A stretch of DNA of 50,791 nucleotides from Gemmatimonadota bacterium (GTDB taxonomy: Bacteria > Gemmatimonadota > Gemmatimonadetes > Gemmatimonadales > GWC2-71-9), in NCBI GenBank assembly GCA_029262155.1, contig JAJCZW010000195.1, positions 1 to 50,791 of the forward strand. The letters run 5' to 3'. The notes beneath the pieces are model-generated. The model was not told where the DNA came from and ran no database searches. It saw only the letters and a program-made list of their open reading frames with translations. Positions 1 to 50,791 of the stretch are shown here, one piece after another. Positions within the stretch are counted from its first letter, which is position 1; the number at the start of each line of letters is the position of its first letter. Both the position numbers and the translations under genes were made by a program.

Positions 1-34
1 AAATCAGCTGCTCTGCCAATTGAGCTACGTCAGC
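1..34 (-). tRNA. 5' half of a tRNA, probably tRNA-Thr(TGT), truncated by the window edge
   Basis: Reverse complement reads GCTGACGTAGCTCAATTGGCAGAGCAGCTGATTT: acceptor 5' strand, D arm (AGCTCAATTGGCAGAGC), anticodon stem GCTGA, then TT and the first anticodon base T. The identity is inferred from resemblance to Thr tRNAs. Confidence 0.85.
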
Positions 35-143
35 GGCAAAGATCCAAAAATTGACAGACCCTGATAATAGAAGGGGACCGAAGCTACGTCAACGGCGCGA
101 GATCGGGAGTTGTAACCCCTCAGATCGACCGAAGAAGCCCCGA

Positions 144-2315
144 TCAACCTTGGGAGAGGACCGCGTCCAGGACATCACCAATCTCCTTGACCGTAAACGG
201 CTTGGAGACGATCCCGGAAACCCCGTGTTGCTGAGCTTCCTCCAGACTCAGTCCTTGGTCATACCCGGTCATGAGCACCACGCGGAGAGCCGGGGAACGC
301 GCAACGGCTGCCGCCGCAAGTTCCAGCCCGGTCATACCTGGCATGCTGAGATCGGTCAGGAGGAGCTTGGCTGGAATGGCACCTTCTTCGAGGCAGCCAA
401 GCACGTGCGCCGCCGACTGGTGGGCGTGAGCCGAATACCCCAGTCGCGTGAGCAAGCTGGTGACGGCGCGGAGAATGGCAGGTTCATCATCGACCACCAA
501 TACATCCTGGCCCGACCCCCTCGGTACGGCTTCCGGGTCCGTCGTTGGCGGGCCGGGTCGAGCGGCGCTCGCGACCGAGGCTATAGACACCGCGGAGGCC
601 AAGGGTAGGTGAAGACGGAAAACCGACCCGACTCCCACAGTGCTTTCTACCGTCATTTCGCCCAAGTGATCCCGGGCAATGCGGGTGGCCATCGCAAGCC
701 CAAGCCCGGTTCCTTCTCCGTGCGGACGAGTCGAGAAGAACGGCTCGAAGATGCGGGAGAGCATCTCAGGCGGCATCCCAATTCCGGTATCCGACACCGC
801 GATGATGGCCTCAGCCTTCCCACTCGCGTCCGGCTCCATCGCCACTCGAATTCGGATCTGTCCCTGTTGATCCTCCAGAGCCCGCCAAGCGTTGATCCCC
901 AAATTCATCAGCACCTGTTGCAACTGGCCCTTGTGCCCTATCACCTCGATGTTGGATGGATGGGGCTCGGCGACGACTTCGACCGCGCGGGGAATCATCG
1001 CGTGAAGGAGTTTCGCGGTGTCCAGTACCAGGGCATTGAGAGAAATGCGCTCGCGGTCTTCAACCCCACCCTTGCTGTACAAGAGGATTTGGTGGACCAG
1101 GTCCCGCGCGCGCAACACCGCCTGCTGAATCTCACTCAACGATTCGTCGATTCGTTCCCCGGCCGGGGCCATCCGCGCGAGATCAACATGACTCCCGATC
1201 GCTGCCAGCAGGTTGTTGAAGTCATGGGCAATCCCTCCAGCCAGGGTCCCCATGGCTTCCATCTTTTGTGCCTGGAAGAGTTGTACTTGCATACTCCGCA
1301 ACTGTTCTGCACTCTGGATCCGTTCGGTGACATCGCGAAAACTCCACACCCGGCCAACGGTCTTGCCCTCAAGTTGTTGCGGTTGTGAGTATCGCTCGAA
1401 AACCCTCCCATCCCGGAACCGAAGGATGTCGAAGCTCACCGAATCCGGTGTGGCATAGAGTTGCCGCACTTTGCCGAGAAACGACTCCGGTTCAGCAAGC
1501 TGTCCGGTTACGAATTGGAGCAGATCCTCGTCGTTTCCCAACTCCATCATCGCGGGAGGAATTCCCCAGAGGTCAACGAATCGTTGGTTCCAACTGGAAG
1601 TGGCTCCATGTTGGTCGACGACCAACAAACCGTCGGCGGTGCTCTCAAGTGTTGCTCGGAGCAGGGAGAGTGTCGTCCGCGTCTGACGTTCAGATTCAGC
1701 CGCACTCCGCTCGGTTTCCCGTCGCTCAACCAACTCCCGCGCGATCTTACTGAAGGCGCGACGTTGGCTGCGCCAGACCACGCCCAAGAGGACGGTCAGC
1801 ACGAGGAACACACCGGCGGCCCCGATGGCAAACTCGATTGAGCTGTACGTCGTGGGTGTGGAGAGAAGGTCCCAGGCGCTGAGGAGGTAGATCAGACAGG
1901 CCCAGCCGAGGAGAATGGCGCCCAAGGTGCCAGCCGCCAGGCCTCCGGCAAGGAGCCCGGCGCTCACCACGAGCAGGGTGCCACCAAGGTACCCGAACGG
2001 CCCCATCTCTCCACCCAATAGGGTCGCCGCCATCAAGACGAGGAGGAACCCGATATGAAGCTCGTACGCTGCCGCGCGGACCTTATTTCGTAAGAGCAAC
2101 CAGACGCCGATCCACCCGACTAGTTCAAAGGCGGCCAGACCCACGACCCAATGGGTCAGGCGATTCGGTTCGTGAACGATGAGAAAGAGGGCGTACGGGG
2201 GCGACAAGATGATCGTTGCCCAAAGCATCGAGGCGACGAGTTGGCGACCTCGTGCATCAATGGCGGGGTGCCATCCCTGCCCTTCCATCACCCATCGGAC
2301 CAGTTTCCGGACCAT
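144..2315 (-). CDS. Membrane-bound hybrid sensor histidine kinase (TM region, PAS, HisKA, HATPase, C-terminal receiver)
   Basis: H-box LAGGIAHDFNNLL, N-box QVLMNLGINA, G boxes DTGIG and GTGLGL, receiver VLVVDDE...LTDLSMPG...SKPF; hydrophobic N-terminus. Confidence 0.92.
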   Translation of the reverse strand: MVRKLVRWVMEGQGWHPAIDARGRQLVASMLWATIILSPPYALFLIVHEPNRLTHWVVGLAAFELVGWIGVWLLLRNKVRAAAYELHIGFLLVLMAATLLGGEMGPFGYLGGTLLVVSAGLLAGGLAAGTLGAILLGWACLIYLLSAWDLLSTPTTYSSIEFAIGAAGVFLVLTVLLGVVWRSQRRAFSKIARELVERRETERSAAESERQTRTTLSLLRATLESTADGLLVVDQHGATSSWNQRFVDLWGIPPAMMELGNDEDLLQFVTGQLAEPESFLGKVRQLYATPDSVSFDILRFRDGRVFERYSQPQQLEGKTVGRVWSFRDVTERIQSAEQLRSMQVQLFQAQKMEAMGTLAGGIAHDFNNLLAAIGSHVDLARMAPAGERIDESLSEIQQAVLRARDLVHQILLYSKGGVEDRERISLNALVLDTAKLLHAMIPRAVEVVAEPHPSNIEVIGHKGQLQQVLMNLGINAWRALEDQQGQIRIRVAMEPDASGKAEAIIAVSDTGIGMPPEMLSRIFEPFFSTRPHGEGTGLGLAMATRIARDHLGEMTVESTVGVGSVFRLHLPLASAVSIASVASAARPGPPTTDPEAVPRGSGQDVLVVDDEPAILRAVTSLLTRLGYSAHAHQSAAHVLGCLEEGAIPAKLLLTDLSMPGMTGLELAAAAVARSPALRVVLMTGYDQGLSLEEAQQHGVSGIVSKPFTVKEIGDVLDAVLSQG

Positions 2316-2337
2316 AGCGACCTCCCCTGGCGCGAAC

Positions 2338-3843
2338 CTACGTCGCTGAGGAACGCTCGACTAACTCGATTACCCCATCCTTCCGATCGCGGACCTCGAA
2401 TCCCTCCTGCTGGAGAAATGCTCGGATCCGGTCGGCGGTGGCAAAATCTTTGATGCGTTTCGAAGTTAACCGTTGGCGCGCCCAATACTCCGCCCAGGCC
2501 GTCCGCTCGGGACCGGGGGCGGGCGGGCGCTCATCGAAACTGTCGTCCGGCGCCGCGGCAGTACCTATCCGTCGGGTCTCTTCAGGCGGTTGGATCGTGA
2601 ACAGCTCCATCAGGCGCGTCCAGACCTCTTTGGTGTGCCGATCTACGTCCGCCCCCGCGTCGAGGAGGCGGTTGCCCTCGCGGACGGCATCGAAGAGATG
2701 GGCAACCGCTTTCGGGGTATCGAGGTCGTCATTGAGGGCATCCCGTACATCGGAATCTAACCGTTTAAACACATCGGTGAGTGGGCCTTCGTCAGTCCTC
2801 ACGCTCTCCTGTTCTATTCGAAGGCCGAAGGCACCAACCCGACGACTCCCGGCCCGCGCCGCGCTGAGGGCGTCGTGGGTGAGATCGAGTTGCTGGCGAT
2901 AATGGACTTGAGCCATGAGCAACCGGAGCGTCGCCGGCTCCCACCCATCCTCTCGCAGGTCTCGTACCGTCGTGGTGTTCCCAAACCGCTTGGACATTTT
3001 TGCACCACGCACATTGAGGAACTCGCCATGGACCCAGTGTCGGGCGAAGGCTTCCCGCCCCGTGAAAGCACATGACTGGGCGATTTCATCTTCGTGGTGG
3101 GGAAACACCAAATCCACCCCGCCGGTATGAATGTCTAGTTCTTGAACGTCAAACCGTTCACGGATGAGATCAAGCGCCATGGCGGAACACTCCAGATGCC
3201 AGCCTGGCCGGCCCCGACCAAAGGGGGCATCCCAGGCAGCCGCCACCGCCTCGTCTTCGGGTCGCACGGCCTTCCACAAGACGAAATCGCGGGCAGACTC
3301 CTTCGCATACTCGTCCGCCAATGTACGGTCTGCGATTCCACGATTGGTCTGCAGCGCCTCGGGATCAAGATGCGACAGCCGACCGTAGGCGGGGAACCGA
3401 GCGATCGAGAAGTAGACGGACCCGTCGTCACTTCGATAGGCAATGCCCCGGTCAAGCAACGTTGTGACAAGGTCGATCATGGCAGGGACATAATCAGTCG
3501 CTCGGGGCTCGGCATGCGGTGCACGCAGGCCAAGCCAATCTCGGTCCTCGTGAAAGGCCGCGATGAACGGCTCCGTGAATGTTCGGATGTCGGTCCCCGA
3601 CTGACCGGCCTCGTCGATAATACGGTCGTCGACGTCGGTGAGGTTCATAATATGGAAGACATCGTACCCACTCGCCTCCAACCAGCGACGCAGAGTATCG
3701 ACGGTGAGAAAGGTGCGGAAATTTCCGACGTGGGCGCGATTCCATACGGTCGGGCCACAGGAATACATCGTGACGCGAGGCGGGGCAATCGGCACCACCG
3801 GGGTGACCGATCGGCTCATGGTATCGTACAACCGAAGTGTCAT
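2338..3843 (-). CDS. cysS: Cysteine--tRNA ligase
   Basis: YSCGPTV, HVGN (HIGH), DFVLWK, GRPGWHLECSAM, DLVFPHHEDE, KMSKR. Confidence 0.97.
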   Translation of the reverse strand: MTLRLYDTMSRSVTPVVPIAPPRVTMYSCGPTVWNRAHVGNFRTFLTVDTLRRWLEASGYDVFHIMNLTDVDDRIIDEAGQSGTDIRTFTEPFIAAFHEDRDWLGLRAPHAEPRATDYVPAMIDLVTTLLDRGIAYRSDDGSVYFSIARFPAYGRLSHLDPEALQTNRGIADRTLADEYAKESARDFVLWKAVRPEDEAVAAAWDAPFGRGRPGWHLECSAMALDLIRERFDVQELDIHTGGVDLVFPHHEDEIAQSCAFTGREAFARHWVHGEFLNVRGAKMSKRFGNTTTVRDLREDGWEPATLRLLMAQVHYRQQLDLTHDALSAARAGSRRVGAFGLRIEQESVRTDEGPLTDVFKRLDSDVRDALNDDLDTPKAVAHLFDAVREGNRLLDAGADVDRHTKEVWTRLMELFTIQPPEETRRIGTAAAPDDSFDERPPAPGPERTAWAEYWARQRLTSKRIKDFATADRIRAFLQQEGFEVRDRKDGVIELVERSSAT

Positions 3844-4751
3844 GCCTCTTCCAGTACGCCCTTACCGTGCCCCTCAGTCTGGACATGGATGGTGCGTTGA
3901 GGATACGGAATGCTAATGCCTTCGCGGTCGAGACGCTTCTTAATGGCCTGACGGAATGCCCGCGCCACTGACCATTGTTTTCCCGGGATTGTTCGAAGCA
4001 ACGTTCGAATGGTCACCGCGCTGTCACCCAGGGTCTCAACCCCATTGACCTCGGGCTCACCGTCGAGGAGGGGTCCGATGGCAGGGTCTTCCTTCAGGCG
4101 GCGCACCTCGTCCCGAAACACCTCGAGGACTCTATCGAGATCCGCCTCATACGCCACCCCGACCTCGACCACCGCCCGCGACCACCCCCGGGTCATATTC
4201 GACACCGTTCCGACGCTCCCATTCGGAATGGTATGCAAAGTCCCGCGGAGGTCTCGGAGCAGCACCACGCGCATGGTCATCCGTTCCACCACACCCGACT
4301 GCCCCCCAGCTGTAATCACATCTCCCACAGCGAACGTGTTTTCGAACAGAATGAAGAACCCGGCGATCACGTCTTTGACCAGGCTTTGGGCACCGAAGGA
4401 AACCGCCAACCCTAAGATGCCCGCACCGGCGAGGAGCGGCGTGATGTCAATGAACACATTGGCCGTGAGTAGGAGGGCCCCGGCAAAGAGCATGATGCGG
4501 CCAACGCTCCGCAGCAGCTGAGCAATCGTGTGACCACGTTGCTCTCGAATCGAGAGCGTGTCGTCGTCCCCATCATCCACTGCCTCGACGATCCGGCGCG
4601 CCAGGAGCTTCAGAATCCGAAGCCCCACCCAGGCCAGGATCCAGATCGCGGCAACCTGCCCCAGTTTCGGTAACACCGTCTCCAGATCGAGCCGCCAGGC
4701 ATCGACCACACGCGCGCCAATTTGAACTAGGGGGATAGCAAGCTCTAGCAC
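3840..4751 (-). CDS. Small-conductance mechanosensitive channel (MscS/YbiO-like)
   Basis: LLAGAGILGLAVSFGAQSLVKDVIAGFFIL, VGDVI, IPNG, GISIPYPQR; 4-bp overlap with the cysS start. Confidence 0.92.
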   Translation of the reverse strand: MLELAIPLVQIGARVVDAWRLDLETVLPKLGQVAAIWILAWVGLRILKLLARRIVEAVDDGDDDTLSIREQRGHTIAQLLRSVGRIMLFAGALLLTANVFIDITPLLAGAGILGLAVSFGAQSLVKDVIAGFFILFENTFAVGDVITAGGQSGVVERMTMRVVLLRDLRGTLHTIPNGSVGTVSNMTRGWSRAVVEVGVAYEADLDRVLEVFRDEVRRLKEDPAIGPLLDGEPEVNGVETLGDSAVTIRTLLRTIPGKQWSVARAFRQAIKKRLDREGISIPYPQRTIHVQTEGHGKGVLEEA

Positions 4752-4870
4752 GGGGGGCTCCGAACGGTGGCAAGAGACGTTGCGTGGTGAACCTAGTCAG
4801 TGTGGTTCCGGCAGACAAACGCTCGTTTCCAGGGCCTACCCTGGAATACCGAGCCTCACGGACCAGGGCG

Positions 4871-5335
4871 TTATGGGTAGCGTCTCCGCCACACTGGAAT
4901 CAACGCCCCGACCATTCCACCTGCGAGGGCCCCGCCGACTCCGCCCACCAACCCACCTACAATCGTAGCACCGGCAGTGTCACACCTGTCGGCTTCGCAG
5001 GTTGCGGCAATCACCGTGCCGAGAAACACCCCCACAGCCAGGGCGCCAAGTCCGCCACCGACGAGTGCACCGGTCTTGGTTGCATGCCCCCGTGCCCCAA
5101 GGGCCTCGATCTCCTTCAACGCCACGCGCTGCGATGCATTGCCGATCCTTAGTTGCAGGGTGTCACCGGTGATGCCTTCCAACCGACCCACGAAACGAGT
5201 CCCCCCAACGCTGACCCGAATGGTGGCGGCAGCTTTCATCTGCTCCACCGCAGCCGAGCGAAGCTGGGCTTCGCCACGACCAGCGTGGCCCAAGGCAACG
5301 AAGGTCACAAGAAGACTGCGTCGTAGAATGCACAT
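4871..5335 (-). CDS. Hypothetical exported protein with a Gly-rich hydrophobic C-terminal hairpin
   Basis: Signal-like N-terminus ending GEA-Q; GALVGGGLG...GGLVGGVGGALAGG glycine-zipper-like segments; start codon uncertain. Confidence 0.65.
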   Translation of the reverse strand: MCILRRSLLVTFVALGHAGRGEAQLRSAAVEQMKAAATIRVSVGGTRFVGRLEGITGDTLQLRIGNASQRVALKEIEALGARGHATKTGALVGGGLGALAVGVFLGTVIAATCEADRCDTAGATIVGGLVGGVGGALAGGMVGALIPVWRRRYP

Positions 5336-5447
5336 GACGACTCCACATATACCGCGCTGCAGAAGCACCATCTTGTGGCGCTTGATCAAGCGCCACACAC
5401 AACATCATAACGCCTGGCTTGGGTCGGTGAGGAGTTCCGTGTGTCGG

Positions 5448-5484
5448 AAGAAAAGAAGGACCATGGGATTTCCCATGGCCCTTC
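5448..5484 (-). terminator. Intrinsic terminator downstream of hsp20
   Basis: Inverted repeat GAAGGACCATGGGA/TCCCATGGCCCTTC (5455-5484) followed on the minus strand by TTTTCTT. Confidence 0.75.
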
Positions 5485-5503
5485 GGATCGCACTGGAGAC
5501 CAC

Positions 5504-5944
5504 TCAGGAGATTGTAATCCTGTTGCTCGCTTTCGCGACGAGCTTGGGAAGCATCACCGTGAGGATCCCTTCCTGATACTGGGCCTTGACGTTTTCGGCA
5601 TCGACACCGCCGGGAAGCCGGAGTGTTCGACTGAACCGTCCCTCTTTCCGCTCCTGCCAAAGGAAGTTCTCACCCTTGTCCTCCTTCCGGAACTCCCGCC
5701 TCCCAGTCACGGTCAGGAACTCACCGTCAAGTGAAACATCCAGGTTCTCCCGGTGAGCGCCGGGGGCCTCCAACCGCACGATGTACTGCGCGTCTGTCTC
5801 GGACAGATCGAGCAATGGCTCCCAATCAAATTCGAGTTGACGAGCCGGCACATCGGGAAAAAACGGGACCTGAAAGAACTGGTCCATCAGGCGATCCACA
5901 CCTCCGAGCATCGGGTTGGTCGGTCGCGTCTTCATGAGTTTCAT
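5504..5944 (-). CDS. Hsp20/alpha-crystallin small heat shock protein
   Basis: PLLDLSET, LEAPG, LTVTGRR, ERKEGRFSRTLRLP, AQYQEGILTVMLPK; GGAGG RBS before ATG 5944. Confidence 0.95.
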   Translation of the reverse strand: MKLMKTRPTNPMLGGVDRLMDQFFQVPFFPDVPARQLEFDWEPLLDLSETDAQYIVRLEAPGAHRENLDVSLDGEFLTVTGRREFRKEDKGENFLWQERKEGRFSRTLRLPGGVDAENVKAQYQEGILTVMLPKLVAKASNRITIS

Positions 5945-5992
5945 TCCTTCCTCCTCTGCCTTCCGGCGTTGCATCAGCGGTCTTGGCTCTAA

Positions 5993-6040
5993 CGATCTTC
6001 CAGCCTCCCAATCCTGCGATCTTCCAGCCTCCCAAACCTG
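5993..6040. repeat. Two-copy 24-bp tandem repeat upstream of hsp20
   Basis: CGATCTTCCAGCCTCCCAATCCTG then CGATCTTCCAGCCTCCCAAACCTG (1 mismatch). Confidence 0.9.
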
Positions 6041-6075
6041 CTATGCTGGGATGATTCTAAGGTGGACTCTCCCTA

Positions 6076-6103
6076 GTGAAACGGTCGTGAATCGCCGAGG
6101 AAC
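6076..6103 (-). promoter_or_regulatory. Three 11-bp-spaced TTCA-type repeats facing hsp20 (putative OmpR-family box)
   Basis: Plus-strand GTGAAA 6076, GTGAAT 6087, AGGAAC 6098; TAGAAT -10 candidate on the minus strand at 6054-6059. Confidence 0.5.
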
Positions 6104-6143
6104 GCTCACTCACAAGGCCGCCACCGTCTCTGCCTCCAGCGGG

Positions 6144-6188
6144 GTTCACGCTGTCTTCAGTCCCTCTTCACAGAGAGGGTCCTACCAT
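6144..6188 (+). promoter_or_regulatory. Three 11-bp-spaced repeats plus a -10 element, CBS gene promoter
   Basis: GTTCAC 6144, CTTCAG 6155, CTTCAC 6166; TACCAT at 6183. Confidence 0.6.
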
Positions 6189-6233
6189 AGTGAAGCGATG
6201 ACTAAGTACAACTAGGTGAGAACGGAGGGTCGG

Positions 6234-6632
6234 ATGCGAGTCGCTGATGTCATGCAACGAGATGTCGTCACAGTTCGCTCGGACGCCTCGGTGGCGGAGG
6301 TGGTGGCCATCTTGGCCGACGCGCATGTCAGCGGGGCCCCCGTCGTGAACCGGGTTGGGACACTGGTGGGGGCGATCTCGGCATCCGACCTCCTTATTGC
6401 GGAGGCGGAACACGACAGTGCTGAAGGCCGGGAACAGCTCTTTCGGGAAACCATCGTTGCAGAGTTGATGGCTCGGAACCCGTTGACCATCGATCCTGGC
6501 GCGGAGGTGAAGGAAGCGGCCCGCCAGATGCTCTATGCCGACGTTCACCGCCTCTTTGTCATGCTGGAGGGAGAACTGATCGGGGTGATTACGCGGAGCG
6601 ACGCTGCCCGGGTCCTGGCGACAGCACGATAG
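6234..6632 (+). CDS. CBS domain pair protein
   Basis: MRVADVMQRDVVTV, SGAPVV, LVGAISASDLL, ELIGVITRSD; GGAGGG RBS. Confidence 0.93.
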   Translation: MRVADVMQRDVVTVRSDASVAEVVAILADAHVSGAPVVNRVGTLVGAISASDLLIAEAEHDSAEGREQLFRETIVAELMARNPLTIDPGAEVKEAARQMLYADVHRLFVMLEGELIGVITRSDAARVLATAR

Positions 6633-6644
6633 CCGTGCCAAGCC

Positions 6645-6878
6645 TCAGCTGGCGGATGGGCCGTCGTGTGGGGGTTGCCGGACGGTTTGGATGCCGAAAG
6701 AAGCGTAGAGGGGACAGCGCCTCGAGATGGCCGTTCCAATCAGGACAAGACCAAACAGAGTCAGGTACTTCCACGGCGAATCGAGGGCACCATAGAGACC
6801 GAGCAGCAGAACGCCGAGGACGAAACGGATCACCTGGTCGAGACGACCGACGTTTGGGAGCGCACGGGGGCGACTCAT
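6645..6878 (-). CDS. DUF2892/YgaP-type small membrane protein
   Basis: NVGRLDQVIRFVLG...TAISRRCPLYASFGIQT signature. Confidence 0.88.
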   Translation of the reverse strand: MSRPRALPNVGRLDQVIRFVLGVLLLGLYGALDSPWKYLTLFGLVLIGTAISRRCPLYASFGIQTVRQPPHDGPSAS

Positions 6879-6879
6879 C

Positions 6880-7638
6880 TCAAAGAGGCACGGTGAGAAC
6901 GGCACAAGGAGCAGTATATAGGAGAGCCCGACCCACCCCGGTCGACGTCACGACCCCAGCCGGGCCCCCCCGATGATATCCGACAACCAGCAACGAGCCC
7001 TCCGGGTGCCCAATCATTCCGAGCACCCCTCCGACCGGATCCCCGTAATGCACCGTGAGGTCATCAGGCTGGGCAATGCCCGTCTCCCGACTCTCCATCC
7101 AGCCCTGGAGACGTACTTCGCGGCCGGAAGGGGAGTACGCCTCACCCGTCGTCGCATCACGGTGCCGGAGAGGCTCAACGGTCACAACTCGGATCCATTT
7201 CGCTTCCAACCACGGATACACCCGCTCAGCACACTCCAAGACGCGGAATCCGCGCTCGGTGCCATCAAGGGCAACAACAATATCGCCAAAACCTGTTTGG
7301 CCAACGGGGACAAAGAGACACGGAACGGGGCTCCGGCGGACGACGGCATCAGCCGTGGGCCCGAGGTGCGGCTTTCCCAAAGCCCCTCGCAAGTGCCGGC
7401 CAAGAATGAGCAGGTTGGCCCCGAACGCCTCAGCGCGATGCACGATTTCAATCCCCGGGATTCCAGTGCATACCCTCCGACCGTCATCAGGAACGCTTTG
7501 TGGGGCGCGCGGACCGGACACCACCTGGAGGATCTCCATCTGGCCATTAATGACCTTGGAGACGTGTGTTGCCCGGGCGACGGCATGCGATCCAGCGGGC
7601 GAATCGTCAGTTGCGGCGAGAATCCTACGGCTTACCAT
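6880..7638 (-). CDS. Universal stress protein (tandem USP domains)
   Basis: RILAATDDS, LLILGRH...LGPTADAVVRRSPVPCLFVP; second domain IVVALDG...LLYTAPCAVLTVP. Confidence 0.9.
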   Translation of the reverse strand: MVSRRILAATDDSPAGSHAVARATHVSKVINGQMEILQVVSGPRAPQSVPDDGRRVCTGIPGIEIVHRAEAFGANLLILGRHLRGALGKPHLGPTADAVVRRSPVPCLFVPVGQTGFGDIVVALDGTERGFRVLECAERVYPWLEAKWIRVVTVEPLRHRDATTGEAYSPSGREVRLQGWMESRETGIAQPDDLTVHYGDPVGGVLGMIGHPEGSLLVVGYHRGGPAGVVTSTGVGRALLYTAPCAVLTVPL

Positions 7639-7644
7639 GGAACG

Positions 7645-7689
7645 ACAGTAGGCCCTCTTGCATGAAGATAAGATGAAGGAAAGGCGAAG
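7645..7689 (-). promoter_or_regulatory. Three 11-bp-spaced repeats plus a -10 element, usp promoter (probably leaderless)
   Basis: Plus-strand ATGAAG 7662, ATGAAG 7673, GCGAAG 7684; minus-strand TACTGT at 7650-7645, 6 nt before the ATG. Confidence 0.6.
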
Positions 7690-7704
7690 TTTCGTTAGAA
7701 TGAG

Positions 7705-8955
7705 ATGGTGACATCTACCGATCCGAGTGCTCATCCCAACCCGTTGACCCTGGCCAAGCGCTTGGAGCAACTGGTCGACAAGGGGAACCTCCTGACGCGG
7801 GAAGTTTCCCTGGATTCCGTCTTGCAGCATGTCACCGATCTCGCCCGAACCGTCATCGGTGCCCGATACGCCGCTTTCGGTCGATTCGGACCCGATGGAA
7901 AGACCCTCGAAGCGTTCCATTCTTCGGGTGTGACTGATCAGGAACGGTCACGAATCGGTCCCATCCCCCAGGGGGTGGGTATCCTCGGCCTCGTGGTGAA
8001 GGGGGAACATCCGGTTCGGATCGAGGATATGGTAAACCACCCCGTCGCCGTCGGCTTCCCTCCGAATCACCCGCCAATGCGATCCTTCTTGGGCACCCCT
8101 GTCGTCGGACGAAGGGGGGTCCTTGGGAACCTCTACCTCACTGAAAAGGTCGGGGCCGGATCCTTTTCCGCGGAGGATGAGCACGTCCTGGTCCTCCTCG
8201 CCCGGACGGCGGCCGCCGCGATCGACAATGCGCGCCTCCACGAGGAGAGCGCTCGGCTCCTCTCCGAGGTCCAATCGCTCCATCGCACACGCGAGCGATT
8301 CTTTGCGATGGTGAATCACGAACTTCGAAACGCCCTCGCCGCTGTCTTCGGCTGGGCGGAGATGCTGGTTCGAAGTAAGAAGGGCGAGACTGTTCCGCGG
8401 GCAGCCTACGAAGTGCTCGACTCGGCTTCGGCGGCCAAGGAGCTAATCAACGACCTCCTCGATCTCAGTCGGCTTGATGAGGACCGCCTCAAACCGGTGC
8501 TGCGGGAGGTCCAATGCGGTGGCATGATCCAGCATGCCGTAAGCCGCGTACACCCTGACATCGAAGCCAACGGGTTGCGCCTGACTTTGGATATCGACGA
8601 CCGCCTTACCAACTGTCTCACCGACGCCAGCCGGGTGGAACAGATCCTAGTTAACCTTCTCCGAAATGCCATCCGGCATTCCCCCCCGTCCGGACAGATT
8701 CACGTCGTGGCGGTCCCCTCGGGGGATCGGGTCCAGATTCAGGTCAATGACGACGGCCCAGGGATTCGGGAGGCTGAGTTGGAACGGATCTTCGATGTCT
8801 ACGAAACGACCGCTGGCGATGAACGACGCGGCGTTGGACTTGGGCTCCCCCTCTCACGCCGCCTCGCCCGGCTCTTGGGCGGAGAGCTTTCTGCCACCCA
8901 TGAACCGGGTGGTGGTGGGCGGTTGTTGTTGGAGTTACCTCACACCACAATATGA
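7705..8955 (+). CDS. GAF-domain sensor histidine kinase with a DosS/DosT-type heme-binding GAF
   Basis: GILG...HPVAVGFPPNHPPMRSFLGTP...GNLYLTEK; HisKA VNHELRNAL; QILVNLLRNAIRH, DDGPGI, GVGLGL. Confidence 0.9.
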   Translation: MVTSTDPSAHPNPLTLAKRLEQLVDKGNLLTREVSLDSVLQHVTDLARTVIGARYAAFGRFGPDGKTLEAFHSSGVTDQERSRIGPIPQGVGILGLVVKGEHPVRIEDMVNHPVAVGFPPNHPPMRSFLGTPVVGRRGVLGNLYLTEKVGAGSFSAEDEHVLVLLARTAAAAIDNARLHEESARLLSEVQSLHRTRERFFAMVNHELRNALAAVFGWAEMLVRSKKGETVPRAAYEVLDSASAAKELINDLLDLSRLDEDRLKPVLREVQCGGMIQHAVSRVHPDIEANGLRLTLDIDDRLTNCLTDASRVEQILVNLLRNAIRHSPPSGQIHVVAVPSGDRVQIQVNDDGPGIREAELERIFDVYETTAGDERRGVGLGLPLSRRLARLLGGELSATHEPGGGGRLLLELPHTTI

Positions 8956-8961
8956 AGTATT

Positions 8962-9006
8962 CTTCATGATCACTTGACGCCTGGTTCATACGCCTTGGAG
9001 TAGACT
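8962..9006 (+). promoter_or_regulatory. Three 11-bp-spaced repeats plus a -10 element, response regulator promoter (probably leaderless and autoregulated)
   Basis: CTTCAT 8962, CTTGAC 8973, GTTCAT 8984; TAGACT at 9001-9006, 6 nt before ATG 9013; no SD sequence. Confidence 0.6.
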
Positions 9007-9012
9007 AGGTCC

Positions 9013-9705
9013 ATGAAAGTTCTCGTCGTCGAAGATGATCGGAAGGTGGCCGGGTTTATCGAGCTTGGCCTCAAGGAAGAGGGCTATGTCGTTGATGTCG
9101 CCTCGGATGGCGAGGAGGCAACGATGATGGCCCACGTCTACCAATATGACGTGATTCTTCTGGACATCATGCTGCCGAAGAAGAACGGATTCCAGGTTGC
9201 GATGGAGTTGCGGCGGGAGGGACGGAGTACACCCATTCTCATGCTCACCTCCCGCGACGCCGTCGAAGATATTGTCCGCGGATTGGATGCGGGTGCCGAC
9301 GACTATCTGGCCAAGCCATTTCGGTTCGAGGAACTCCTTGCCCGGGTTCGAGCCCTTGCCAGACGGGGCGGCGCTGAGCGGATGGAAACCCTTCGCTTTG
9401 GGACGATCGTTATGGACCGGCTTCGTCACACTGTGACGGTGGTCGACCAGATCATCGACCTGACCGCAAAAGAGTTTCAGCTACTCGAGTATTTCCTCCT
9501 TCACCCGGAGGAGGTCGTGCGGAGGACTTCACTGTTGGAAAAGGTGTGGGATATGCATTTTGATCCCGAGAGCAACGTGGTCGACGTGCATATCGGGAAT
9601 CTCCGGCGGAAGCTGAAGCAAGCATCTGCGTTGGAGAAAATCGAGACCATCCGTGGGGTCGGGTTCGCCCTCCGGCCCACGACCGAGGCTGTCTCCCGAC
9701 GGTGA
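9013..9705 (+). CDS. OmpR/PhoB-family response regulator (CusR/CzcR-like)
   Basis: VLVVEDD, LLDIMLP, GADDYLAKPF, LTAKEFQLL, SNVVDVHIGNLRRKL, IETIRGVGF. Confidence 0.96.
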   Translation: MKVLVVEDDRKVAGFIELGLKEEGYVVDVASDGEEATMMAHVYQYDVILLDIMLPKKNGFQVAMELRREGRSTPILMLTSRDAVEDIVRGLDAGADDYLAKPFRFEELLARVRALARRGGAERMETLRFGTIVMDRLRHTVTVVDQIIDLTAKEFQLLEYFLLHPEEVVRRTSLLEKVWDMHFDPESNVVDVHIGNLRRKLKQASALEKIETIRGVGFALRPTTEAVSRR

Positions 9706-11549
9706 GTGCCGTTCCGGCGGTTGTGCGTCTCCCGGCCGCCACCCTTCTCGCCCTGGTGCTGGGTGCGCTCGGCCTCCTTCATCCGGCGACGTCCCCTTAC
9801 GTCGACCTTTTCTGGCACATCGCCCTCTACGGATTTGGGATCCCGGTCCTCTGGGATACCGTGCGCGGCATTCTACACGGTCGTTGGGCGACCGACTTAG
9901 TTGCCGCCCTTGCCATCCTGACGGCGATGTTCCTCGACCAACCGTTCGCAGGACTCATCATCGTCCTCATGCAATCTGGTGGCGCGGCCTTGGAAGCCCA
10001 CGCCGTGTCCCGGGCAACGGCGGCAGTCCGTCTCTTGGAGGCGGAGGCGCCGCAGATCGCCCACCGGATCGCTGCCCCCGGTGTCGTGGATGATGTCTCG
10101 GTCGATCGTGTTGTTGTCGGAGATCGGCTCCTCGTCAGGCCCGGGGAGATGGTCCCGTGCGACGGCACCGTCGTGGCGGGACACTCTTCTGTTGATACCG
10201 CCCGGGTCACAGGAGAACCGCTTCCGCTGACCGCGACCCTCGGCACCTCGTTGCAGAGCGGGATGGTCAATCTATCCGGACCACTCACGCTGTCGGTTAC
10301 CGCCCCGGCGCGTGAAAGCCTCTACGCCCGCGTGGTCGAATTGGTTCGCCATGCCCAAGCAAGCAAGGCTCCGGTGCAGCGTGTTGCGGACCGGTTCGCG
10401 ATTTGGTTCACGCCACTCACGCTCGGGGTCTGCGTTCTGGCATGGTTCGCAAGCGGCGAGGCACTTCGTGTTCTCGCCGTTCTCGTCGTTGCGACCCCCT
10501 GCCCTATGCTGCTGGCGACACCGGTTGCGATTCTCGGAGGAGTGAACCGTGCGGCTCGTGACCAGATCATTATCCGACATGGTGGGGCGCTCGAATCGCT
10601 CGCGCGGGTGAATACCGTGGTATTTGACAAGACCGGAACACTGACGGTTGGTCGCCCGGAGGTGGTCATGGTGGAGTCGGCCGGCGCAGTGAACGAAAAC
10701 CAAATCCTCTCCTGGGCGAGTGCGGTCGAGCATGGGGCAAGCCATCCGCTTGCCCGGAGTATTGAACGTGCCGCGAGCGAACGACAGATCCCTCTCCTCC
10801 CGACGACCGCTACGGAGGAGTTCCCCGGCCGGGGGGTTCGGGGCACGGTCGAAGGGCGTCGGGTTGTAGTTGGATCTACCAGCTTGGTCCGGGAGCTGGA
10901 GCCGGGGATCGGTCATGTTTCGTTTTCACCAGTGCGACATGATCTGAGCGCCTTGGTCGCCGTCGATGGCCGGTTGGTTGGACGTATCAGCTTTTCCGAT
11001 CGGATTCGCCCCGATGCTGCCGCCGCGTTGCAATCTCTCCGGAGCCTTGGCATCGATCGCACGGTCCTCCTCTCTGGTGACGACCCCGACAACGTCTCCG
11101 CGTTGGCAGCGGAGCTCCACTTCGGTGAAGCGCACGGTGGACTCCTCCCGGATGAAAAGCTTGCGGCCGTGGCTGCCCTCGAACAGGACAAGGCCGTTGT
11201 CCTTATGGTGGGAGATGGAACCAACGATGCGCCAGCACTAAGTTTTGCCACTGTCGGAATGGCCTTGGCCAGCCACGGCGGGGGGATCAGTGCCGAATCG
11301 GCCGATGTGGTTCTCCTGGGGGATCAGTTGAACCGGGTCCCCCAAGCGGTGGCAATTGGACGGCGAACCCTCCGCATCGCGCACCAGAGCCTCTGGTGGG
11401 GGCTCGGATTGAGTGGGGTGGCGATGATCTTCGCGGCCGCGGGGGGCATTACCCCGGCGGTTGGCGCGGTGCTACAGGAGGGGATTGACGTCGCGGTCAT
11501 CGCCAATGCTCTCCGCACGGCTTGGCCCGGTTCCAGAGTATCTTCATGA
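9702..11549 (+). CDS. Heavy-metal P1B-type ATPase, P1B-5 subgroup
   Basis: TGEP, TPCP, DKTGT, SHP, GDGTNDAPAL; QSLWWGLGLSGVAM (Qx4Gx3Sx3M) and PAVGAVLQEGIDVAVIAN (Px6QEx2Dx5N). Confidence 0.9.
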   Translation: MSAVPAVVRLPAATLLALVLGALGLLHPATSPYVDLFWHIALYGFGIPVLWDTVRGILHGRWATDLVAALAILTAMFLDQPFAGLIIVLMQSGGAALEAHAVSRATAAVRLLEAEAPQIAHRIAAPGVVDDVSVDRVVVGDRLLVRPGEMVPCDGTVVAGHSSVDTARVTGEPLPLTATLGTSLQSGMVNLSGPLTLSVTAPARESLYARVVELVRHAQASKAPVQRVADRFAIWFTPLTLGVCVLAWFASGEALRVLAVLVVATPCPMLLATPVAILGGVNRAARDQIIIRHGGALESLARVNTVVFDKTGTLTVGRPEVVMVESAGAVNENQILSWASAVEHGASHPLARSIERAASERQIPLLPTTATEEFPGRGVRGTVEGRRVVVGSTSLVRELEPGIGHVSFSPVRHDLSALVAVDGRLVGRISFSDRIRPDAAAALQSLRSLGIDRTVLLSGDDPDNVSALAAELHFGEAHGGLLPDEKLAAVAALEQDKAVVLMVGDGTNDAPALSFATVGMALASHGGGISAESADVVLLGDQLNRVPQAVAIGRRTLRIAHQSLWWGLGLSGVAMIFAAAGGITPAVGAVLQEGIDVAVIANALRTAWPGSRVSS

Positions 11550-11636
11550 CAATCATCATCAATGGTCCCGACCGGATTTGTCAGTGGGTCCGGTGGGCTC
11601 TGTCCCCAGATCCTCACGTTGCCGCTAGGAGACTTC

Positions 11637-13829
11637 ATGACCTCCCCGCTCGAGTCATTCTCGTACGATGACGCGATAGTACGGAAATTCCTCACCGCAA
11701 CCCTCCTCTGGGGGGTGGTGGGAATGCTGGTGGGATTGGTGATCGCCCTCCAACTGGCCAACCCCGCCTTCAACTTTGACATCCCGTGGTTGTCGTTCGG
11801 ACGGCTGCGACCGCTCCACACCAATGCGGTCATCTTCGCCTTCGCGGGGAACGCGTTCTTCACTGGGGCGTACTACTCAACCCAACGATTGCTCAAAGCG
11901 CGAATGTTCAGCGACACCTTGAGCACGCTTCATTTTTGGGGATGGCAACTGATCATTGTCTCCGCGGCCCTGACGCTGCCCCTGGGATTCACCCAGGCCA
12001 AAGAATACGCGGAACTGGAATGGCCGATTGACATCGCGATTACCATCGTATGGGTGATTTTTGCAGTCAATTTTTTCGGTACCATTGCCCGCCGTCGAGA
12101 GCGCCATCTGTATGTGGCCATCTGGTTTTACATCGCCAGTATCGTGACCGTGGCCATCTTGCACATCTTCAACAACCTGTCGCTGCCGGTCACGTTGTTT
12201 AAGAGCTACTCGCTCTATGCTGGCGTCCAAGATGCCTTCATGCAGTGGTGGTATGGTCACAACGCGGTCGCCTTTTTCCTGACGACTCCGTTCCTTGGCC
12301 TTATGTATTACTTCATGCCGAAGGCGGCCGAGCGCCCCATCTTCAGCTATCGGTTATCGATTCTCCACTTTTGGTCGTTGGTCTTTCTCTATATCTGGGC
12401 TGGCCCCCACCATCTCCACTACACCGCACTACCCGAGTGGGCCTCGACACTGGGGATGGTCTTTTCCATCATGCTTTGGATGCCAAGTTGGGGTGGGATG
12501 GTGAACGGGCTGCTGACCCTTCGCGGTGCTTGGCGCAAGGTGGCGGAAGACCCGGTCCTCAAATTCTTCGTCGTCGCCATAACCGCCTACGGGATGTCGA
12601 CCTTTGAAGGACCAATGCTCTCGATCAAGAGCGTCAACGCCTTGGCCCACTACACCGACTGGGTGATCGCCCATGTCCATACCGGTGCATTGGGTTGGAA
12701 TGGCTTCATGGCAGCGGGGATGGCATACTGGCTGGCCCCCCGCCTCTTCCAAACCAAGCTGCACAGCATCAAGCTCGCCGAGATTCACTTTTGGGTCGCG
12801 ACCCTTGGCATCCTCCTCTATGTCACGGCGATCTATAACGCGGGCCTCACCCAGGGGCTGATGTGGCGGGCCTTCGATGAGACCGGTCGCCTGCAGTTCC
12901 CTGACTTTGTGGAGACCGTGGTCCGGTTACTTCCGATGTATTGGGTACGCGTCGCTGGAGGCGCACTCTACCTCACCGGCATGCTGATCTTCGCCTACAA
13001 CATTGTCATGACCTGGCGCAGTCGGCCGACGACCTACACGGTCCCCGTCATCCAGGCGCCTCGCCTGCTCCCGGTGGCTGCCCTCGCGCCATCCACCCCA
13101 CCAACCCTGGGATGGTACCGCCGGTTCCTCCAGGCCGCCTGGCATCGGACGTGGGAGCGCCTTCCGCTCACCTTTACCGTCATGGTCCTAGTGGCCGTGG
13201 TCGTGGCGTCTCTATTCGAGATCATCCCCACCTTCTTGATTCGATCGAACGTTCCCACGATCGCCAGTGTGCAACCCTACACGCCGCTGGAACTGGCAGG
13301 CCGCGATATCTACATCCGCGAAGGGTGCTTTAACTGTCACAGCCAGATGATTCGCCCGCTCCGCCACGAGACGGAACGCTACGGCGAATACAGCAAACCG
13401 GGAGAGTCGGTCTATGAACACCCCTTCCTTTGGGGCTCCCGGCGGATCGGGCCCGACCTGGCGCGCGAAGGGGGGAAGTACCCCGACCTCTGGCATGTGC
13501 GCCACATGGAGGACCCAAGCGCGATTACCCCGAACTCAATCATGCCGGGATATAGCCACCTCCTGCGCAACCCCCTCGATTTTGAAGGGATTCAGGGCCG
13601 GGTCGATGTGATGGCTATGCTGGGCGTCCCCTATGGGGCTGCGATTGAACGGGCCCCAGCGATGGCCCGGGAGCAGGCGCAGGCGCTGGCCGAGGCAATC
13701 GAGGCACAGGGTGGCCCTTCAGACCTGAGCGACAAAGAGATCGTCGCGATGGTCGCCTATCTCCAACGACTTGGCACTGACCTCAGCCGTGCAGTTCCAG
13801 CGGCGAACCAAACGGGAGGAACCCAATAA
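11637..13829 (+). CDS. ccoN: cbb3-type cytochrome c oxidase, fused subunits I and II (CcoN-CcoO)
   Basis: GRLRPLHTNAVIFAF, WWYGHNAV, WAGPHHLHY, AHVHTGALGW, followed by CcoO GRDIYIREGCFNCHSQMIRP, WGSRRIGPDL; AGGAG RBS. Confidence 0.97.
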   Translation: MTSPLESFSYDDAIVRKFLTATLLWGVVGMLVGLVIALQLANPAFNFDIPWLSFGRLRPLHTNAVIFAFAGNAFFTGAYYSTQRLLKARMFSDTLSTLHFWGWQLIIVSAALTLPLGFTQAKEYAELEWPIDIAITIVWVIFAVNFFGTIARRRERHLYVAIWFYIASIVTVAILHIFNNLSLPVTLFKSYSLYAGVQDAFMQWWYGHNAVAFFLTTPFLGLMYYFMPKAAERPIFSYRLSILHFWSLVFLYIWAGPHHLHYTALPEWASTLGMVFSIMLWMPSWGGMVNGLLTLRGAWRKVAEDPVLKFFVVAITAYGMSTFEGPMLSIKSVNALAHYTDWVIAHVHTGALGWNGFMAAGMAYWLAPRLFQTKLHSIKLAEIHFWVATLGILLYVTAIYNAGLTQGLMWRAFDETGRLQFPDFVETVVRLLPMYWVRVAGGALYLTGMLIFAYNIVMTWRSRPTTYTVPVIQAPRLLPVAALAPSTPPTLGWYRRFLQAAWHRTWERLPLTFTVMVLVAVVVASLFEIIPTFLIRSNVPTIASVQPYTPLELAGRDIYIREGCFNCHSQMIRPLRHETERYGEYSKPGESVYEHPFLWGSRRIGPDLAREGGKYPDLWHVRHMEDPSAITPNSIMPGYSHLLRNPLDFEGIQGRVDVMAMLGVPYGAAIERAPAMAREQAQALAEAIEAQGGPSDLSDKEIVAMVAYLQRLGTDLSRAVPAANQTGGTQ

Positions 13830-13830
13830 C

Positions 13831-14031
13831 ATGCGTCTCTCCGATATCATGGCAGCGGCCGGTCTTTCCGGTTGGGCCGAAGCCGCACTGGTGCTCTTCC
13901 TTGCTGCATTCGTGACGATCCTGATCGCGGTGATGGCCCCGAGTCGACGCCAGGAATTCGACCGGCTCAGTCGCCTCCCTCTCGACGATGATTCCCCGTT
14001 CTCTTCCGACGCTAACGGAGGAACGCAATGA
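13831..14031 (+). CDS. ccoQ: cbb3 oxidase small subunit CcoQ/FixQ
   Basis: Single TM helix followed by the SRLPLDDD tail; lies between ccoNO and ccoP. Confidence 0.85.
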   Translation: MRLSDIMAAAGLSGWAEAALVLFLAAFVTILIAVMAPSRRQEFDRLSRLPLDDDSPFSSDANGGTQ

Positions 14032-14630
14032 CGGATCCTACCCCTAACGATCCCCTGTTACTCGACCACGAGTACGACGGTATCCAGGAGTATGACAACC
14101 CGCTCCCGCGATGGTGGGTGTGGCTCTTCTGGATCACCATCGTCTATTCCATTCTCTATGTCCTCAACGTCCCCGGGATCGGCATGGGCGCTGGCCGAGT
14201 GGCTGTGTACGAGGCCGATGTGGAAGCAGCGAACGCCATCCGCGGCAGCGGCGAGGCTGTGGCAAGTGGAGCCACGGATAGTGCGCTCACCGTGATGTCC
14301 GGGCGCCCCGACCTCGTGGCAGCAGGAGCAACGATCTATGGAACCCGGTGTGCCGTCTGCCACGGCGCAGATGGCGGCGGGATCATCGGCCCCAACCTCA
14401 CCGATGCATTCTGGCTCCATGGTGCTGCCCCAAGCGAGATCCACCGTACGATTTCCGCCGGTGTGCTGACGAAAGGAATGCCGGCGTGGGACAGGGTCCT
14501 CACACCGGACGAGGTGACACAGGTGACGACCTACGTGATGAGTCTTGGCGGAACCACACCGGCGGCGCCCAAACCGCCTGAAGGAGAGCGCCACGAACCA
14601 TCCGTCGAACCAGAGGTTCCGCCTCGGTGA
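14028..14630 (+). CDS. ccoP: cbb3 oxidase subunit III CcoP (monoheme)
   Basis: DHEYDGIQEYDNPLPRWW, single CAVCH, GPNLTD, KGMPAW. Confidence 0.93.
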   Translation: MTDPTPNDPLLLDHEYDGIQEYDNPLPRWWVWLFWITIVYSILYVLNVPGIGMGAGRVAVYEADVEAANAIRGSGEAVASGATDSALTVMSGRPDLVAAGATIYGTRCAVCHGADGGGIIGPNLTDAFWLHGAAPSEIHRTISAGVLTKGMPAWDRVLTPDEVTQVTTYVMSLGGTTPAAPKPPEGERHEPSVEPEVPPR

Positions 14631-16042
14631 CTTCGGGACCGGCAGCTCGTGCCCCTGGCAGGGTCCTCGCAACCCTGAACGAAGACGGATCCCGACGGTG
14701 GATCCGGCCTAAGCAGTCCACCGGCCGGTTTTGGAAGGCCCGTCGCGCAGTGGCGTACGGCCTCATGCTGGTCTTCTTCGTCATCCCGTACATACCGGTT
14801 CGAGGCAAGCCACTCATCTTCCTCGACATACCGCGCCGACAATTCACCATCCTCGGAACGACGTTTCTTCCGACCGACACCCTGTTGCTCATGTTGCTCA
14901 TGGTGAGTGCTGCCATCGCAATCTTTCTGTTGACGGCGATGGTGGGACGAGCGTGGTGTGGGTGGGCCTGCCCCCAGACGGTGTATCTCGAGTTCCTCTT
15001 TCGCCCGATCGAGCGCTGGCTCGAAGGGGGTCGCACGGGATCGATGCTCCTCGATCGGGAAGGCAAGCGCTTGCCCCGGCAGCGGATCGTCAAGTACGGG
15101 GTCTATCTCTTTCTCGCCCTTTTCCTGGCCCACACCTTTCTCGCCTATTTTGTCGGGATCGATCAGTTGCTGGTGTGGGTCCGTCAGTCGCCGTGGGAGC
15201 ATCCGACGTCCTTTCTCGTTATGGCCGGCACGACCGCCGCCATCTTCGCCAACTTCACGTATTTCCGAGAGCAGACCTGTCTCGTGGCCTGCCCATACGG
15301 TCGGTTGCAATCGGTTCTGCTCGACCGACAATCGGTGATCGTGGGATATGATGAGCAGCGCGGTGAACCCCGGCACCGTTCTGTGCACAAAGCCCCATCT
15401 GGGGCTGGTGACTGCATCGATTGCCAAGCATGCGTGCTAACCTGCCCCACGGGGATCGATATTCGGGACGGGTTGCAGATGGAGTGTATTCACTGCACCC
15501 AGTGCATCGACGCCTGTGACCAGATCATGGATCGTGTCGGCCGGCCCCGGGGCCTCATTCGATACTCATCCCAGGAGAGTCTCGCGACAGGTCGTCGTCG
15601 CCTGCTCCGCCCCCGAGTGGTGATCTATCCGGCGCTTCTCCTTCTTTCCCTCGGAGCCTTGGGCTTTGCCCTCGGCACCAAGAGTGACACCGATGTCACC
15701 ATTCTCCGTGGCGGAGGAGCACCGTTCTCCCAAGAGGCGAACGGGAGTATCGTCAACCAACTCCGGCTCAAGGTCACGAACCGGCAACGCACCTCCCGCT
15801 CATATACGATCTCACTCCCAGACGCGCCCGACCTCACCCTTGTCGCCCCAATCAATCCCCTTCAGGTAACCGGTGGGGCCGTTGACGAGACCAGTATCTT
15901 CGTCGTCATTCCACCGACCAGCTTTGTCAACGGTGCGCGAACAGTCACGATCCGCCTGGAGGATGGTGCCGGGTTCGTTGGAACGTATCAGTACATGATG
16001 GTCGGCCCCGAACCCCCTCCCGATCAGGATGAGCATCGATGA
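14627..16042 (+). CDS. ccoG: Cytochrome c oxidase accessory protein CcoG (FixG)
   Basis: GRAWCGWACPQTV, REQTCLVACPYGRLQ, CIDCQACVLTCPTGIDIRDGLQMECIHCTQCIDAC. Confidence 0.96.
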   Translation: MTSGPAARAPGRVLATLNEDGSRRWIRPKQSTGRFWKARRAVAYGLMLVFFVIPYIPVRGKPLIFLDIPRRQFTILGTTFLPTDTLLLMLLMVSAAIAIFLLTAMVGRAWCGWACPQTVYLEFLFRPIERWLEGGRTGSMLLDREGKRLPRQRIVKYGVYLFLALFLAHTFLAYFVGIDQLLVWVRQSPWEHPTSFLVMAGTTAAIFANFTYFREQTCLVACPYGRLQSVLLDRQSVIVGYDEQRGEPRHRSVHKAPSGAGDCIDCQACVLTCPTGIDIRDGLQMECIHCTQCIDACDQIMDRVGRPRGLIRYSSQESLATGRRRLLRPRVVIYPALLLLSLGALGFALGTKSDTDVTILRGGGAPFSQEANGSIVNQLRLKVTNRQRTSRSYTISLPDAPDLTLVAPINPLQVTGGAVDETSIFVVIPPTSFVNGARTVTIRLEDGAGFVGTYQYMMVGPEPPPDQDEHR

Positions 16043-16533
16043 CCAGGATGGGTGGAAGCGGACGCTGGTGGCCCTGGAGTCTCACGATCGTTCTGGGTCT
16101 CACGGTCGCTGGAAACGCTTGGCTCTGGCGAGTTGCCAATTCCGATCCTTCCTTTGCGGTAGAACCTGACTACTACCAGCAGGCAATCCACTGGGATTCC
16201 ACCACCGCACGGTCCAGGAGGAGTGCTGCACTCGGGTGGTCGGTGGACGCGTCCCTGACCGCTGTCGCCAATGGCACCCAGCTCCGCGTGACGGTGCGGG
16301 ATCCGGATGGCCAACCAATGCAAGACGTCAGGCTGTCTGCGAATGCCCGGCACACAGCACGCGCAGCGATCATCTATCCCCTAGTCTTCACTCCAACGAT
16401 CGACAGTGGATTTCTGGGGACTGTTCCCTCAACCCGATCGGGGCGATGGGAGGTGCGGCTCAGTGCCGTGCGGGCCACCGATCATTATGTTGCCACCCTC
16501 CGTCTCGAATCCGTCCCTCCGCCCGACCGATGA
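16039..16533 (+). CDS. ccoH: FixH/CcoH family protein
   Basis: N-terminal TM, VEPDYYQQAIHWD, ALGW, GRWEVRL; position in the operon. Confidence 0.85.
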   Translation: MTRMGGSGRWWPWSLTIVLGLTVAGNAWLWRVANSDPSFAVEPDYYQQAIHWDSTTARSRRSAALGWSVDASLTAVANGTQLRVTVRDPDGQPMQDVRLSANARHTARAAIIYPLVFTPTIDSGFLGTVPSTRSGRWEVRLSAVRATDHYVATLRLESVPPPDR

Positions 16534-17222
16534 CCGTCGTGCTGCCAGTCCTCATCGCCAGCATCCTCGGAAGCCCGCATTGCCTCGCCATGTGTGGTCC
16601 CTTTGTCTGCCTCTACGCCCATGACCCCGACGCGCCCACTCTCCACCTAAGCCACCTCGCCTATCACGGTGCGAGACTCCTTTCCTACCTCACCATGGGT
16701 GCCCTGGCTGGTTTCGTTGGAAGTAGTGCTGATCTCGCGGCCCTCGCACCTGGCCTTCCCCGGACGTCGGCCATGATGGCTGGGCTCTTCATGATTCTTT
16801 GGGGGATGTTCTCGATCGGGCGCGCCCTTGGACTCCGCCCCCGATGGCCCGGCACGCACCGAACCGGGCAGCTCGCTCGACGCCTCGCCGCCCCGCTTGC
16901 CAACCGGTCCGTATCCGTTCGGGCATTTGGCCTGGGGCTGCTCACCGCGATCCTCCCCTGCGGGTGGCTCTGGGTATTCGTGGCCACTGCGGCTGGCACA
17001 GGATCCGCGATGGGTGGGGCGGTCACGATGGGTGTGTTTTGGGTCGGAACCGTTCCAATGCTGTTGACCGTCGCCTGGACGGCTCGCCGCGTCCTGGGAG
17101 CGGTCGGCCAGCGACTCCCGTTGGCCACCGCGGTCGTCGTCCTTCTCCTCGGATTCCTGACGCTCTTTGGTCGACTAGACCCCCAACTGCTCTCAAGCGG
17201 AGTTGGACATGCCGGCCACTAG
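16530..17222 (+). CDS. DsbD_2 / TauE-SafE-like cbb3 maturation membrane protein
   Basis: GSPHCLAMCGP, YHGARLLSY, LPCGWL, MGVFWVGTVP; ATGA coupling to ccoH. Confidence 0.9.
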   Translation: MTVVLPVLIASILGSPHCLAMCGPFVCLYAHDPDAPTLHLSHLAYHGARLLSYLTMGALAGFVGSSADLAALAPGLPRTSAMMAGLFMILWGMFSIGRALGLRPRWPGTHRTGQLARRLAAPLANRSVSVRAFGLGLLTAILPCGWLWVFVATAAGTGSAMGGAVTMGVFWVGTVPMLLTVAWTARRVLGAVGQRLPLATAVVVLLLGFLTLFGRLDPQLLSSGVGHAGH

Positions 17223-19626
17223 GACCCGGGCGTCGGCCACACCTGAATGCACTCACTGCGGACAACCCGTCCCTGGAGCCACTCCCACAGAAGAGGTGTT
17301 CTGCTGCCAGGGGTGCCGCGTGGTGTGGGATATTCTCCACTCCCACGGCCTCGGGGGCTACTACCGGCACGCGGAGCGTGAGGGCCAGCCGGCCAACGGG
17401 TCCGGTCGACCATATGACGAGTTCGATCACGATACCTTCACTCAACTTTACGTCCGGAAAGCCGGGCTGCACTCCACGACCGATCTCTATCTCGAAGGCG
17501 TCCACTGCTCGGCGTGTATCTGGCTGGTCGAGCGACTCCCCCGTCTCCTCCCCGGCGTAATCCGAGCCGAGTTGGATTTGCCACGCGGGCGAGCGCAGAT
17601 CTGGTGGGATTCAACGACCGTCGCCCTCTCGGCCATCGCCAGAATGTTGGATACCCTGGGCTATCGTCCCCACCCCTTTCGGGGGGCCGATGCCGATGCT
17701 GTTCGACGACGAGAGGACCGATCGCAGATCGCTCGGATGGGCATTGCCGGAGCCCTCGCTGCCAATGTGATGTTGATCGCGGTGGCCATGTACGGAGGCT
17801 GGTTTTCGGGGATGGATCAGGCGACCGAGCGATTCTTCCGATGGATCAGTCTGGGGCTCACTACCGCCGCGGTAGGCGGACCAGGATTGGTCTTCCTTCG
17901 GGGAGGTTACGCGTCGCTACGTACCCGATCCCTCCATATGGACCTGCCGATCGCGATTGCCCTCACCGCGGGGTACGGACGAGGGTTCTGGAATACAGTA
18001 ATGGATACGGGGCCAGTATATTTTGACGGCGTTTCCGTCCTTGTGTTCCTGCTGCTGGTCGGGCGATACCTCCAACACAGAGCACAGCGGGCCGCACTCG
18101 ACCGCGCCGAACTCCTCTACTCGGTAGCTCCGTCGACGGCCCGTCTCCTCGACTCCATCACCGGCTCGGTCCAGGTTGTTCCCACTGAAGCACTTCTTCC
18201 CGGTATGGTGGTGCAGGTATGGGCGGGGGAGCGGATCCCGGTCGATGGCAGGGTCACGGCGGGCACCTCGGACCTCAACAACGCCATGCTCTCAGGTGAG
18301 TCGGCGCCCGTGGCGGTTGGCCCAGCCGACGTCGTCTGGGCGGGTGCGATCAATCTCTCGAGCACCCTGGCCATCGTGGCGAGTGCGTCGGGAGAAGAGA
18401 GTCGCCTGGGCAAGGTGCTTGGGATGGTCGCGGAGGGCGCCCGTCGGCGCACACCACTCGTGCAACTTGCCCAACGTACTGCGGGATGGTTCGTTGGTGT
18501 CGTGCTCCTGCTCGCCGTCATCACGCTCGGCGTCTGGTGGCCTCACGACCCCTCACTCGCTATCGATCATGCGATAGCACTCCTCATCGTCACCTGTCCT
18601 TGCGCCCTCGCCCTCGCCACGCCTCTCGCTGTGTCCTCGGCGATAGGCCAGGCCGCACGCGCAGGCATGTTGATTAAGGATGGTGCGGTCCTGGAAACAC
18701 TCGGCCTGCAACCGGGCACGATGTTCGTGGACAAGACTGGAACCCTCACGGAAGGGAACACCACACTGGTGGTCGACCGCATTCCGGTTGAGGTGCGCTC
18801 CAAGGTTCTGGCGGTGGAGCGCGATGCCCTCCATCCTGTCGCGCGCGGCTTTCGGCGTGCATGGGCCTCCACGCCATCGCCAACGGCCACATCCGTTCGA
18901 CAGGTGATTGGCCATGGCGTTGAAGGAACGGTGGATGGCGTCTCGGTCGTGGTGGGATCACCATCGTTTGTCGCCTCCCAACTCGGTGCGGCTCACCTCC
19001 CCCCCCCCTCGCTCCCTGTCCATCTCACACCGATCGTGGTTGGCGTGGGGGGACAGGTCGTTGGTTCCGCCGGGTTCGGCGATCGAATCCGCCCCGGAAC
19101 CCGAGGACATCTCGACACGCTCCGGCAGGCGGGCTGGCGCCTCTGCCTCCTCACCGGCGATGCGGCAGCGGTCGCCAATCGCATTGGCACCACCTTGGGG
19201 TTCCGGGCACAGGAGATCTTCGCCGAACAGACGCCCGAGGATAAGGTGGCGCGTGTGGCTGACACGTACCCCAGGCCTGTTGTGATGGTGGGCGATGGGG
19301 TGAACGATGCGGCGGCGATGGCAGCTGCCACCGCTGGGATCGCCGTCCACGGGAGCGCCGAAACAAGCCTGCTTACGGCCGATGTGCACCTGTCCGAAGC
19401 CGACCCGGGACTGGCTGGCGTATACGATCTCTACCGTGGCGCGACGAGCACCATTCGGATCGTTCGAACGAACATCTTGTTCTCCCTGGCCTACAACATC
19501 GCCGGCACGACGTTGGCCGTGATGGGCCTCTTGTCCCCTTTCCTTGCGGCGATACTGATGCCGGCCAGTTCCCTCACCGTGATCGTCTATTCGTGGCGGG
19601 CGCGATCGTTTCGGACGGATCGATGA
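17209..19626 (+). CDS. ccoI: Cu-translocating P1B ATPase CcoI/FixI
   Basis: N-terminal CTHC...CCQGC, HMA motif GVHCSAC, TCPCAL, DKTGT, GDGVND, AYN, MPASS. Confidence 0.92.
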   Translation: MPATRTRASATPECTHCGQPVPGATPTEEVFCCQGCRVVWDILHSHGLGGYYRHAEREGQPANGSGRPYDEFDHDTFTQLYVRKAGLHSTTDLYLEGVHCSACIWLVERLPRLLPGVIRAELDLPRGRAQIWWDSTTVALSAIARMLDTLGYRPHPFRGADADAVRRREDRSQIARMGIAGALAANVMLIAVAMYGGWFSGMDQATERFFRWISLGLTTAAVGGPGLVFLRGGYASLRTRSLHMDLPIAIALTAGYGRGFWNTVMDTGPVYFDGVSVLVFLLLVGRYLQHRAQRAALDRAELLYSVAPSTARLLDSITGSVQVVPTEALLPGMVVQVWAGERIPVDGRVTAGTSDLNNAMLSGESAPVAVGPADVVWAGAINLSSTLAIVASASGEESRLGKVLGMVAEGARRRTPLVQLAQRTAGWFVGVVLLLAVITLGVWWPHDPSLAIDHAIALLIVTCPCALALATPLAVSSAIGQAARAGMLIKDGAVLETLGLQPGTMFVDKTGTLTEGNTTLVVDRIPVEVRSKVLAVERDALHPVARGFRRAWASTPSPTATSVRQVIGHGVEGTVDGVSVVVGSPSFVASQLGAAHLPPPSLPVHLTPIVVGVGGQVVGSAGFGDRIRPGTRGHLDTLRQAGWRLCLLTGDAAAVANRIGTTLGFRAQEIFAEQTPEDKVARVADTYPRPVVMVGDGVNDAAAMAAATAGIAVHGSAETSLLTADVHLSEADPGLAGVYDLYRGATSTIRIVRTNILFSLAYNIAGTTLAVMGLLSPFLAAILMPASSLTVIVYSWRARSFRTDR

Positions 19627-19778
19627 GCGTGCTGTATCTCGTTCTCCCGCTGGTACTCATCATGGTTGGCGCAGCGATCGCCGGATTTGTGTGGGCTGCC
19701 AGGACCGGTGCGTTCGACGATCTCACCTCCCCGGCGCTTCGTGCGCTCCATGAAGACGACACCGAGCCTCCGCCATGA
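19623..19778 (+). CDS. ccoS: cbb3 oxidase assembly protein CcoS
   Basis: MSVLYLVLPL...FVWAARTGAFDDLTSPALRALHEDD. Confidence 0.93.
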   Translation: MSVLYLVLPLVLIMVGAAIAGFVWAARTGAFDDLTSPALRALHEDDTEPPP

Positions 19779-21310
19779 ACTGGGATGTGATCGTGGTTGG
19801 CGCCGGTTCGGGTGGGTGTGCTGCGGCCGCTCGGCTTGGGGAGCAGGGCCACCGGGTTCTCCTCCTCGAAGCCGGCGGCCGGGGTCGACGCCTTGAGGTT
19901 CAGATCCCGGCAGCGTTCTCCAAGTTGTTCAAGTCCGACCTTGACTGGGGATACGAGACACTCCCCCAAACACATCTGCATAACCGGCGATCCTATTGGC
20001 CCCGGGGAAAGGTCCTGGGCGGATCCAGTGCGATCAACGCGATGATCTACACCACCGGGCATCCTGCAGATTATGATCGGTGGCGCGACCTGGGGAACAT
20101 CGGATGGGGGTGGGACGACGTCGCACCGTGGTTCGATCGGCTGGCCCTGATCGTCGAGACGCAGCGGTCCCCTAACCTATTATCCCACGCCTTCCTCCAG
20201 GCGATTGCCTCCGAGGGCTTCCCCCAGGAACGAGTGTTTCTTGGCGCTCGAGGACAGACCAGCGGTTTCTTTCAGACCACGACGCGGAACGGTCGCCGAT
20301 GGAGTGCCGCCAACGCGTATCTTGGCGCGAACGCACCATCATCGGTCACCCTTTGGCTCAACACGAAGGTGTCCCGTGTAGTCGTCGAAGAGGGCCGAGC
20401 GGTTGGAGTGGAGGCGGTACGGGATGGGCAGCACGTTCAGCTCCGCGCTCGGGTGGCGGTTGTCCTCGCCGGCGGTGCGCTCAACTCCCCCCACCTCCTT
20501 CTGGCCTCAGGGATCGGGCCGGCATCTGATCTGATTGCTGCGGGCATCCCCGTTGTAGTCGACCTCCCGGGCGTTGGACATAACCTGCAGGATCACCTGA
20601 CCGCGGGGCTCACCCATCGGTGCACTCAACCGATCACCCTGGATCGGGCGGACACGGTTGGAAACCTGATGCGCTGGCTCTTCACCCGGCGCGGCCCCCT
20701 TCGGTCACCGGTTGCGGAAGCCGGCGCCTTTTGGACCGATGACGCCCGTCCAGGCGGGCAGTCAGACATCGAATTCATCTTTGGTCCCGTTTGGTTTTCC
20801 AACCACGGCTTCCATCGACCAAGCGGAGACTACTACACGATTGGGGCGGTCCTTCTGCATCCCGCGAGCCGAGGAACGGTCCGTCTCGCCGCAGGACAGG
20901 GAGCGGCCAGCCGCATCGTGATCGATCCGGAATACCTCACCGCATCTGCTGACCACGAACGTTTGCTCGAAGCTTTCCGTCGGTTGCGGCGCATCGCGGC
21001 CCATGAAGCCTTCGCGCCCTATCGTGGCAGTGAGGTTCTTCCAGGGCTGGGGACCGAATCGGATGGCGATATCTTGACTCACCTCCGTGCTACCGCAGAG
21101 ACCCTCTACCACCCTGTTGGAACCTGTAAGATGGGAACGGACCGGGACCCACTCGCGGTGGTCGACGCGCGATTGCGGGTTCGAGGGCTCGATGGACTCC
21201 GGATCGCCGATGCGTCGGTCATGCCAGAGATCATCAGTGGGCATACCCACGCACCGACTGTGATGATCGGGGAACGATTGGCGAGGATGGTGGGGGAAGA
21301 CCAGCGATAG
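19775..21310 (+). CDS. GMC family FAD oxidoreductase (choline dehydrogenase-like)
   Basis: GAGSGG, PRGKVLGGSSAINAMIY, GVGHNLQDH, YHPVGTCKMG, LRIADASVMP. Confidence 0.93.
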   Translation: MNWDVIVVGAGSGGCAAAARLGEQGHRVLLLEAGGRGRRLEVQIPAAFSKLFKSDLDWGYETLPQTHLHNRRSYWPRGKVLGGSSAINAMIYTTGHPADYDRWRDLGNIGWGWDDVAPWFDRLALIVETQRSPNLLSHAFLQAIASEGFPQERVFLGARGQTSGFFQTTTRNGRRWSAANAYLGANAPSSVTLWLNTKVSRVVVEEGRAVGVEAVRDGQHVQLRARVAVVLAGGALNSPHLLLASGIGPASDLIAAGIPVVVDLPGVGHNLQDHLTAGLTHRCTQPITLDRADTVGNLMRWLFTRRGPLRSPVAEAGAFWTDDARPGGQSDIEFIFGPVWFSNHGFHRPSGDYYTIGAVLLHPASRGTVRLAAGQGAASRIVIDPEYLTASADHERLLEAFRRLRRIAAHEAFAPYRGSEVLPGLGTESDGDILTHLRATAETLYHPVGTCKMGTDRDPLAVVDARLRVRGLDGLRIADASVMPEIISGHTHAPTVMIGERLARMVGEDQR

Positions 21311-21321
21311 CGAAGCACCGT

Positions 21322-22413
21322 CTACACCGCGCCAGCATCCTCCCGTGCAAGACGATAGTTCTGCAGCGCCTCCTCGACCGCGTCCACCAGCTCGGAGTTG
21401 TCGCCATATCGGACCAGGTCATTCACCGGTAGTCCCGTCGCGTCACGCGCCTGTTCACAGGCGGCACGAGCTTCCTCGTCTTCGCAATCGACCGTATTCA
21501 ACGCAATACCAATCACACGCGTCGGATGGACCATGCCGGCCACGAGTTCATAGGCTTCGATATACGCCGACAATGGCGGGATTGCTGTCCACTCCGCCTC
21601 CCGGTACTCCCCGATGAAGGAGCGCCCCGCCTGATGACAGAGGACGAGCGCATCGGGACAGGCACCGTGTACCAGTCCGAGGGTGACGCCAGAATATCCT
21701 GGATGATTCAGGCTCCCCTGCCCCTCGACGAGGATGACGTCCGGCTGATCGCTCGCCGCCTTGAGTACGAGTTCCTCGGTGGCCCCAGCGATAAAATCGG
21801 CAGCCACCGCATCGACACCGGTCCCCCACCCTTCAATGAGGATACCGGTCTGCCCAGTCGGTACGAACCGAGTACGGATCCCACGCTGGTTCAATGCATG
21901 GGTCAGCTGCAGCTGCGCGGTCATCTTACCGACGTTACAATCGGTACCTACCGTCAGGATCACAAAGGGAGCAACATGCCGTGCCCTCCCGGAAGCGACC
22001 GGGAGAGATGGGGGCGGCCGTCGAAGGTCGTGAATGGTACAGCCTCGCTCTTTTGCCCGCGCCGCCAATTGGGGGTCGTCGCTGAGGAAGGTGTGCAACC
22101 CGCTCCACACATCACAGCCGGCATCAAGGGCGTCGAGAAGCCCCGCCTTCCAATCCTCAGGGAGTCGACCCCCGATCGGTGCGATCCCAATCATCACCGC
22201 ATCGGGACCGAGTGCCAGCCCCTCCGCCATCGTCCCCACGATCGGAATGGAACCGCCGAAGCCGAGAATCGACTCAACGGTGCGTCCCGCGAGGCGCCTA
22301 TCGATCACACCAACGACCCGTTCCGGGTGATATCGAATGAAGGCGTTCGCCGTCTTCGACGTCATGGGAGAAAAGTCCCCATCGGCCAGTATGAGATACC
22401 GCAGAGGCATCAT
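21322..22413 (-). CDS. DUF1611 family protein (DgcN-like, P-loop)
   Basis: KTA, SGLHTFL, TVGTDCNVGKMT, TGQTGILI, LVEGQGSLNHP, GACPDALVLCH. Confidence 0.9.
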   Translation of the reverse strand: MMPLRYLILADGDFSPMTSKTANAFIRYHPERVVGVIDRRLAGRTVESILGFGGSIPIVGTMAEGLALGPDAVMIGIAPIGGRLPEDWKAGLLDALDAGCDVWSGLHTFLSDDPQLAARAKERGCTIHDLRRPPPSLPVASGRARHVAPFVILTVGTDCNVGKMTAQLQLTHALNQRGIRTRFVPTGQTGILIEGWGTGVDAVAADFIAGATEELVLKAASDQPDVILVEGQGSLNHPGYSGVTLGLVHGACPDALVLCHQAGRSFIGEYREAEWTAIPPLSAYIEAYELVAGMVHPTRVIGIALNTVDCEDEEARAACEQARDATGLPVNDLVRYGDNSELVDAVEEALQNYRLAREDAGAV

Positions 22414-22440
22414 GGGCGTTTCGTGTCAGGCTGTGTCAAT

Positions 22441-22472
22441 GAGAAACCGGACCCCTCCAGGGAGGAGCCCGG
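22441..22472 (-). terminator. Probable intrinsic terminator after pspA
   Basis: Minus strand CCGGGCTCCTC-CCTG-GAGGGGTCCGG followed by TTTCTC. Confidence 0.6.
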
Positions 22473-22493
22473 CTAACGACCGTATCCTAGAAA

Positions 22494-23276
22494 CTATGCG
22501 TCGTCCGTGGGGCCATCCCCAACCTCTTCACCCACGACATCTGCATCCACCACATCGTCCTCACCCGTTCCCAACTGTTTCGCGGCCTCGTCACCGCCCG
22601 CTTCAAGCATCCCCATCTTGACCTTCAGGTCGAGGAGCTGTTGGTCGGCGGTGCCTTTGTATTCGAGTGCTTGGAACTGATCAACCAACGAGTCCCCTTG
22701 AAACTCCTCCTGGAGTTCCGCGGCCGCGAGCGCCTTGCGCTCGACGTCCTCGATTCGCTCGGCCATCCGCTCGAAGGTTTCAAACGCACTCTTGTCAGAC
22801 ATCCCAGCCATCGTCTCATGAATGCGCTGCTGCGCCTCGGCTCTCTTGGCCCGGGCAACCAGGATATTTTTCTTGCGCTTGGCCTCTTCGATCTTGTCGT
22901 GCAGGCCTCGAAGCGACCCCTTCAGTTTCTCGGTCTCGGCTTTATGCCGGACCCAAGTCTCGTGAAGTTGTTGAGCCCCCTGGAGGCTCTCGTTATATCG
23001 CATGAGCGCTTGGGTCGCGAGGTCGTCTCGCCCCTCTTGAACTGCAAGCATGGCGCGTCGCTCCCAATCTTCGGCCGATTTCTTCATCGCTTCGGCGTCG
23101 GCCTGGAGCTTCTTCTCGTCGGCGATCGCTGATGCCGCCTGTTGCTTCGCCTTCGCGAGCTGCGATTTCATATCGAGAATCAGTGTGTTGAGCATCTTCT
23201 CCGGATTCTCGGCCCGCGAGATCAGGTCGTTGATATTGGACCTAAACATCGTGGTAAAACGTTCCCAGATTCCCAT
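22494..23276 (-). CDS. pspA: PspA/IM30 family protein
   Basis: MGIWERF...NINDLISRAENPEKML, WERRAMLAVQEGRDDLA, long coiled coil, FERMAERIE. Confidence 0.95.
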   Translation of the reverse strand: MGIWERFTTMFRSNINDLISRAENPEKMLNTLILDMKSQLAKAKQQAASAIADEKKLQADAEAMKKSAEDWERRAMLAVQEGRDDLATQALMRYNESLQGAQQLHETWVRHKAETEKLKGSLRGLHDKIEEAKRKKNILVARAKRAEAQQRIHETMAGMSDKSAFETFERMAERIEDVERKALAAAELQEEFQGDSLVDQFQALEYKGTADQQLLDLKVKMGMLEAGGDEAAKQLGTGEDDVVDADVVGEEVGDGPTDDA

Positions 23277-23282
23277 CGCAGC

Positions 23283-23678
23283 TTACCTTTCGCGGTATGA
23301 CGCCAAGGCGCCCAGGTGAGAAGCGAGCGCCAAGGTGATCGAATCGAAACTGGCCTGGAACTCGGTGAAGTCCAGGTCGGCCAGTTCGTGTGCATCGGTC
23401 AGGACGATGTACTCGCCCTCCAACCCGTACGATCCATGGACCAGATCACTGGCGTTGAGTTCAAGAAGGTGGCGATACAGCTCTCCCCGACGCCCTTCAT
23501 CGCTTGGCGACTCCATCACGCGCACTCGCAACAGCACCACAGGCGGAGCGTAATGAACGACCACCTCGGCTCCGTCCGGCGTCTTGAGGACCCACAAACC
23601 CTCTTCCAATTCCTCCGTGCCAAGGTCGCCACCATCTAGGCGGTCCAGATAGGACTGGATGTCTTCCTGCGTGACCAT
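23283..23678 (-). CDS. CesT/YbjN-type (T3SS class I chaperone fold) protein
   Basis: Acidic 131-aa protein with LYRHLLELNASDLVHGSYGL and a C-terminal amphipathic helix. Confidence 0.75.
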   Translation of the reverse strand: MVTQEDIQSYLDRLDGGDLGTEELEEGLWVLKTPDGAEVVVHYAPPVVLLRVRVMESPSDEGRRGELYRHLLELNASDLVHGSYGLEGEYIVLTDAHELADLDFTEFQASFDSITLALASHLGALASYRER

Positions 23679-23758
23679 CGGCGCTCCTTCCGGCCGGTCG
23701 AGCGGCCCACAAACCAAACGGTGAAATGTACACCCCCCACCAGAGTCGGCACTACGGC

Positions 23759-24133
23759 CTACTCGCCCGCCCCCTCCCGCACTCCAGGTAACCGATCGAG
23801 ATCGCCGCGTTGGGCGAGGAGCCGCTCTGCGAAATCCACTCGATCCTCCAGTTCGGCGAGCCGTCCCTGGGACTGATCGAGATCGAAGAGACGCTCCTCG
23901 ATCTCATCCAAGCGCGCCATCTGTACCTCACCGGTGGTGATCTCGGGAGGGGCCCGGCGTAGAGCCAATCGGCGGCGGATTCCGAAAACAACTCCTGAAA
24001 TGCCGATGACCCCCGGGATAGCCCAGCCGGCGTCACTTCCGCCGACAACCTCACCCATCGCCACGGCAAGTGCGATGGTCACAACCACGTGAATGGCAAC
24101 ATCCCAGACGTCGAGCCCCAGCCGGCGGCTCAC
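23759..24133 (-). CDS. PspB-like membrane/coiled-coil protein, copy 7 (two TM segments)
   Basis: C-terminal RLAELEDRVDFAERLLA. Confidence 0.85.
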   Translation of the reverse strand: MSRRLGLDVWDVAIHVVVTIALAVAMGEVVGGSDAGWAIPGVIGISGVVFGIRRRLALRRAPPEITTGEVQMARLDEIEERLFDLDQSQGRLAELEDRVDFAERLLAQRGDLDRLPGVREGAGE

Positions 24134-24411
24134 GGATGCCTCCCGGACACCTCATCCTCTGGGGCTCCCACACTTGAGAGCAATCGCTCGGCAAAATCCA
24201 CGCGATCCTCCAGCTCCTGGAGTCGCTTCGCCACGTCTGGAAGCTCCTGAAGCTGGTCGGCGAGGTCTCCTGGGATGCTCTCTCCCATGCGGCCCTGGAT
24301 ACGTCGACCGATCGCCCGACCAATCGGCCCGAGGAAAAGAGCGGTCAACATGCCCGACCCGGCAAGAGTGGCCAGACCAATGGCAATCCACATCGTGCTC
24401 TCTGGGTTCAT
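24130..24411 (-). CDS. PspB-like membrane/coiled-coil protein, copy 6
   Basis: TM, GPIGRAIGRRIQG, LQELEDRVDFAERLLS. Confidence 0.85.
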   Translation of the reverse strand: MNPESTMWIAIGLATLAGSGMLTALFLGPIGRAIGRRIQGRMGESIPGDLADQLQELPDVAKRLQELEDRVDFAERLLSSVGAPEDEVSGRHP

Positions 24412-24740
24412 CTCTCACCCACATCGGTCTTGCCTTCGTGGAGTACCCGTTGGCTTTGTTGTGCCAGGAGTCGGTCGGAAAAATCGACCCGTTCCTCCAA
24501 TTCTGCCACGCGATTGTGGAGTTCATCGACCTCCTGAAGTCGATCCCGCACCTGATCCAGCTCGGCGGTGACCGCTTCGAATCCCGCGCGACCCTCGATC
24601 CGCCGCGCCCACGACCGGACCAAGGGGCGTAACAGAAAGAACCCCGCAGTGATCACCGCGATGCTGATCACCGCGATGACCTCTTCGGGAGGACCGCTTG
24701 GGGGAAAGGGTGGGAACGGTCCTTGGAATGTGAGGATCAT
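24408..24740 (-). CDS. PspB-like membrane/coiled-coil protein, copy 5
   Basis: TM, PLVRSWARRIEG, VAELEERVDFSDRLLA. Confidence 0.85.
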   Translation of the reverse strand: MILTFQGPFPPFPPSGPPEEVIAVISIAVITAGFFLLRPLVRSWARRIEGRAGFEAVTAELDQVRDRLQEVDELHNRVAELEERVDFSDRLLAQQSQRVLHEGKTDVGER

Positions 24741-24997
24741 TGTCCCCTATCCCCGTCCGGCAGGCCGGGCACCGTCCCCCGGTCAGCCAAAAGGCGCTCG
24801 GCAAAGTCCACTCGTTCGTGGAGTTCGGATACCTCTTCCCGCAATTGATGCAGCTCCTCTAAGACCTCGGGATCTTGGAGTGCGGACGGATGTCCTCGCA
24901 CCCGCTCCGCGAATGCTTTGCCGACCGGGCTCATGGAAAGGAGAAACAACGTCCCGCCGCCAAAGATGAAGATGATCGCTAGGACACCTTCCATCAC
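24737..24997 (-). CDS. PspB-like membrane/coiled-coil protein, copy 4
   Basis: TM, SPVGKAFAERVRG, VSELHERVDFAERLLA. Confidence 0.85.
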   Translation of the reverse strand: MMEGVLAIIFIFGGGTLFLLSMSPVGKAFAERVRGHPSALQDPEVLEELHQLREEVSELHERVDFAERLLADRGTVPGLPDGDRGQ

Positions 24998-25014
24998 GTT
25001 CTTATCCTCTCCGT

Positions 25015-25272
25015 CTAAGGGGTAGCAGGATCTGCCGGGTTTGGCAGTGCGGAAGCCTCTGTAAGTAACCGTTCAGTAAAATCGAGGCGCTCCTGAACCT
25101 CGACCATTTCGTTTCGGAGCCGCTCCAGTTCGTCAAGCACTTCGGGATCGGGCTCCGGTTGAGCACTCCGGCCTCGAATACGATCGCTAATCGCTCGACC
25201 GATCGGACTAAACGAGATCGCGCAAACCGTCCCTCCGCCGAAGATGAGAATAATGGCGAGGATATCCTCCAC
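25015..25272 (-). CDS. PspB-like membrane/coiled-coil protein, copy 3
   Basis: TM, SPIGRAISDRIRG, MVEVQERLDFTERLLT. Confidence 0.85.
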   Translation of the reverse strand: MEDILAIILIFGGGTVCAISFSPIGRAISDRIRGRSAQPEPDPEVLDELERLRNEMVEVQERLDFTERLLTEASALPNPADPATP

Positions 25273-25274
25273 TC

Positions 25275-25559
25275 CTAGCCCCCCGCCTTGGGAGAGGTGC
25301 CCGAACCTGCCGCTAATAACCGCTCGGCAAAATCGAGGCGCTCTTCACTCTCGAGCAATCGCTGTTCCATCTGATCGACTCGATCGGTCATCTCCTGCAG
25401 GGACAACACCAGCTCGGCATCATCGCTCGACGCGCCATGAATCCTTCGACCGATCGCCTGCCCCACCGGACCTTGGAATACTCGCATAACCGCAAACCCA
25501 ACCATGCCGGTGATGAGAATCCCGGTTACCATCCCCGCAAACGGTATGAGATCGCCCAT
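25275..25559 (-). CDS. PspB-like membrane/coiled-coil protein, copy 2
   Basis: TM, GPVGQAIGRRIHG, LLESEERLDFAERLLA. Confidence 0.85.
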   Translation of the reverse strand: MGDLIPFAGMVTGILITGMVGFAVMRVFQGPVGQAIGRRIHGASSDDAELVLSLQEMTDRVDQMEQRLLESEERLDFAERLLAAGSGTSPKAGG

Positions 25560-25571
25560 GCGTGTTTGACC

Positions 25572-25847
25572 TTAAATTGGCGTGTTCGCGCCCGCGGGAG
25601 GTGTACCGACATTCCCCAGCAAGCGCTCAGTGAAATCGATGCGTTCATGAGCTTCGCCCAACTCTTGCCGGAGCCGATCAAGCTCATCTTCAATCGCTTC
25701 GAGCCTGGCAGCCGGTCCCCCGGCATCCCGGTCGCCACCGATGCGCCGGGCCATCGCCTTTCCAATCGCGGTCCGCGAGAGCAAGATGAGGCCACCAAAA
25801 AACACCGACAAAACCGGAATGAAAAGGACGAGCGTGTGCCTATCCAT
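25572..25847 (-). CDS. PspB-like membrane/coiled-coil protein, copy 1
   Basis: TM, TAIGKAMARRIGG, LGEAHERIDFTERLLG; start at MDRHT. Confidence 0.85.
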   Translation of the reverse strand: MDRHTLVLFIPVLSVFFGGLILLSRTAIGKAMARRIGGDRDAGGPAARLEAIEDELDRLRQELGEAHERIDFTERLLGNVGTPPAGANTPI

Positions 25848-25911
25848 GGTGACCCCTGACGGTTGGGTGACGATACGGAGGGTGTCACCCGAATGTTTCA
25901 AGTCGGAACAA

Positions 25912-26133
25912 CTAGCTCTCAACCAGCTCCACCATCTGGATGTCGCCGAGCGAAATGGCGATTTCCGTGTCGTCAATCCCCGCAGGTCGCAAGTAGACCT
26001 CATGGGCAGTGATATGGGTATCAACACTTGTGGGGACGCCCATCACTATCGTGTTATCGGTGGTGACCACACGGACCATCTGATCATGCCCCCCGGCCCA
26101 ATCGAGCACCTCTACCATCTGCTCATACGTCAT
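25912..26133 (-). CDS. Small acidic hypothetical protein (73 aa)
   Basis: GAGGAGG RBS before the ATG; protein-like composition (helix followed by beta strands); fills the gap in a co-oriented run. Confidence 0.7.
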   Translation of the reverse strand: MTYEQMVEVLDWAGGHDQMVRVVTTDNTIVMGVPTSVDTHITAHEVYLRPAGIDDTEIAISLGDIQMVELVES

Positions 26134-26160
26134 TGAGGCCTCCTCTTGGTCCACCCATGT

Positions 26161-28425
26161 CTATGGTGTAAGCCCCTCCCGCTGGGGCCGGCGCATCAGA
26201 TGGTCGTCCAAATACCGGGTCAATAACTCCTGGAGGTGGAGTGAGGTCATGCCACCGGAGATGGAATGCGTCCGATTCGGATACGCCATGAACTGGAACG
26301 GCTTGTTGGCATCCACCAACGCGTTGATCAAAGCTTCTGAATTCTGGTAGTGCACATTGTCGTCTCCCGTACCGTGTACCAGAAGTAGGTCGCCTCGCAT
26401 ACCGGAGACGTAGCTGAGTGGGGACCCTTTATCGTAGCCCTCCCGGTTGTCCTGGGGGAGTCCGTTGTACCGTTCGGTATAGATGTTGTCATAGTACTGC
26501 CAGTGGGTCACCGGGGCGACAGCTATCGCCATGTGAAACGTCCCTGGTGCCCGAAAGAGTCCATTGAGGCTCATGAATCCACCGTAGCTCCAGCCCCAAA
26601 TCCCGATCCGACTCGGATCAACCCATGGGCGTTCCGCAAGGGCCCTCGCGGCAGCGGCCTGATCTTCTGTTTCAATCACCCCCAGGTGACCGTACACCAC
26701 CTTCTTGAAGTCGCGACCGCGGGCTCCGGTCCCCCGATTATCGACACTGGCGACAACATACCCCTTTTGAGTCAACATCAGATGCCAGAGGTATCGGGCC
26801 CCCCCCCATCGATCAAGGACGGTCTGGCTCCCGGGGCCGCCGTAGACATAGAACAAAACCGGGTAGCGCCTTGTGGAATCAAAATCGGCTGGCTTCATCA
26901 CCCACGCGTTGAGCGCAGTCCCATTCGCCAGGGAGATCGTCTCGAAGGTGACCGGGCCGCGGTGGAGGGCCTTCACCCGAGCCTGGAGGGCGGTGTTGGC
27001 CACGAGAGTCCGCACGGAACGGTGATCAGGTAGATGGACCAGATCGGTGGATGGCGGAAGGCCAAAGGCGGAGAAGGTATGGAAGGCCCACTGGGAATTC
27101 GGTGAGACGACGTAGCTGTGGGACCCGGACACGGCAGGAGAGAGCCGCTCCGGGCTCCCGCGACCGTCCAATCGCACTCGGAAGAGGTAGCGCTCGGTCG
27201 GATTGTCCGGCGACGCGATGTAATAGACGTACCCACCACGGGTATCGATGGAAACCACGTTCAGGACATCGAAGGCGCCTGGAGTGAGAAGGCGGATATC
27301 CTTGCCATCTCGGCTCACGCGATAGATATGATTCCATCCGTCGCGTTCCGAAGCCCAGGTAAACGCTTTCCCTCCATCCGTCCACACCATGTCATCCACC
27401 ACATCGACCCAGGCACTGTCCTTCTCGACCAGAATCGACCGCACCGCTCCGGTGTTGGCGTCGCCCATCAGAAAATCGAGGCGGTTTTGGAGGCGATTGA
27501 GGTACTGGATCACGACTTCATCACTGCGGGCAGCCCATTCCATCCGAGCCGGGTAGTTGTTGCGAGGATCGCCCTTCAACGCAAGCCACTGTATCGGACC
27601 ACCCGATGCGGAGATTACCCCTACCCGGGCGGCTGAGTTGGTCTCGCCGGCCTTGGGATATTGGACTGGCACAACCTGGGAGTAGAGTGAGTCAGTGGTG
27701 TTGATCAAATCGAACTCGCGGATGCCAGTGGCGTCGAGTTGCCAAAACGCGATACGTTGACCGTCAGGGCTCCACCGCCATCCATCCCGGAGATCTAACT
27801 CCTCTTCGTACACCCAGTCGAACGTGCCGTTGATGGTGGTTCGTGATCCGTTGGTTGTCAGACGGGTGATGGCGCCAGTGGTCAGCTCCTCGACATAGAG
27901 ATCGTGCTCACGCACATACCCCACCCGCTCTCCGTCGGGGGAAAATTTGGCGAACATGAGCGTCGACGGCTGAGCTTCGACTCCACCGAGCTTGGTAAGC
28001 CGACCGGAGGCGCGCTCGAGCACCCAATAGTCTCCTCGGGTATTCCGTCTCCACACCCGTTCACTGTTGGTGTAGATCAAGAGTCGGCCATGATCGGATG
28101 ACCAGTCATAATCTTCGATCGAGAGTGGGCGGGTCCCCCCGGTGGGGATGAGGTCGGCCGTCGCGATCAGCACCTGCCGAGCGCCGCTCTCGGTCTCATA
28201 TCGAACGAGATCTCGGCCACCCCCATTCGCCGGTTCGAGCGTGGTATACGCTTGGCCATCGTCCAACCATCGGGTTGGGCCCAAGAAGTCGCCGCGAAAC
28301 TCGGCGCTGGCGTAAATGCGCTCCAGGGTCAGTGGCGCTGGGTTGGGTGCCTGAGCCGCCACCGAGGTCGTCAGGAGACCGAATAAACCAAGGGTACGTA
28401 AGGAACGGAGAATCGTGGACGTCAT
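26161..28425 (-). CDS. S9B dipeptidyl peptidase IV family, exported
   Basis: DWVYEEE, YPKAG, YGGPGSQ, GWSYGG nucleophile, HGTGDDNVH, HSI; signal peptide from MTSTIL. Confidence 0.96.
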   Translation of the reverse strand: MTSTILRSLRTLGLFGLLTTSVAAQAPNPAPLTLERIYASAEFRGDFLGPTRWLDDGQAYTTLEPANGGGRDLVRYETESGARQVLIATADLIPTGGTRPLSIEDYDWSSDHGRLLIYTNSERVWRRNTRGDYWVLERASGRLTKLGGVEAQPSTLMFAKFSPDGERVGYVREHDLYVEELTTGAITRLTTNGSRTTINGTFDWVYEEELDLRDGWRWSPDGQRIAFWQLDATGIREFDLINTTDSLYSQVVPVQYPKAGETNSAARVGVISASGGPIQWLALKGDPRNNYPARMEWAARSDEVVIQYLNRLQNRLDFLMGDANTGAVRSILVEKDSAWVDVVDDMVWTDGGKAFTWASERDGWNHIYRVSRDGKDIRLLTPGAFDVLNVVSIDTRGGYVYYIASPDNPTERYLFRVRLDGRGSPERLSPAVSGSHSYVVSPNSQWAFHTFSAFGLPPSTDLVHLPDHRSVRTLVANTALQARVKALHRGPVTFETISLANGTALNAWVMKPADFDSTRRYPVLFYVYGGPGSQTVLDRWGGARYLWHLMLTQKGYVVASVDNRGTGARGRDFKKVVYGHLGVIETEDQAAAARALAERPWVDPSRIGIWGWSYGGFMSLNGLFRAPGTFHMAIAVAPVTHWQYYDNIYTERYNGLPQDNREGYDKGSPLSYVSGMRGDLLLVHGTGDDNVHYQNSEALINALVDANKPFQFMAYPNRTHSISGGMTSLHLQELLTRYLDDHLMRRPQREGLTP

Positions 28426-28594
28426 GAGAGAACCATTTGGAGTTGGGGGACCCTCCCCAATGGAAGGACCTGCCCCGTATTCTAGGGTCGGGAGGGGAAA
28501 TGGGAAGGAGGGCATAGGAAATGGGAACGCGTGGGAGTGAGCACTGAACGAACCACTCATCACGATCTACATTGGAGTGTTCGGCTGCGAGCTG

Positions 28595-29176
28595 CTAATC
28601 GACCTCTGCCAGTGCCCGTTTGATCAGTTCCTGGAAACCGGGTCCCGATGGGTGACCCAGATATACGCTGCTGCCGACCACGAACGTCGGCGTGCCCCGG
28701 ACCCCGGCCCTCCTCGCAGCGGCGATGTCTTCGCTGACGCGATCCGCGAACCTGGCATCCTTCACACAATCCTCGAACTCGCCCACGTCCTGAATGCCGG
28801 CTCGTCTAGCGAAGTCACTCCAGTCGAGCACCCCCAGAGAATCCTGTGCCGCATACACCACTTCGATGAAGGTACCGAACTTTCCCTCGACGTCCGCGCA
28901 CTCGGCCGCCAGCGCGGCCTCGACCATAGCGCAGAATGGGCATTCGAGATCCACGAATTCCACGATCTTCAGTTGCGCGTCTTCGGGGCCGATGAGGTGA
29001 CCGTGGGCTGTAAGTTCGCGCGCGATCTTCGGGTCTATCTCGCGTACGGAGGAGTTCGTGGCCCCACCTGTCGGCGCGGCGGTCAGTTCCCGACGCACGA
29101 CAAGCCCCGTGATCACCACTGCGCACACCACCAGCACCCCGACCGCCGTGTTCTGGTACAACTCCGAGCGCCTCAT
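28595..29176 (-). pseudogene. DsbA/thioredoxin-fold protein with an apparent in-frame internal deletion
   Basis: IVEFVDLECPFC runs almost directly into EAALAAECA, lacking the usual helix and xxHFPL segment; GVRGTPTF retained. Confidence 0.6.
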
Positions 29177-29582
29177 GGTACCCTCCTGCTGGTAGCCAGA
29201 CGACCCGGGTAAAGGCGGTACAGTTGGACATACTCCACCCCCATCTCGTCCCTCCGTTGGCGACGACGATTCGTCCGTCGGAAAGGCGAAGCGCACCGGT
29301 CACCCGAAAGAGCGCTGCACCGGACGCCCCATCTTCGGAACCGATCTCCACCAGAGGATGGTCTGCGACACGCCAACCGTCTCCATCCGTCCATAAACCG
29401 GCCCCACGGTTCTCTACAACCTGTACGCCCGAGCTATCGCGAATGATGGGGCCTTGTGCTTCCCGCACACCGTCCCCGTGGCGACACCCAGCCACGGCGA
29501 TCCAACAGAGCCCGCCAAAGAGGACAACACGTCGGCTATCCGGAAGCAACCAGACGGCGACGACCGCCTTACCACACCCCAT
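29173..29582 (-). pseudogene. Remnant of a 6-bladed beta-propeller lipoprotein; N- and C-termini joined out of frame
   Basis: N-terminus AVAGC...RDSSGVQVVEN...EIG...ALRLSDGRIVVANGGT; immediately after, in another frame, a family-like C-terminus RDEMGVEYVQLYRL whose stop overlaps the dsbA ATG. Confidence 0.65.
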
Positions 29583-29586
29583 GACG

Positions 29587-30096
29587 CTACCCACCACCAG
29601 GCCCTCCCGTTTCCAGTGGTCTACGGACGCTCCGGAGGGTGATCGTCTTGGTCTGCCTATCCCGCCGAACCCTAAGCCGGAAGGCCACTCCAGCCTGGTT
29701 CGGGTATTGGAGCGATGGGAGGACGCCCCGTTCATGGGAAGGCCTCCCATTAACCATGAGAATCTCATCCCCTTCTCGTAGGTCAGTTGCGGCTGCGGGG
29801 GAACCGCAGATAACGCTCCCAACCAGGACACGGGACTCCCTGAGGGCCTCCATGACATCGACGCTATCCGGACCGCGCTTGAAGGTAATTATGGCACGGA
29901 CGAATACTCCGGTATAGAACGCTGCTGGCGGACGGCCCATCCGTCTAGACTTGCCCTCTGACAGCCGTTGTTCCTCGTGCTGGTCCCATGTGATACACGC
30001 TTGTCGGTCCTCCCCCTGGCCCACGGCACTGGCTGGCCCTACAGCGAAGACGATCGAAAAGAACGCACGCAGCACTGAGCTAGAACCTCTCACCAT
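29587..30096 (-). CDS. Small exported PDZ-domain protein
   Basis: Signal-like N-terminus; VGSVICGSPAAATDLREGDEILMVNGRP...LRVRRD PDZ signature. Confidence 0.75.
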   Translation of the reverse strand: MVRGSSSVLRAFFSIVFAVGPASAVGQGEDRQACITWDQHEEQRLSEGKSRRMGRPPAAFYTGVFVRAIITFKRGPDSVDVMEALRESRVLVGSVICGSPAAATDLREGDEILMVNGRPSHERGVLPSLQYPNQAGVAFRLRVRRDRQTKTITLRSVRRPLETGGPGGG

Positions 30097-30548
30097 GAAC
30101 CGCTCACTTCCGTCCAAGAACATGTTGTCACACGGGGGACAAACCGGTAGTACACCGCAGGATCCCCATTCCGGCGTAACACCCAGTGTGCAATGGAGAC
30201 CCCCGCTGCATTCCACTCCACTAGGAGTACGACGTATACCCAGTTCCGAAGCATCTGAAACGGCGGCAACCCCGTGTCCCGCAGATGTCGGTCTAGCAAC
30301 GCGCCCGAGGCGAACCCCAGGAACTGCGCGGCTTCCTTCCGTGACAGTCCGAGCCTGCATTCCACAAAGTGCTGCCATAGGCTCCCGCTGGCCAGCCGCA
30401 CCACCTCCCAACACCCACACATGCTCCCCCCTTCCAAGTCGGGCCCAGCAAACTGCCGTATGTACGTGAGAACTCTCCTAAGTACACGACCGTAACGGAC
30501 GTCCCAGATCAGTGCCAGGGTAGGCCGTGGGACACGAATACTCATCAT
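30090..30548 (-). CDS. Putative helix-turn-helix protein (AraC-like C-terminal region), possibly truncated
   Basis: SRKEAAQFLGF...LDRHLRDTGLPP HTH-like pattern; its stop overlaps the PDZ gene start. Confidence 0.45.
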   Translation of the reverse strand: MMSIRVPRPTLALIWDVRYGRVLRRVLTYIRQFAGPDLEGGSMCGCWEVVRLASGSLWQHFVECRLGLSRKEAAQFLGFASGALLDRHLRDTGLPPFQMLRNWVYVVLLVEWNAAGVSIAHWVLRRNGDPAVYYRFVPRVTTCSWTEVSGSW

Positions 30549-30622
30549 CCTCTGGCCCTAAACGCTGACTGTTCCTATCATCCGGCGTTCGCCAGCACCG
30601 TTTCCCGTTCCTTGCGATACCC

Positions 30623-32077
30623 ATGACTGGCAAGACGTCACCCGAATCCGAACTCGCACGACTTCTCCCCCCCACGGTGCGGTTGGCTCTGGAGTATTTC
30701 GCAGCGCTCGAGGACCCCGCCACGCCGGTCGTGGAGTACCTCCCTCCCCCAGCACTACAGGAAGCACTCGGCCTTTCCTTCGGTTCCGAGGCCCAATCGA
30801 TCGATGCGATCCTTGCCGCAGCAAAAACAACACTCCGTTATAGCGTCCGCACCGGACATCCTCGTTTCTTCAATCAACTCTACGGAGGCGTCGACCCGGC
30901 TGGCATCTTGGGCGAATGGATCACTGCCTTGGTGAATACTTCGATGTACACCTTCGAGGCCGCTCCGGTGGGGACGCTCGTCGAGACGGCCCTCATTGAA
31001 CGGATGAATCGCTGTGTCGGCTACACCGCAGGTGAGGGGGAGGGAATCTTCACCCCCGGTGGCACGATCTCGAACCTGATGGCACTGCTCGCCGCCCGGC
31101 ACCGAGTATTCCCTGATGCCAAGCGTCTTGGGATTCACGCCCTCGAACAGCCCGTCGTCTTTCTCTCGGCGGAGGCCCATTACTCCACTCCGCGAGCCGC
31201 CAGTGTGGCAGGGTTTGGGACCGACGCGGCGATTCCCATCGCCACCGACCCGGTAGGGCGGATGATCCCGTCCGCACTCGACCAGGCGATCACAGCTGCC
31301 AAGAGGAACGGACAGACGCCTGTTATGATCGTAGCAACCTCGGGGACGACCGTCCCGGGCGCCTTCGACCCGATCGACCCGATCGCCGACATCGCCGAGC
31401 GGCACGACCTCTGGCTCCATGTCGACGCATCGTTCGGCGGTGGTGTACTCTTCTCCGATCGACATCGGCATCTGATGGCAGGGGTCGAACGGGCCGAATC
31501 GGTGACCTGGAACCCGCACAAGATGATGGGACTGCCACTCGCGTGCTCCGCGATCCTGATGCGGGTACCCGGTACCCTCGAAGCCACCAACGGGATGCAC
31601 GCCGAGTATCTCTTCCATGGGGCGGAAGGCCCGACCTGTGATCTCGGTGATCTGAGTTTGCAGTGTGGGAGACGGGTCGACGCCTTTAAGCTGTGGTTCT
31701 CGTGGATGGCACTTGGCGATATGGGATACGCGCGTCGGGTCGACCGACTCTTCGACTTGGCGCACACCTTTCAGGGGATGCTCGACGAACGGCCAGGCTT
31801 TCACATCATTCGGGAGCCGGAAGGCACCAACGTCTGCTTTCGCTACCTCCCATCGGCCGACCGTTCCCTCGCGGAGGAAGCCCGGCTGCGCCGGGAGAGT
31901 GACGTGACCTTGGCGGTACGGCGGAGGCTGCTGACGAGCGGCCGGTTCATGATCAACTACGCCACCCTCGATGGTGCGGCGACGTTCCGGATCGTGATGA
32001 GTAACCCCCGCACCACCGATGTCGATCTGGGGGGGCTGCTGGATGCGATCGAGGAATTTGCGGAAGTTTTACCCTAG
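30623..32077 (+). CDS. Group II PLP-dependent decarboxylase, CSAD/GADL1-like
   Basis: HPRFFNQL, NTSMYTFEAAPV, PGGTISN, AHYS, WLHVDASFGG, WNPHK (PLP lysine), QCGRRVDAFKLW. Confidence 0.92.
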   Translation: MTGKTSPESELARLLPPTVRLALEYFAALEDPATPVVEYLPPPALQEALGLSFGSEAQSIDAILAAAKTTLRYSVRTGHPRFFNQLYGGVDPAGILGEWITALVNTSMYTFEAAPVGTLVETALIERMNRCVGYTAGEGEGIFTPGGTISNLMALLAARHRVFPDAKRLGIHALEQPVVFLSAEAHYSTPRAASVAGFGTDAAIPIATDPVGRMIPSALDQAITAAKRNGQTPVMIVATSGTTVPGAFDPIDPIADIAERHDLWLHVDASFGGGVLFSDRHRHLMAGVERAESVTWNPHKMMGLPLACSAILMRVPGTLEATNGMHAEYLFHGAEGPTCDLGDLSLQCGRRVDAFKLWFSWMALGDMGYARRVDRLFDLAHTFQGMLDERPGFHIIREPEGTNVCFRYLPSADRSLAEEARLRRESDVTLAVRRRLLTSGRFMINYATLDGAATFRIVMSNPRTTDVDLGGLLDAIEEFAEVLP

Positions 32078-34906
32078 TTCTCGGGCCAGGAATTGCCCGG
32101 TATAGCTCTCAGCACATTTCGCCACCTCCTCCGGCGTCCCCTCGACCACTATCGTGCCTCCCTTGCTTCCCCCCTCGGGACCCAGATCGATGATCCAGTC
32201 CGCCGTCTTCATCACTTCGAGGTTGTGCTCAATGACCAACACGCTGTTGCCCTTTTCCACGAGACGATGAAGAACCTCTAACAAGAGGCGAACATCCTCG
32301 AAGTGAAGCCCGGTCGTCGGTTCATCCAAGATGTAGAGGGTACGGCCGGTGTCACGCTTCGCGAGTTCGGTCGCCAACTTGACCCGCTGGGCCTCCCCAC
32401 CCGACAAGGTGGTCGCGGATTGTCCCAAGTGCAGGTACCCTAATCCCACGTCGTTCAACAACTCGAGCCGGCCAGCGATACGCCCTTGCGCATGGAAAAA
32501 CTCCAGCGCGTCCGCCACCGTCAGATCGAGCACGTCGGCGATCGACTTTCCTTTATATCGCACCTCCAGTGTTTCACGATTGTACCGCCGACCCTTGCAC
32601 ACCTCGCAAGTGACATAGACGTCGGGGAGGAAGTGCATCTCAATCTTGACCAGGCCATCGCCCTGGCACGCCTCGCAGCGTCCCCCTTTCACATTGAAGG
32701 AGAAGCGTCCCGGTCCATAGCCCCGCAGCTTGGCTTCAGGGAGCTGGGTGAACAACTCTCTGATAGGTGTAAAAAGACCGGTATAGGTGGCAGGGTTCGA
32801 CCGAGGTGTCCGTCCGATGGGGCTTTGATCGATGTCGATCACCTTGTCGATCCGCTTGACTCCCTCCAGACGGGTATGATCTCCCGGAATGACTTTGGCC
32901 CGATACAGGCTTCGCGCAAGTGCCCGATAAAGAATATCGGTCACCAGGGTGGATTTCCCCGACCCGGACACCCCGGTCACGCCGACAAAAAGCCCCAGTG
33001 GGATGGTGACGTTCAAGTTCTGCAGATTGTTCGCTCTTGCCCCGATCACCCGAAGCCGGTGGCCCCGTTTTGCGACGCGGCGGGTGGCGGGTACCCGGAC
33101 CCGAAGCTCTCGCCGAAGATAGCGTGCGGTCAGAGACTCTTTCGATTGGAGGACCTGCTCCAAGGTCCCTTCCGCGACAACCCGACCACCGTGTCTCCCT
33201 GCCCTCGGACCCAAATCGATCAAATGATCGGCCGCCCGAATCGTCTCCTCATCGTGCTCCACGACGATGACAGTATTGCCTAGGTCTCGAAGATCGCGGA
33301 GGGTCGCAAGAAGGCGTGTATTGTCTCGTTGATGCAATCCGATGCTGGGCTCATCGAGGATGTAGAGCACGCCGACCAGACGGGAGCCGATCTGGGTCGC
33401 CAAGCGAATCCGCTGGGCCTCCCCTCCGGAGAGGCTGCCAGCCCCCCGGCCGAGCGTTAGATACTCGAGGCCGACGTCCTGAAGGAAGCGGAGTCGCTCA
33501 CACACCTCCTTCAGGATCGGACTGGCAATGTCGGGATCGATCCCCCCACCTTCACGTCCGACGGGGATTCCCCGGAAGAACTCCAGAGCCTGACCGACCG
33601 AGAGATCGACCACGTCGCCAATATTTGTGTCAGCCACCAGCACGGCAAGGCTCTCCGGCTTGAGCCTCTGCCCGCCACATCCCTGACACGGCATTTCGAC
33701 CATGAACTCGGCGAGCGCGTTCCGGACCGCATCACTCGTCGTCTCGTGGTAACGCCGCGCCGTGTGTCGAAGGACGCCTTCCCACTCCGACTCGTACTCG
33801 GTTCCGTTGCCCTCTCCATCGGACTTGAACTGGAATGTGGTACCGGGAATACCGTATAGGATCCCATCCTGGGCGATCTTCCGCAGGTTCCCCCAAGGCG
33901 CGTTCAAATCAAACTTCAAGTGCCGAGCCAAGGTCGGGAGTATCACTTTACGGAGGTACCCCGACGGTTCACCCCAGGGAAGGATGACACCTTCCGGGAT
34001 GGAGATACTCGAATCGGCCAACACAAGTGCTTCGCTCACTTCTCGGTGGGTGCCGAGGCCGTGGCATTCGGGACAGACGCCAAACGGCGAATTGAAGGAG
34101 AATTGCCGTGGCTCCAATTCGGGCAGGGACAATCCACAGGTGGGACAGGCGAACCGCTCGGAGAACATGACCGATTGCGGGGTGTTGCCATCGTGCCGAA
34201 TCACCTCCACGACACCATCGGCCACGTTGAGCGCCGTCTCGATCGAGTCATGCAATCGTGATCGGTCATCCGGCCGAACCACCAAGCGGTCGACGACGAC
34301 CGCGACATCGTGATTCTGTCGACGATTCAGTTTGGGAAGTTGATCGAGTTCGTAGATCTCCCCGTCAACTTGCGCCCGAACGAACCCTTTTTTTCGGAGG
34401 CTGTCAAAGAGATCTCTGAATTCGCCTTTGCGACCCCGAATCATGGGACCCAACACTTCGATCCGTGTGTCTGCGGGCCAGGCCAGCACAAGGTCCGTGA
34501 TCTGGGATGGACTCTGCCGTTGAACCGGGGACCCGTCATTGGGACAATGCGGCACCCCCACGCGGGCCCAGAGGAGCCGCATGTAGTCATAGATCTCGGT
34601 CACGGTCCCTACCGTGGACCGGGGGTTGTGTCCGGTTGTCTTCTGCTCGATCGAGATGGCGGGTGAGAGCCCTTCGATCGCGTCGACATCTGGCTTATCC
34701 ATCAGCCCGAGGAACTGCCTCGCATAGGCCGACAGCGATTCAACGTACCGACGTTGTCCTTCGGCATAGATGGTATCGAACGCCAACGAGGATTTGCCGG
34801 AACCTGAGAGACCGGTAATCACGGTCAGGCGGTTCCGGGGAATGGCCACCGAGATGTTCTGGAGATTGTGCTCGCGTGCGCCGCGTACCCGCAGGAATTC
34901 TTCCAT
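32069..34906 (-). CDS. uvrA: Excinuclease ABC subunit A
   Basis: GAREHNL, GLSGSGKSSLAFDTIYAEGQRRYVESLS, two LSGGEAQR signatures, zinc fingers, GVSGSGKS. Confidence 0.98.
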   Translation of the reverse strand: MEEFLRVRGAREHNLQNISVAIPRNRLTVITGLSGSGKSSLAFDTIYAEGQRRYVESLSAYARQFLGLMDKPDVDAIEGLSPAISIEQKTTGHNPRSTVGTVTEIYDYMRLLWARVGVPHCPNDGSPVQRQSPSQITDLVLAWPADTRIEVLGPMIRGRKGEFRDLFDSLRKKGFVRAQVDGEIYELDQLPKLNRRQNHDVAVVVDRLVVRPDDRSRLHDSIETALNVADGVVEVIRHDGNTPQSVMFSERFACPTCGLSLPELEPRQFSFNSPFGVCPECHGLGTHREVSEALVLADSSISIPEGVILPWGEPSGYLRKVILPTLARHLKFDLNAPWGNLRKIAQDGILYGIPGTTFQFKSDGEGNGTEYESEWEGVLRHTARRYHETTSDAVRNALAEFMVEMPCQGCGGQRLKPESLAVLVADTNIGDVVDLSVGQALEFFRGIPVGREGGGIDPDIASPILKEVCERLRFLQDVGLEYLTLGRGAGSLSGGEAQRIRLATQIGSRLVGVLYILDEPSIGLHQRDNTRLLATLRDLRDLGNTVIVVEHDEETIRAADHLIDLGPRAGRHGGRVVAEGTLEQVLQSKESLTARYLRRELRVRVPATRRVAKRGHRLRVIGARANNLQNLNVTIPLGLFVGVTGVSGSGKSTLVTDILYRALARSLYRAKVIPGDHTRLEGVKRIDKVIDIDQSPIGRTPRSNPATYTGLFTPIRELFTQLPEAKLRGYGPGRFSFNVKGGRCEACQGDGLVKIEMHFLPDVYVTCEVCKGRRYNRETLEVRYKGKSIADVLDLTVADALEFFHAQGRIAGRLELLNDVGLGYLHLGQSATTLSGGEAQRVKLATELAKRDTGRTLYILDEPTTGLHFEDVRLLLEVLHRLVEKGNSVLVIEHNLEVMKTADWIIDLGPEGGSKGGTIVVEGTPEEVAKCAESYTGQFLARELG

Positions 34907-34990
34907 AGCCTTGTAAGCTAGGAACGAAGGGGGCCTTCATACAACCCAGACCCCTCGGCGGGCTTCGGAAGGGGGATTATCTTTAGGCCC

Positions 34991-35782
34991 ATGCGATTCC
35001 TCGCTCACGGGCGTTCTCCACGTGTCGGCTCCGAAGCGCATGGCGGAACGGCCCCCGATCTCCTCGCCGGAGAACTCCTACTTCCGCCCTCCGATGAAGG
35101 AACAGCGCTCCGCCCGGGAGCCGAAGAGTTCCCACTCACCCACGTCCCCCTCGCCATAGCCGATGCCTCGCTTCCCGGGCCCGCCGCCGAGGCGCTCGAG
35201 TTGGTCGATCTTGGTCGCCATCGCGACGCCATCGTCATCCTCCGGCAAGCGGTAGAGGACGACCCGACGGATGCGGCCCTCCAGCTTTTCCTGGCCACAA
35301 TGCTGAGTGAGCAGGGCGAAACAGGTCAGGCGTTGGCCCTCCTCGATGGGCTCCTGGCGAGCGATCCTGACCATGTGCAAGGGTTACTCAACCGCGGCGC
35401 GCTCCGATCGAAAGTGGGGATGGTGGACGAAGCGGACGTCGATTTGCGAGCCGCCGTCCATCTTGCGCCGGAGGAAAGTCAGCCAGTGTACCAACTCGGG
35501 GTGGCACTCCTCCGACGAGGACTCGGAAAGGAGTCGGTTCCCAAATTCCGAGCCGCCATCGATCTCGACCCTCGTCGTGGCATTTTCTGGCAATCGCTGG
35601 GCGAGGGACTGGTCCGGGCTGGTGATTCGGAGGGCGCGTTAGAGGCGTTTCAGCGGGCCTCCTCTCTTTTGCCCCATGAGGCACGAATCTGGCAGCATCT
35701 CGGTCGATTGCTGGACCAACTTGGACGCTCGGAGGACGCCATGGCGATGTACCGGAAAGCGCGAGAGGTCTCCGCTCCGTGA
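34991..35782 (+). CDS. Tetratricopeptide repeat protein
   Basis: Repeated LG..L...G...EA...F..A....P units. Confidence 0.88.
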   Translation: MRFLAHGRSPRVGSEAHGGTAPDLLAGELLLPPSDEGTALRPGAEEFPLTHVPLAIADASLPGPAAEALELVDLGRHRDAIVILRQAVEDDPTDAALQLFLATMLSEQGETGQALALLDGLLASDPDHVQGLLNRGALRSKVGMVDEADVDLRAAVHLAPEESQPVYQLGVALLRRGLGKESVPKFRAAIDLDPRRGIFWQSLGEGLVRAGDSEGALEAFQRASSLLPHEARIWQHLGRLLDQLGRSEDAMAMYRKAREVSAP

Positions 35783-37311
35783 GACGAGCAGTAGGCGCGT
35801 TCATACTTCTCGCATGGGTTGCCTCACTTGGATGGCTCCTGTCGCGTACCTCTTCTGACCAGCGAAGCCTTGTGGCAGCCGGTCAGCGGCTTGCGCCCTT
35901 CTCGGGGTATTACACCGCCAAGTTGGGAGGGGAGCAGATTGGCCTCGGTACCGTTTTTACGGATACCACCGAGTCCTCCTTTCGGGTCAACAACCTCCTC
36001 TCGCTCGATCTGCTCATCCAGGGACAACCGATCCGTTTCGGGTATCGGTCTGATAGTTACTTCGATCGTGGACTGGCACTCCAGACCGGCGACGAGACCG
36101 TGAGCGATGGGACCGCCTCGACCCGATACACCATCGTATCAGATAGTAGCGATTCTGCCCGCATGCATCTGCGCACCGCGTCGCCGATGACCGCCGATCT
36201 GGGTGCTGACGTGGCGGGGTCGAGTCCAGCCCCGGCCACGCTCGCCCGTGCCATCCCCTATCAGATGGTTCTTGCTGATCGTCTTACCAATGACCTCGCA
36301 ACCCCCAACCAAGTCTTTGATCCGGCCGATGGCAGCCTCCGGTTTGACAACATTCGGGTCGTCGGCGAATCGACCTTCGTCGTGCCCGACAGCGCCGTCC
36401 TTGACCCAGAGGGCCACTGGCGCCCCGCCACGACCCTGACCGTCCGCGCGTGGCAGCTGGAGCATGCGCCCTACGGGCTCCCGACCTCGACCTGGGTCGA
36501 CAGCAGGGGCAACCTCGTAGCGGAGCAGAATCTGTTTGGTGTGGGATGGAACCGAACGGCATTCGAAATAGCCCGGAACAACTATCGATCGCGTGTGGCC
36601 ACCGACGGCATCACCATTACAGCCTCGTTGTCAGGCGCCAGACCCTGGGCTGGCTCTGGCCTTGCCCCACTTCCTGGGGATAGCCTCCGCCTCATGATGG
36701 GTCGGACCGACGACTGGCCATTGCCTCAGCCACTCCTCCGCGGTTTGGAGGGCGGTCGGCAGCGACTCGACCATGGGTACCTGATCTCCACGCGGACGAC
36801 TCCGCCGGCCGAAAGCGAGACCGCCCCCATGGGGTATAGCGTCCGGTATGTGGGGCGAGAGGTCGAGAGTGTTGTCACCGATCGGGCACGACGCCTCGCT
36901 GGCAAGGCCACCGATCGCCTCCTCATCACCAAGCGTCTGTTGGCGTGGGTCGCATCCAACATCGCGCTCGATACGTCGATGGGCGCACCGCTTCGCCCGC
37001 CTGACGTGTTAGCCGCCCAACGGGCTGGGAGCGACGGCCGTTCCCGGCTCCTCGCCGCGATGCTCCGATCAGAGCGCATCCCAGCGCGCGTGGTGACGGG
37101 CGTGGTGCTCACCGTGGAGGGACAGCTGGGGCATTCCTGGGTCGAGGTTTGGCTCGACGGATGGGTCGCAGCCGACCCCCAGTCTGGGACCCTCCCGGCC
37201 AGTCCTGCGCTCATCAGGCTTCGGGAAGGTGGGCGCAGTCGCCCGGTAGACCTCGTTCCCCTCATTGCAGCCCTTCGTGTTCAACCCTATCCCTGGCAGG
37301 TTCGTCGATGA
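35779..37311 (+). CDS. Membrane-anchored transglutaminase-like domain protein
   Basis: N-terminal TM; C-terminal LLAAMLRSERIPARVVTG...HSWVEVWLDGWVAADP. Confidence 0.85.
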   Translation: MRRAVGAFILLAWVASLGWLLSRTSSDQRSLVAAGQRLAPFSGYYTAKLGGEQIGLGTVFTDTTESSFRVNNLLSLDLLIQGQPIRFGYRSDSYFDRGLALQTGDETVSDGTASTRYTIVSDSSDSARMHLRTASPMTADLGADVAGSSPAPATLARAIPYQMVLADRLTNDLATPNQVFDPADGSLRFDNIRVVGESTFVVPDSAVLDPEGHWRPATTLTVRAWQLEHAPYGLPTSTWVDSRGNLVAEQNLFGVGWNRTAFEIARNNYRSRVATDGITITASLSGARPWAGSGLAPLPGDSLRLMMGRTDDWPLPQPLLRGLEGGRQRLDHGYLISTRTTPPAESETAPMGYSVRYVGREVESVVTDRARRLAGKATDRLLITKRLLAWVASNIALDTSMGAPLRPPDVLAAQRAGSDGRSRLLAAMLRSERIPARVVTGVVLTVEGQLGHSWVEVWLDGWVAADPQSGTLPASPALIRLREGGRSRPVDLVPLIAALRVQPYPWQVRR

Positions 37312-38063
37312 TCGTCATCCAGGATCTGACCAAAACGTACGGCAAGTTCACCGCAGTGAATGGGATCAGCCTCCACATTCCCCCAGGGCAACTCTTCGGG
37401 TTCCTCGGACCCAATGGCGCTGGCAAAACCACCACGATGCGGATGATCGCAGGGATATTGAAACCGACCGCGGGGACGATCGAAGTGGCCGGCCTCAACA
37501 TCGTGCGCTATCCGATGAGCGCCAAATCGAAGTTAGGGTACATCCCCGATCGGCCCTATGTGTACGACAAGCTCACCGGAGCGGAGTTCATGCGCTTTGT
37601 GGCCGCACTCTACGGCCAGGAAGGGAAAGGCATTGAGCGCCGTATCGATGAGCTACTCGACCTCTTCGAACTCACTCGCTGGAAGAACGAACTCACGGAA
37701 TCATACAGCCATGGCATGCGCCAGAAGCTGATCATCTCGAGTGCGTTGGTCCACCGTCCTGAAGTGATCGTCGTGGACGAACCGATGGTTGGCCTGGATC
37801 CCAAGAGTGGGAAACTCCTCAAGGATATCTTCCGTCACTTCGTGGGACTCGGGGGCACGGTCCTGATGAGTACGCACACGCTGGAGATCGCCGAATCGAT
37901 GTGTGACCGGATCGGCATCATCCAACACGGCCACATCATCGCCGAAGGCACGATGGATGAACTCCGCGTCCAGCATGACACCGACGCCACATTGGAGCAA
38001 CTGTTCCTCAAGTTGACGGGTGGTATCACGGAGCGAGAACTCGGAGCCATCCTCAGTGACTGA
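37308..38063 (+). CDS. ABC transporter ATP-binding protein
   Basis: GPNGAGKTT, YSHGMRQK, VVDEP, STH; ATGA coupling. Confidence 0.95.
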   Translation: MIVIQDLTKTYGKFTAVNGISLHIPPGQLFGFLGPNGAGKTTTMRMIAGILKPTAGTIEVAGLNIVRYPMSAKSKLGYIPDRPYVYDKLTGAEFMRFVAALYGQEGKGIERRIDELLDLFELTRWKNELTESYSHGMRQKLIISSALVHRPEVIVVDEPMVGLDPKSGKLLKDIFRHFVGLGGTVLMSTHTLEIAESMCDRIGIIQHGHIIAEGTMDELRVQHDTDATLEQLFLKLTGGITERELGAILSD

Positions 38064-39789
38064 GGATATCGGCCCTTCGGGTGGGAGGCACGGACACCCG
38101 ACCCCACCGACACAGCCCCACCTCTGGACGATCCTGATCCCCAAGTGGCAGAGCATGCTCGCGCGTGGACGCCAGGATCGGAGTCTAATCAGGCTGGTGC
38201 TCCTCGGTCTCATCGCCCTCATTTTCTGGGCCGCGGTCTTCGGGATCGCGTACCGTGTCATCGACTATTTCCAGGGCGTGGAAGAAATCGGCAACCTCCT
38301 TGCCGGCAAAGTATTGGGGATGACCCTTTTGGCGTTCAGCGGGGTCTTGTTGCTCTCCAACCTGGTCACCGCACTTTCGACTTTCTTTTTGGCGAAGGAC
38401 CTCGACATGCTGGTGGCGGCGCCAGTCGATTGGCTCCGCATCTACCTCGCCAAACTCAGTGAGACCCTGGTCCACAGCTCGTGGATGGTGGCACTGCTGA
38501 TTCTCCCGATCCTGAGTGCCTATGGAGTGGTATATGGTGGGGGGTGGCTTTTCCCCTTCGTGGCAATCGCGGCGCTCACACCCTACCTGCTTCTTCCCAC
38601 GGTGGTCGGCAGCGGCATCACCCTGATCCTGGTGAACGTTTTCCCTGCCCGTCGGACCCGAGACCTCCTGAGCCTCGTAGCGCTGGGAGCGGTTGGAGGG
38701 GTTGTACTCCTCTTACGTGTCGTCCGCCCGGAGCAGTTAGCCCGGCCCGAGGGGTTCAACAACCTGGTCGATTTCCTGGTGGTCCTTCGGGCACCAACGA
38801 ACCCGTTTCTCCCCAGCGAGTGGGCCTCCCAAGCCATCATGAATTGGCTCCTTGAGGTCGCCGACCCGCTCCCGCTCGCACTCCTATGGACCAGCGCGGG
38901 AGCATTCATCGTGCTAGGCGCCGCCCTCCATCGGCGGCTCTATGCGTCAGGTTTCTCGAAGGCCCAGGAGGGCGCGGAGAATTTTGTGCGGGGGCGCACC
39001 ATGTCGCGGATCCTTGCGCCGATGCTCGGTTGGTTACCGGCGACCCGTCGGGAGTTCATTCTCAAAGATCTCCGACTCTTCTTTCGAGACACCACGCAGT
39101 GGAGCCAACTCATTCTCCTTGCGGTACTCCTGATCGTCTACGTCTTCAATATTCGCGCATTGCCGATTTTCACCGGTGAACGGGTTCCGTTTACCCTGGT
39201 GACTCTCATCGCCTTTCTGAATCAAGGCCTTTCAGGGTTTGTGCTTGCCGCGATCGCGGCTCGATTCGTCTTCCCCTCGATCTCACTCGAAGGACGACAG
39301 CTCTGGCTACTCCGATCCAGCCCCCTCAATATGCGGGCGATGATGTGGAGCAAATACTGGATCGGGACGGCCCCACTGTTGGTCCTGGCGGTCGGGATCA
39401 CCGTTCTCACCAATGTGCTCCTCCGCGCCTCGCCGTTCATGATGGGGGTTAGCCTGCTGACGACTGTGGTGTTTACGCTAACGCTTGGTGCACTCGGTGT
39501 GGGGCTCGGGATCCTCTACCCCCAATTCGACACCGAAAACGCGGCCCAGATTCCCACAAGCTTTGGCGGATTGGTGTTCATGATGACGTCGATCAGCCTC
39601 CTCGCAGTGATCATCGTTATCGAGGCCACACCGGTCGCTAGCTACCTCCGGGCCCGCCAAGCAGGTACCGCACCTGGCCTCACCGGGACCCTGGTCTTGT
39701 CCCTCGGCCTCGTGGTCGCGATATGTGCCCTGACGATGTTCATGTCACTCCGGATCGGTATCCGCCGTTTGGAATCGCTGGAAGTCTAG
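38056..39789 (+). CDS. Putative ABC exporter permease (multi-TM)
   Basis: Many TM segments; KDLRLFFRD, SLEGRQLWLLRSSP, KYW motifs. Confidence 0.88.
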   Translation: MTEDIGPSGGRHGHPTPPTQPHLWTILIPKWQSMLARGRQDRSLIRLVLLGLIALIFWAAVFGIAYRVIDYFQGVEEIGNLLAGKVLGMTLLAFSGVLLLSNLVTALSTFFLAKDLDMLVAAPVDWLRIYLAKLSETLVHSSWMVALLILPILSAYGVVYGGGWLFPFVAIAALTPYLLLPTVVGSGITLILVNVFPARRTRDLLSLVALGAVGGVVLLLRVVRPEQLARPEGFNNLVDFLVVLRAPTNPFLPSEWASQAIMNWLLEVADPLPLALLWTSAGAFIVLGAALHRRLYASGFSKAQEGAENFVRGRTMSRILAPMLGWLPATRREFILKDLRLFFRDTTQWSQLILLAVLLIVYVFNIRALPIFTGERVPFTLVTLIAFLNQGLSGFVLAAIAARFVFPSISLEGRQLWLLRSSPLNMRAMMWSKYWIGTAPLLVLAVGITVLTNVLLRASPFMMGVSLLTTVVFTLTLGALGVGLGILYPQFDTENAAQIPTSFGGLVFMMTSISLLAVIIVIEATPVASYLRARQAGTAPGLTGTLVLSLGLVVAICALTMFMSLRIGIRRLESLEV

Positions 39790-39802
39790 CTCGGTACGAA
39801 CC

Positions 39803-40825
39803 CTACTCTGGATGCTTCCGGAAGATGTCCTCCAATACCACCCGATCGATCTTGCCGTCCATCCGTACTCGCACGTCGTAGTTTTCCCAGTACATGAAGT
39901 TCTTGAGGGCCGCAAGGAAGGTGGGGTTGGCAGTGCCCTGCGATGCTCCAAGCCACTTGTCGGGCTGGCCCTCCGGCTCCCGAAGGAGGATCGGCTCCAA
40001 TCGTGCAACCAGTGCGGGCGTGAGATCCAAGAGATCTTTCGGATCGCTCGGGAAGAAGTACAGTTTGTGGAGCGTGAGAAGCCGGTCGAGTTCGGCAATA
40101 GGATCGACCGCATCATAGACGCGGAGATCGATGAACCGATCGTTCGCCCCCAGGTAACCACCGCCAGCCCGTACCACGAGCAACGCGGCTGACTCCATAC
40201 CCCGCTTGTCCCCACCTCCCGCCTGACCCGCCTTCAGGGCCGCCAGCAACCTGTCCGCAAGTGGTCCCTCGGATGCCAGGAAGGAGGACGCCATGTTCGC
40301 CACAGTCTGGTCCGATACCATGATATTCGCCTGGACGGCAAACCCGCGACCCTGGATGGCAGCTCCCTTCCCGCCCAAGATGGAGCCGCCATGCCCATCA
40401 CCGACCCGTCCGCCGGCCCAGTCAAACGTGGTCGTGCCGGTAAAACTGGCGGCACCCCCATGCGAATCGACCAAGCCCACCTGACGGTCCGATAGCGACG
40501 TATCGCTCCGCATGATGATAGCGAGCGCTTCCGCCGCCGTCGCTCCTTCCGCGATCAACGTGAGGCCACGGTCACCGTACTCGGTGTTTGCGAGGCTCTG
40601 GGTGGCGACAGCCCCTATCCCGGCTTTGGCCCATGGAACAATGCCACCCACGTTGGGGAACTTCGACTGCACGGCCACACCGAGGTCACCGGTCACTGAA
40701 TCGAACGCGACGATGCTGTAGGTATGGGCGAGACGGTGGAAGTGTCCCGGCGGAGTCATCGGTTGCTGGGCGGCAAGAACGTTCGCCACGAGTAGACCGA
40801 AAGTTGGGATCAGCAGGCGCGGCAT
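39803..40825 (-). CDS. DUF1028 family (Ntn-hydrolase-like) exported protein
   Basis: HTYSIVAFD...GVAVQS, GAVATQS, GGDKRGMESAALLV, IDLRV. Confidence 0.9.
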   Translation of the reverse strand: MPRLLIPTFGLLVANVLAAQQPMTPPGHFHRLAHTYSIVAFDSVTGDLGVAVQSKFPNVGGIVPWAKAGIGAVATQSLANTEYGDRGLTLIAEGATAAEALAIIMRSDTSLSDRQVGLVDSHGGAASFTGTTTFDWAGGRVGDGHGGSILGGKGAAIQGRGFAVQANIMVSDQTVANMASSFLASEGPLADRLLAALKAGQAGGGDKRGMESAALLVVRAGGGYLGANDRFIDLRVYDAVDPIAELDRLLTLHKLYFFPSDPKDLLDLTPALVARLEPILLREPEGQPDKWLGASQGTANPTFLAALKNFMYWENYDVRVRMDGKIDRVVLEDIFRKHPE

Positions 40826-41030
40826 GGTAACTCCGTGGTCGGTGATGCCGAAAGATAGTCACACCCACCGGCGGCCATCCGCTGTGACGTCCGGGAGGTC
40901 ATTCCACCGTCCCGCCATCCTGCAGGTAGCCCGCGGCTGAATGATCCGTCGCCGCGATGATCCGGTACCTCAAAGGATCTCACACGGGCGAGGTTGATCC
41001 TGAAACCGAAACCAGGGATGCCAGGAGCCC

Positions 41031-41687
41031 ATGCCACAATTTCATACCCGTTCGACCTACCGACTGGCCCGCGTCGTGGTAGGGGTCCTTCCCGCCATCC
41101 TCCTCAGCCTCGGAGCACTCCGCCCAACGCCCCTCGCAGTGAGCCTGTCCCAAGCTGCGGCTCGCGTGCTCCCCGCCCCATCCGGATCCCGCGTCCTCCC
41201 AGCTGGGGAGATGGTCTGGCAGCGCTCATTGAACGACTGCGGGCCGGCATCGCTGGCAAACTACCTCCGTGCGAACGGCGCCGGGGGCAGCCACCTGCCG
41301 CCGGTACCGGATCTCGATTCTCTCGATCGTCTTGCGATCCTCACACCGACCGGGACTCGGTTGGGAGACCTTGCCGACGCCGCGACGAAAGCTGGCTGGC
41401 CGAGCTGGGTAGCGCGGGTTGATCCAACGGAGGGAGCTGCCTCGCTACGCGGCGACCGGTTGCCAGCCATTGCCTGGATCGAGCAATCTCACTTTGTGAC
41501 CCTGACGCGCCTAGTGGCCGGGGACTCCGTCGAAATGATCGACCCGATGCGCGGGCGCTTGCTGGTGTCATGGAATGGGTTGTTGGCGGTTTGGCGAGGC
41601 GAGTTCTTGAACCGAGAACGACCCCCTGCCGCTGCCTCCGCACGTTTCTTGTTTCCCTCTTCCCCTTTACCCAGGAGTCATTCATGA
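41031..41687 (+). CDS. Standalone C39 cysteine peptidase with an N-terminal signal/anchor
   Basis: Q...DCGPASL (oxyanion Gln, catalytic Cys), LPAIAW...HFV (His), IDP (Asp), WRG; AGGAG RBS; no ABC domains. Confidence 0.9.
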   Translation: MPQFHTRSTYRLARVVVGVLPAILLSLGALRPTPLAVSLSQAAARVLPAPSGSRVLPAGEMVWQRSLNDCGPASLANYLRANGAGGSHLPPVPDLDSLDRLAILTPTGTRLGDLADAATKAGWPSWVARVDPTEGAASLRGDRLPAIAWIEQSHFVTLTRLVAGDSVEMIDPMRGRLLVSWNGLLAVWRGEFLNRERPPAAASARFLFPSSPLPRSHS

Positions 41688-41965
41688 GGACTGTCCATCA
41701 CTTCGGCCTCGCGTTCCTGTTGGCACTCAGCATTGCGAGCCTCCCGGTAACGACCACCGCAGCGACAGAACGCACCCCAACCCCTCAGGCGGTTCAAGTC
41801 GAGGGCCGGGGACTCCTCAGCATCATTGGATGCGTGGGATGCGTGGCAGGAGGCTTGGCGATTGCAATGAATGGTGCGGCCGCTCTCCTCGCCGCTGCAT
41901 TCTCCGAAGGATCTGCCCTCGCCGTGGCCGGTTGCATTGCCATCTGCGCCGATGCCATAGGCTGA
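41684..41965 (+). CDS. Putative peptide precursor A (93 aa): signal peptide, pro-region, hydrophobic 4-Cys core
   Basis: AGGAG RBS; ATGA overlap with the C39 gene; QVEGRG followed by LLSIIGCVGC...CIAICADAIG. Confidence 0.85.
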   Translation: MRTVHHFGLAFLLALSIASLPVTTTAATERTPTPQAVQVEGRGLLSIIGCVGCVAGGLAIAMNGAAALLAAAFSEGSALAVAGCIAICADAIG

Positions 41966-41999
41966 TACCACCCCTACCACCTTCGGAAGGAGCAAATCG

Positions 42000-42305
42000 A
42001 TGTCTCCAAGACTGATGACTCTGCGACAGGGACTCGCCGCCCTGCTCTTCGCCTTTCCCCTCTTGGGGTTTGCGCCCCCAGCGACTGCCACAGCCGACGA
42101 CCCTTCTCCAACCGCGTCAATCGAGCAGGTGGACGCACACCAGGTCATCGGACGCGGGATTCTGGCGAAGCTCGCGTGCATTGCCTGCCTCGCGGGACTC
42201 TTGTCTGTGGCAGGGTTTACGGTGGGTGGCATTCTGATCACAGCACTTGCCTATCCCGAAGTCACCGCACTTTGCGGATTGGGATGCGCCGTTGCATTTG
42301 GTTGA
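42000..42305 (+). CDS. Putative peptide precursor B (101 aa), paralog of A
   Basis: AAGGAG RBS; signal ending ATA; QVIGRG followed by ILAKLACIAC...CGLGCAVAFG. Confidence 0.87.
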   Translation: MSPRLMTLRQGLAALLFAFPLLGFAPPATATADDPSPTASIEQVDAHQVIGRGILAKLACIACLAGLLSVAGFTVGGILITALAYPEVTALCGLGCAVAFG

Positions 42306-42324
42306 GCCGTCTCCGAGTGGCAAA

Positions 42325-42352
42325 GGCCCTCTCCCAGGCGAGGGGGAGGGTC
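42325..42352 (+). promoter_or_regulatory. GC-rich stem-loop after the precursor genes, covering the next RBS
   Basis: GGCCCTCTCCC-AGGCGA-GGGGGAGGGTC, an 11-bp stem with 2 G-U pairs; no U-tract. Confidence 0.65.
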
Positions 42353-42354
42353 CG

Positions 42355-42903
42355 ATGCTCGCACCACCGTCGATGTCGTCCGGGACGCGTTGGAAGGCAG
42401 GAGGTTTGCTCGGCGGATGTGGGCTCCTGGCGCTCTGGATCGCGCATGGGGTAGCCACCTCAAGGCTTGAGAAGATCGTCACACCATTTCCGGCCCACAA
42501 TCTCCGCGGTCAGCTGCCGAGTGGCGCCTCGTGGACCGGTGGAAGCGGTGGGGCGGAGATCCTCCTCTATGTCGATCAACACTGCGCCTACTGCAAAGAA
42601 GAGCTGCACGCCTGGTCGACCTCACTCGCGTTGACCTCAAGGACGCCAGCCCCTCGCGTCGTCTTGTCCCCACGCTCGGATACCCAGCACGACTCCTACC
42701 TTCCCTCTCGGTTTCGAGGAATGTGGATCCACGACCGTGACACCGTCATCGCTCGGGCGCTAGCCCTCAGAGGGGTCCCGACAACGGTCGTGATCATCGA
42801 TAACCGTGTGACCGCAATACGATCGGGCCTCACGTCGGCAGCAGCAAAAGACAGCCTGCTCCAGATCGTCAGCGTCTCGGGGCCGGCCGGAGGAGAGCTG
42901 TGA
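42355..42903 (+). CDS. Membrane-anchored thioredoxin-fold thiol-disulfide oxidoreductase
   Basis: TM segment, LLYVDQHCAYCKEEL (CxxC), LRGVPTTVVI (cis-Pro loop). Confidence 0.82.
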   Translation: MLAPPSMSSGTRWKAGGLLGGCGLLALWIAHGVATSRLEKIVTPFPAHNLRGQLPSGASWTGGSGGAEILLYVDQHCAYCKEELHAWSTSLALTSRTPAPRVVLSPRSDTQHDSYLPSRFRGMWIHDRDTVIARALALRGVPTTVVIIDNRVTAIRSGLTSAAAKDSLLQIVSVSGPAGGEL

Positions 42904-43574
42904 GTCCACCATTCAATACCACGAACGTCCGAAGGAGCAACCGGCTGGCTCACCAGCTTCAACTCTGTATTCCTACGATGAAAGAGATCGCGGTGGAACG
43001 CCCTTTAATCCCACCCATCCTGGTCGCGACGATCCTCGCACTGGGTGCGGCAGGTACGCTGGCGCCTCTGCTCCCATTGGCTTTCCGGAATTCCTCGCCC
43101 GCGCTGGCGGTCTCACTTCGTCAGTGGCTCTGGATCATCGGATTCCTCACTCCCCTCATTGTGGTGCTCAAAGGGACACTCTCTACCGGGCTCGCCTGGG
43201 GATGGCTGACCCTGAACGGCGTACCGGTCGCCCCACGCGCCCTCTTTTCCATCCTCTTTTATGGAGAGGCAGTGCTTGGCTTGCAAGGTGCCGTTATCGG
43301 GGCAGCACTCCGGTTTCTGGGGACGGCACGACTTCGCACACCAGCCGACCTTTTCCTGCCAACCGGAGCCGATCTCTTTGGCTTGCCCCATCACCCGTTG
43401 GCCCACGCCGTGGTTCAGCATCTCTCCATCTTTCATGTAGCATGGTTCACACTCCTGCTCGTCGGTCTGCCGGCTCTCACCACGTGCTCCCGACGCGTCG
43501 CAGGAAGCACTGCGCTCTTCCTCTGGACGGTATCGGTAGGAATAGATGCGGTGCGCGCGTGGGGACAGGTATGA
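42900..43574 (+). CDS. Multi-pass membrane protein, Yip1-like
   Basis: About 5 TM segments, LSIFHVAWFTLLLVGL; overlapping start and stop with both neighbours. Confidence 0.65.
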   Translation: MSPPFNTTNVRRSNRLAHQLQLCIPTMKEIAVERPLIPPILVATILALGAAGTLAPLLPLAFRNSSPALAVSLRQWLWIIGFLTPLIVVLKGTLSTGLAWGWLTLNGVPVAPRALFSILFYGEAVLGLQGAVIGAALRFLGTARLRTPADLFLPTGADLFGLPHHPLAHAVVQHLSIFHVAWFTLLLVGLPALTTCSRRVAGSTALFLWTVSVGIDAVRAWGQV

Positions 43575-44293
43575 CCGAAGCCGTCGCAGTGACCGATCTC
43601 GCGGTCCGCTACCCAGGCTTCACATTGCAGCCAGTTTCGCTCCGCATGGACCTCGGCGAGCGCGTCGCCCTCCTGGGGGCCAATGGATCTGGCAAGACAA
43701 CACTCCTCAACGCCATTGCAGGACGACGACCCGGGCATGGTGGGCAGATGCAGATCGTAGGACACCCACCCAACCCACCACCGTGGACTCTGAGCCAGTC
43801 GATCGGGTTCCTCGGCGACCATCTCCTCGGACTCGGATGGATGACCGTCGCAGAACATTTGCAATTCCTTCGTCCATTCTACCCCCGGTGGGACAGCGCA
43901 TATGTCGAGGAGCTGGTCGACCGACTTCAGATTCCTTGGCACACAAAGCTCGGCCATCTCTCGCGCGGGATGACGGTCAAACTTGGATTTGTCAGTGCGG
44001 AAGCCTTTCGCCCCCCGGTCCTTCTCATGGATGAACCAACGGCAGGCCTTGATCCGGTCGTCCGCAATGAACTCCTGGACGTCTTAGACAGTGCCTGCGG
44101 TCTTGGGCCTCGACTCGTCCTATTCTCAACCCATCTCCTCGAAGACGTGGAAACACTTGGAACACGGGTCATAGTCCTCCATGAGGGCCACGTTGTTATC
44201 GATCGATCGGTCGACGAGATCCAAGCCGATTCACATCAACCTTTTCACACCATTCTTCGGGGGCTCGTAACACTCCATGGACACGCGGCATAG
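43571..44293 (+). CDS. ABC transporter ATP-binding protein
   Basis: GANGSGKTT, LSRGM, LLMDEPTAGLDP, STH. Confidence 0.94.
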   Translation: MTEAVAVTDLAVRYPGFTLQPVSLRMDLGERVALLGANGSGKTTLLNAIAGRRPGHGGQMQIVGHPPNPPPWTLSQSIGFLGDHLLGLGWMTVAEHLQFLRPFYPRWDSAYVEELVDRLQIPWHTKLGHLSRGMTVKLGFVSAEAFRPPVLLMDEPTAGLDPVVRNELLDVLDSACGLGPRLVLFSTHLLEDVETLGTRVIVLHEGHVVIDRSVDEIQADSHQPFHTILRGLVTLHGHAA

Positions 44294-44978
44294 GGCACTT
44301 CTCGCACTGGAACTCAGGCGGACTGCCCCAGGGACGTTTCGGTTTCTCGCGGTTGTCGCGCTGATCACGTTGGTCGCAACCCTCGTCGGGCAGGCAACAC
44401 CAGATACCCTGGCTATGGTCTGGACGGGACTCACGACGGGATACGTGGTACAGCTTCCACTCGCAGCGCTGCGCGATAAGATTGAGGGTGGAATGGAATT
44501 CCTTTGTAACCTCCCCATTCCACGATCCGGCCTAGCGACCGCTCGCCTCCTCGCAGGTGGCGTCCTGGCGCTCCCGGCGGCAGCGCATCTCTTCTTGGCC
44601 GCCTGGTATGTATTCCCCCTTCTTGAACTCCACCGGGGCGCCCTGTCACTTCTTTCCATCTTCGGAATCGCGTGGATCGGGTTCGCCGCGATCATCAACA
44701 CGATGACCGCACTGATCATCCGATATCGGATCCAGGACCTCACCAGTACGCCGCTGGTGATCGCCACCCTCGGAGGATTAGGCTTCGTCATGCTTCTCGA
44801 TCGCCTCGTGCCCGACCCGCAGGCGCTGCTTAGAACGCTCCTTCACCAGTGGTGGCTCCCTCCCATGGTGGTTGGCATCCTCCTGGCTGGTTCGCTTCTC
44901 CTGCTGGCGATTGCCCGCTGGGTCATGATTCGAGGCTTTACTGGATACACACCGCGAGGTGATTCGATCAGTTGGTAA
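44277..44978 (+). CDS. ABC-2 type permease
   Basis: About 6 TM segments; DKIEGGMEFLCNLPIPRSGL motif. Confidence 0.85.
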   Translation: MDTRHRALLALELRRTAPGTFRFLAVVALITLVATLVGQATPDTLAMVWTGLTTGYVVQLPLAALRDKIEGGMEFLCNLPIPRSGLATARLLAGGVLALPAAAHLFLAAWYVFPLLELHRGALSLLSIFGIAWIGFAAIINTMTALIIRYRIQDLTSTPLVIATLGGLGFVMLLDRLVPDPQALLRTLLHQWWLPPMVVGILLAGSLLLLAIARWVMIRGFTGYTPRGDSISW

Positions 44979-45130
44979 TCCCGTTCCATTGGGACAAGGG
45001 ACGGTGTGGAGGGACAGCCCGAGGAGGGGTGGGTCGAGATCTCCAAGACCGGGCAGGCGGCACCATTGAGTTTGCTGGGGCCTCACTGTTCCTCTAGACT
45101 TCAGATCACGATCCAACTTCCGGAGTCTGG

Positions 45131-46285
45131 ATGTCACCCCTCGATCCCTCGGCCAAGCCGATTCGGTACTGGCAGCGCCGTGGGACCCTGATCGCAGCTC
45201 TCTATCTCGCGGTGATGCTGGCCATCATTGAGGTGGGGCAAGTGTACTTCCGCTCCGCCCTAGAGGACTGGCCGATCTCGATCGGGGAAGCGGCTGTCCG
45301 AACGGTCGCATCCTGGATCTTGATCGGAGCCTTGCTCCCGCTCGTCCTCCTCATGGCAGAGCGACTTCCCTTGGCCCGCGGCGAACGGGTACGAGCCACC
45401 AGCATCCACATGGGTGTCTCAATCCTTTTTGGCCTCATTCATCTCAGTGGGATGGGCGTTGTGATCTGGCTCCAAGGCCACCAGGATCATCCCTTCACGG
45501 ACAATCTGGCATGGCTGCTCTCGGCGTACCTTGGCCTCGACATGTTGATCTACTGGGCCATCATCGGCGTGTCCCACACAGTTCGGTTCTATCATGAAGC
45601 ACGGGCACACTCGGTCAAAGCCGCTCGACTCGAGGTCAGCCTGAGTGAGGCACGATTGCGGGCGTTGCGAGCACAATTGAACCCACATTTTCTCTTTAAC
45701 ACGCTGAATGCCGTGAGTGGATTGGCCATTCGACATGGAGACGAGGACACTGCCGACGCACTCGGCCAGGTCAGCGAACTGATGCGATCGGCGATGGATG
45801 ACGATCGGGATCAGGAGATCACCCTTTCGGCCGAGCTCGACTTCACGACACGGTACCTCAACTTGCAACATCTCCGCTTTTCGGACCGGCTCTCGGTCGA
45901 TGTACAGGTCGGCGACGGGCTCGAAACAACGTTGGTTCCGGCCCTTCTGTTGCAACCACTCGTCGAGAATGCCCTCCTACACGGTATTGCGAATCATCCC
46001 GGCCCGGGGCGGGTGGCCATTACCGCCAGAGCCGTGGAAGGAGATAGGCTGCGAATTGAGGTCGAAGACTCGGGCCCAGGATTTGGTCCAGCAGCGTCGC
46101 GACGACCCGGCATCGGCATCGGGCTACGCAATACCCAGACGAGGCTGGCCCTGCTCTATCCCGATCAGCACTTTTTTGCCATCGGTTCCGCTCCCTCGGG
46201 AGGCGGCTTAGTCACCATTGACATCCCACTCAAGCACCAGCACGAGACCGATCCCGCTCGGCAGGCGGTGAGCCATGGGCCCTGA
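45131..46285 (+). CDS. LytS/YehU-type membrane sensor histidine kinase
   Basis: N-terminal TMs; LRAQLNPHFLFNTLN, LLQPLVENALLHG, GIGLRN. Confidence 0.95.
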   Translation: MSPLDPSAKPIRYWQRRGTLIAALYLAVMLAIIEVGQVYFRSALEDWPISIGEAAVRTVASWILIGALLPLVLLMAERLPLARGERVRATSIHMGVSILFGLIHLSGMGVVIWLQGHQDHPFTDNLAWLLSAYLGLDMLIYWAIIGVSHTVRFYHEARAHSVKAARLEVSLSEARLRALRAQLNPHFLFNTLNAVSGLAIRHGDEDTADALGQVSELMRSAMDDDRDQEITLSAELDFTTRYLNLQHLRFSDRLSVDVQVGDGLETTLVPALLLQPLVENALLHGIANHPGPGRVAITARAVEGDRLRIEVEDSGPGFGPAASRRPGIGIGLRNTQTRLALLYPDQHFFAIGSAPSGGGLVTIDIPLKHQHETDPARQAVSHGP

Positions 46286-47099
46286 CGGCATTCGAACGCT
46301 AATCGCAGACGATGAACCGCTGGCCCGGGAGGGCCTCAAGGCACGGCTGGCGCGGGAGCCCGATATCAATATCGTCGGAGAGACGAAAGATGGCCCGGAG
46401 ACGGTCGCCGCCATCCGGTCACTCCAGCCTGACCTCGTCTTGCTCGATATTCAGATGCCCGGTATGAATGGCTTCGACGTCCTCGGCGCACTCGGCGATG
46501 ATCCGATGCCGATTGTGGTCTTTGTTACCGCGTTCGACCAGTTTGCCCTTCGCGCCTTTGACGCGCATGCCGAGGACTATCTCCTCAAACCCTTCACCGC
46601 AACGCGACTCCAGGAAGCGCTCTCCCGCGTCCGTCGCGAAATCGCCCGTGCAGAGACTCTGGCGGCGCATGACCGGTTCGCTGGACTTCTCGATACTTAT
46701 CGTTCAGAGGTGACGCGGGCCGGAGTGACCGGGGCACCAGCCACCGACACCCCCGAGAGCCCTCCCACTGGCCCCCATTCTTGGACGGCCCGCTTCACCG
46801 TCAAAGATAGCGAACGCTTTCTGATCATCCCGGTTGAGAGTGTCGATTGGATTGAGGCAGCGGGAAACTATGCCGTATTGCACACTTCAGGGGGAGCCTA
46901 CAAGATCCGCGATACGATGACTCACCTTGCGAAGGCGCTCAACCCCTTGCATTTCGCTCGAATCCATCGTTCGGCAATCGTTCAGATCAGCAAAGTCAAA
47001 GAGATCCGCCCGGAGTGGCACGGGGATTTCGATGTCGAATTGATCACGGGAACGATTGTACGGATGAGTCGTCACTACCGCGAGCGGCTGCTTACGTAG
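46275..47099 (+). CDS. LytTR-family response regulator
   Basis: ADDEPLAR, LDIQMP, VFVTAFD, DYLLKP; WIEAAGNY, FARIHRSAIV, SRHYR. Confidence 0.96.
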   Translation: MGPDGIRTLIADDEPLAREGLKARLAREPDINIVGETKDGPETVAAIRSLQPDLVLLDIQMPGMNGFDVLGALGDDPMPIVVFVTAFDQFALRAFDAHAEDYLLKPFTATRLQEALSRVRREIARAETLAAHDRFAGLLDTYRSEVTRAGVTGAPATDTPESPPTGPHSWTARFTVKDSERFLIIPVESVDWIEAAGNYAVLHTSGGAYKIRDTMTHLAKALNPLHFARIHRSAIVQISKVKEIRPEWHGDFDVELITGTIVRMSRHYRERLLT

Positions 47100-47110
47100 G
47101 GTGTCGGACG

Positions 47111-47638
47111 TTAGACTGGGAGGGGAGCACCACTCGTCTTGATCGCATTGCCGCACCCGCCGCAGAACTTTTGTCCTGGGACGACTGCGGTGCCACAGAA
47201 AGCGCAAGCTTTATCCTGTACCAAGACGACACCGCACCCTGAACAAAAGCATGCATCCGCCTCAGGTCGTGGTCCGCAGGTCGGGCAGACCAAATGGCCC
47301 GACGGGAGATCAGCGGGTGATGGCCGGGCACGTTGTCCGGCGATCAGGGCTTCAATCTGACTATCGGCTGTCTCCTCCTCCTCGTTGCGGAGAGCCTGCA
47401 GTGCTTCGGCCGCATACCGCGACTGGAGCATCCGGTAATCTTCGTCCGACAGCTTCCCAGTTTCCCGATCGAGGTCCAGTTCCTTTAGTGCGAGCAGTGC
47501 GATGCCACGCGGCGTCTCATCCGGATCCTCAGGCTCGATCCACTCGGCCGCTGTGGTCGCGGGGCTCAGCAGTGGCTGGAAGATGAGCCACAACATCACC
47601 AGCGCGACAACCACGGCGGCTAGCATCTCGGCCCACAT
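47111..47638 (-). CDS. Membrane-anchored double zinc-ribbon protein (CcmI-like N-terminus)
   Basis: TM, LKELDLDRETGKLSDEDY, CPTC/CSGC/CAFC/CGGC. Confidence 0.85.
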   Translation of the reverse strand: MWAEMLAAVVVALVMLWLIFQPLLSPATTAAEWIEPEDPDETPRGIALLALKELDLDRETGKLSDEDYRMLQSRYAAEALQALRNEEEETADSQIEALIAGQRARPSPADLPSGHLVCPTCGPRPEADACFCSGCGVVLVQDKACAFCGTAVVPGQKFCGGCGNAIKTSGAPLPV

Positions 47639-47643
47639 CGGAG

Positions 47644-48222
47644 TCAGTCCACGACCTCAGACAGCGCTCGCTCCAGCCGAGCTTGGTCCTCTGCGCTGAC
47701 GTTCGCGGCGCCAGTCAGGACCGGGGCCGGAACGGGAGCAGCCGCTTGTCGCCGCATCAAGATGGCCGCGAGGAGGGTACCTGCGGCGGTGATGGCAAGC
47801 CCAGGCACGAGATATCCGGCAAGGTTGAATCCCTCGGGCGGGGGAGCCATGAGGATCTCCTCTCCGTATTCAGTCACAAACGCATCGATGATCTGGTCCG
47901 GTGTCGCTCCATTCTCGTGGAGGGCCACCACCTGCCGATGCAGCGCCGGAGAGACGGTACATGTGAAGTCGGTCGTGCGGCAGGTGAAGATGTCGAGATT
48001 GCAGCCGCAAGTACACTTCAGTTTGTGTTCGACTGTTTGAATGATTCCGTTGTTATCTCCCTCGACCACCGCGGGGCGGGACTGCACGGCCTCCGGGATA
48101 CTGAGACGGTCCGCCGGGGCCTCGGGGTCGCCGCCGGGCGATCCTTGCGTCGCTGCGTGGAGGGCTCGCCCGCCAACCAGCAGGGCACTGATACTTGTGA
48201 AAAAGGAACGTCGAGAAATCAT
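47644..48222 (-). CDS. ccmH: Cytochrome c biogenesis protein CcmH-like
   Basis: LKCTCGC, IIDAFVTEYGEEILMAPP, C-terminal TM; downstream of ccmF. Confidence 0.85.
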   Translation of the reverse strand: MISRRSFFTSISALLVGGRALHAATQGSPGGDPEAPADRLSIPEAVQSRPAVVEGDNNGIIQTVEHKLKCTCGCNLDIFTCRTTDFTCTVSPALHRQVVALHENGATPDQIIDAFVTEYGEEILMAPPPEGFNLAGYLVPGLAITAAGTLLAAILMRRQAAAPVPAPVLTGAANVSAEDQARLERALSEVVD

Positions 48223-50261
48223 ACCGGTACCGCCTCCTCCACCGCAGGTTCAACCGTTGCACCCTGCGTGCGCGTGAGCCCCGACCGAACCGCAGTTCGG
48301 CCTCCACCGGGCCACATGGTTATTAACCCACCAAGCACCAACACCCCACCACCAAACCACAGCCACCACACCAGTGGGTTCACTGTGACGGCATAGTTGG
48401 CTCGCTCTGTCCCACCGATGGATCCGGCGTACACCACGTAGAGATCTTCACGAAGCGTACTGCGAATCCCGACTTCTGTAGACGGCTCAAAGGTCTTGCG
48501 GTTAAAGCTGTCCACATGTTGACGCTTCTCAGAGGAGACGATCCCGGCGGCCTTTCCATCGATCTCCACCTGCAGTGTCGCCGCGGAGACAATCCGATTA
48601 AGCGCCGTGTACTGCGACACGCCGAGATGCGTCAATCGATACACGTGCCCAAAGGGGCTCCGGATTTCCGTAAACTCGCCCGGTGCGAGCGTGGCCTCTT
48701 GGGTAATCTTGAAGCTTGAGCCAACGAACGCCGCGAAATAAATCAGGATACCGGCATGCACGAGGTATCCCCCGTAGCGTCGACGATTCCGATTGATCAG
48801 CAAGCCCAAGGCAACCGGGAAGGATTCCCCGTGCATCCGAATCCGTGCGCGTACACCGCGATAAAACTCCTGCAGAATGGTGCCTGCTACGAACCCAATC
48901 AGACCCAGGGCCAGCACGGCTGAGCCTTCGCGCATTCCCATCCCAAACAACACGCTCGCCGTGACGAGTCCCAGAAGGACGGGGAAGATGAACTGACGTC
49001 TGAGGTTCGCCAGCGAACTCTTCCGCCAGGCGATCAGGGGCCCGATCCCTGTCAGCGCAAGCAAGAGCAGGCCGAGGGGGACGTTGACGCGATTAAAGAA
49101 TGGGGGCCCGACCGTGATCTTTACTCCGCGCACGGCTTCGGTCAGGATGGGGAAAAGCGTACCCCAGAGCACCGAGAAGGCGATGCCAACAAAGATCAGA
49201 TTGTTGAAGAGAAAAGCCGCTTCCCGACTCGCCACCGATTCGAGTTGTGCCTCCGGTTCCAGTTGGGGCCACCGAGTGTAGAGCAGGGTAAATCCAAAGA
49301 CACCCGCCAGCACCAGGAAGGCGAGAAAGAAATATCCTACGTTGGATTGGGCGAAACTATGGACGCTCGCAATCACACCTGATCGAGTGATGAAGGTTCC
49401 GAAGATGCTGAGCATAAAAGTCCCAAAGATCAACCCAAGATTCCAACGCTTGAGCATTCCCCGTTTCTCTTGGATCATGACGGAGTGGAGAAAGGCCGTC
49501 ATCGTCAGCCAAGGGAGAAGGCTGGCGTTCTCCACCGGATCCCATGCCCAGTAACCACCCCATCCCAGCTCGACGTAGGCCCACCACATCCCGAGGGTAA
49601 TTCCGACTGACAAGAAGAGCCACGAGAGCAACGTCCACTTGCGGATGGCGACGATCCAACCGCTATCGAGTCGGCGAGAGAGGAGAGCCGCGATGCCGAA
49701 CGCGAAGGGTATTGTGATACTGATATAACCGAGATAAAGCATCGGCGGGTGGATGACCATGCCAGGGTTCTGGAGTTGGGGATTCAGGCCATTCCCGTCC
49801 GCCGGTGTAAACCCCAGCCGGTCAAACGGGTTCGCTGCAAAGAGCATAGTGGCAACAAAAAAGACCACCACCGCTCCCGTGACCGCTGCCACGGTCGGCA
49901 TGAGTTCCTTGTGCCGTCGACTTGTCAGCGCCTGGGCCAGCGCCGCAAACACCGACAGCACCGTCGCCCAGAAGAGCAGGCTTCCCTTCTGACCGGCCCA
50001 GAAGGCAGTGACCACATAGGAGTCGGGGAGATTGCGAGAGGTATAGCTGGCGACGTATTCGATGTTGAAGTCGTGGGTAATGAGCCCTTGCCACAATGCG
50101 ATCGAGGCGACCAGCAACGCGGCACAGGTTGCGTACACCGAACGGATCGTGCTGGAGGCAAGCTCGGGCCGTGTCCGCCATGCTCCGGAAAAACCAACCA
50201 CGGCTCCCCAGAGCCCTGCCAACAACGCCATCCATAACGCGAACTCCCCGAGCAAGGTCAT
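48219..50261 (-). CDS. ccmF: Heme lyase CcmF
   Basis: WAGQKGSLL, GLNPQLQ, HPPMLYLGY, WGGYWAWDPVENAS, SVHSF. Confidence 0.97.
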   Translation of the reverse strand: MTLLGEFALWMALLAGLWGAVVGFSGAWRTRPELASSTIRSVYATCAALLVASIALWQGLITHDFNIEYVASYTSRNLPDSYVVTAFWAGQKGSLLFWATVLSVFAALAQALTSRRHKELMPTVAAVTGAVVVFFVATMLFAANPFDRLGFTPADGNGLNPQLQNPGMVIHPPMLYLGYISITIPFAFGIAALLSRRLDSGWIVAIRKWTLLSWLFLSVGITLGMWWAYVELGWGGYWAWDPVENASLLPWLTMTAFLHSVMIQEKRGMLKRWNLGLIFGTFMLSIFGTFITRSGVIASVHSFAQSNVGYFFLAFLVLAGVFGFTLLYTRWPQLEPEAQLESVASREAAFLFNNLIFVGIAFSVLWGTLFPILTEAVRGVKITVGPPFFNRVNVPLGLLLLALTGIGPLIAWRKSSLANLRRQFIFPVLLGLVTASVLFGMGMREGSAVLALGLIGFVAGTILQEFYRGVRARIRMHGESFPVALGLLINRNRRRYGGYLVHAGILIYFAAFVGSSFKITQEATLAPGEFTEIRSPFGHVYRLTHLGVSQYTALNRIVSAATLQVEIDGKAAGIVSSEKRQHVDSFNRKTFEPSTEVGIRSTLREDLYVVYAGSIGGTERANYAVTVNPLVWWLWFGGGVLVLGGLITMWPGGGRTAVRSGLTRTQGATVEPAVEEAVPV

Positions 50262-50264
50262 CGA

Positions 50265-50687
50265 CTACGCCTTGGTCGCGTTCGCGATCTCAGATTCGTA
50301 ACGCGACCCACATTTCGCCAGCACCTCGGTCGCGTGAAACACGCCATCGCGTCCGAGCTTCCCTTCCACAATGACCTCGATATCATTGGCGTCAGTAAAG
50401 GTGTCGGGCACGAGCCCGCGGTACGTGACCGGTACGGCCGTCACCCCATCGCTCACTTCAAAGTCGATCTGCTGGGTAGCGTCGTCCCGACGGATGGTTC
50501 CAGGGACCACCTTTGCCCCGACTTTCAGCCCCACATCATGGAAACTCGGATCCTGAACCGTGCGCTCAACGAGCTCTGTCGGGGTAAGGAAATAGACGCC
50601 GGTCGACCGGACGCCCTCCGCAATCAGGAACCCGACTCCGAGGACAATGACCGCTGCCCCTACCAGGAACTTCGAACTGGCCTTCAT
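50265..50687 (-). CDS. ccmE: Heme chaperone CcmE (CxxxY type)
   Basis: YFLTPTEL, VTYRGLVPDTF, VIVEGKL, VLAKCGSRY; GGAGG RBS. Confidence 0.93.
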   Translation of the reverse strand: MKASSKFLVGAAVIVLGVGFLIAEGVRSTGVYFLTPTELVERTVQDPSFHDVGLKVGAKVVPGTIRRDDATQQIDFEVSDGVTAVPVTYRGLVPDTFTDANDIEVIVEGKLGRDGVFHATEVLAKCGSRYESEIANATKA

Positions 50688-50791
50688 AACACCTCCAATA
50701 GACCGAAATGTGCCACTCTCTACATATCAGTTGTAATCCTCAATATAGCCGTTCATGAGTCTCAACGTCATCAATTTATCCTTGCCCCGAC

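Follow-up and report, generated by a model that had tools for sequence, protein, structure and literature searches.

The DNA studied is a window of 50,791 nt, contig JAJCZW010000195.1 of assembly GCA_029262155.1, from a Gemmatimonadota bacterium (Gemmatimonadales; GWC2-71-9), which is designated G000 in the set of relatives used for comparison. On its minus strand, from position 25847 to 23759, the ORF listing and alignment identified seven intact ORFs of 85-124 aa each, followed in order by a gene for a CesT/Tir-like chaperone and by pspA (Table 1). A preliminary description of this DNA had reported seven contiguous ORFs of this size, overlapping or lying 2-17 nt apart, which the coordinates confirm. 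Gaps of 12, 2 and 17 nt separate copies 1-4, and three 4-nt overlaps (ATGA, ATGA, GTGA) join copies 4-7, the first of them between the stop of copy 4 and the start of copy 5. The CesT/Tir gene directly adjoins the PspA_IM30 gene, 6 nt away on the same strand, and the latter is the only PspA_IM30 gene found in G000 (genome search, one match). As relatives of the CesT-like protein start at an internal MVTQED, its true start is probably near 23678.

Table 1. Features of the array locus and its immediate surroundings (positions in the window)
Feature	Position	Strand	Description
Conserved 80-aa ORF	25912..26154	-	Upstream of the array; no Pfam or NCBIfam match
Copy 1	25572..25847	-	91 aa with internal ATG; anchor, AIGKAMARRIGG helix, coiled coil ending HERIDFTERLL
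Copy 2	25275..25559	-	94 aa; IPFAGMVTG anchor, GPVGQAIGRRIHG helix, EERLDFAERLL
Copy 3	25015..25272	-	85 aa, GTG start; MEDILAI..FGGG anchor, QERLDFTERLL
Copy 4	24737..24997	-	86 aa; MEGVLAI..FGGG anchor, HERVDFAERLL
Copy 5	24408..24740	-	110 aa; N-terminus rich in proline, then anchor and RPLVRSWARRIEG helix; EERVDFSDRLL
Copy 6	24130..24411	-	93 aa; GPIGRAIGRRIQG helix, EDRVDFAERLL; overlaps copy 5 by 4 nt
Copy 7	23759..24133	-	124 aa, GTG start; EDRVDFAERLL; has two hydrophobic segments and overlaps copy 6 by 4 nt
Weak hairpin followed by T-run	23719..23742	-	Consensus scan only; lies in the 41 nt that separate copy 7 from the CesT-like gene
CesT/Tir-like chaperone gene	23283..23717	-	CesT_Tir_1, PF22550, E-value 5.3e-22; ORF from TTG
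pspA	22494..23276	-	260 aa; PspA_IM30, PF04012, E-value 4.7e-44

The tight spacing of the genes points to a single transcript, and the array, the CesT-like gene and pspA are probably co-transcribed and translationally coupled. A scan for the sigma-54 consensus (TGGCAC-N5-TTGC, up to two mismatches allowed) found none ahead of copy 1 or ahead of the 80-aa ORF; the two matches in the region both fall within coding sequence, in copies 1 and 2. A consensus scan of the region also gave no candidate sigma-70 promoter. The flanking genes are of the housekeeping type, including those for an S9 peptidase and a serine dehydratase as well as a long ORF with a UvrA-like N-terminus. In 14 of the 29 genomes a homolog of the 80-aa ORF precedes the array, but this ORF was rejected as a part of the module, since in five of these genomes serine dehydratase genes come between the two; it is probably a syntenic neighbour.

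All seven proteins share the same modular structure, with a hydrophobic anchor, a juxtamembrane helix and a coiled coil that ends in the motif [EDQH][ED]R[VLI]DF[ATS][ED]RLL, a block in which E-R-x-D-F-x-E-R-L-L is nearly invariant; the individual motifs given in the preliminary description, with EDRVDFAERLL occurring twice, were exact. Pairwise identity among the copies is 29-44%, and eight columns of their alignment are invariant (G, E, R, D, F, R, L, L). Among 120 family members, the conserved columns are P, A, R, G and E, E, R, D, F, E, R, L. A hydrophobicity scan (17-residue Kyte-Doolittle mean of at least 1.5) finds one hydrophobic segment per copy and two in copy 7, in agreement with the transmembrane segment that had been proposed for each. 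The juxtamembrane helix is basic and amphipathic and carries a conserved P-x-G-R-A..R..G. Its G-P-x-G-R-A sequence suggested a TatA-like reading, which was rejected, there being no TatA family among the families listed for the 120 members. The AlphaFold2 model of copy 6 (mean pLDDT 87.2) has helices at residues 3-27, 29-43, and 48-82. In the predicted topology, the short N-terminus would lie on the outside of the cell, with the basic stretch behind the anchor turned inward and the coiled coil in the cytoplasm. A search of PDB sequences with the family profile gave the neck coiled coil of a lectin as best match (E-value 0.0013) and no solved relative.

The window has a GC content of 60% and carries many overlapping spurious ORFs, a setting in which short ORFs could be chance open frames. 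For the array this explanation can practically be dismissed. The seven-copy profile finds 2386 cluster representatives (50% identity) at an E-value of 0.001 or below among 1.84 billion proteins, 447 of them at 1e-10 or below, and it also has matches in 38 of 41 related genomes, which places the array far beyond chance. To these thousands of homologs can be added the excess of synonymous over non-synonymous changes, the conserved motifs and the confident AlphaFold2 model. A word-index search with copy 6 returned copy 6 itself and one relative only. This small coiled-coil family is without a Pfam family, and the only cluster names found for ten of its members are "hypothetical protein" (two) and "Tfp pilus assembly protein PilO" (one), the latter being taken as a coiled-coil misannotation.

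Linkage of the array to pspA was followed in two families of the Gemmatimonadales which possess it (f1 and f3) and in a sister family (f2). In all 29 f1 and f3 genomes whose pspA locus was examined, the array (1-9 copies) lies directly upstream of pspA, or of the CesT-like gene and pspA, on the same strand. A second sample, which overlaps with the first, consisted of the best 80 genome-contig loci. At least two tandem copies are present in 78 of these and pspA lies downstream in 68; every array with enough downstream DNA has pspA (68/68), the DNA ending too early in the other ten. The arrays of this sample hold 2-14 copies. In a sample of the phylum, the best family match was within approximately 3.3 kb upstream of pspA in 49 of 50 further f1 genomes by manual comparison. 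As these relatives are not independent, such counts overstate the number of independent events. The preliminary description had put the array at the head of a pspA operon and would have been undone by a lack of linkage in other genomes; the linkage is instead kept across the relatives examined, in 29/29 genomes and 68/68 arrays.

The sister family lacks the array at the same locus. The pspA gene is present in all eight f2 genomes and is accompanied by cesT in six, and no f2 locus has the array; serine dehydratase-like ORFs occupy its place in the five loci where such upstream ORFs are visible. The insertion point of the array is exactly at the 5′ side of cesT-pspA. A genome of a further family (f5) has a single family member followed by cesT and then pspA, and this triad looks ancestral. 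In four other families (f9-f12), the family was found in none of 22 genomes and PspA in one, a coarse view of co-distribution.

The paralogs fall into subtypes that are orthologous across genera, with position and order kept in the tree of array copies. Copy 1 (E-value 1e-23 against the family HMM) has orthologs at the first array position in three relatives (G001, G002, G004) and forms, together with copy 2, one clade of 18 rows with 95% support. Copy 3 belongs to a 22-row clade (97% support) and copy 5 to a 9-row clade (87%). Copy 4 is 78% identical to its G001 ortholog and its subtype, like that of copy 5, is retained in two-copy arrays. In the clade of copy 7 (8 rows, 100% support) every member is either the pspA-proximal copy of its array or the immediate neighbour of that copy, and the last position is held in five of the seven arrays represented. 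Between two congeneric genomes, dN/dS was 0.06-0.26 for all five ortholog pairs. The suggestion of an old duplication under selection is borne out by these values together with the orthologous subtypes, which support the copies being old, intact and diverged paralogs under purifying selection.

Small membrane proteins in variable copy number, with recent duplicates in some arrays such as the last two copies in G009, might also be expected of a small-membrane-peptide cassette of a mobile, defensive or toxic kind, resembling a holin or an abortive-infection system, which sets off the phage-shock response. This we consider very improbable for an array with housekeeping flanks, with position and orthology conserved across genera and with purifying selection. 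In addition, PADLOC matches none of the seven copies, and the single PHROG match is weak (E-value 0.0059). The tie to phage or pore formers that had been proposed for the array finds nothing in its favour in these scans. PspA itself has only a weak coiled-coil match to JetC in PADLOC (E-value 9.2e-4).

The array and pspA have a CesT-like homolog between them in 20 of the 29 genomes and 60 of the 68 loci, and according to the main text of Ravi et al. (2024; PMC11237479) chaperones of the CesT type mediate protein-protein interactions. The array proteins could accordingly be clients of this chaperone, which would bind the C-terminal block they have in common and regulate their insertion or their turnover, leaving PspA to handle the consequences. 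Arrays without the CesT-like gene (9/29 genomes, 8/68 loci) and CesT-PspA dyads without an array (6/8 f2 genomes) make such a client relationship improbable.

The family is not exclusive to pspA loci. In another family of the phylum (f7), members lie 0.1-2 Mb from pspA in all three complete genomes. G000 itself holds four dispersed members, namely a fusion with a TM2 domain, one by an ABC transporter, one by a Ser/Thr kinase and one near uvrC; among dispersed contexts the motif is also found beside a rhomboid, and a variant of the family occupies a conserved bshC-X-murJ position in three genomes. These members unlinked to pspA, the motif's place on a TM2-domain protein and beside transporters, rhomboid and kinase, the bshC-X-murJ variant, the pspA gene without a linked PspC, and an array with no sigma-54 consensus upstream would all suit generic membrane-tethered coiled-coil scaffolds. 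Under such an explanation ER.DF.ERLL would be an oligomerisation trigger only; the proteins would order or rigidify the inner membrane by themselves, and would share regulation with pspA during envelope stress without any contact with PspA. It is a possible explanation, although a somewhat doubtful one, as the array occurs only at the pspA locus in every f1 and f3 genome examined, its insertion is exactly 5′ of cesT-pspA and the gene spacing points to one transcript.

In other phyla the role of membrane receptor for PspA or its homologs belongs to PspB/PspC, LiaI, and PspM, of which LiaI and PspM act as anchors. The explanation we prefer, and regard as reasonably probable though by no means secure, is that the array proteins belong to an uncharacterised small bitopic inner-membrane family with a lineage-specific expansion, in f1 and f3, before the CesT/Tir-like-PspA dyad, and that they would serve as the membrane receptor or anchor of PspA. 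Through the C-terminal block that they share, the paralogs would associate into homo- or hetero-oligomeric coiled coils on the cytoplasmic side of the membrane, and the variety of their anchors and N-termini may allow different bilayer states to be signalled. PspA, which is ESCRT-III-like, could then be recruited or released by this assembly, with the CesT-like protein, where present, potentially acting as a chaperone. Complex prediction for PspA residues 1-225 (36-row alignment) with copy 6 residues 27-93 (120-row alignment) gave ipSAE values of 0.00 and 0.01, in runs without controls, and speaks neither in favour of binding nor against it. A more elaborate form of the receptor explanation is that the array is a combinatorial ESCRT-III receptor, in which position-conserved paralogs hetero-oligomerise via ER.DF.ERLL, different anchors sense distinct bilayer defects and PspA polymers are nucleated at, or released from, a cytoplasmic face common to all copies, without PspC, PspF, or sigma-54. 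We hold this to be rather unlikely; if true, its control logic would be unlike that of any Psp system studied.

To our knowledge, the targeting of PspA, a bacterial ESCRT-III protein, to damaged membrane is understood in few model systems, each with a single small membrane partner. In this Gemmatimonadota lineage the putative partners form a conserved and ordered set, with as many as 14 diverged proteins that have one invariant cytoplasmic block in common. If the paralogs dock PspA, they would provide a natural series for finding the determinants of PspA recognition and the membrane signals that are sensed. The analysis also defines a sizeable family of approximately 2400 clusters at 50% identity, which has no Pfam entry and whose members, in the few records checked, are named "hypothetical" or carry a misleading name.

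Among the closest known systems is PspB, which like the array proteins is small, is encoded in a pspA operon and consists of an anchor helix at the N-terminus and a helix in the cytoplasm (85-124 aa for the array copies, approximately 75 aa for PspB). E. coli PspB ends in ...RERIQALESILD, with the same E-R-x4-E-x2-L spacing as in the ERVDFAERLL of the array. At the level of domain models, none of the seven copies matches Pfam PspB (PF06667) at an E-value of 1 or below. Three match TIGR02976, namely copy 6 (E-value 4.8e-5, 23.6 bits, the best), copy 4 (E-value 0.0014, 18.9 bits) and copy 3 (the weak NCBIfam PspB match, E-value 0.047), against a cut-off of 51.7 bits. Of the 120 family members 15 match this model at an E-value of 0.01 or below, none near the cut-off, and 14 match GspM, another anchor-plus-coiled-coil model. 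A six-frame scan with TIGR02976 found nothing over the cut-off in 41 genomes; sub-threshold matches occur in 17 of these relatives, with 14 of the 26 matches lying inside pspA-linked arrays. In the same scan of 14 control genomes E. coli alone matches.

Direct comparison of the family alignment with enterobacterial PspB using hhalign gave a probability of 12.9% (E-value 0.0022) in a different register, against a PspB alignment that is narrow (82-93% identity to E. coli PspB; Neff 1.4) because the search with E. coli PspB listed only close enterobacterial sequences. A dispersed paralog of G000 outside the array, P0280 (contig C43), combines a WLHLHY PspB-type anchor with HERIDFTERLL and exceeds the PF06667 cut-off (27.2 bits, cut-off 25.6). 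Its subfamily aligns with the same narrow PspB alignment over 24 columns (81.9%, E-value 1.1e-5) and with the family over 28 columns (97.8%, E-value 1.3e-12), but these lie in two separate regions, the anchor end resembling PspB and the C-terminal block the family, so the bridge does not amount to strict transitive homology. The nearest named Atlas cluster is PspB (0.79 and 0.80), values to be read as leads only. From these comparisons the homology of the array copies to PspB is weakly supported, through one bridging paralog subfamily, and the most probable placement of the family is as a very divergent offshoot of the PspB lineage; the bridging subfamily would extend PspB beyond Proteobacteria. 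The name "PspB-like" used in the preliminary description is partly supported. It stands as regards architecture, the E-R-x4-E-x2-L pattern and the pspA operon; no array copy reaches a domain-model cut-off, and profile comparison gives a weak direct match for the family (12.9%) and a stronger one for the bridging subfamily (81.9% over 24 columns).

There are further differences between the array and PspB. Tandem diverged copies numbering 1-14 take the place of a single PspB, and the gene order is reversed, the array being upstream of pspA and E. coli pspB after it. The P-x-G-R-A..R..G juxtamembrane helix and the D-F pair of the array family are absent from the enterobacterial PspB alignment. 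The classic operon has PspC as a neighbour, whereas the array has neither an adjacent PspC nor an upstream sigma-54 consensus. PspC (PF04024) is over the cut-off in only 6 of 41 genomes, its sole match in G000 being on another contig (C257), and no PspC gene is linked to pspA in the genomes examined; a PspC partner is not supported.

Other Psp systems offer partial likenesses, taken here from the main text of Ravi et al. (2024, mSystems; PMC11237479). PspB duplicates and PspC-PspB fusions occur in pspFABC operons, which likewise hold more than one PspB-type gene; those duplicates sit in classic pspFABC with PspC and PspF, whereas the arrays have up to 14 strongly diverged copies (29-44% identity among the seven of the window) and no PspC in the operon. 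Small membrane partners of PspA homologs are also described, these being LiaI for LiaH in Bacillus and PspM for PspA in Mycobacterium (PMC11237479, main text). The resemblance to the array is a functional analogy only, with one partner there and a set of paralogs here; no sequence relationship to LiaI or PspM was shown, copy 7 reaching 13.8 bits (E-value 0.042) against the PspM model with its cut-off of 80. A dyad of CesT/Tir-like chaperone and PspA (YjfI/YjfJ type) is described in the same main text (Ravi et al., 2024), and the array locus too has a CesT_Tir_1 gene immediately upstream of pspA. In that description the dyad combines with band-7/flotillin, AAA+ ATPase, and YqiJ-type proteins, and not with a PspB-like array (PMC11237479, main text). 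The term "Gemmatimonad" has no occurrence in the main text of that article, and no description of a tandem array-pspA layout was found. Compared with these systems, we regard the array as a new, undescribed variant of the Psp membrane module.

The array comprises seven intact ORFs on the minus strand which, in order of transcription (copies 1 to 7), encode proteins of 91, 94, 85, 86, 110, 93 and 124 aa, with spacings of 12, 2 and 17 nt followed by three 4-nt start/stop overlaps. A common pattern is apparent in the alignment of all seven copies, these possessing a hydrophobic anchor, a basic helix (P-[IV]-G-[RKQ]-A-x-x-x-R-I-x-G), a variable acidic linker and a C-terminal helix ending in HERIDFTERLL, EERLDFAERLL, QERLDFTERLL, HERVDFAERLL, EERVDFSDRLL or, in two copies, EDRVDFAERLL. 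The preliminary description of the array, its motifs and its spacing was right in every detail checked against the ORF listing and alignment. There is one hydrophobic segment per copy, with two in copy 7, and pairwise identity among the copies is 29-44%. An AlphaFold2 model of copy 6 (120 relatives in the alignment; mean pLDDT 87.2) has three helices (3-27, 29-43 and 48-82). Directly 3′ of the array, on the same strand, are cesT, encoding a CesT/Tir-like protein (CesT_Tir_1, PF22550, E 5.3e-22), and then pspA (PF04012, E 4.7e-44). The NCBIfam model of mycobacterial PspM also matches copy 7 faintly (E 0.042, 13.8 bits versus a cut-off of 80), probably through composition only.

Coordinates of the array, its upstream neighbours and family members located elsewhere
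Feature	Location	Strand	Size	Remarks
Array, copies 1 to 7	window, 25847..23759	minus
Copy 7	window, 23759-24133	minus
Upstream ORF	window, 25912-26154	minus	80 aa	starts 6 nt after S9 peptidase gene
DPP-IV/S9 peptidase	window, 26161-28563	minus	800 aa	envelope protein
DsbA/thioredoxin-like protein, membrane-anchored	window, 28595-29296	minus		envelope protein
P0280, dispersed member 1 of window's genome	contig C43:2373-2654 (locus L010:1342-1626), outside window		94 aa	just downstream of Ser/Thr protein kinase gene
Dispersed member 2 of window's genome				adjoins ABC transporter
TM2 fusion, window's genome	C150:26727-27116 (L142:4725-5108)		127 aa	PF05154, E 3.9e-19; family C-terminal block LQERQDFTERLL
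Dispersed member 4 of window's genome	C151:30642-31052			variant DSPIGRALA...ENQFLQRLF near uvrC
Variant in f5 genome G078	L155:4762-5055			directly before cesT-pspA

No Pfam family covers the array family; in a Pfam scan the seven copies give weak coiled-coil matches only, and the commonest match among 120 family members is DUF5798 (five members). At E≤0.001, the profile built from the seven copies recovers 2386 representatives of 50%-identity clusters among 1.84 billion proteins; at E≤1e-10 it recovers 447. Ten family members have as source name nothing, "hypothetical protein" or "PilO", and a PDB sequence search with the family profile found no solved structural relative. In the 120 members, the juxtamembrane helix has near-invariant P, A, R and G columns, while the C-terminal block has E, E, R, D, F, E, R and L. 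Three members (P0004, 120 aa; P0025, 262 aa; P0037, 182 aa) have two or three coiled-coil blocks per polypeptide, reflecting either the fusion of neighbouring genes or read-through in gene calling.

Of the best 80 loci in the species-representative collection, 79 have record titles naming Gemmatimonadota or Gemmatimonadales. One record titled Miltoncostaeaceae (L068, a 1.5-Mb contig) has a seven-copy array with pspA, spaced nearly as in the Gemmatimonadota loci L058 and L093, which suggests that the genome was mislabelled or misbinned, or that there was a transfer into Actinomycetota. Within the phylum, the family profile finds matches (E≤1e-6) in 230 of 301 sampled genomes. By genome family, these are 125/125 in f1, the window's own (2 to at least 17 matches each; PspA 124/125), 37/69 in its sister f2 (nearly all single; PspA 66/69), 3/3 in f3 (PspA 2/3), 6/6 in f4 (PspA 6/6), 1/1 in f5 (PspA 1/1), 11/23 in f6 (PspA 22/23), 43/47 in f7 (PspA 45/47), 3/4 in f8 (PspA 4/4) and 0/22 in f9-f12 (PspA 1/22). 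The tallies take in the unpublished genomes G083, G174, G199 and G120, on which alone no claim rests. The family and PspA thus share a coarse range, which is weak evidence because kin are not independent.

The pspA neighbourhoods of 36 relatives were fetched and searched for family members, by profile, and for homologs of three proteins of the window: PspA, the CesT-like protein and the product of the 80-aa ORF. In all 29 f1 and f3 genomes, window included, pspA is immediately preceded on its own strand by an array of one to nine family genes (147 in total); the G017 contig breaks off inside pspA. The cesT gene is present between the two in 20 of these genomes and missing in nine. No family gene was found within the 8.7 kb fetched at the pspA loci of eight f2 genomes, six of which have cesT-pspA and two pspA alone. 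Five of these loci have same-strand upstream ORFs of 213-260 aa and 294 aa, whose N-terminal sequences resemble annotated f1 serine dehydratase genes, and such a serine dehydratase pair immediately precedes the array in five f1 genomes. Hence the array was either inserted cleanly 5′ of cesT-pspA or lost cleanly in f2. Among the best 80 loci of the species-representative collection, which overlaps the first sample since both use the same species representatives, 78 have 2-14 tandem copies, with pspA downstream in 68 and the sequence ending at the array or at cesT in ten; the remaining two are single dispersed copies. Family and PspA coordinates were also compared by eye for 50 additional f1 genomes; in 49 of them (exception G156), the best family match shares contig and strand with pspA and precedes it by no more than about 3.3 kb. 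The array had been described as heading a pspA operon, and the same-strand linkage in the 29 genomes and 68 loci supports this.

Upstream of the array in the window, the 80-aa ORF is soluble-looking, has no family match and has a homolog upstream of the array in 14 of the 29 genomes. The peptidase and, further upstream, the DsbA/thioredoxin-like protein are replaced as array neighbours by serine dehydratase genes in relatives.

Subtypes which span genera and hold their array position were recovered in a FastTree of the 147 array members, built on 99 aligned columns only and with many forks unresolved. An 18-row clade (95% support) made up of first and second positions contains copies 1 and 2; copies 3 and 4 group in a clade of 22 rows (97%) and copy 5 in one of 9 rows (87%). 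The clade of copy 7 has 8 rows (100%), every one of them either at the pspA-proximal end of its array or one place away, and in five of the seven arrays represented the member is last. Copies 1-5 keep their order in the congeners G001 and G002; copy 6 is also kept in G001, while the sixth and last copy of G002 is the copy 7 ortholog. The two-copy arrays of G019 and G023 each have one copy 4-type gene, the second being of copy 5 type in G023 and within the wider group holding copies 5 and 7 in G019. Recent duplicates also occur, an example being the last two genes of G009. Five ortholog pairs compared between two congeneric genomes give dN/dS of 0.06-0.26, dS being saturated in comparisons with the window itself. 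These values and the conserved order and subtypes across genera agree with the proposed old duplication under selection.

The PspB-likeness of the copies stands only in part. None of the seven matches Pfam PspB at E≤1, and three match NCBIfam TIGR02976 (E 4.8e-5, 0.0014 and 0.047) below cut-off, the best at 23.6 bits versus 51.7. TIGR02976 is matched at E≤0.01 by 15 of 120 members and GspM, also an anchor-plus-coiled-coil model, by 14. When the family was compared by hhalign with 29 enterobacterial PspB sequences, which share 82-93% identity with E. coli PspB, the probability was 12.9%. Direct sequence evidence that the array copies are PspB is weak, but three further observations improve the odds. 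A six-frame TIGR02976 scan of 41 relatives (including the unpublished G016, which also entered the scans for family members, PspA and PspC and on which alone no claim rests) found none over cut-off and 26 sub-threshold matches in 17 genomes, 14 inside pspA-linked arrays and another two on family members dispersed elsewhere; of 14 control genomes, E. coli alone matches. PspB is also the nearest named Atlas cluster by protein language model for copies 6 and 4 (0.79 and 0.80), these being leads only. The dispersed paralog P0280, which is not near pspA, matches both the family profile (E 2e-8) and Pfam PspB (27.2 bits, over the 25.6 cut-off); its anchor end WLHLHYRRR resembles WLWLHYSNR of E. coli PspB and its tail is the family's HERIDFTERLL. 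PspB is the top Pfam match in seven of its eight orthologs, all below cut-off. The P0280 subfamily aligns with PspB over the anchor end (81.9%) and with the array family over the C-terminal block (97.8%), and is a bridge rather than proof because the two matches cover different regions. On balance we lean slightly towards placing the array family in the PspB superfamily.

The array family is not exclusive to pspA loci. Three complete f7 genomes have 3-5 members each, 0.1-2 Mb from pspA, and the window's genome has four dispersed members. As one of these fuses a TM2 domain to the family C-terminal block, the block behaves as a portable module. A variant with the pattern LLIPILAIVLDSPVGRALA...EE.xFLxxLL follows bshC and precedes murJ or uvrC at a conserved position in several Gemmatimonadota (L147, L148, L153, L157 and contig C151 of the window's genome), and the similar variant in G078 resembles the module in single-copy form. 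The main rival explanation is that the array proteins are general membrane scaffolds, merely co-expressed with pspA, which we consider rather improbable. In the preferred reading, they would be bitopic, N-out, C-in membrane proteins, judging by the basic residues after the anchor, whose common cytoplasmic block may drive homo- or hetero-oligomerisation at the membrane surface. Such oligomers could contact PspA as its receptor or anchor, with the CesT-like protein as optional chaperone and the diverged anchors supplying different sensitivities.

Ravi et al. (2024; PMC11237479) describe CesT/Tir-PspA dyads, duplicated PspB genes in pspFABC operons and fusions of PspC with a divergent PspB, and state that PspB seldom occurs outside Proteobacteria. 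"Gemmatimonad" does not occur in the main text of that paper or in the article text of Popp et al. (2022; PMC9239133), and literature on PspA, PspB-like proteins or phage shock in Gemmatimonadota yielded nothing relevant, though the lineage-wise neighbourhood supplements of both papers may hold an entry. PspC, a part of the classic system, is not linked to the array: it exceeds its cut-off in no more than 6 of the 41 genomes, and the sole match of the window's genome is on another contig. Consensus scans found neither a sigma-54 nor a sigma-70 site upstream of the array, and PADLOC and PHROGs scans gave no signal of defence or phage families, which leaves the suggested tie to phage insult without support. 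The array represents a genuine, conserved variant of a Psp membrane module, apparently not described before. Its small-protein family is new, with a distant link to PspB, and the gene order is array-cesT-pspA, in contrast to pspA-pspB-pspC in E. coli.

What the first reader, a model, noticed from the sequence alone, without database searches (positions are those of the whole stretch)
41031..47099. Candidate new secreted disulfide-peptide (RiPP/bacteriocin-like) system
Seen: one co-oriented, largely overlapping run of a standalone C39 peptidase, two paralogous small precursors, a membrane-anchored CxxC thioredoxin, a Yip1-like membrane protein, an ABC ATPase and an ABC-2 permease, then a LytS-type kinase and a LytTR regulator. 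Established: C39 domains remove double-glycine leaders; thiol-disulfide oxidoreductases mature disulfide bacteriocins such as sublancin; Yip1 plus ABC genes occur in circular bacteriocin clusters; LytTR systems often control peptide loci. This combination, with Sec-type precursors and no PCAT, glycosyltransferase, radical SAM, YcaO, lanthionine synthetase or SpoIIM, fits no class I recognise. Inference: export by Sec, extracytoplasmic trimming by C39 and oxidative folding give two roughly 50-aa hydrophobic peptides. The ABC/Yip1 proteins would provide release or immunity, and the two-component system may sense the product.
Basis: partly seen in the sequence, partly recalled or inferred. Interest (0 to 1): 0.92.

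Follow-up and report, generated by a model that had tools for sequence, protein, structure and literature searches.

The report
Exported C39 protease with disulfide peptides
A seven-gene cluster found in Gemmatimonadota appears to export small, very greasy, cysteine-bearing peptides, trim them outside the cytoplasm with a protease that normally works inside, and staple them with disulfide bonds; no such system has been described, and what the peptides do has not been tested.

Summary
The genes are all present at the stated coordinates.

- **Cluster and conservation:** the genes from 41031 to 44978 are a C39 peptidase, precursors A and B, a TlpA-like CxxC oxidoreductase, a Yip1-like protein, an ABC ATPase and an ABC-2 permease. 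The same order recurs in 32 of 61 related loci, all titled Gemmatimonadota.
- **Precursors:** I collected 118 precursors, 2 to 6 per locus. Each has a Sec-like signal, a (V/I)-x-G-x-(G/Q) motif and a hydrophobic core of about 48 residues. In 98 of 118 the cysteines follow an invariant CxxC...CxxxC pattern.
- **Topology:** all 33 C39 and all 33 oxidoreductase proteins have an N-terminal membrane anchor with more positive charges on its N-terminal side, which places both domains outside the cytoplasm.
- **Structure:** AlphaFold2 starts the helical core directly after the G-x-G motif in both window precursors.
- **Databases and papers:** no Pfam or NCBIfam family matches the precursors, and eight paper searches found no description.
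- **Two-component pair:** the LytS/LytTR genes are not part of the system. Their profiles hit none of the 32 syntenic loci.

Antimicrobial activity, the exact cleavage site and the disulfides are all inferred. I rate this a new variant of double-glycine peptide systems, interest 0.66.

The parts
41031..41687 (+). Standalone, membrane-anchored C39 (double-glycine type) cysteine peptidase, 218 aa. The hydrophobic anchor covers about residues 12-28. The candidate catalytic residues Q64, C70, H154 and D171 are intact.
   Evidence: Pfam PF03412, E 4.5e-8, above cut-off. Q64, C70, H154 and D171 are invariant in 33 orthologues. A profile of the 33 hits PCAT1 4ry2 at 1.8e-18, ComA 3k8u at 5.7e-17 and LahT 6mpz at 1e-14, with the Q/DCG, HFV and DP motifs aligned. 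All 33 have an N-terminal hydrophobic segment; K/R counts in the 15 residues before versus after it are 156 versus 84.
41684..41965 (+). Precursor A, 93 aa. It has a Sec-like signal (about residues 1-27), a linker, the motif V39-E40-G41-R42-G43 (41798-41812), and a core from 41813 to 41962 with C50-x2-C53 and C84-x3-C88.
   Evidence: Thirty A-type orthologues have G41, G43, C50, C53, G76, S77, C84 and C88 invariant. AlphaFold2 gives helices at 44-62, 65-72 and 77-92, with mean pLDDT of 76-89 per 10-residue block from residue 41 and a disordered leader. A profile search found 141 representatives at E<=1e-3 among 1.84 billion.
42000..42305 (+). Precursor B, 101 aa, a paralogue of A. It has a signal, a linker, the motif V49-I50-G51-R52-G53 (42144-42158), and a core from 42159 to 42302 with C60-x2-C63 and C92-x3-C96.
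   Evidence: It is 35% identical to A, E 2.4e-5. Thirty B-type orthologues have G51, C60, C63, C92 and C96 invariant. AlphaFold2 gives helices at 54-71, 75-84 and 86-100, with mean pLDDT of 83-93 per 10-residue block over residues 51-100.
42355..42903 (+). Membrane-anchored TlpA/ResA/DsbE-family thiol:disulfide oxidoreductase, 182 aa, with C77-A-Y-C80 (42583-42594). It is the proposed oxidase or isomerase for the precursor cysteines.
   Evidence: The ATG at 42355 has GGGGGAGGG upstream. C77, C80 and V141-P142 are invariant in 31 orthologues. Pfam AhpC-TSA hits 16 of 31, Redoxin 12 of 31. PDB profile hits include ResA, DsbF, StoA and DsbE, E 2e-8 to 1e-3. All 33 have an N-terminal anchor; K/R counts before versus after are 113 versus 68.
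42900..43574 (+). Yip1/YknW-like polytopic membrane protein, 224 aa. Its GTG start overlaps the oxidoreductase stop codon.
   Evidence: NCBIfam YknW, E 0.0084, below cut-off. Yip1 hits 4 of 27 orthologues. In the ESM Atlas, 23 of 30 hits are Yip1-bearing clusters, top score 0.94 with 217 shared features. It always sits between the oxidoreductase and the ATPase.
43571..44293 (+). ABC transporter ATPase, 240 aa.
   Evidence: ABC_tran E 2e-21. The best NCBIfam hit is PmtA, E 1e-36, 126.7 bits against a cut-off of 350, so it is not an equivalog.
44277..44978 (+). ABC-2 type permease, 233 aa.
   Evidence: Thirteen of 29 orthologues hit ABC2_membrane_5, best E 4.1e-9, and 6 hit ABC2_membrane_3. It is present in 30 of 32 syntenic loci; in the other two the contig ends first.
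45131..47099 (+). LytS-type histidine kinase (45131-46285) and LytTR response regulator (46275-47099). These are neighbours of the cluster in this genome only, not a conserved part of it.
   Evidence: Pfam His_kinase, HATPase_c, Response_reg and LytTR. The window's kinase and regulator profiles hit none of the 32 syntenic loci. The pair is absent at this position in G001 and G032. The G001 kinase homologue lies on another contig.

Best explanation
This is a peptide maturation and handling system that works outside the cytoplasm. Each step below is inferred unless marked otherwise.

1. The small precursors (two in this window, up to six elsewhere) are targeted to the inner membrane by an ordinary Sec-type N-terminal signal. 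This exposes a linker of about 20 to 30 residues and the hydrophobic core on the periplasmic side.
2. The C39 cysteine peptidase is held in the membrane by an N-terminal anchor, with its catalytic domain outside. It cuts at the conserved (V/I)-x-G-x-(G/Q) motif. The most likely site is after V-x-G-x, which is the register of canonical V-x-G-G leaders. The alternative is after G-x-G.
3. The membrane-anchored TlpA-like CxxC oxidoreductase forms two nested disulfides between the CxxC of the first helix and the CxxxC of the last helix, or one disulfide in the two-cysteine paralogues. This staples a helical hairpin of about 48 residues. A VKOR homologue elsewhere in the genome could re-oxidise the enzyme.
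4. The ABC-2 transporter and its Yip1-like partner pull the very hydrophobic products out of the producer's membrane, either to release them or to protect the producer. This would resemble what Pmt, LanFEG and YknWXYZ-type systems do.

The most likely use of the peptides is as membrane-active competition peptides (bacteriocin-like).

Shown by sequence: the gene content, the conservation, the motifs, the intact catalytic residues and the predicted topology.
For: **Synteny.** C39, precursors, oxidoreductase, Yip1-like protein, ATPase and permease occur in that order on one strand in 32 of 61 loci retrieved with the C39 alignment. A further locus is cut off after the precursors. All are titled Gemmatimonadota, Gemmatimonadales or Longimicrobiales.

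**Precursors.**
- I collected 118 precursors in 33 loci. All have K/R residues followed by a hydrophobic N-terminal segment.
- With the sequences aligned on the first motif glycine, position -2 is V, I or L in 101 of 118. Position +1 is G 41, A 24, S 12, Q 12, R 12, T 7. Position +2 is G 72, Q 37.
- Of the 118, 98 have four cysteines, and all 98 have the spacing C-x2-C...C-x3-C. The other 20 have two cysteines.

**Peptidase.** Q64, C70, H154 and D171 are invariant. The profile matches the double-glycine peptidase domains of PCAT1, ComA and LahT at E 1e-14 to 1e-18.

**Topology.** All 33 C39 and all 33 oxidoreductase proteins have an N-terminal hydrophobic segment with more K/R on its N-terminal side (156:84 and 113:68).

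**Oxidoreductase.** CxxC and the Val-Pro pair are invariant. It belongs to an extracytoplasmic thioredoxin family. Its CxxC dipeptides are mostly x-H or x-Y: CVHC, CPHC, CGHC, CVYC, CPYC. From recall, that resembles the oxidases and isomerases DsbA, PDI, DsbC and DsbG rather than reductants.

**Structure.** AlphaFold2 places the first core helix directly after G43 in A and G53 in B. The leaders are disordered and the cores are three-helix hairpins with mean pLDDT of 76-93 per 10-residue block.

**Re-oxidation.** The genome encodes a VKOR homologue, E 1.9e-29.

**Precedents in papers (passages read).**
- FapD is a Sec-exported C39 protease that is active in the periplasm and whose substrate is unknown (PMC5557850).
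- A C39 domain cleaves after Gly-Lys, leaving Gly at +1 (PMC12457901).
- Yip1 proteins, sometimes with ABC components, occur in circular and leaderless bacteriocin clusters (PMC8659200 and PMC11580447).
Against: - There is no experiment and no RNA data.
- The cores have a median net charge of 0 (range -4 to +5) and a median GRAVY of 1.35. Typical cationic bacteriocins look different. These peptides look like membrane-resident hairpins.
- Gemmatimonadota have two membranes (recalled), and the cluster encodes no outer-membrane exit, so release from the cell is unexplained.
- G-x-G with R, Q or T at the position before the second glycine is not a canonical C39 site.
- The oxidoreductase fold family also includes reductants such as ResA and CcmG.
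- Topology rests on my own hydrophobicity and charge counts, not on a dedicated predictor.
- The Yip1 assignment is below threshold in every curated library.
Confidence: 0.6

Rival explanations
1. The maturation route is the same, but the peptides are not antibiotics. They are structural or surface-active envelope or biofilm peptides, comparable to phenol-soluble modulins or to the Fap amyloid system, or small membrane proteins that act on the producer itself.
For: The cores are uncharged and as hydrophobic as transmembrane segments. The best NCBIfam hit of the ATPase is the phenol-soluble-modulin exporter PmtA, E 1e-36, below cut-off. The only characterised exported C39, FapD, serves amyloid secretion (PMC5557850). 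The cluster has no outer-membrane exit. The one run that holds this DNA is labelled a biofilm metagenome.
Against: Having 2 to 6 divergent paralogous precursors per locus next to a dedicated ABC-2 and Yip1 module is the usual look of bacteriocin and immunity loci. The Pfam scans of the cluster proteins found no Fap-type repeats or FapF-like barrel. The distribution is patchy: about 20 of 401 sampled genomes of the phylum. That fits an accessory trait.
Confidence: 0.2
2. This is a split PCAT. The C39 domain is cytoplasmic, cuts the leader before export, and the ABC transporter exports the peptides. The N-terminal hydrophobic segments are not Sec signals.
For: C39 domains normally act at the cytoplasmic face of ABC exporters (PMC5557850 passage). 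ABC genes are present in the cluster.
Against: All 33 C39 proteins have an N-terminal hydrophobic segment with K/R concentrated before it, and all 118 precursors have charge-then-hydrophobic N-termini. Canonical leaders next to true PCATs in the same data set have no such segment, for example the Deinococcales loci L046, L048, L060 and L067. The permease is ABC-2 type, about 233 aa. It is not the large exporter domain of PCATs. The oxidoreductase belongs to an extracytoplasmic family.
Confidence: 0.08
3. The peptides are signals (quorum-sensing pheromones) that the adjacent LytS/LytTR pair senses.
For: LytTR regulators often control peptide loci (recalled). The pair lies 153 nt downstream on the same strand.
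Against: The window's kinase and regulator profiles hit none of the 32 syntenic loci. The pair is absent at this position in both genomes of the same genus (for G001; for L011 and L012). The G001 kinase homologue lies on another contig, and none was found in G002 or G032 with this query. Stapled hydrophobic hairpins of about 48 residues, in 2 to 6 paralogues, are unlike known pheromones.
Confidence: 0.05
4. The oxidoreductase and ABC genes serve envelope redox or cytochrome c maturation, because the ccm genes are adjacent. The small ORFs and the C39 are unrelated or spurious.
For: ccmH, ccmF and ccmE lie just downstream and no ccmG lies between them. The oxidoreductase is TlpA/DsbE-like.
Against: The ccm genes are adjacent only within this genus. 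In G032 the cluster is followed by unrelated genes. The TIGR00385 (dsbE) search of the own genome found 6 matches, none of them this gene, with the best on contig C81. The small ORFs are conserved in 33 loci and in 141 database representatives.
Confidence: 0.03

Closest known systems
Double-glycine leader peptide systems with PCAT transporters (ComA, PCAT1, LahT; class II bacteriocins, microcins, glycocins)
   Same: The peptidase belongs to the same family, with intact Q/C/H/D residues. The leaders end in (V/I)-x-G-G or G-x-G, with an aliphatic residue at the position that corresponds to -4. There are several small hydrophobic paralogous peptides per locus.
   Different: The peptidase is standalone, membrane-anchored and predicted to face outward. 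The leaders carry a Sec-like signal. There is no PCAT. The ABC transporter is ABC-2 type with a Yip1-like partner.
FapD of the Pseudomonas Fap amyloid operon (PMC5557850, passages read)
   Same: It is a Sec-exported C39 protease that is active in the periplasm. The paper says that this class of C39 peptidases has yet to be characterised and that FapD's substrate is unclear.
   Different: The Pfam scans of the cluster proteins found no FapA, B, C, E or F-like families. Here the candidate substrates are obvious, adjacent and share a conserved motif. I did not compare sequences with FapD directly.
Sublancin and glycocins (PMC12457901, passages read)
   Same: They are helical peptides with two nested disulfides. 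Their clusters encode thioredoxin-like proteins. Their leaders are removed by C39, including a proven cut after Gly-Lys that leaves Gly at +1.
   Different: This cluster has no glycosyltransferase. The cysteine spacing is C-x2-C/C-x3-C and not the wider spacing I recall for glycocins. Export is by Sec, not by a PCAT. The host has two membranes.
The SDP toxin and the YknWXYZ pump of Bacillus (PMC4887032, start of abstract seen in the search listing; the rest recalled)
   Same: A Yip1-family membrane protein (YknW) works with an ABC transporter to protect the producer from its own hydrophobic, disulfide-containing peptide, which is derived from a Sec-exported precursor.
   Different: The YknW match is weak, E 0.0084. 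There is no MacB-type permease, no membrane-fusion protein and no SdpAB.
Circular and leaderless bacteriocin clusters (PMC8659200 and PMC11580447, passages read)
   Same: Yip1 proteins and accessory ABC components sit next to very hydrophobic helical peptides.
   Different: The Pfam scans of the cluster proteins found no DUF95/SpoIIM protein. The precursors have long signal-bearing leaders. Nothing indicates head-to-tail cyclisation.

Membership tests
Peptidase family C39 (PF03412, double-glycine leader peptidases) | Sequence match above the curated threshold | tested here: met
   33.4 bits against a cut-off of 22, E 4.5e-8. The profile of 33 orthologues hits the peptidase domains of PCAT1, ComA and LahT at E 1e-14 to 1e-18.
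Peptidase family C39 (PF03412, double-glycine leader peptidases) | Catalytic Cys and His, with the Gln oxyanion residue and Asp (residue roles recalled) | tested here: met
   Q64, C70, H154 and D171 are invariant in 33 sequences. They align with the Q..DCG, HFV and DP motifs of PCAT1.
Peptidase family C39 (PF03412, double-glycine leader peptidases) | Cleaves its substrate after a Gly-Gly type motif | not testable with these tools
   The adjacent precursors carry (V/I)-x-G-x-(G/Q); 101 of 118 have V, I or L at -2 relative to the first glycine. Cleavage itself has not been shown.
PCAT (peptidase-containing ABC transporter) | C39 domain fused to a transmembrane exporter and ATPase, acting in the cytoplasm | tested here: not met
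   The protein is standalone, about 200 to 257 aa in all 33 loci, with a single N-terminal hydrophobic segment. True PCAT reading frames of about 2.1 to 2.3 kb appear in other phyla in the same search.
Class II (double-glycine leader) bacteriocins | Short leader with no Sec signal, ending in GG | tested here: not met
   The leaders are 35 to 80 residues long with a charge-then-hydrophobic N-terminus. Forty-one of 118 have G at +1 after the first motif glycine; most of the others are G-x-G.
Class II (double-glycine leader) bacteriocins | Antimicrobial activity with a cognate immunity function | not testable with these tools
Glycocins (sublancin type) | S- or O-glycosyltransferase in the cluster | tested here: not met
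   All seven cluster genes are accounted for, and the Pfam scans found no glycosyltransferase family.
Circular bacteriocins | DUF95/SpoIIM membrane protein in the cluster | tested here: not met
   The Pfam scans of the Yip1-like proteins (27 members) and the permeases (29 members) gave no DUF95 or SpoIIM hit.
TlpA/ResA/DsbE-like extracytoplasmic thioredoxins | Thioredoxin fold with CxxC and a cis-Pro, plus an N-terminal anchor | tested here: met
   C77, C80 and V141-P142 are invariant. AhpC-TSA hits 16 of 31 and Redoxin 12 of 31. There are PDB profile hits. All 33 have an anchor. The window protein on its own is below the Pfam cut-off.
Yip1 domain family (PF04893) / YknW | Sequence match above the curated threshold | tested here: inconclusive
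   The window protein has no Pfam hit. YknW scores E 0.0084, 15.6 bits against a cut-off of 110. Four of 27 orthologues hit Yip1, best E 0.0011. In the ESM Atlas, 23 of 30 hits are clusters that carry Yip1.
Peptide locus controlled by a LytS/LytTR pair | The two-component pair is conserved together with the peptide genes | tested here: not met
   The window's kinase and regulator profiles hit none of the 32 syntenic loci.

The most novel reading that the evidence does not exclude
This is a previously undescribed class of bacterial peptides, found so far only in Gemmatimonadota. Sec export is followed by double-glycine-type cleavage in the periplasm by an exported C39 protease and by dedicated oxidative stapling. 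The products are families of disulfide-locked transmembrane-like helical hairpins, and an ABC-2/Yip1 machine extracts them from the membrane. This would be the first natural protease-substrate pairing for the exported branch of C39 peptidases (the FapD class, whose substrate is unknown). It would also be a new way for bacteria with two membranes to make membrane-active competition peptides.
Probability: 0.45. Interest if true: 0.8.

Novelty: new variant of a known kind. Interest (0 to 1): 0.66.

Why it matters
C39 peptidases are textbook cytoplasmic leader peptidases fused to ABC exporters. The one studied exported member, FapD, has no known substrate, and its authors wrote that this class has yet to be characterised (PMC5557850).

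This cluster pairs an exported C39 with obvious, adjacent, motif-bearing substrates in 33 loci. That makes the specificity and purpose of exported C39 enzymes directly testable.

It also points to a family of ribosomal peptides that no curated model or paper I could find covers. They occur in Gemmatimonadota, a phylum that I recall as mostly uncultured and for which my searches found no reported peptide natural product of this kind.

If the products are active, they are compact, disulfide-stapled hydrophobic hairpins with a simple three-enzyme-free route: signal, one protease, one oxidoreductase. That would be attractive for heterologous production.

Tried and rejected
- **Homologue search with the C39 protein:** The search for homologous proteins returned only the query itself. 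The word index missed relatives that the search for related loci and the genome search later found, so this is not evidence that the protein is unique.
- **Complex prediction:** I submitted C39 residues 50-200 with precursor A residues 22-93, both as alignments. The result was 'no answer' (score 0.01 against a mark of 0.32), and the controls were not run. I count this neither for nor against binding.
- **Fold search:** Foldseek of the precursor A model against the PDB gave no match with E<=0.001 (one match at E 9.4).
- **PDB profile searches:** the Yip1-like alignment (A3) and the permease alignment (A4) gave nothing meaningful.
- **Promoter and terminator scan of 40700-47400:** there is no promoter-like site upstream of 41031 and no terminator between 44978 and 45131. 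This is uninformative for a phylum whose promoters the scan does not model.
- **Sequencing runs:** no RNA holder is listed. One DNA run holds 0.94 of the sampled words and may be the source sample.
- **Weak Yip1-like matches:** in the phylum sample, 23 of the 43 matching genomes scored only E 1e-11 to 1e-16. I inspected three of them (L072-L074), and each is a lone paralogue with no cluster. I therefore count only the 20 of 401 genomes with E<=7.7e-30 as carrying the cluster type. The unpublished genome G199 is one of the 23 weak matches. It enters only the 43-of-401 tally.
- **Oxidoreductase as CcmG:** rejected.
- **Lipoprotein signals:** a Cys occurs inside many signal hydrophobic regions. 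By eye it does not sit in a consistent lipobox, so I dropped the idea without a formal test.
- **Head-to-tail cyclisation:** nothing supports it. There is no DUF95 protein and no follower sequence. I did not test it.
- **Rows dropped before counts:** I discarded candidate ORFs with more than 7 charged residues after the motif, or more than 4 Arg in the last 60 residues. These were out-of-frame artefacts. This reduced 134 candidates to 118. Some cysteine-poor or divergent precursors may also have been lost, for example the fifth small ORF in L017, L019, L020 and L022 that appears.
- **Motif anchoring:** the anchor requires GG, G-x-G or G-[AS]-Q, so the glycine at position 0 is fixed by construction. 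The frequencies at -2, +1 and +2 are not.
- **Other 28 loci:** I scanned the remaining loci only for precursor-like ORFs, not gene by gene.
- **Paper searches:** none found a description of this system.
- **First submission:** I corrected the field and sent the report again.

Full report
**What is in the window**

Nine co-oriented genes lie between 41031 and 47099.
- **C39 peptidase:** the first gene is a 218-aa protein that matches Pfam Peptidase_C39 above threshold (E 4.5e-8).
- **Precursor A:** its stop codon overlaps the ATG of a 93-aa ORF, precursor A, which has an AGGAG upstream.
- **Precursor B:** after a 34-nt gap comes a 101-aa ORF, precursor B, with its own GGAAGGAG. A and B are 35% identical (E 2.4e-5). 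No third copy was found in the window's own 3.2-Mb, 90%-complete genome.
- **Remaining cluster genes:** next come a CxxC protein (ATG 42355, RBS-like GGGGGAGGG), a polytopic membrane protein (GTG 42900, overlapping the previous stop), an ABC ATPase and a 233-aa permease. Their junctions overlap by 4 to 17 nt.
- **Two-component pair:** a LytS-type kinase starts 153 nt further on and overlaps a LytTR regulator.
- **Flanking genes:** upstream are an ABC_tran_2-type transporter pair and a DUF1028 gene. Downstream on the other strand are ccmH, ccmF, ccmE and a double-zinc-ribbon gene.

**The cluster is conserved, and the two-component pair is not part of it**

- **Close relatives:** the C39 protein has homologues in 4 of 40 close relatives. 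The ORF maps of the two I listed, G001 (same genus) and G032 (same order), show the same seven genes in the same order. In G001 the ccm genes follow the permease directly. In G032 unrelated genes follow.
- **Wider search:** a pattern search of one genome per species with the C39 alignment gave 61 loci. Using profiles built from three copies of each protein, I found C39, oxidoreductase, Yip1-like protein and ATPase together in 32 of the 61. All lie on one strand in one order. The permease is present in 30; in the other two the contig ends first. A further locus, L026, is cut off after the precursors.
- **Taxonomy:** all of these records are titled Gemmatimonadota, Gemmatimonadetes, Gemmatimonadales, Gemmatimonadaceae or Longimicrobiales. 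The search patterns came from Gemmatimonadota sequences, so this does not show that the cluster is absent elsewhere.
- **Kinase and regulator:** the window's kinase and regulator profiles hit none of the 32 loci. The best kinase homologue in G001 is on another contig, and none was found in G002 or G032 with this query.
- **Frequency in the phylum:** in an even sample of 401 genomes of the phylum, the Yip1-like profile matched 43. Twenty of those matched at E<=7.7e-30. The three weak matches I inspected were lone paralogues. The cluster is therefore a patchy accessory trait. One of the weak matches is in the unpublished genome G199 and enters only that tally.

**The precursors**

Between the C39 gene and the oxidoreductase gene, each locus carries 2 (12 loci), 4 (13), 5 (6) or 6 (2) small genes. 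That makes 118 after filtering.

*Leaders*
- Every precursor starts with K/R residues followed by a hydrophobic stretch, as a Sec signal does. A linker follows, giving leaders of 35 to 80 residues.
- With the sequences aligned on the first glycine of the motif nearest the first core cysteine, the residue two positions before it is V 78, I 17 or L 6 of 118. The next residue is G 41, A 24, S 12, Q 12, R 12 or T 7. The one after that is G 72 or Q 37. The motif is thus (V/I)-x-G-G-Q or (V/I)-x-G-x-G.
- In the register of classical leaders (aliphatic at -4, Gly at -2, recalled), this predicts a cut after V-x-G-x, which leaves Gln or Gly at the new N-terminus. A cut after Gly-Lys that leaves Gly at +1 has been demonstrated for a glycocin C39 domain (PMC12457901, abstract and passages). 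A cut after G-x-G cannot be excluded.

*Cores*
- The cores have a median length of 48 residues, a median net charge of 0 and a median GRAVY of 1.35.
- Of the 118, 98 have four cysteines, and all 98 have the spacing C-x2-C...C-x3-C. The other 20 have two cysteines.
- In the A-type family (30 sequences), G41, G43, C50, C53, G76, S77, C84 and C88 are invariant. In the B-type family (30 sequences), G51, C60, C63, C92 and C96 are invariant.

*Database and structure checks*
- None of the 118 matches a Pfam or NCBIfam family beyond noise.
- A profile of the A-type family finds only 141 representatives at E<=1e-3 (62 at E<=1e-10) among 1.84 billion. Nearly all are 85 to 115 residues long. Of the ten I looked up, none carries a real name; one record holds only a stray character.
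- AlphaFold2 with these alignments gives a signal helix, a low-confidence leader that DSSP calls non-helical, and a three-helix hairpin that starts directly after the G-x-G. For A the helices are 44-62, 65-72 and 77-92, with mean pLDDT of 76-89 per 10-residue block. For B they are 54-71, 75-84 and 86-100, with 83-93.
- The CxxC lies near the start of the first helix and the CxxxC near the end of the last. Two nested disulfides would therefore close the hairpin. This is an inference, because I could not read model coordinates.

**The enzymes face outward**

- **C39 proteins:** all 33 keep Q64, C70, H154 and D171. Their profile aligns with the peptidase domains of PCAT1, ComA and LahT at E 1e-14 to 1e-18, with the Q..DCG, HFV and DP motifs in register. 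The roles of these residues are recalled.
- **Membrane anchors:** all 33 C39 proteins and all 33 oxidoreductases have one N-terminal hydrophobic segment. The K/R counts in the 15 residues before and after it are 156:84 and 113:68. By the positive-inside rule (recalled), this puts both catalytic domains outside the cytoplasm.
- **Oxidoreductases:** they keep CxxC and a Val-Pro pair. They match AhpC-TSA, Redoxin or Thioredoxin_2. Their profile hits ResA, DsbE, DsbF, StoA and related extracytoplasmic proteins in the PDB.
- **CxxC dipeptides:** they are mostly x-His or x-Tyr: CVHC, CPHC, CGHC, CVYC, CPYC, and CAYC in the window. From recall, this resembles oxidases and isomerases more than reductants. 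It is a lead, not a test.
- **Re-oxidation partner:** the genome has a VKOR homologue (E 1.9e-29). No DsbB was found, but the genome is only 90% complete.
- **Not CcmG:** the cluster's oxidoreductase is not among the six matches to the dsbE model in this genome.

**The transporter module**

- **ATPase:** its best curated match is the phenol-soluble-modulin exporter PmtA, E 1e-36, far below the equivalog cut-off.
- **Permease:** it is ABC-2 type in 13 of 29 orthologues.
- **Yip1-like protein:** the assignment is below threshold in the curated libraries. The ESM Atlas supports it, with 23 of 30 hits in Yip1-bearing clusters.
- **Papers:** passages report Yip1 proteins, often with accessory ABC components, in circular and leaderless bacteriocin clusters (PMC8659200 and PMC11580447). 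YknWXYZ is described as the pump that protects Bacillus from its own SDP toxin (PMC4887032, start of abstract in the search listing).
- **Inferred role:** I infer extraction or release of the hydrophobic products, or self-protection. This step has the least support.

**Comparison with known systems**

The closest relatives in mechanism are the double-glycine leader systems. The differences are these:
- the peptidase is standalone and exported;
- the leaders carry a Sec signal;
- there is no PCAT.

True PCATs with canonical, signal-less leaders turned up in other phyla in the same search and serve as an internal contrast.

The only studied exported C39 is FapD. It is active in the periplasm and its substrate is unknown (PMC5557850, passages). 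Glycocins share nested disulfides, thioredoxin-like genes and C39 processing, but they require a glycosyltransferase, which is absent here. Circular bacteriocins require DUF95, which is also absent. Eight full-text searches found no description of this arrangement. I could not see supplementary files.

**Verdict**

- this is a real, conserved and undescribed peptide system;
- Sec-type precursors, an exported C39 and a dedicated oxidoreductase are its core;
- the two-component pair is an accidental neighbour.

- antimicrobial function, secretion across the outer membrane and the exact chemistry are untested;
- the uncharged, membrane-like cores leave room for a structural or self-acting role;
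- the family has 2 to 6 peptides per locus, not a fixed pair.

I give 0.6 to the maturation mechanism as stated. I class the system as a new variant of a known kind, with interest 0.66.

Noticed in passing
L034:8577-11449: In one Longimicrobiales locus the A-type precursor gene appears to be split by an insertion of about 2.5 kb. The 5' part ends '...AAIHM' and is followed by unrelated residues. An ORF that ends at 11396 carries '...IHMPGSALAVAGCIGACATM', the missing C-terminal half. The shared IHM could be a target-site duplication.
   Followed up: partly
L046, L048, L060, L067 (Deinococcales loci): True PCAT genes are preceded by small ORFs with a canonical leader (...LQELSQNQMLEVSGG). The cores are Gly/Ser/Asn-rich and of low complexity, and end in CGG...GGCGC motifs. 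This looks like an unusual peptide family of its own.
   Followed up: no
window 37149-39789 and L008:10397-12479: An ABC ATPase and a 589-aa ABC_tran_2 (PF16949, E 9e-112) membrane protein lie just upstream of the cluster, both here and in the same-genus genome G001. They are not there in G032. Their function is unknown, and they are probably just neighbours within this genus.
   Followed up: partly
window 39803-40825 (- strand): A DUF1028 protein (E 2.6e-63) lies between the upstream ABC pair and the C39 gene in this genome. In G001 the ABC pair and the C39 gene are adjacent with nothing between them.
   Followed up: partly
window 47111-50687 (- strand): The run ccmE, ccmF, ccmH and a double-zinc-ribbon protein has no ccmG between F and H. 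The best dsbE-like match in the genome is on another contig (C81:19569-19961), below the family cut-off.
   Followed up: partly
window 45131-47099: The LytS/LytTR pair lies between the peptide cluster and the ccm genes only in this genome. The two other genomes of the genus lack it at this position. This suggests a local insertion or a loss.
   Followed up: partly
G254:C1:1669762-1670364, G076:C3:143127-143753, G198:C4:80097-80711 (L072-L074): A second, lone Yip1-like paralogue family matched the profile at E 1e-11 to 1e-16 in 23 of 401 sampled Gemmatimonadota genomes. The three I inspected have no C39, oxidoreductase or ABC partners nearby.
   Followed up: partly
L029:8513-9510 and L030:8450-9536, L033:8522-9200: Some Longimicrobiales loci carry tandem, near-identical leaders (MTKSRTLVLALSLSVGLLGIHAG...) joined to different short Trp/Lys-rich four-cysteine cores (PWKKWxCxxCFGVG...). 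This looks like recent duplication with diversification of the cores.
   Followed up: no

Follow-up and report, generated by a model that had tools for sequence, protein, structure and literature searches.

Class II bacteriocins and microcins are made with a leader whose last two residues are G-G (or G-A, G-S), with a hydrophobic residue at position -4. Their C39 peptidase forms the cytoplasmic N-terminus of an ABC exporter and their precursors have no Sec signal. Glycocins, exemplified by sublancin 168 and glycocin F, fold as a helix-loop-helix with two nested disulfides, and their loci provide a thiol-disulfide oxidoreductase together with C39 activity. In the twin CX3C/CX9C proteins (the small Tims and the Cox17 family) the Cys motifs also lie on antiparallel helices joined by two nested disulfides, which a dedicated oxidoreductase puts in place in the oxidising setting of the mitochondrial intermembrane space. 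Self-protection against peptide toxins by an ABC transporter is known from the Pmt system of staphylococci and from YknWXYZ of Bacillus subtilis. FapD, from the Pseudomonas Fap amyloid system, is a C39 peptidase that is exported by Sec and active in the periplasm (PMC5557850). Both FapD and NapP, from the Neisseria nap island, are stand-alone C39 proteins with an export signal that act outside the cytoplasm, and, as far as the available sections of these reports go, their substrates are also exported by Sec and non-canonical recognition sequences are suspected (PMC5557850, PMC11798529).

The locus described here shares features with each of these systems and differs from each. Like class II systems it encodes small unmodified peptides with Gly/Ala-rich, hydrophobic cores containing GxxxG motifs, a putative leader that closes with a Gly motif after a hydrophobic residue, a C39 peptidase and, in the same operon, an ABC system; disulfides, proposed for the cassette peptides, occur in some class II members, and the tandem arrangement of different, possibly complementary, peptide genes in one operon resembles that of the two-peptide class IIb bacteriocins. 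In contrast to class II systems, the C39 peptidase is a separate anchored protein, the precursors carry a Sec-type signal peptide ahead of the leader, the motif is mostly G-x-G rather than G-G, and the cores are essentially uncharged. The likeness to glycocins comprises the oxidoreductase, the C39 peptidase and the proposed nested disulfides, whereas the cores here exceed those of glycocins in length and, by far, in hydrophobicity, carry CxxC and CxxxC motifs and are preceded by Sec signals. The twin CX3C/CX9C proteins offer a structural analogy only, with no homology, since they are soluble and eukaryotic and have other spacings and functions. As with FapD and NapP, an export signal is predicted on the C39 protein; however, the FapF-type outer-membrane channel of those systems has no counterpart seen in the cassette, the proteins processed there are amyloid subunits or cationic peptides rather than four-Cys hydrophobic pairs, and thioredoxin-like or ABC genes are not described in the available parts of those reports (PMC5557850, PMC11798529). 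The cassette ATPase is closest to PmtA, and a membrane protein faintly reminiscent of Yip1/YknW precedes the ABC pair, but the scores are far below the family cut-offs and no YknX-like periplasmic adaptor was seen.

A seven-gene cassette in Gemmatimonadota

The window, a 50,791-nt stretch of DNA from a Gemmatimonadota bacterium, contains the following features.

41031-41687, + strand: stand-alone C39 cysteine peptidase, 218 aa (PF03412 at 33.4 bits, where the cut-off is 22; E 4.5e-8)
41684-41965, + strand: precursor A, ORF of 93 aa, with a signal peptide at about residues 1-22 and a Pro/Thr spacer
41798-41812, + strand: junction of precursor A, V39-E-G41-R-G43
41813-41962, + strand: core of precursor A, with C50, C53, C84 and C88
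42000-42305, + strand: precursor B, ORF of 101 aa, with a signal peptide at about residues 1-30 followed by a spacer
42144-42158, + strand: junction of precursor B, V49-I-G51-R-G53
42159-42302, + strand: core of precursor B, with C60, C63, C92 and C96
42355-42903, + strand: thiol-disulfide oxidoreductase of the thioredoxin fold, anchored by a hydrophobic segment at its N-terminus; active site C-A-Y-C
42900-43574, + strand: polytopic membrane protein of no named family, 224 aa, about four hydrophobic segments
43559-44293, + strand: ABC transporter ATP-binding protein, ABC-2/DrrA-like (Pfam ABC_tran, E 2e-21)
44277-44978, + strand: membrane permease, partner of the ATPase, 233 aa, five hydrophobic segments by hydropathy scan

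These seven tightly packed genes (41031-44978) encode, in order, the C39 peptidase, precursors A and B, the thioredoxin-fold CxxC protein, the membrane protein, the ATPase and the permease, and the same order recurs in 33 Gemmatimonadota loci. The start codon of precursor A overlaps the stop codon of the C39 gene in an ATGA, and precursors A and B are each preceded, 8-10 nt 5' of the ATG, by a Shine-Dalgarno-like AGGAG or AAGGAG. The thioredoxin-fold gene probably starts at the ATG at 42355, within a frame that is open from 42247. Scanning of 40700-45200 gave no promoter-like sites and a single terminator-like site, which lies in gene B, a count lower than that expected from shuffling. A look-up of sequencing runs returned one DNA run with 0.95 of the sampled words, and no RNA run was listed, an outcome that has no bearing on expression. 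Immediately beyond the cassette, at 45131-47099, lie genes for a LytS-type histidine kinase (PF06580) and a LytTR-type regulator.

The cassette is patchily distributed, occurring in 21 of the 401 sampled genomes of the phylum and in four of 100 close relatives. Tandem, diverged precursors number two to five per locus by HMM, with more discernible by eye. The A-type gene is directly followed by one of a different type, both in the window and throughout the 33 Gemmatimonadota loci, in agreement with the pairing of two different peptides noticed in the original prediction.

The four-cysteine peptide family

Both precursors were recovered at the predicted place with the predicted anatomy: the signal peptide is followed by a spacer and a G-R-G junction, after which comes an uncharged core that has four cysteines. 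Core A comprises the 50 residues after G-R-G, with Cys at positions 7, 10, 41 and 45, no Lys or Arg, one Asp and one Glu; core B has 48 residues, with Cys at 7, 10, 39 and 43, one Lys and one Glu. The cores are strongly hydrophobic (GRAVY 1.76 for A and 1.80 for B) and a hydropathy scan predicts segments of membrane-spanning grade in each. The two translations have CxxC[VL]AG and a C-terminal CxxxCAxA[IF]G in common, and their 35% identity over 71 columns (BLASTP, E 1e-8) identifies precursors A and B as real paralogues. They are the only copies of the family in the genome from which the window derives.

Word-indexed homologue searches with precursor A or the C39 protein as query returned nothing beyond the query itself. 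The family was recovered by an exhaustive profile search of 1.84 billion representatives, and every one of the 36 small proteins found in this way combines a signal peptide, G-x-G and CxxC...CxxxC. The original prediction had made its case depend on conservation of the Cys pattern and the junction in homologues, and both are indeed conserved: none of the four Cys varies across an alignment of 42 sequences, and neither does the first Gly of the junction. The corresponding residues of precursor A (G41, C50, C53, C84 and C88) are invariant in two alignments with relatives, as are G51, C60, C63, C92 and C96 of precursor B in an alignment with its relatives, and exactly four core Cys are present in 88 of the 92 family copies from the window and 34 related loci. 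By these counts the four-Cys and junction pattern lies far beyond chance. Signal peptides are similarly general, with an n-region bearing Lys or Arg and a hydrophobic h-region ahead of the spacer in 79 of 87 precursors. Across the family the cores are rich in Gly and Ala and have a median GRAVY of 1.43.

The junction is sharply conserved, as opposed to the spacer before it, which is long and poorly conserved. A G-x-G lies no more than 14 residues before CxxC in 79 of 88 copies, and in 62 of those 79 a Val or Ile stands two residues before the first Gly. Since [V/I]-x-G-x-G, with R, Q, A, S, T or N, among others, as the middle residue, is all that is kept across the family, the QV-x-GRG motif originally put forward is too narrow: the site itself is conserved but neither the Gln nor the Arg is, and G-R-G is only one of its forms. 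Most copies lack a canonical G-G at the junction, although a few paralogues carry a canonical double-glycine site, V-V-G-G-Q or V-E-G-G-Q, in the same register. In the register of these canonical paralogues, position -1 would be occupied by R, Q, S or A, something not usually seen with known C39 peptidases.

No bacteriocin model was matched in Pfam or NCBIfam scans. All the family members whose annotation was looked up are either unnamed or labelled 'hypothetical protein', and no published description of the four-Cys family was found in full-text literature searches. On the evidence of these searches the family is unnamed and almost confined to Gemmatimonadota.

Predicted structure and disulfide pattern

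The cores had been expected to be helical hairpins. AlphaFold2 models agree that they are helical, with a pLDDT of about 90 for both, but give three helices instead of a plain two-helix hairpin (residues 43-62, 65-73 and 77-92 in precursor A; 54-71, 75-84 and 86-100 in precursor B, with a core pLDDT of 87-94), in addition to an N-terminal helix at residues 4-18 of A and 4-22 of B. The long cores are thus predicted to consist of two Cys-bearing helices joined by a short middle helix, while the short variants, in which only 18-22 residues separate the Cys motifs, would fit a plain hairpin.

Throughout the family the head between G-x-G and CxxC is 6-7 residues long and the tail after CxxxC most often has five, so that both Cys motifs lie at matching depths from flush ends, as would suit a stapled hairpin. 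From this spacing arithmetic, the most likely pairs would be nested, namely C50-C88 and C53-C84 in A and C60-C96 and C63-C92 in B.

A Foldseek comparison of the precursor A model with the PDB gave no match at E <= 0.001, and the best score from an ESM Atlas look-up of precursor A, 0.80, was below the usable range. Prediction of a complex between core A and core B scored 0.02 against a mark of 0.32, a value that speaks neither for nor against binding.

The C39 peptidase

The first gene of the cassette encodes a protein with a single hydrophobic segment at its N-terminus (residues 12-30 by hydropathy scan) followed by the peptidase domain. Arg-rich sequence precedes this segment in all four C39 orthologues, and from the positive-inside rule we infer that the peptidase domain faces outside the cytoplasm. 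Residues Q64, C70, H154 and D171 are invariant in the four orthologues. Among solved double-glycine peptidases, a profile of the orthologues finds the domains of PCAT1 (4ry2, E 1e-10), LahT (6mpz) and ComA (3k8u), and in the alignment with PCAT1 D-C-G-P-A falls on the active-site D-C-G-A-A and H-F-V on H-F-V. With a papain-like domain and the Gln, Cys, His and Asp residues in place, the product of 41031-41687 is, as judged from these alignments, a member of family C39.

The link between this protein and the peptides is strong because family members lie directly downstream on the same strand in 34 of the 35 loci retrieved with the C39 protein alignment alone as query, the sole exception being a C39-ABC fusion from Actinomycetes. 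Conversely, a C39 orthologue precedes the precursors in 35 of 35 sources. We propose the C39 protein as the enzyme that cuts the junction, acting outside the cytoplasm; the association and the intact active site are directly visible in the sequences, and from them we infer cleavage at or next to the junction.

The remaining genes of the cassette

The thioredoxin-fold gene is present in 33 of 35 sources. The window copy has a weak Pfam Thioredoxin_2 match, below the gathering score, and among 10 orthologues AhpC-TSA is matched by six, Redoxin by five and Thioredoxin_2 by four. The CxxC and a V-P at the cis-Pro position are invariant in the 10, and on this basis the product of 42355-42903 is a thioredoxin-fold protein with the CxxC and cis-Pro of its kind. 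Both reductases and oxidases are found among the AhpC-TSA and Redoxin-type families, which makes either direction of the chemistry possible.

The polytopic membrane protein, encoded in 33 of 35 sources, has no Pfam match. Its NCBIfam match to YknW_fam (E 0.0084) is far below the cut-off, and Yip1 matches one of 10 orthologues (E 0.001). We propose that it is a partner of the ABC transporter; a role as a DsbB/VKOR-type re-oxidase of the thioredoxin-like protein was considered and rejected, as the protein is without conserved Cys. The ATPase, a soluble subunit of 244 aa without a C39 or membrane domain, is likewise found in 33 of 35 sources, and its best NCBIfam match is PmtA, the ATPase for export of phenol-soluble modulins (E 1e-36, below the cut-off). 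The permease matches nothing in Pfam or NCBIfam, and an orthologue directly follows the ATPase gene in 30 of 35 sources.

Pfam scans of the ORFs judged to be genes between 30623 and 50261 gave no glycosyltransferase, nor was one found among the conserved neighbours of related loci. The cassette peptides are not glycocins, since an S- or O-glycosyltransferase is lacking from the cassette and the scanned flanks, and kinship with glycocins is not supported beyond topology. Neither the cassette ORFs nor the conserved neighbours match an outer-membrane family, and nothing in the cassette was recognised as a way of crossing the outer membrane that these diderms have.

Proposed function and alternative explanations

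The topology of the precursors, the C39 peptidase and the thioredoxin-like protein is consistent with maturation outside the cytoplasm. Tandem diverged precursors, the pairing of an A-type with a second type, a patchy distribution and a PmtA-like ATPase are all bacteriocin-like traits. On balance we favour, with some confidence and with genomic context as the basis for the functional steps, a reading in which the peptides are exported by Sec, cut by the C39 peptidase and stapled by disulfides outside the cytoplasm, and act as multi-peptide bacteriocin-like agents from which the producer is protected by its ABC transporter. The N-terminal signal peptide would direct each precursor to Sec for export, whereupon the membrane-anchored C39 peptidase would cut at or next to [V/I]-x-G-x-G outside the cytoplasm and free a core of about 50 aa. 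The anchored thioredoxin-fold protein may then form the disulfides that tie the CxxC helix to the CxxxC helix. A-type and B-type peptides together would attack the membranes of competitors, and, by analogy, the membrane protein and the ABC-2 transporter would clear the peptides from the membrane of the producer, serving immunity or export. Several observations count against this reading, among them the mostly non-canonical junction with its unusual position -1, the lack of an outer-membrane route in the cassette, the ambiguous chemistry of the thioredoxin-like protein, the membrane protein and permease that match no family, and the empty Foldseek comparison.

It is unlikely, though far from negligible, that the peptides are non-toxic components, that is, stapled membrane or surface peptides akin to hydrophobins, PSMs or Fap that help to build or alter the envelope or a biofilm matrix, with the C39 protein as assembly protease and the ABC transporter as exporter. 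FapD, the only characterised Sec-exported C39 peptidase as far as the accessible part of that report indicates, serves the secretion of amyloid fibres and not killing (PMC5557850); closeness of the ATPase to the PSM exporter PmtA, uncharged Gly/Ala-rich cores and the lack of a recognisable immunity protein family in Pfam and NCBIfam scans of the cassette point the same way. However, a distribution of 21 in 401 genomes and tandem copies that diverge and vary in number fit an accessory competition locus better, the confident helical models and four invariant Cys count against an amyloid-type assembly, and no FapF-like or other outer-membrane protein is seen in the cassette. The hydrophobicity of the cores is such that the peptides could also stay in the inner membrane of the producer as small membrane proteins. 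It is conceivable, if rather improbable, that they are two-helix inner-membrane proteins, uncleaved or cleaved by signal peptidase only, that are accessory to the ABC transporter or another complex and in which G-x-G is a structural turn. The membrane-spanning-grade segments predicted in both cores would suit such a role, the CxxC and the CxxxC of a membrane hairpin would come to lie on the periplasmic side, and the genes are translationally coupled to those for membrane proteins. Yet an intact C39 peptidase lies immediately upstream in every one of the 35 sources, some paralogues have a canonical V-V-G-G at the very same position, a poorly conserved spacer that meets a sharp junction is the anatomy of a leader, and a variation from two to five or more copies is not what one expects of the subunits in a fixed complex.

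Double-glycine peptides are known to act as signals in combination with LytTR regulators, and the PF06580 kinase and LytTR-type regulator directly downstream in the window would invite the same reading here, with the peptides as secreted quorum-sensing pheromones sensed by the adjacent pair. This option, which the original prediction had included, we hold to be very improbable: none of 38 related loci scanned, among them two loci of the same genus with about 2.5 kb beyond the permease, has a homologue of the kinase or regulator beside the cassette, an uncharged hydrophobic core of 50 residues is unlike known pheromones, and a signal does not need several diverged paralogues. Since the kinase and regulator lack synteny with the cassette at other loci, quorum sensing was set aside as the main reading. 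Although the four Cys are invariant and set in two knuckle-like motifs, as would suit metal binding, it is hardly credible that they bind a metal or cofactor in small membrane metallopeptides without disulfides, given that the operon consistently includes a thioredoxin-fold CxxC protein of its own, that the export signals place the peptides in an oxidising compartment and that no other metal-handling gene is seen in the cassette.

Implications

Should the peptides prove to be Sec-exported, C39-cut and bacteriocin-like, they would constitute the first bacteriocin class defined for Gemmatimonadota and the first clear set of substrates for FapD-like periplasmic C39 peptidases. The rule that peptides of the double-glycine type are cut by the ABC exporter at the cytoplasmic face would need to be widened, and periplasmic C39 peptidases, whose targets in the Fap system are still unclear, would gain a defined substrate motif. 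An uncharged helical bundle clasped by disulfides would in turn be a new scaffold among membrane-active peptides. We tentatively suggest, as a real but uncertain possibility, that the cassette embodies an undescribed route by which diderms mature antibacterial peptides, in which Sec export is followed by release from a combined signal and leader through a membrane-anchored, outward-facing C39 peptidase that reads [V/I]-x-G-x-G, and by stapling through a dedicated oxidase. The products would be uncharged, membrane-soluble helical peptides that carry a twin-Cys clasp and form obligate A/B sets. The cassette would unite parts that are usually found apart, namely a Sec signal, an extracytoplasmic C39 leader peptidase and a private disulfide enzyme. 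With seven genes and unmodified products of 50 residues, it is compact and testable.

Soils, sediments and biofilms harbour Gemmatimonadota in abundance, yet these bacteria are seldom brought into culture, and very little is known of how they compete. Genome mining would overlook the family wherever the tool demands a C39 domain fused to an ABC exporter or discards candidates with a signal peptide. Genes annotated as 'microcin' by antiSMASH, in a Nif11/TIGR03798 context, are reported from marine Gemmatimonadota in the available part of one study (PMC11316326). A related arrangement of the cassette occurs in one locus from Neomarinimicrobiota.

Two four-cysteine precursors and their family

Precursors A and B are small proteins encoded side by side, in which a basic and then a hydrophobic N-terminal stretch is followed by a spacer rich in proline, threonine and alanine, a junction (V-E-G-R-G in A, V-I-G-R-G in B) and a strongly hydrophobic core (GRAVY about 1.8 each). 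They and their neighbours are encoded as follows.

37149-38063: ATPase of a second, upstream ABC system
38020-39789: PF16949 (ABC_tran_2) membrane protein of the same system
39803-40825, - strand: DUF1028 protein, weak C-terminal peptidoglycan-binding match
41031-41687, + strand: stand-alone C39 peptidase directly upstream of A (PF03412, E 4.5e-8, above cut-off)
41684-41965, + strand: A, 93 aa; start codon overlaps the stop codon of the upstream gene
42000-42305, + strand: B, 101 aa
42355-42903, + strand: thioredoxin-fold protein with C-A-Y-C
42900-43574, + strand: membrane protein, four hydrophobic segments
43559-44293, + strand: ABC ATPase, top match PmtA, below cut-off
44277-44978, + strand: permease, five hydrophobic segments
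45131-47099: LytS-type histidine kinase (PF06580) and LytTR/BtsR-like response regulator, directly after the cassette
47644-50261, - strand: ccmH and ccmF (cytochrome c maturation), about 5 kb from the thioredoxin-like gene

Shine-Dalgarno-like sequences precede the A and B genes, and the genes downstream of them (42355-42903 to 44277-44978) overlap or nearly do so. Recomputation gave the same values as the original prediction for core length (50 aa in A, 48 aa in B), core cysteine positions (7, 10, 41 and 45 in A; 7, 10, 39 and 43 in B) and core charges (one Asp and one Glu in A; one Lys and one Glu in B). The observation of paired four-cysteine precursors is confirmed; its interpretation is partly supported and is considerably extended by gene context.

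A and B are paralogues (35% identity, E 1e-8), the only family copies in their own genome (3.2 Mb, 259 contigs), and match no Pfam or NCBIfam model. A profile of the two, searched against 1.84 billion representative proteins, returned 39 matches at E <= 1e-3, namely A, B, 36 small proteins and one 2554-aa repeat protein, which was set aside as spurious. All 36 small relatives (90-139 aa) share this layout, CxxC...CxxxC included, and in a 42-sequence alignment the four cysteines and the first junction glycine are invariant, the second glycine being kept in at least 90%. The names of ten relatives that were looked up offer nothing beyond 'hypothetical protein', and the family was not met with in full-text literature searches; a survey of marine Gemmatimonadota mentions antiSMASH-annotated 'microcin' genes that may overlap with it (PMC11316326).

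The window and 34 related loci together encode 92 distinct peptides, 88 of which have CxxC...CxxxC with exactly four core cysteines; the exceptions are a peptide cut by a contig end, an apparent frame break, a C-x4-C variant and a weak match from Neomarinimicrobiota. Two more divergent precursors at one related locus (L031, 7192-7614 and 7654-7947), with four cysteines and a canonical V-V-G-G-Q, escaped the family HMM. They account for the 'gap' that separates the thioredoxin-like gene from the last precursor recognised there, and similar gaps of 600-900 bp occur in many Longimicrobiales loci, so that precursor copy numbers are minima. At two other loci both paired peptides run past the usual end, by G-A-D-K-L-W (L007 1096-1797, identical to L056) or by G-V-D-E-L-L or G-A-D-E-L-L (L054 6589-7301); this tail may serve as another signal for processing or sorting.

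The junction and the predicted core fold

The cysteine pattern first noted in A and B is conserved, but the shared 'GRG' junction proposed with it is too specific: the middle residue of G-x-G is free across the family, which makes GRG a local accident. G-x-G occurs within 14 residues ahead of CxxC in 79 of the 88 peptides, at a distance to the first cysteine of six residues in 45 cases and seven in 23; valine or isoleucine stands two residues ahead of the first junction glycine in 62/79, and the commonest residue after the motif is tryptophan. At the corresponding positions several paralogues instead carry V-E-G-G-Q or V-V-G-G-Q, a textbook double-glycine site, which lines up the invariant first glycine with position -2 of canonical leaders and the V/I with -4. 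Two candidate scissile bonds are possible, one after G-x-G and one after G-x (the canonical register, in which the core starts with glycine); under either, position -1 is non-canonical in some family members.

Given family alignments, AlphaFold2 yields confident models of the two cores (core pLDDT about 90). Their proposed helical nature is supported, but the plain hairpin is not, as a middle helix is predicted in both A (helices 43-62, 65-73 and 77-92) and B (54-71, 75-84 and 86-100), with CxxC in the first helix and CxxxC in the last. Sequence arithmetic favours the proposed nested disulfide clasp on three counts. The head from G-x-G to CxxC has 6-7 residues and the tail beyond CxxxC most often five (40/88), which with flush ends would set the two motifs opposite each other. 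Spacings within the motifs are invariant and the stretch between them spans 18-31 residues; the short variants (18-22 residues, 20/88) would fit a plain hairpin lacking the middle helix. The proposed clasp topology is in common with glycocins, from which the cassette differs in having no glycosyltransferase.

Conservation of the cassette

Clear peptide matches were found in 4 of 100 close relatives, each time as a tandem pair between the C39 and thioredoxin-like genes. The C39 alignment alone, searched against Bacteria and Archaea with one genome per species, yielded 35 loci (33 in Gemmatimonadota, of the Gemmatimonadales and Longimicrobiales, one in Neomarinimicrobiota and one in Actinomycetes); four duplicated previously found loci and were counted once. 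ORFs matching the peptide-family HMM lie directly downstream of C39 on the same strand in 34/35, the sole exception being the Actinomycetes locus, a C39-ABC fusion. Gene clustering of the 35 sources, two of them contigs no longer than 6.2 and 7.3 kb, recovered C39 in 35, the thioredoxin-like protein, membrane protein and ATPase in 33 each and the permease in 30. Gene order is fixed, with an A-type gene first and then another type. Of 401 genomes sampled evenly across the phylum, 21 carry the peptide family, among them that of the window; positives are concentrated in one taxonomic family (14/70), against only 2/166 in the family to which the window belongs. At L049 an A-type gene (6577-6843) lacks the family pattern beyond the first cysteine motif and looks frame-broken, with the B-type gene following only after 2.5 kb (9365-9775); this is possibly a decaying or rearranged cassette copy.

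Predicted site of maturation

The catalytic Gln, Cys, His and Asp are invariant in four C39 orthologues, whose profile aligns with PCAT1, LahT and ComA in the peptidase domain. Both the C39 and the thioredoxin-like protein have a single N-terminal hydrophobic segment with basic residues ahead, and by the positive-inside rule their catalytic domains are predicted to face outward. A K/R n-region together with a hydrophobic h-region is present in 79 of 87 precursors. The thioredoxin-like protein keeps CxxC and the cis-proline, with His, Tyr, Trp or Phe before the second cysteine. Aromatic residues or histidine at this position are commoner in oxidases (DsbA, PDI) than in CxPC reductases; in Pfam, however, the protein matches models of the AhpC-TSA and Redoxin type, so that this putative oxidoreductase may be an oxidase or a reductase.

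A precedent for C39 action outside the cytoplasm is published: FapD, a C39 peptidase bearing a Sec signal, works in the periplasm and, as its authors note, may recognise a non-canonical site (PMC5557850); Neisseria NapP is proposed to act likewise (PMC11798529). The outward-facing C39 would be common to the Fap, Nap and four-cysteine systems, the last having other substrates and partners. A related arrangement beyond Gemmatimonadota occurs in a Neomarinimicrobiota MAG (L050 5956-8123). Its anchored C39 gene precedes a small ORF with the ending ...D-V-D-G-S-G-W-x5-C, which then breaks frame and has a hydrophobic continuation in another frame; a second peptide has V-V-G-G and two cysteines only.

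Possible functions

Bacteriocin loci are usually marked by tandem, diverged peptide genes in variable number, private enzymes with an ABC-2 transporter, and patchy distribution. The cassette has tandem, diverged peptide genes whose number varies between loci, has a protease and an oxidoreductase of its own in the same operon as an ABC-2 transporter, and is scattered across the phylum. For these reasons, and for the A-then-other gene order, a Sec-dependent multi-peptide bacteriocin matured outside the cytoplasm is ranked first and considered probable, if only by a little. The uncharged, GxxxG-rich cores also resemble two-peptide bacteriocins and class II microcins. The system is proposed to work like double-glycine bacteriocin systems, but departs from two defining traits of that class, as its C39 is separate from the exporter and its precursors carry signal peptides.

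Against the bacteriocin reading, a route across the outer membrane is missing, and hairpins as hydrophobic as these may well remain in the membrane of the producer. That the peptides serve in the envelope or a matrix is a credible minority explanation, and that they are uncleaved membrane subunits is rather improbable; pheromones would be a decidedly long shot, and metal binding more doubtful still.

Neighbouring genes

No related locus, those of the same genus included, has a kinase or LytTR regulator of this kind next to its cassette; the two genes therefore probably do not belong to it. A role for the thioredoxin-like protein as CcmG of the ccmH/ccmF system appears unlikely, since its gene accompanies the cassette in other genomes. 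The PF16949 gene directly precedes the C39 gene in two same-genus loci and is lacking in other families; a DUF1028 gene between the second ABC system and C39 occurs in the window's genome only. Directly upstream of C39 at L026 (3407-5764), and at the matching position of about 20-26 loci from Longimicrobiales, lie a gene for asparagine synthase (- strand) and a short ORF resembling AhpC/TSA (+ strand); this second thioredoxin-fold ORF, absent from the window, could be a member of the cassette in that order.
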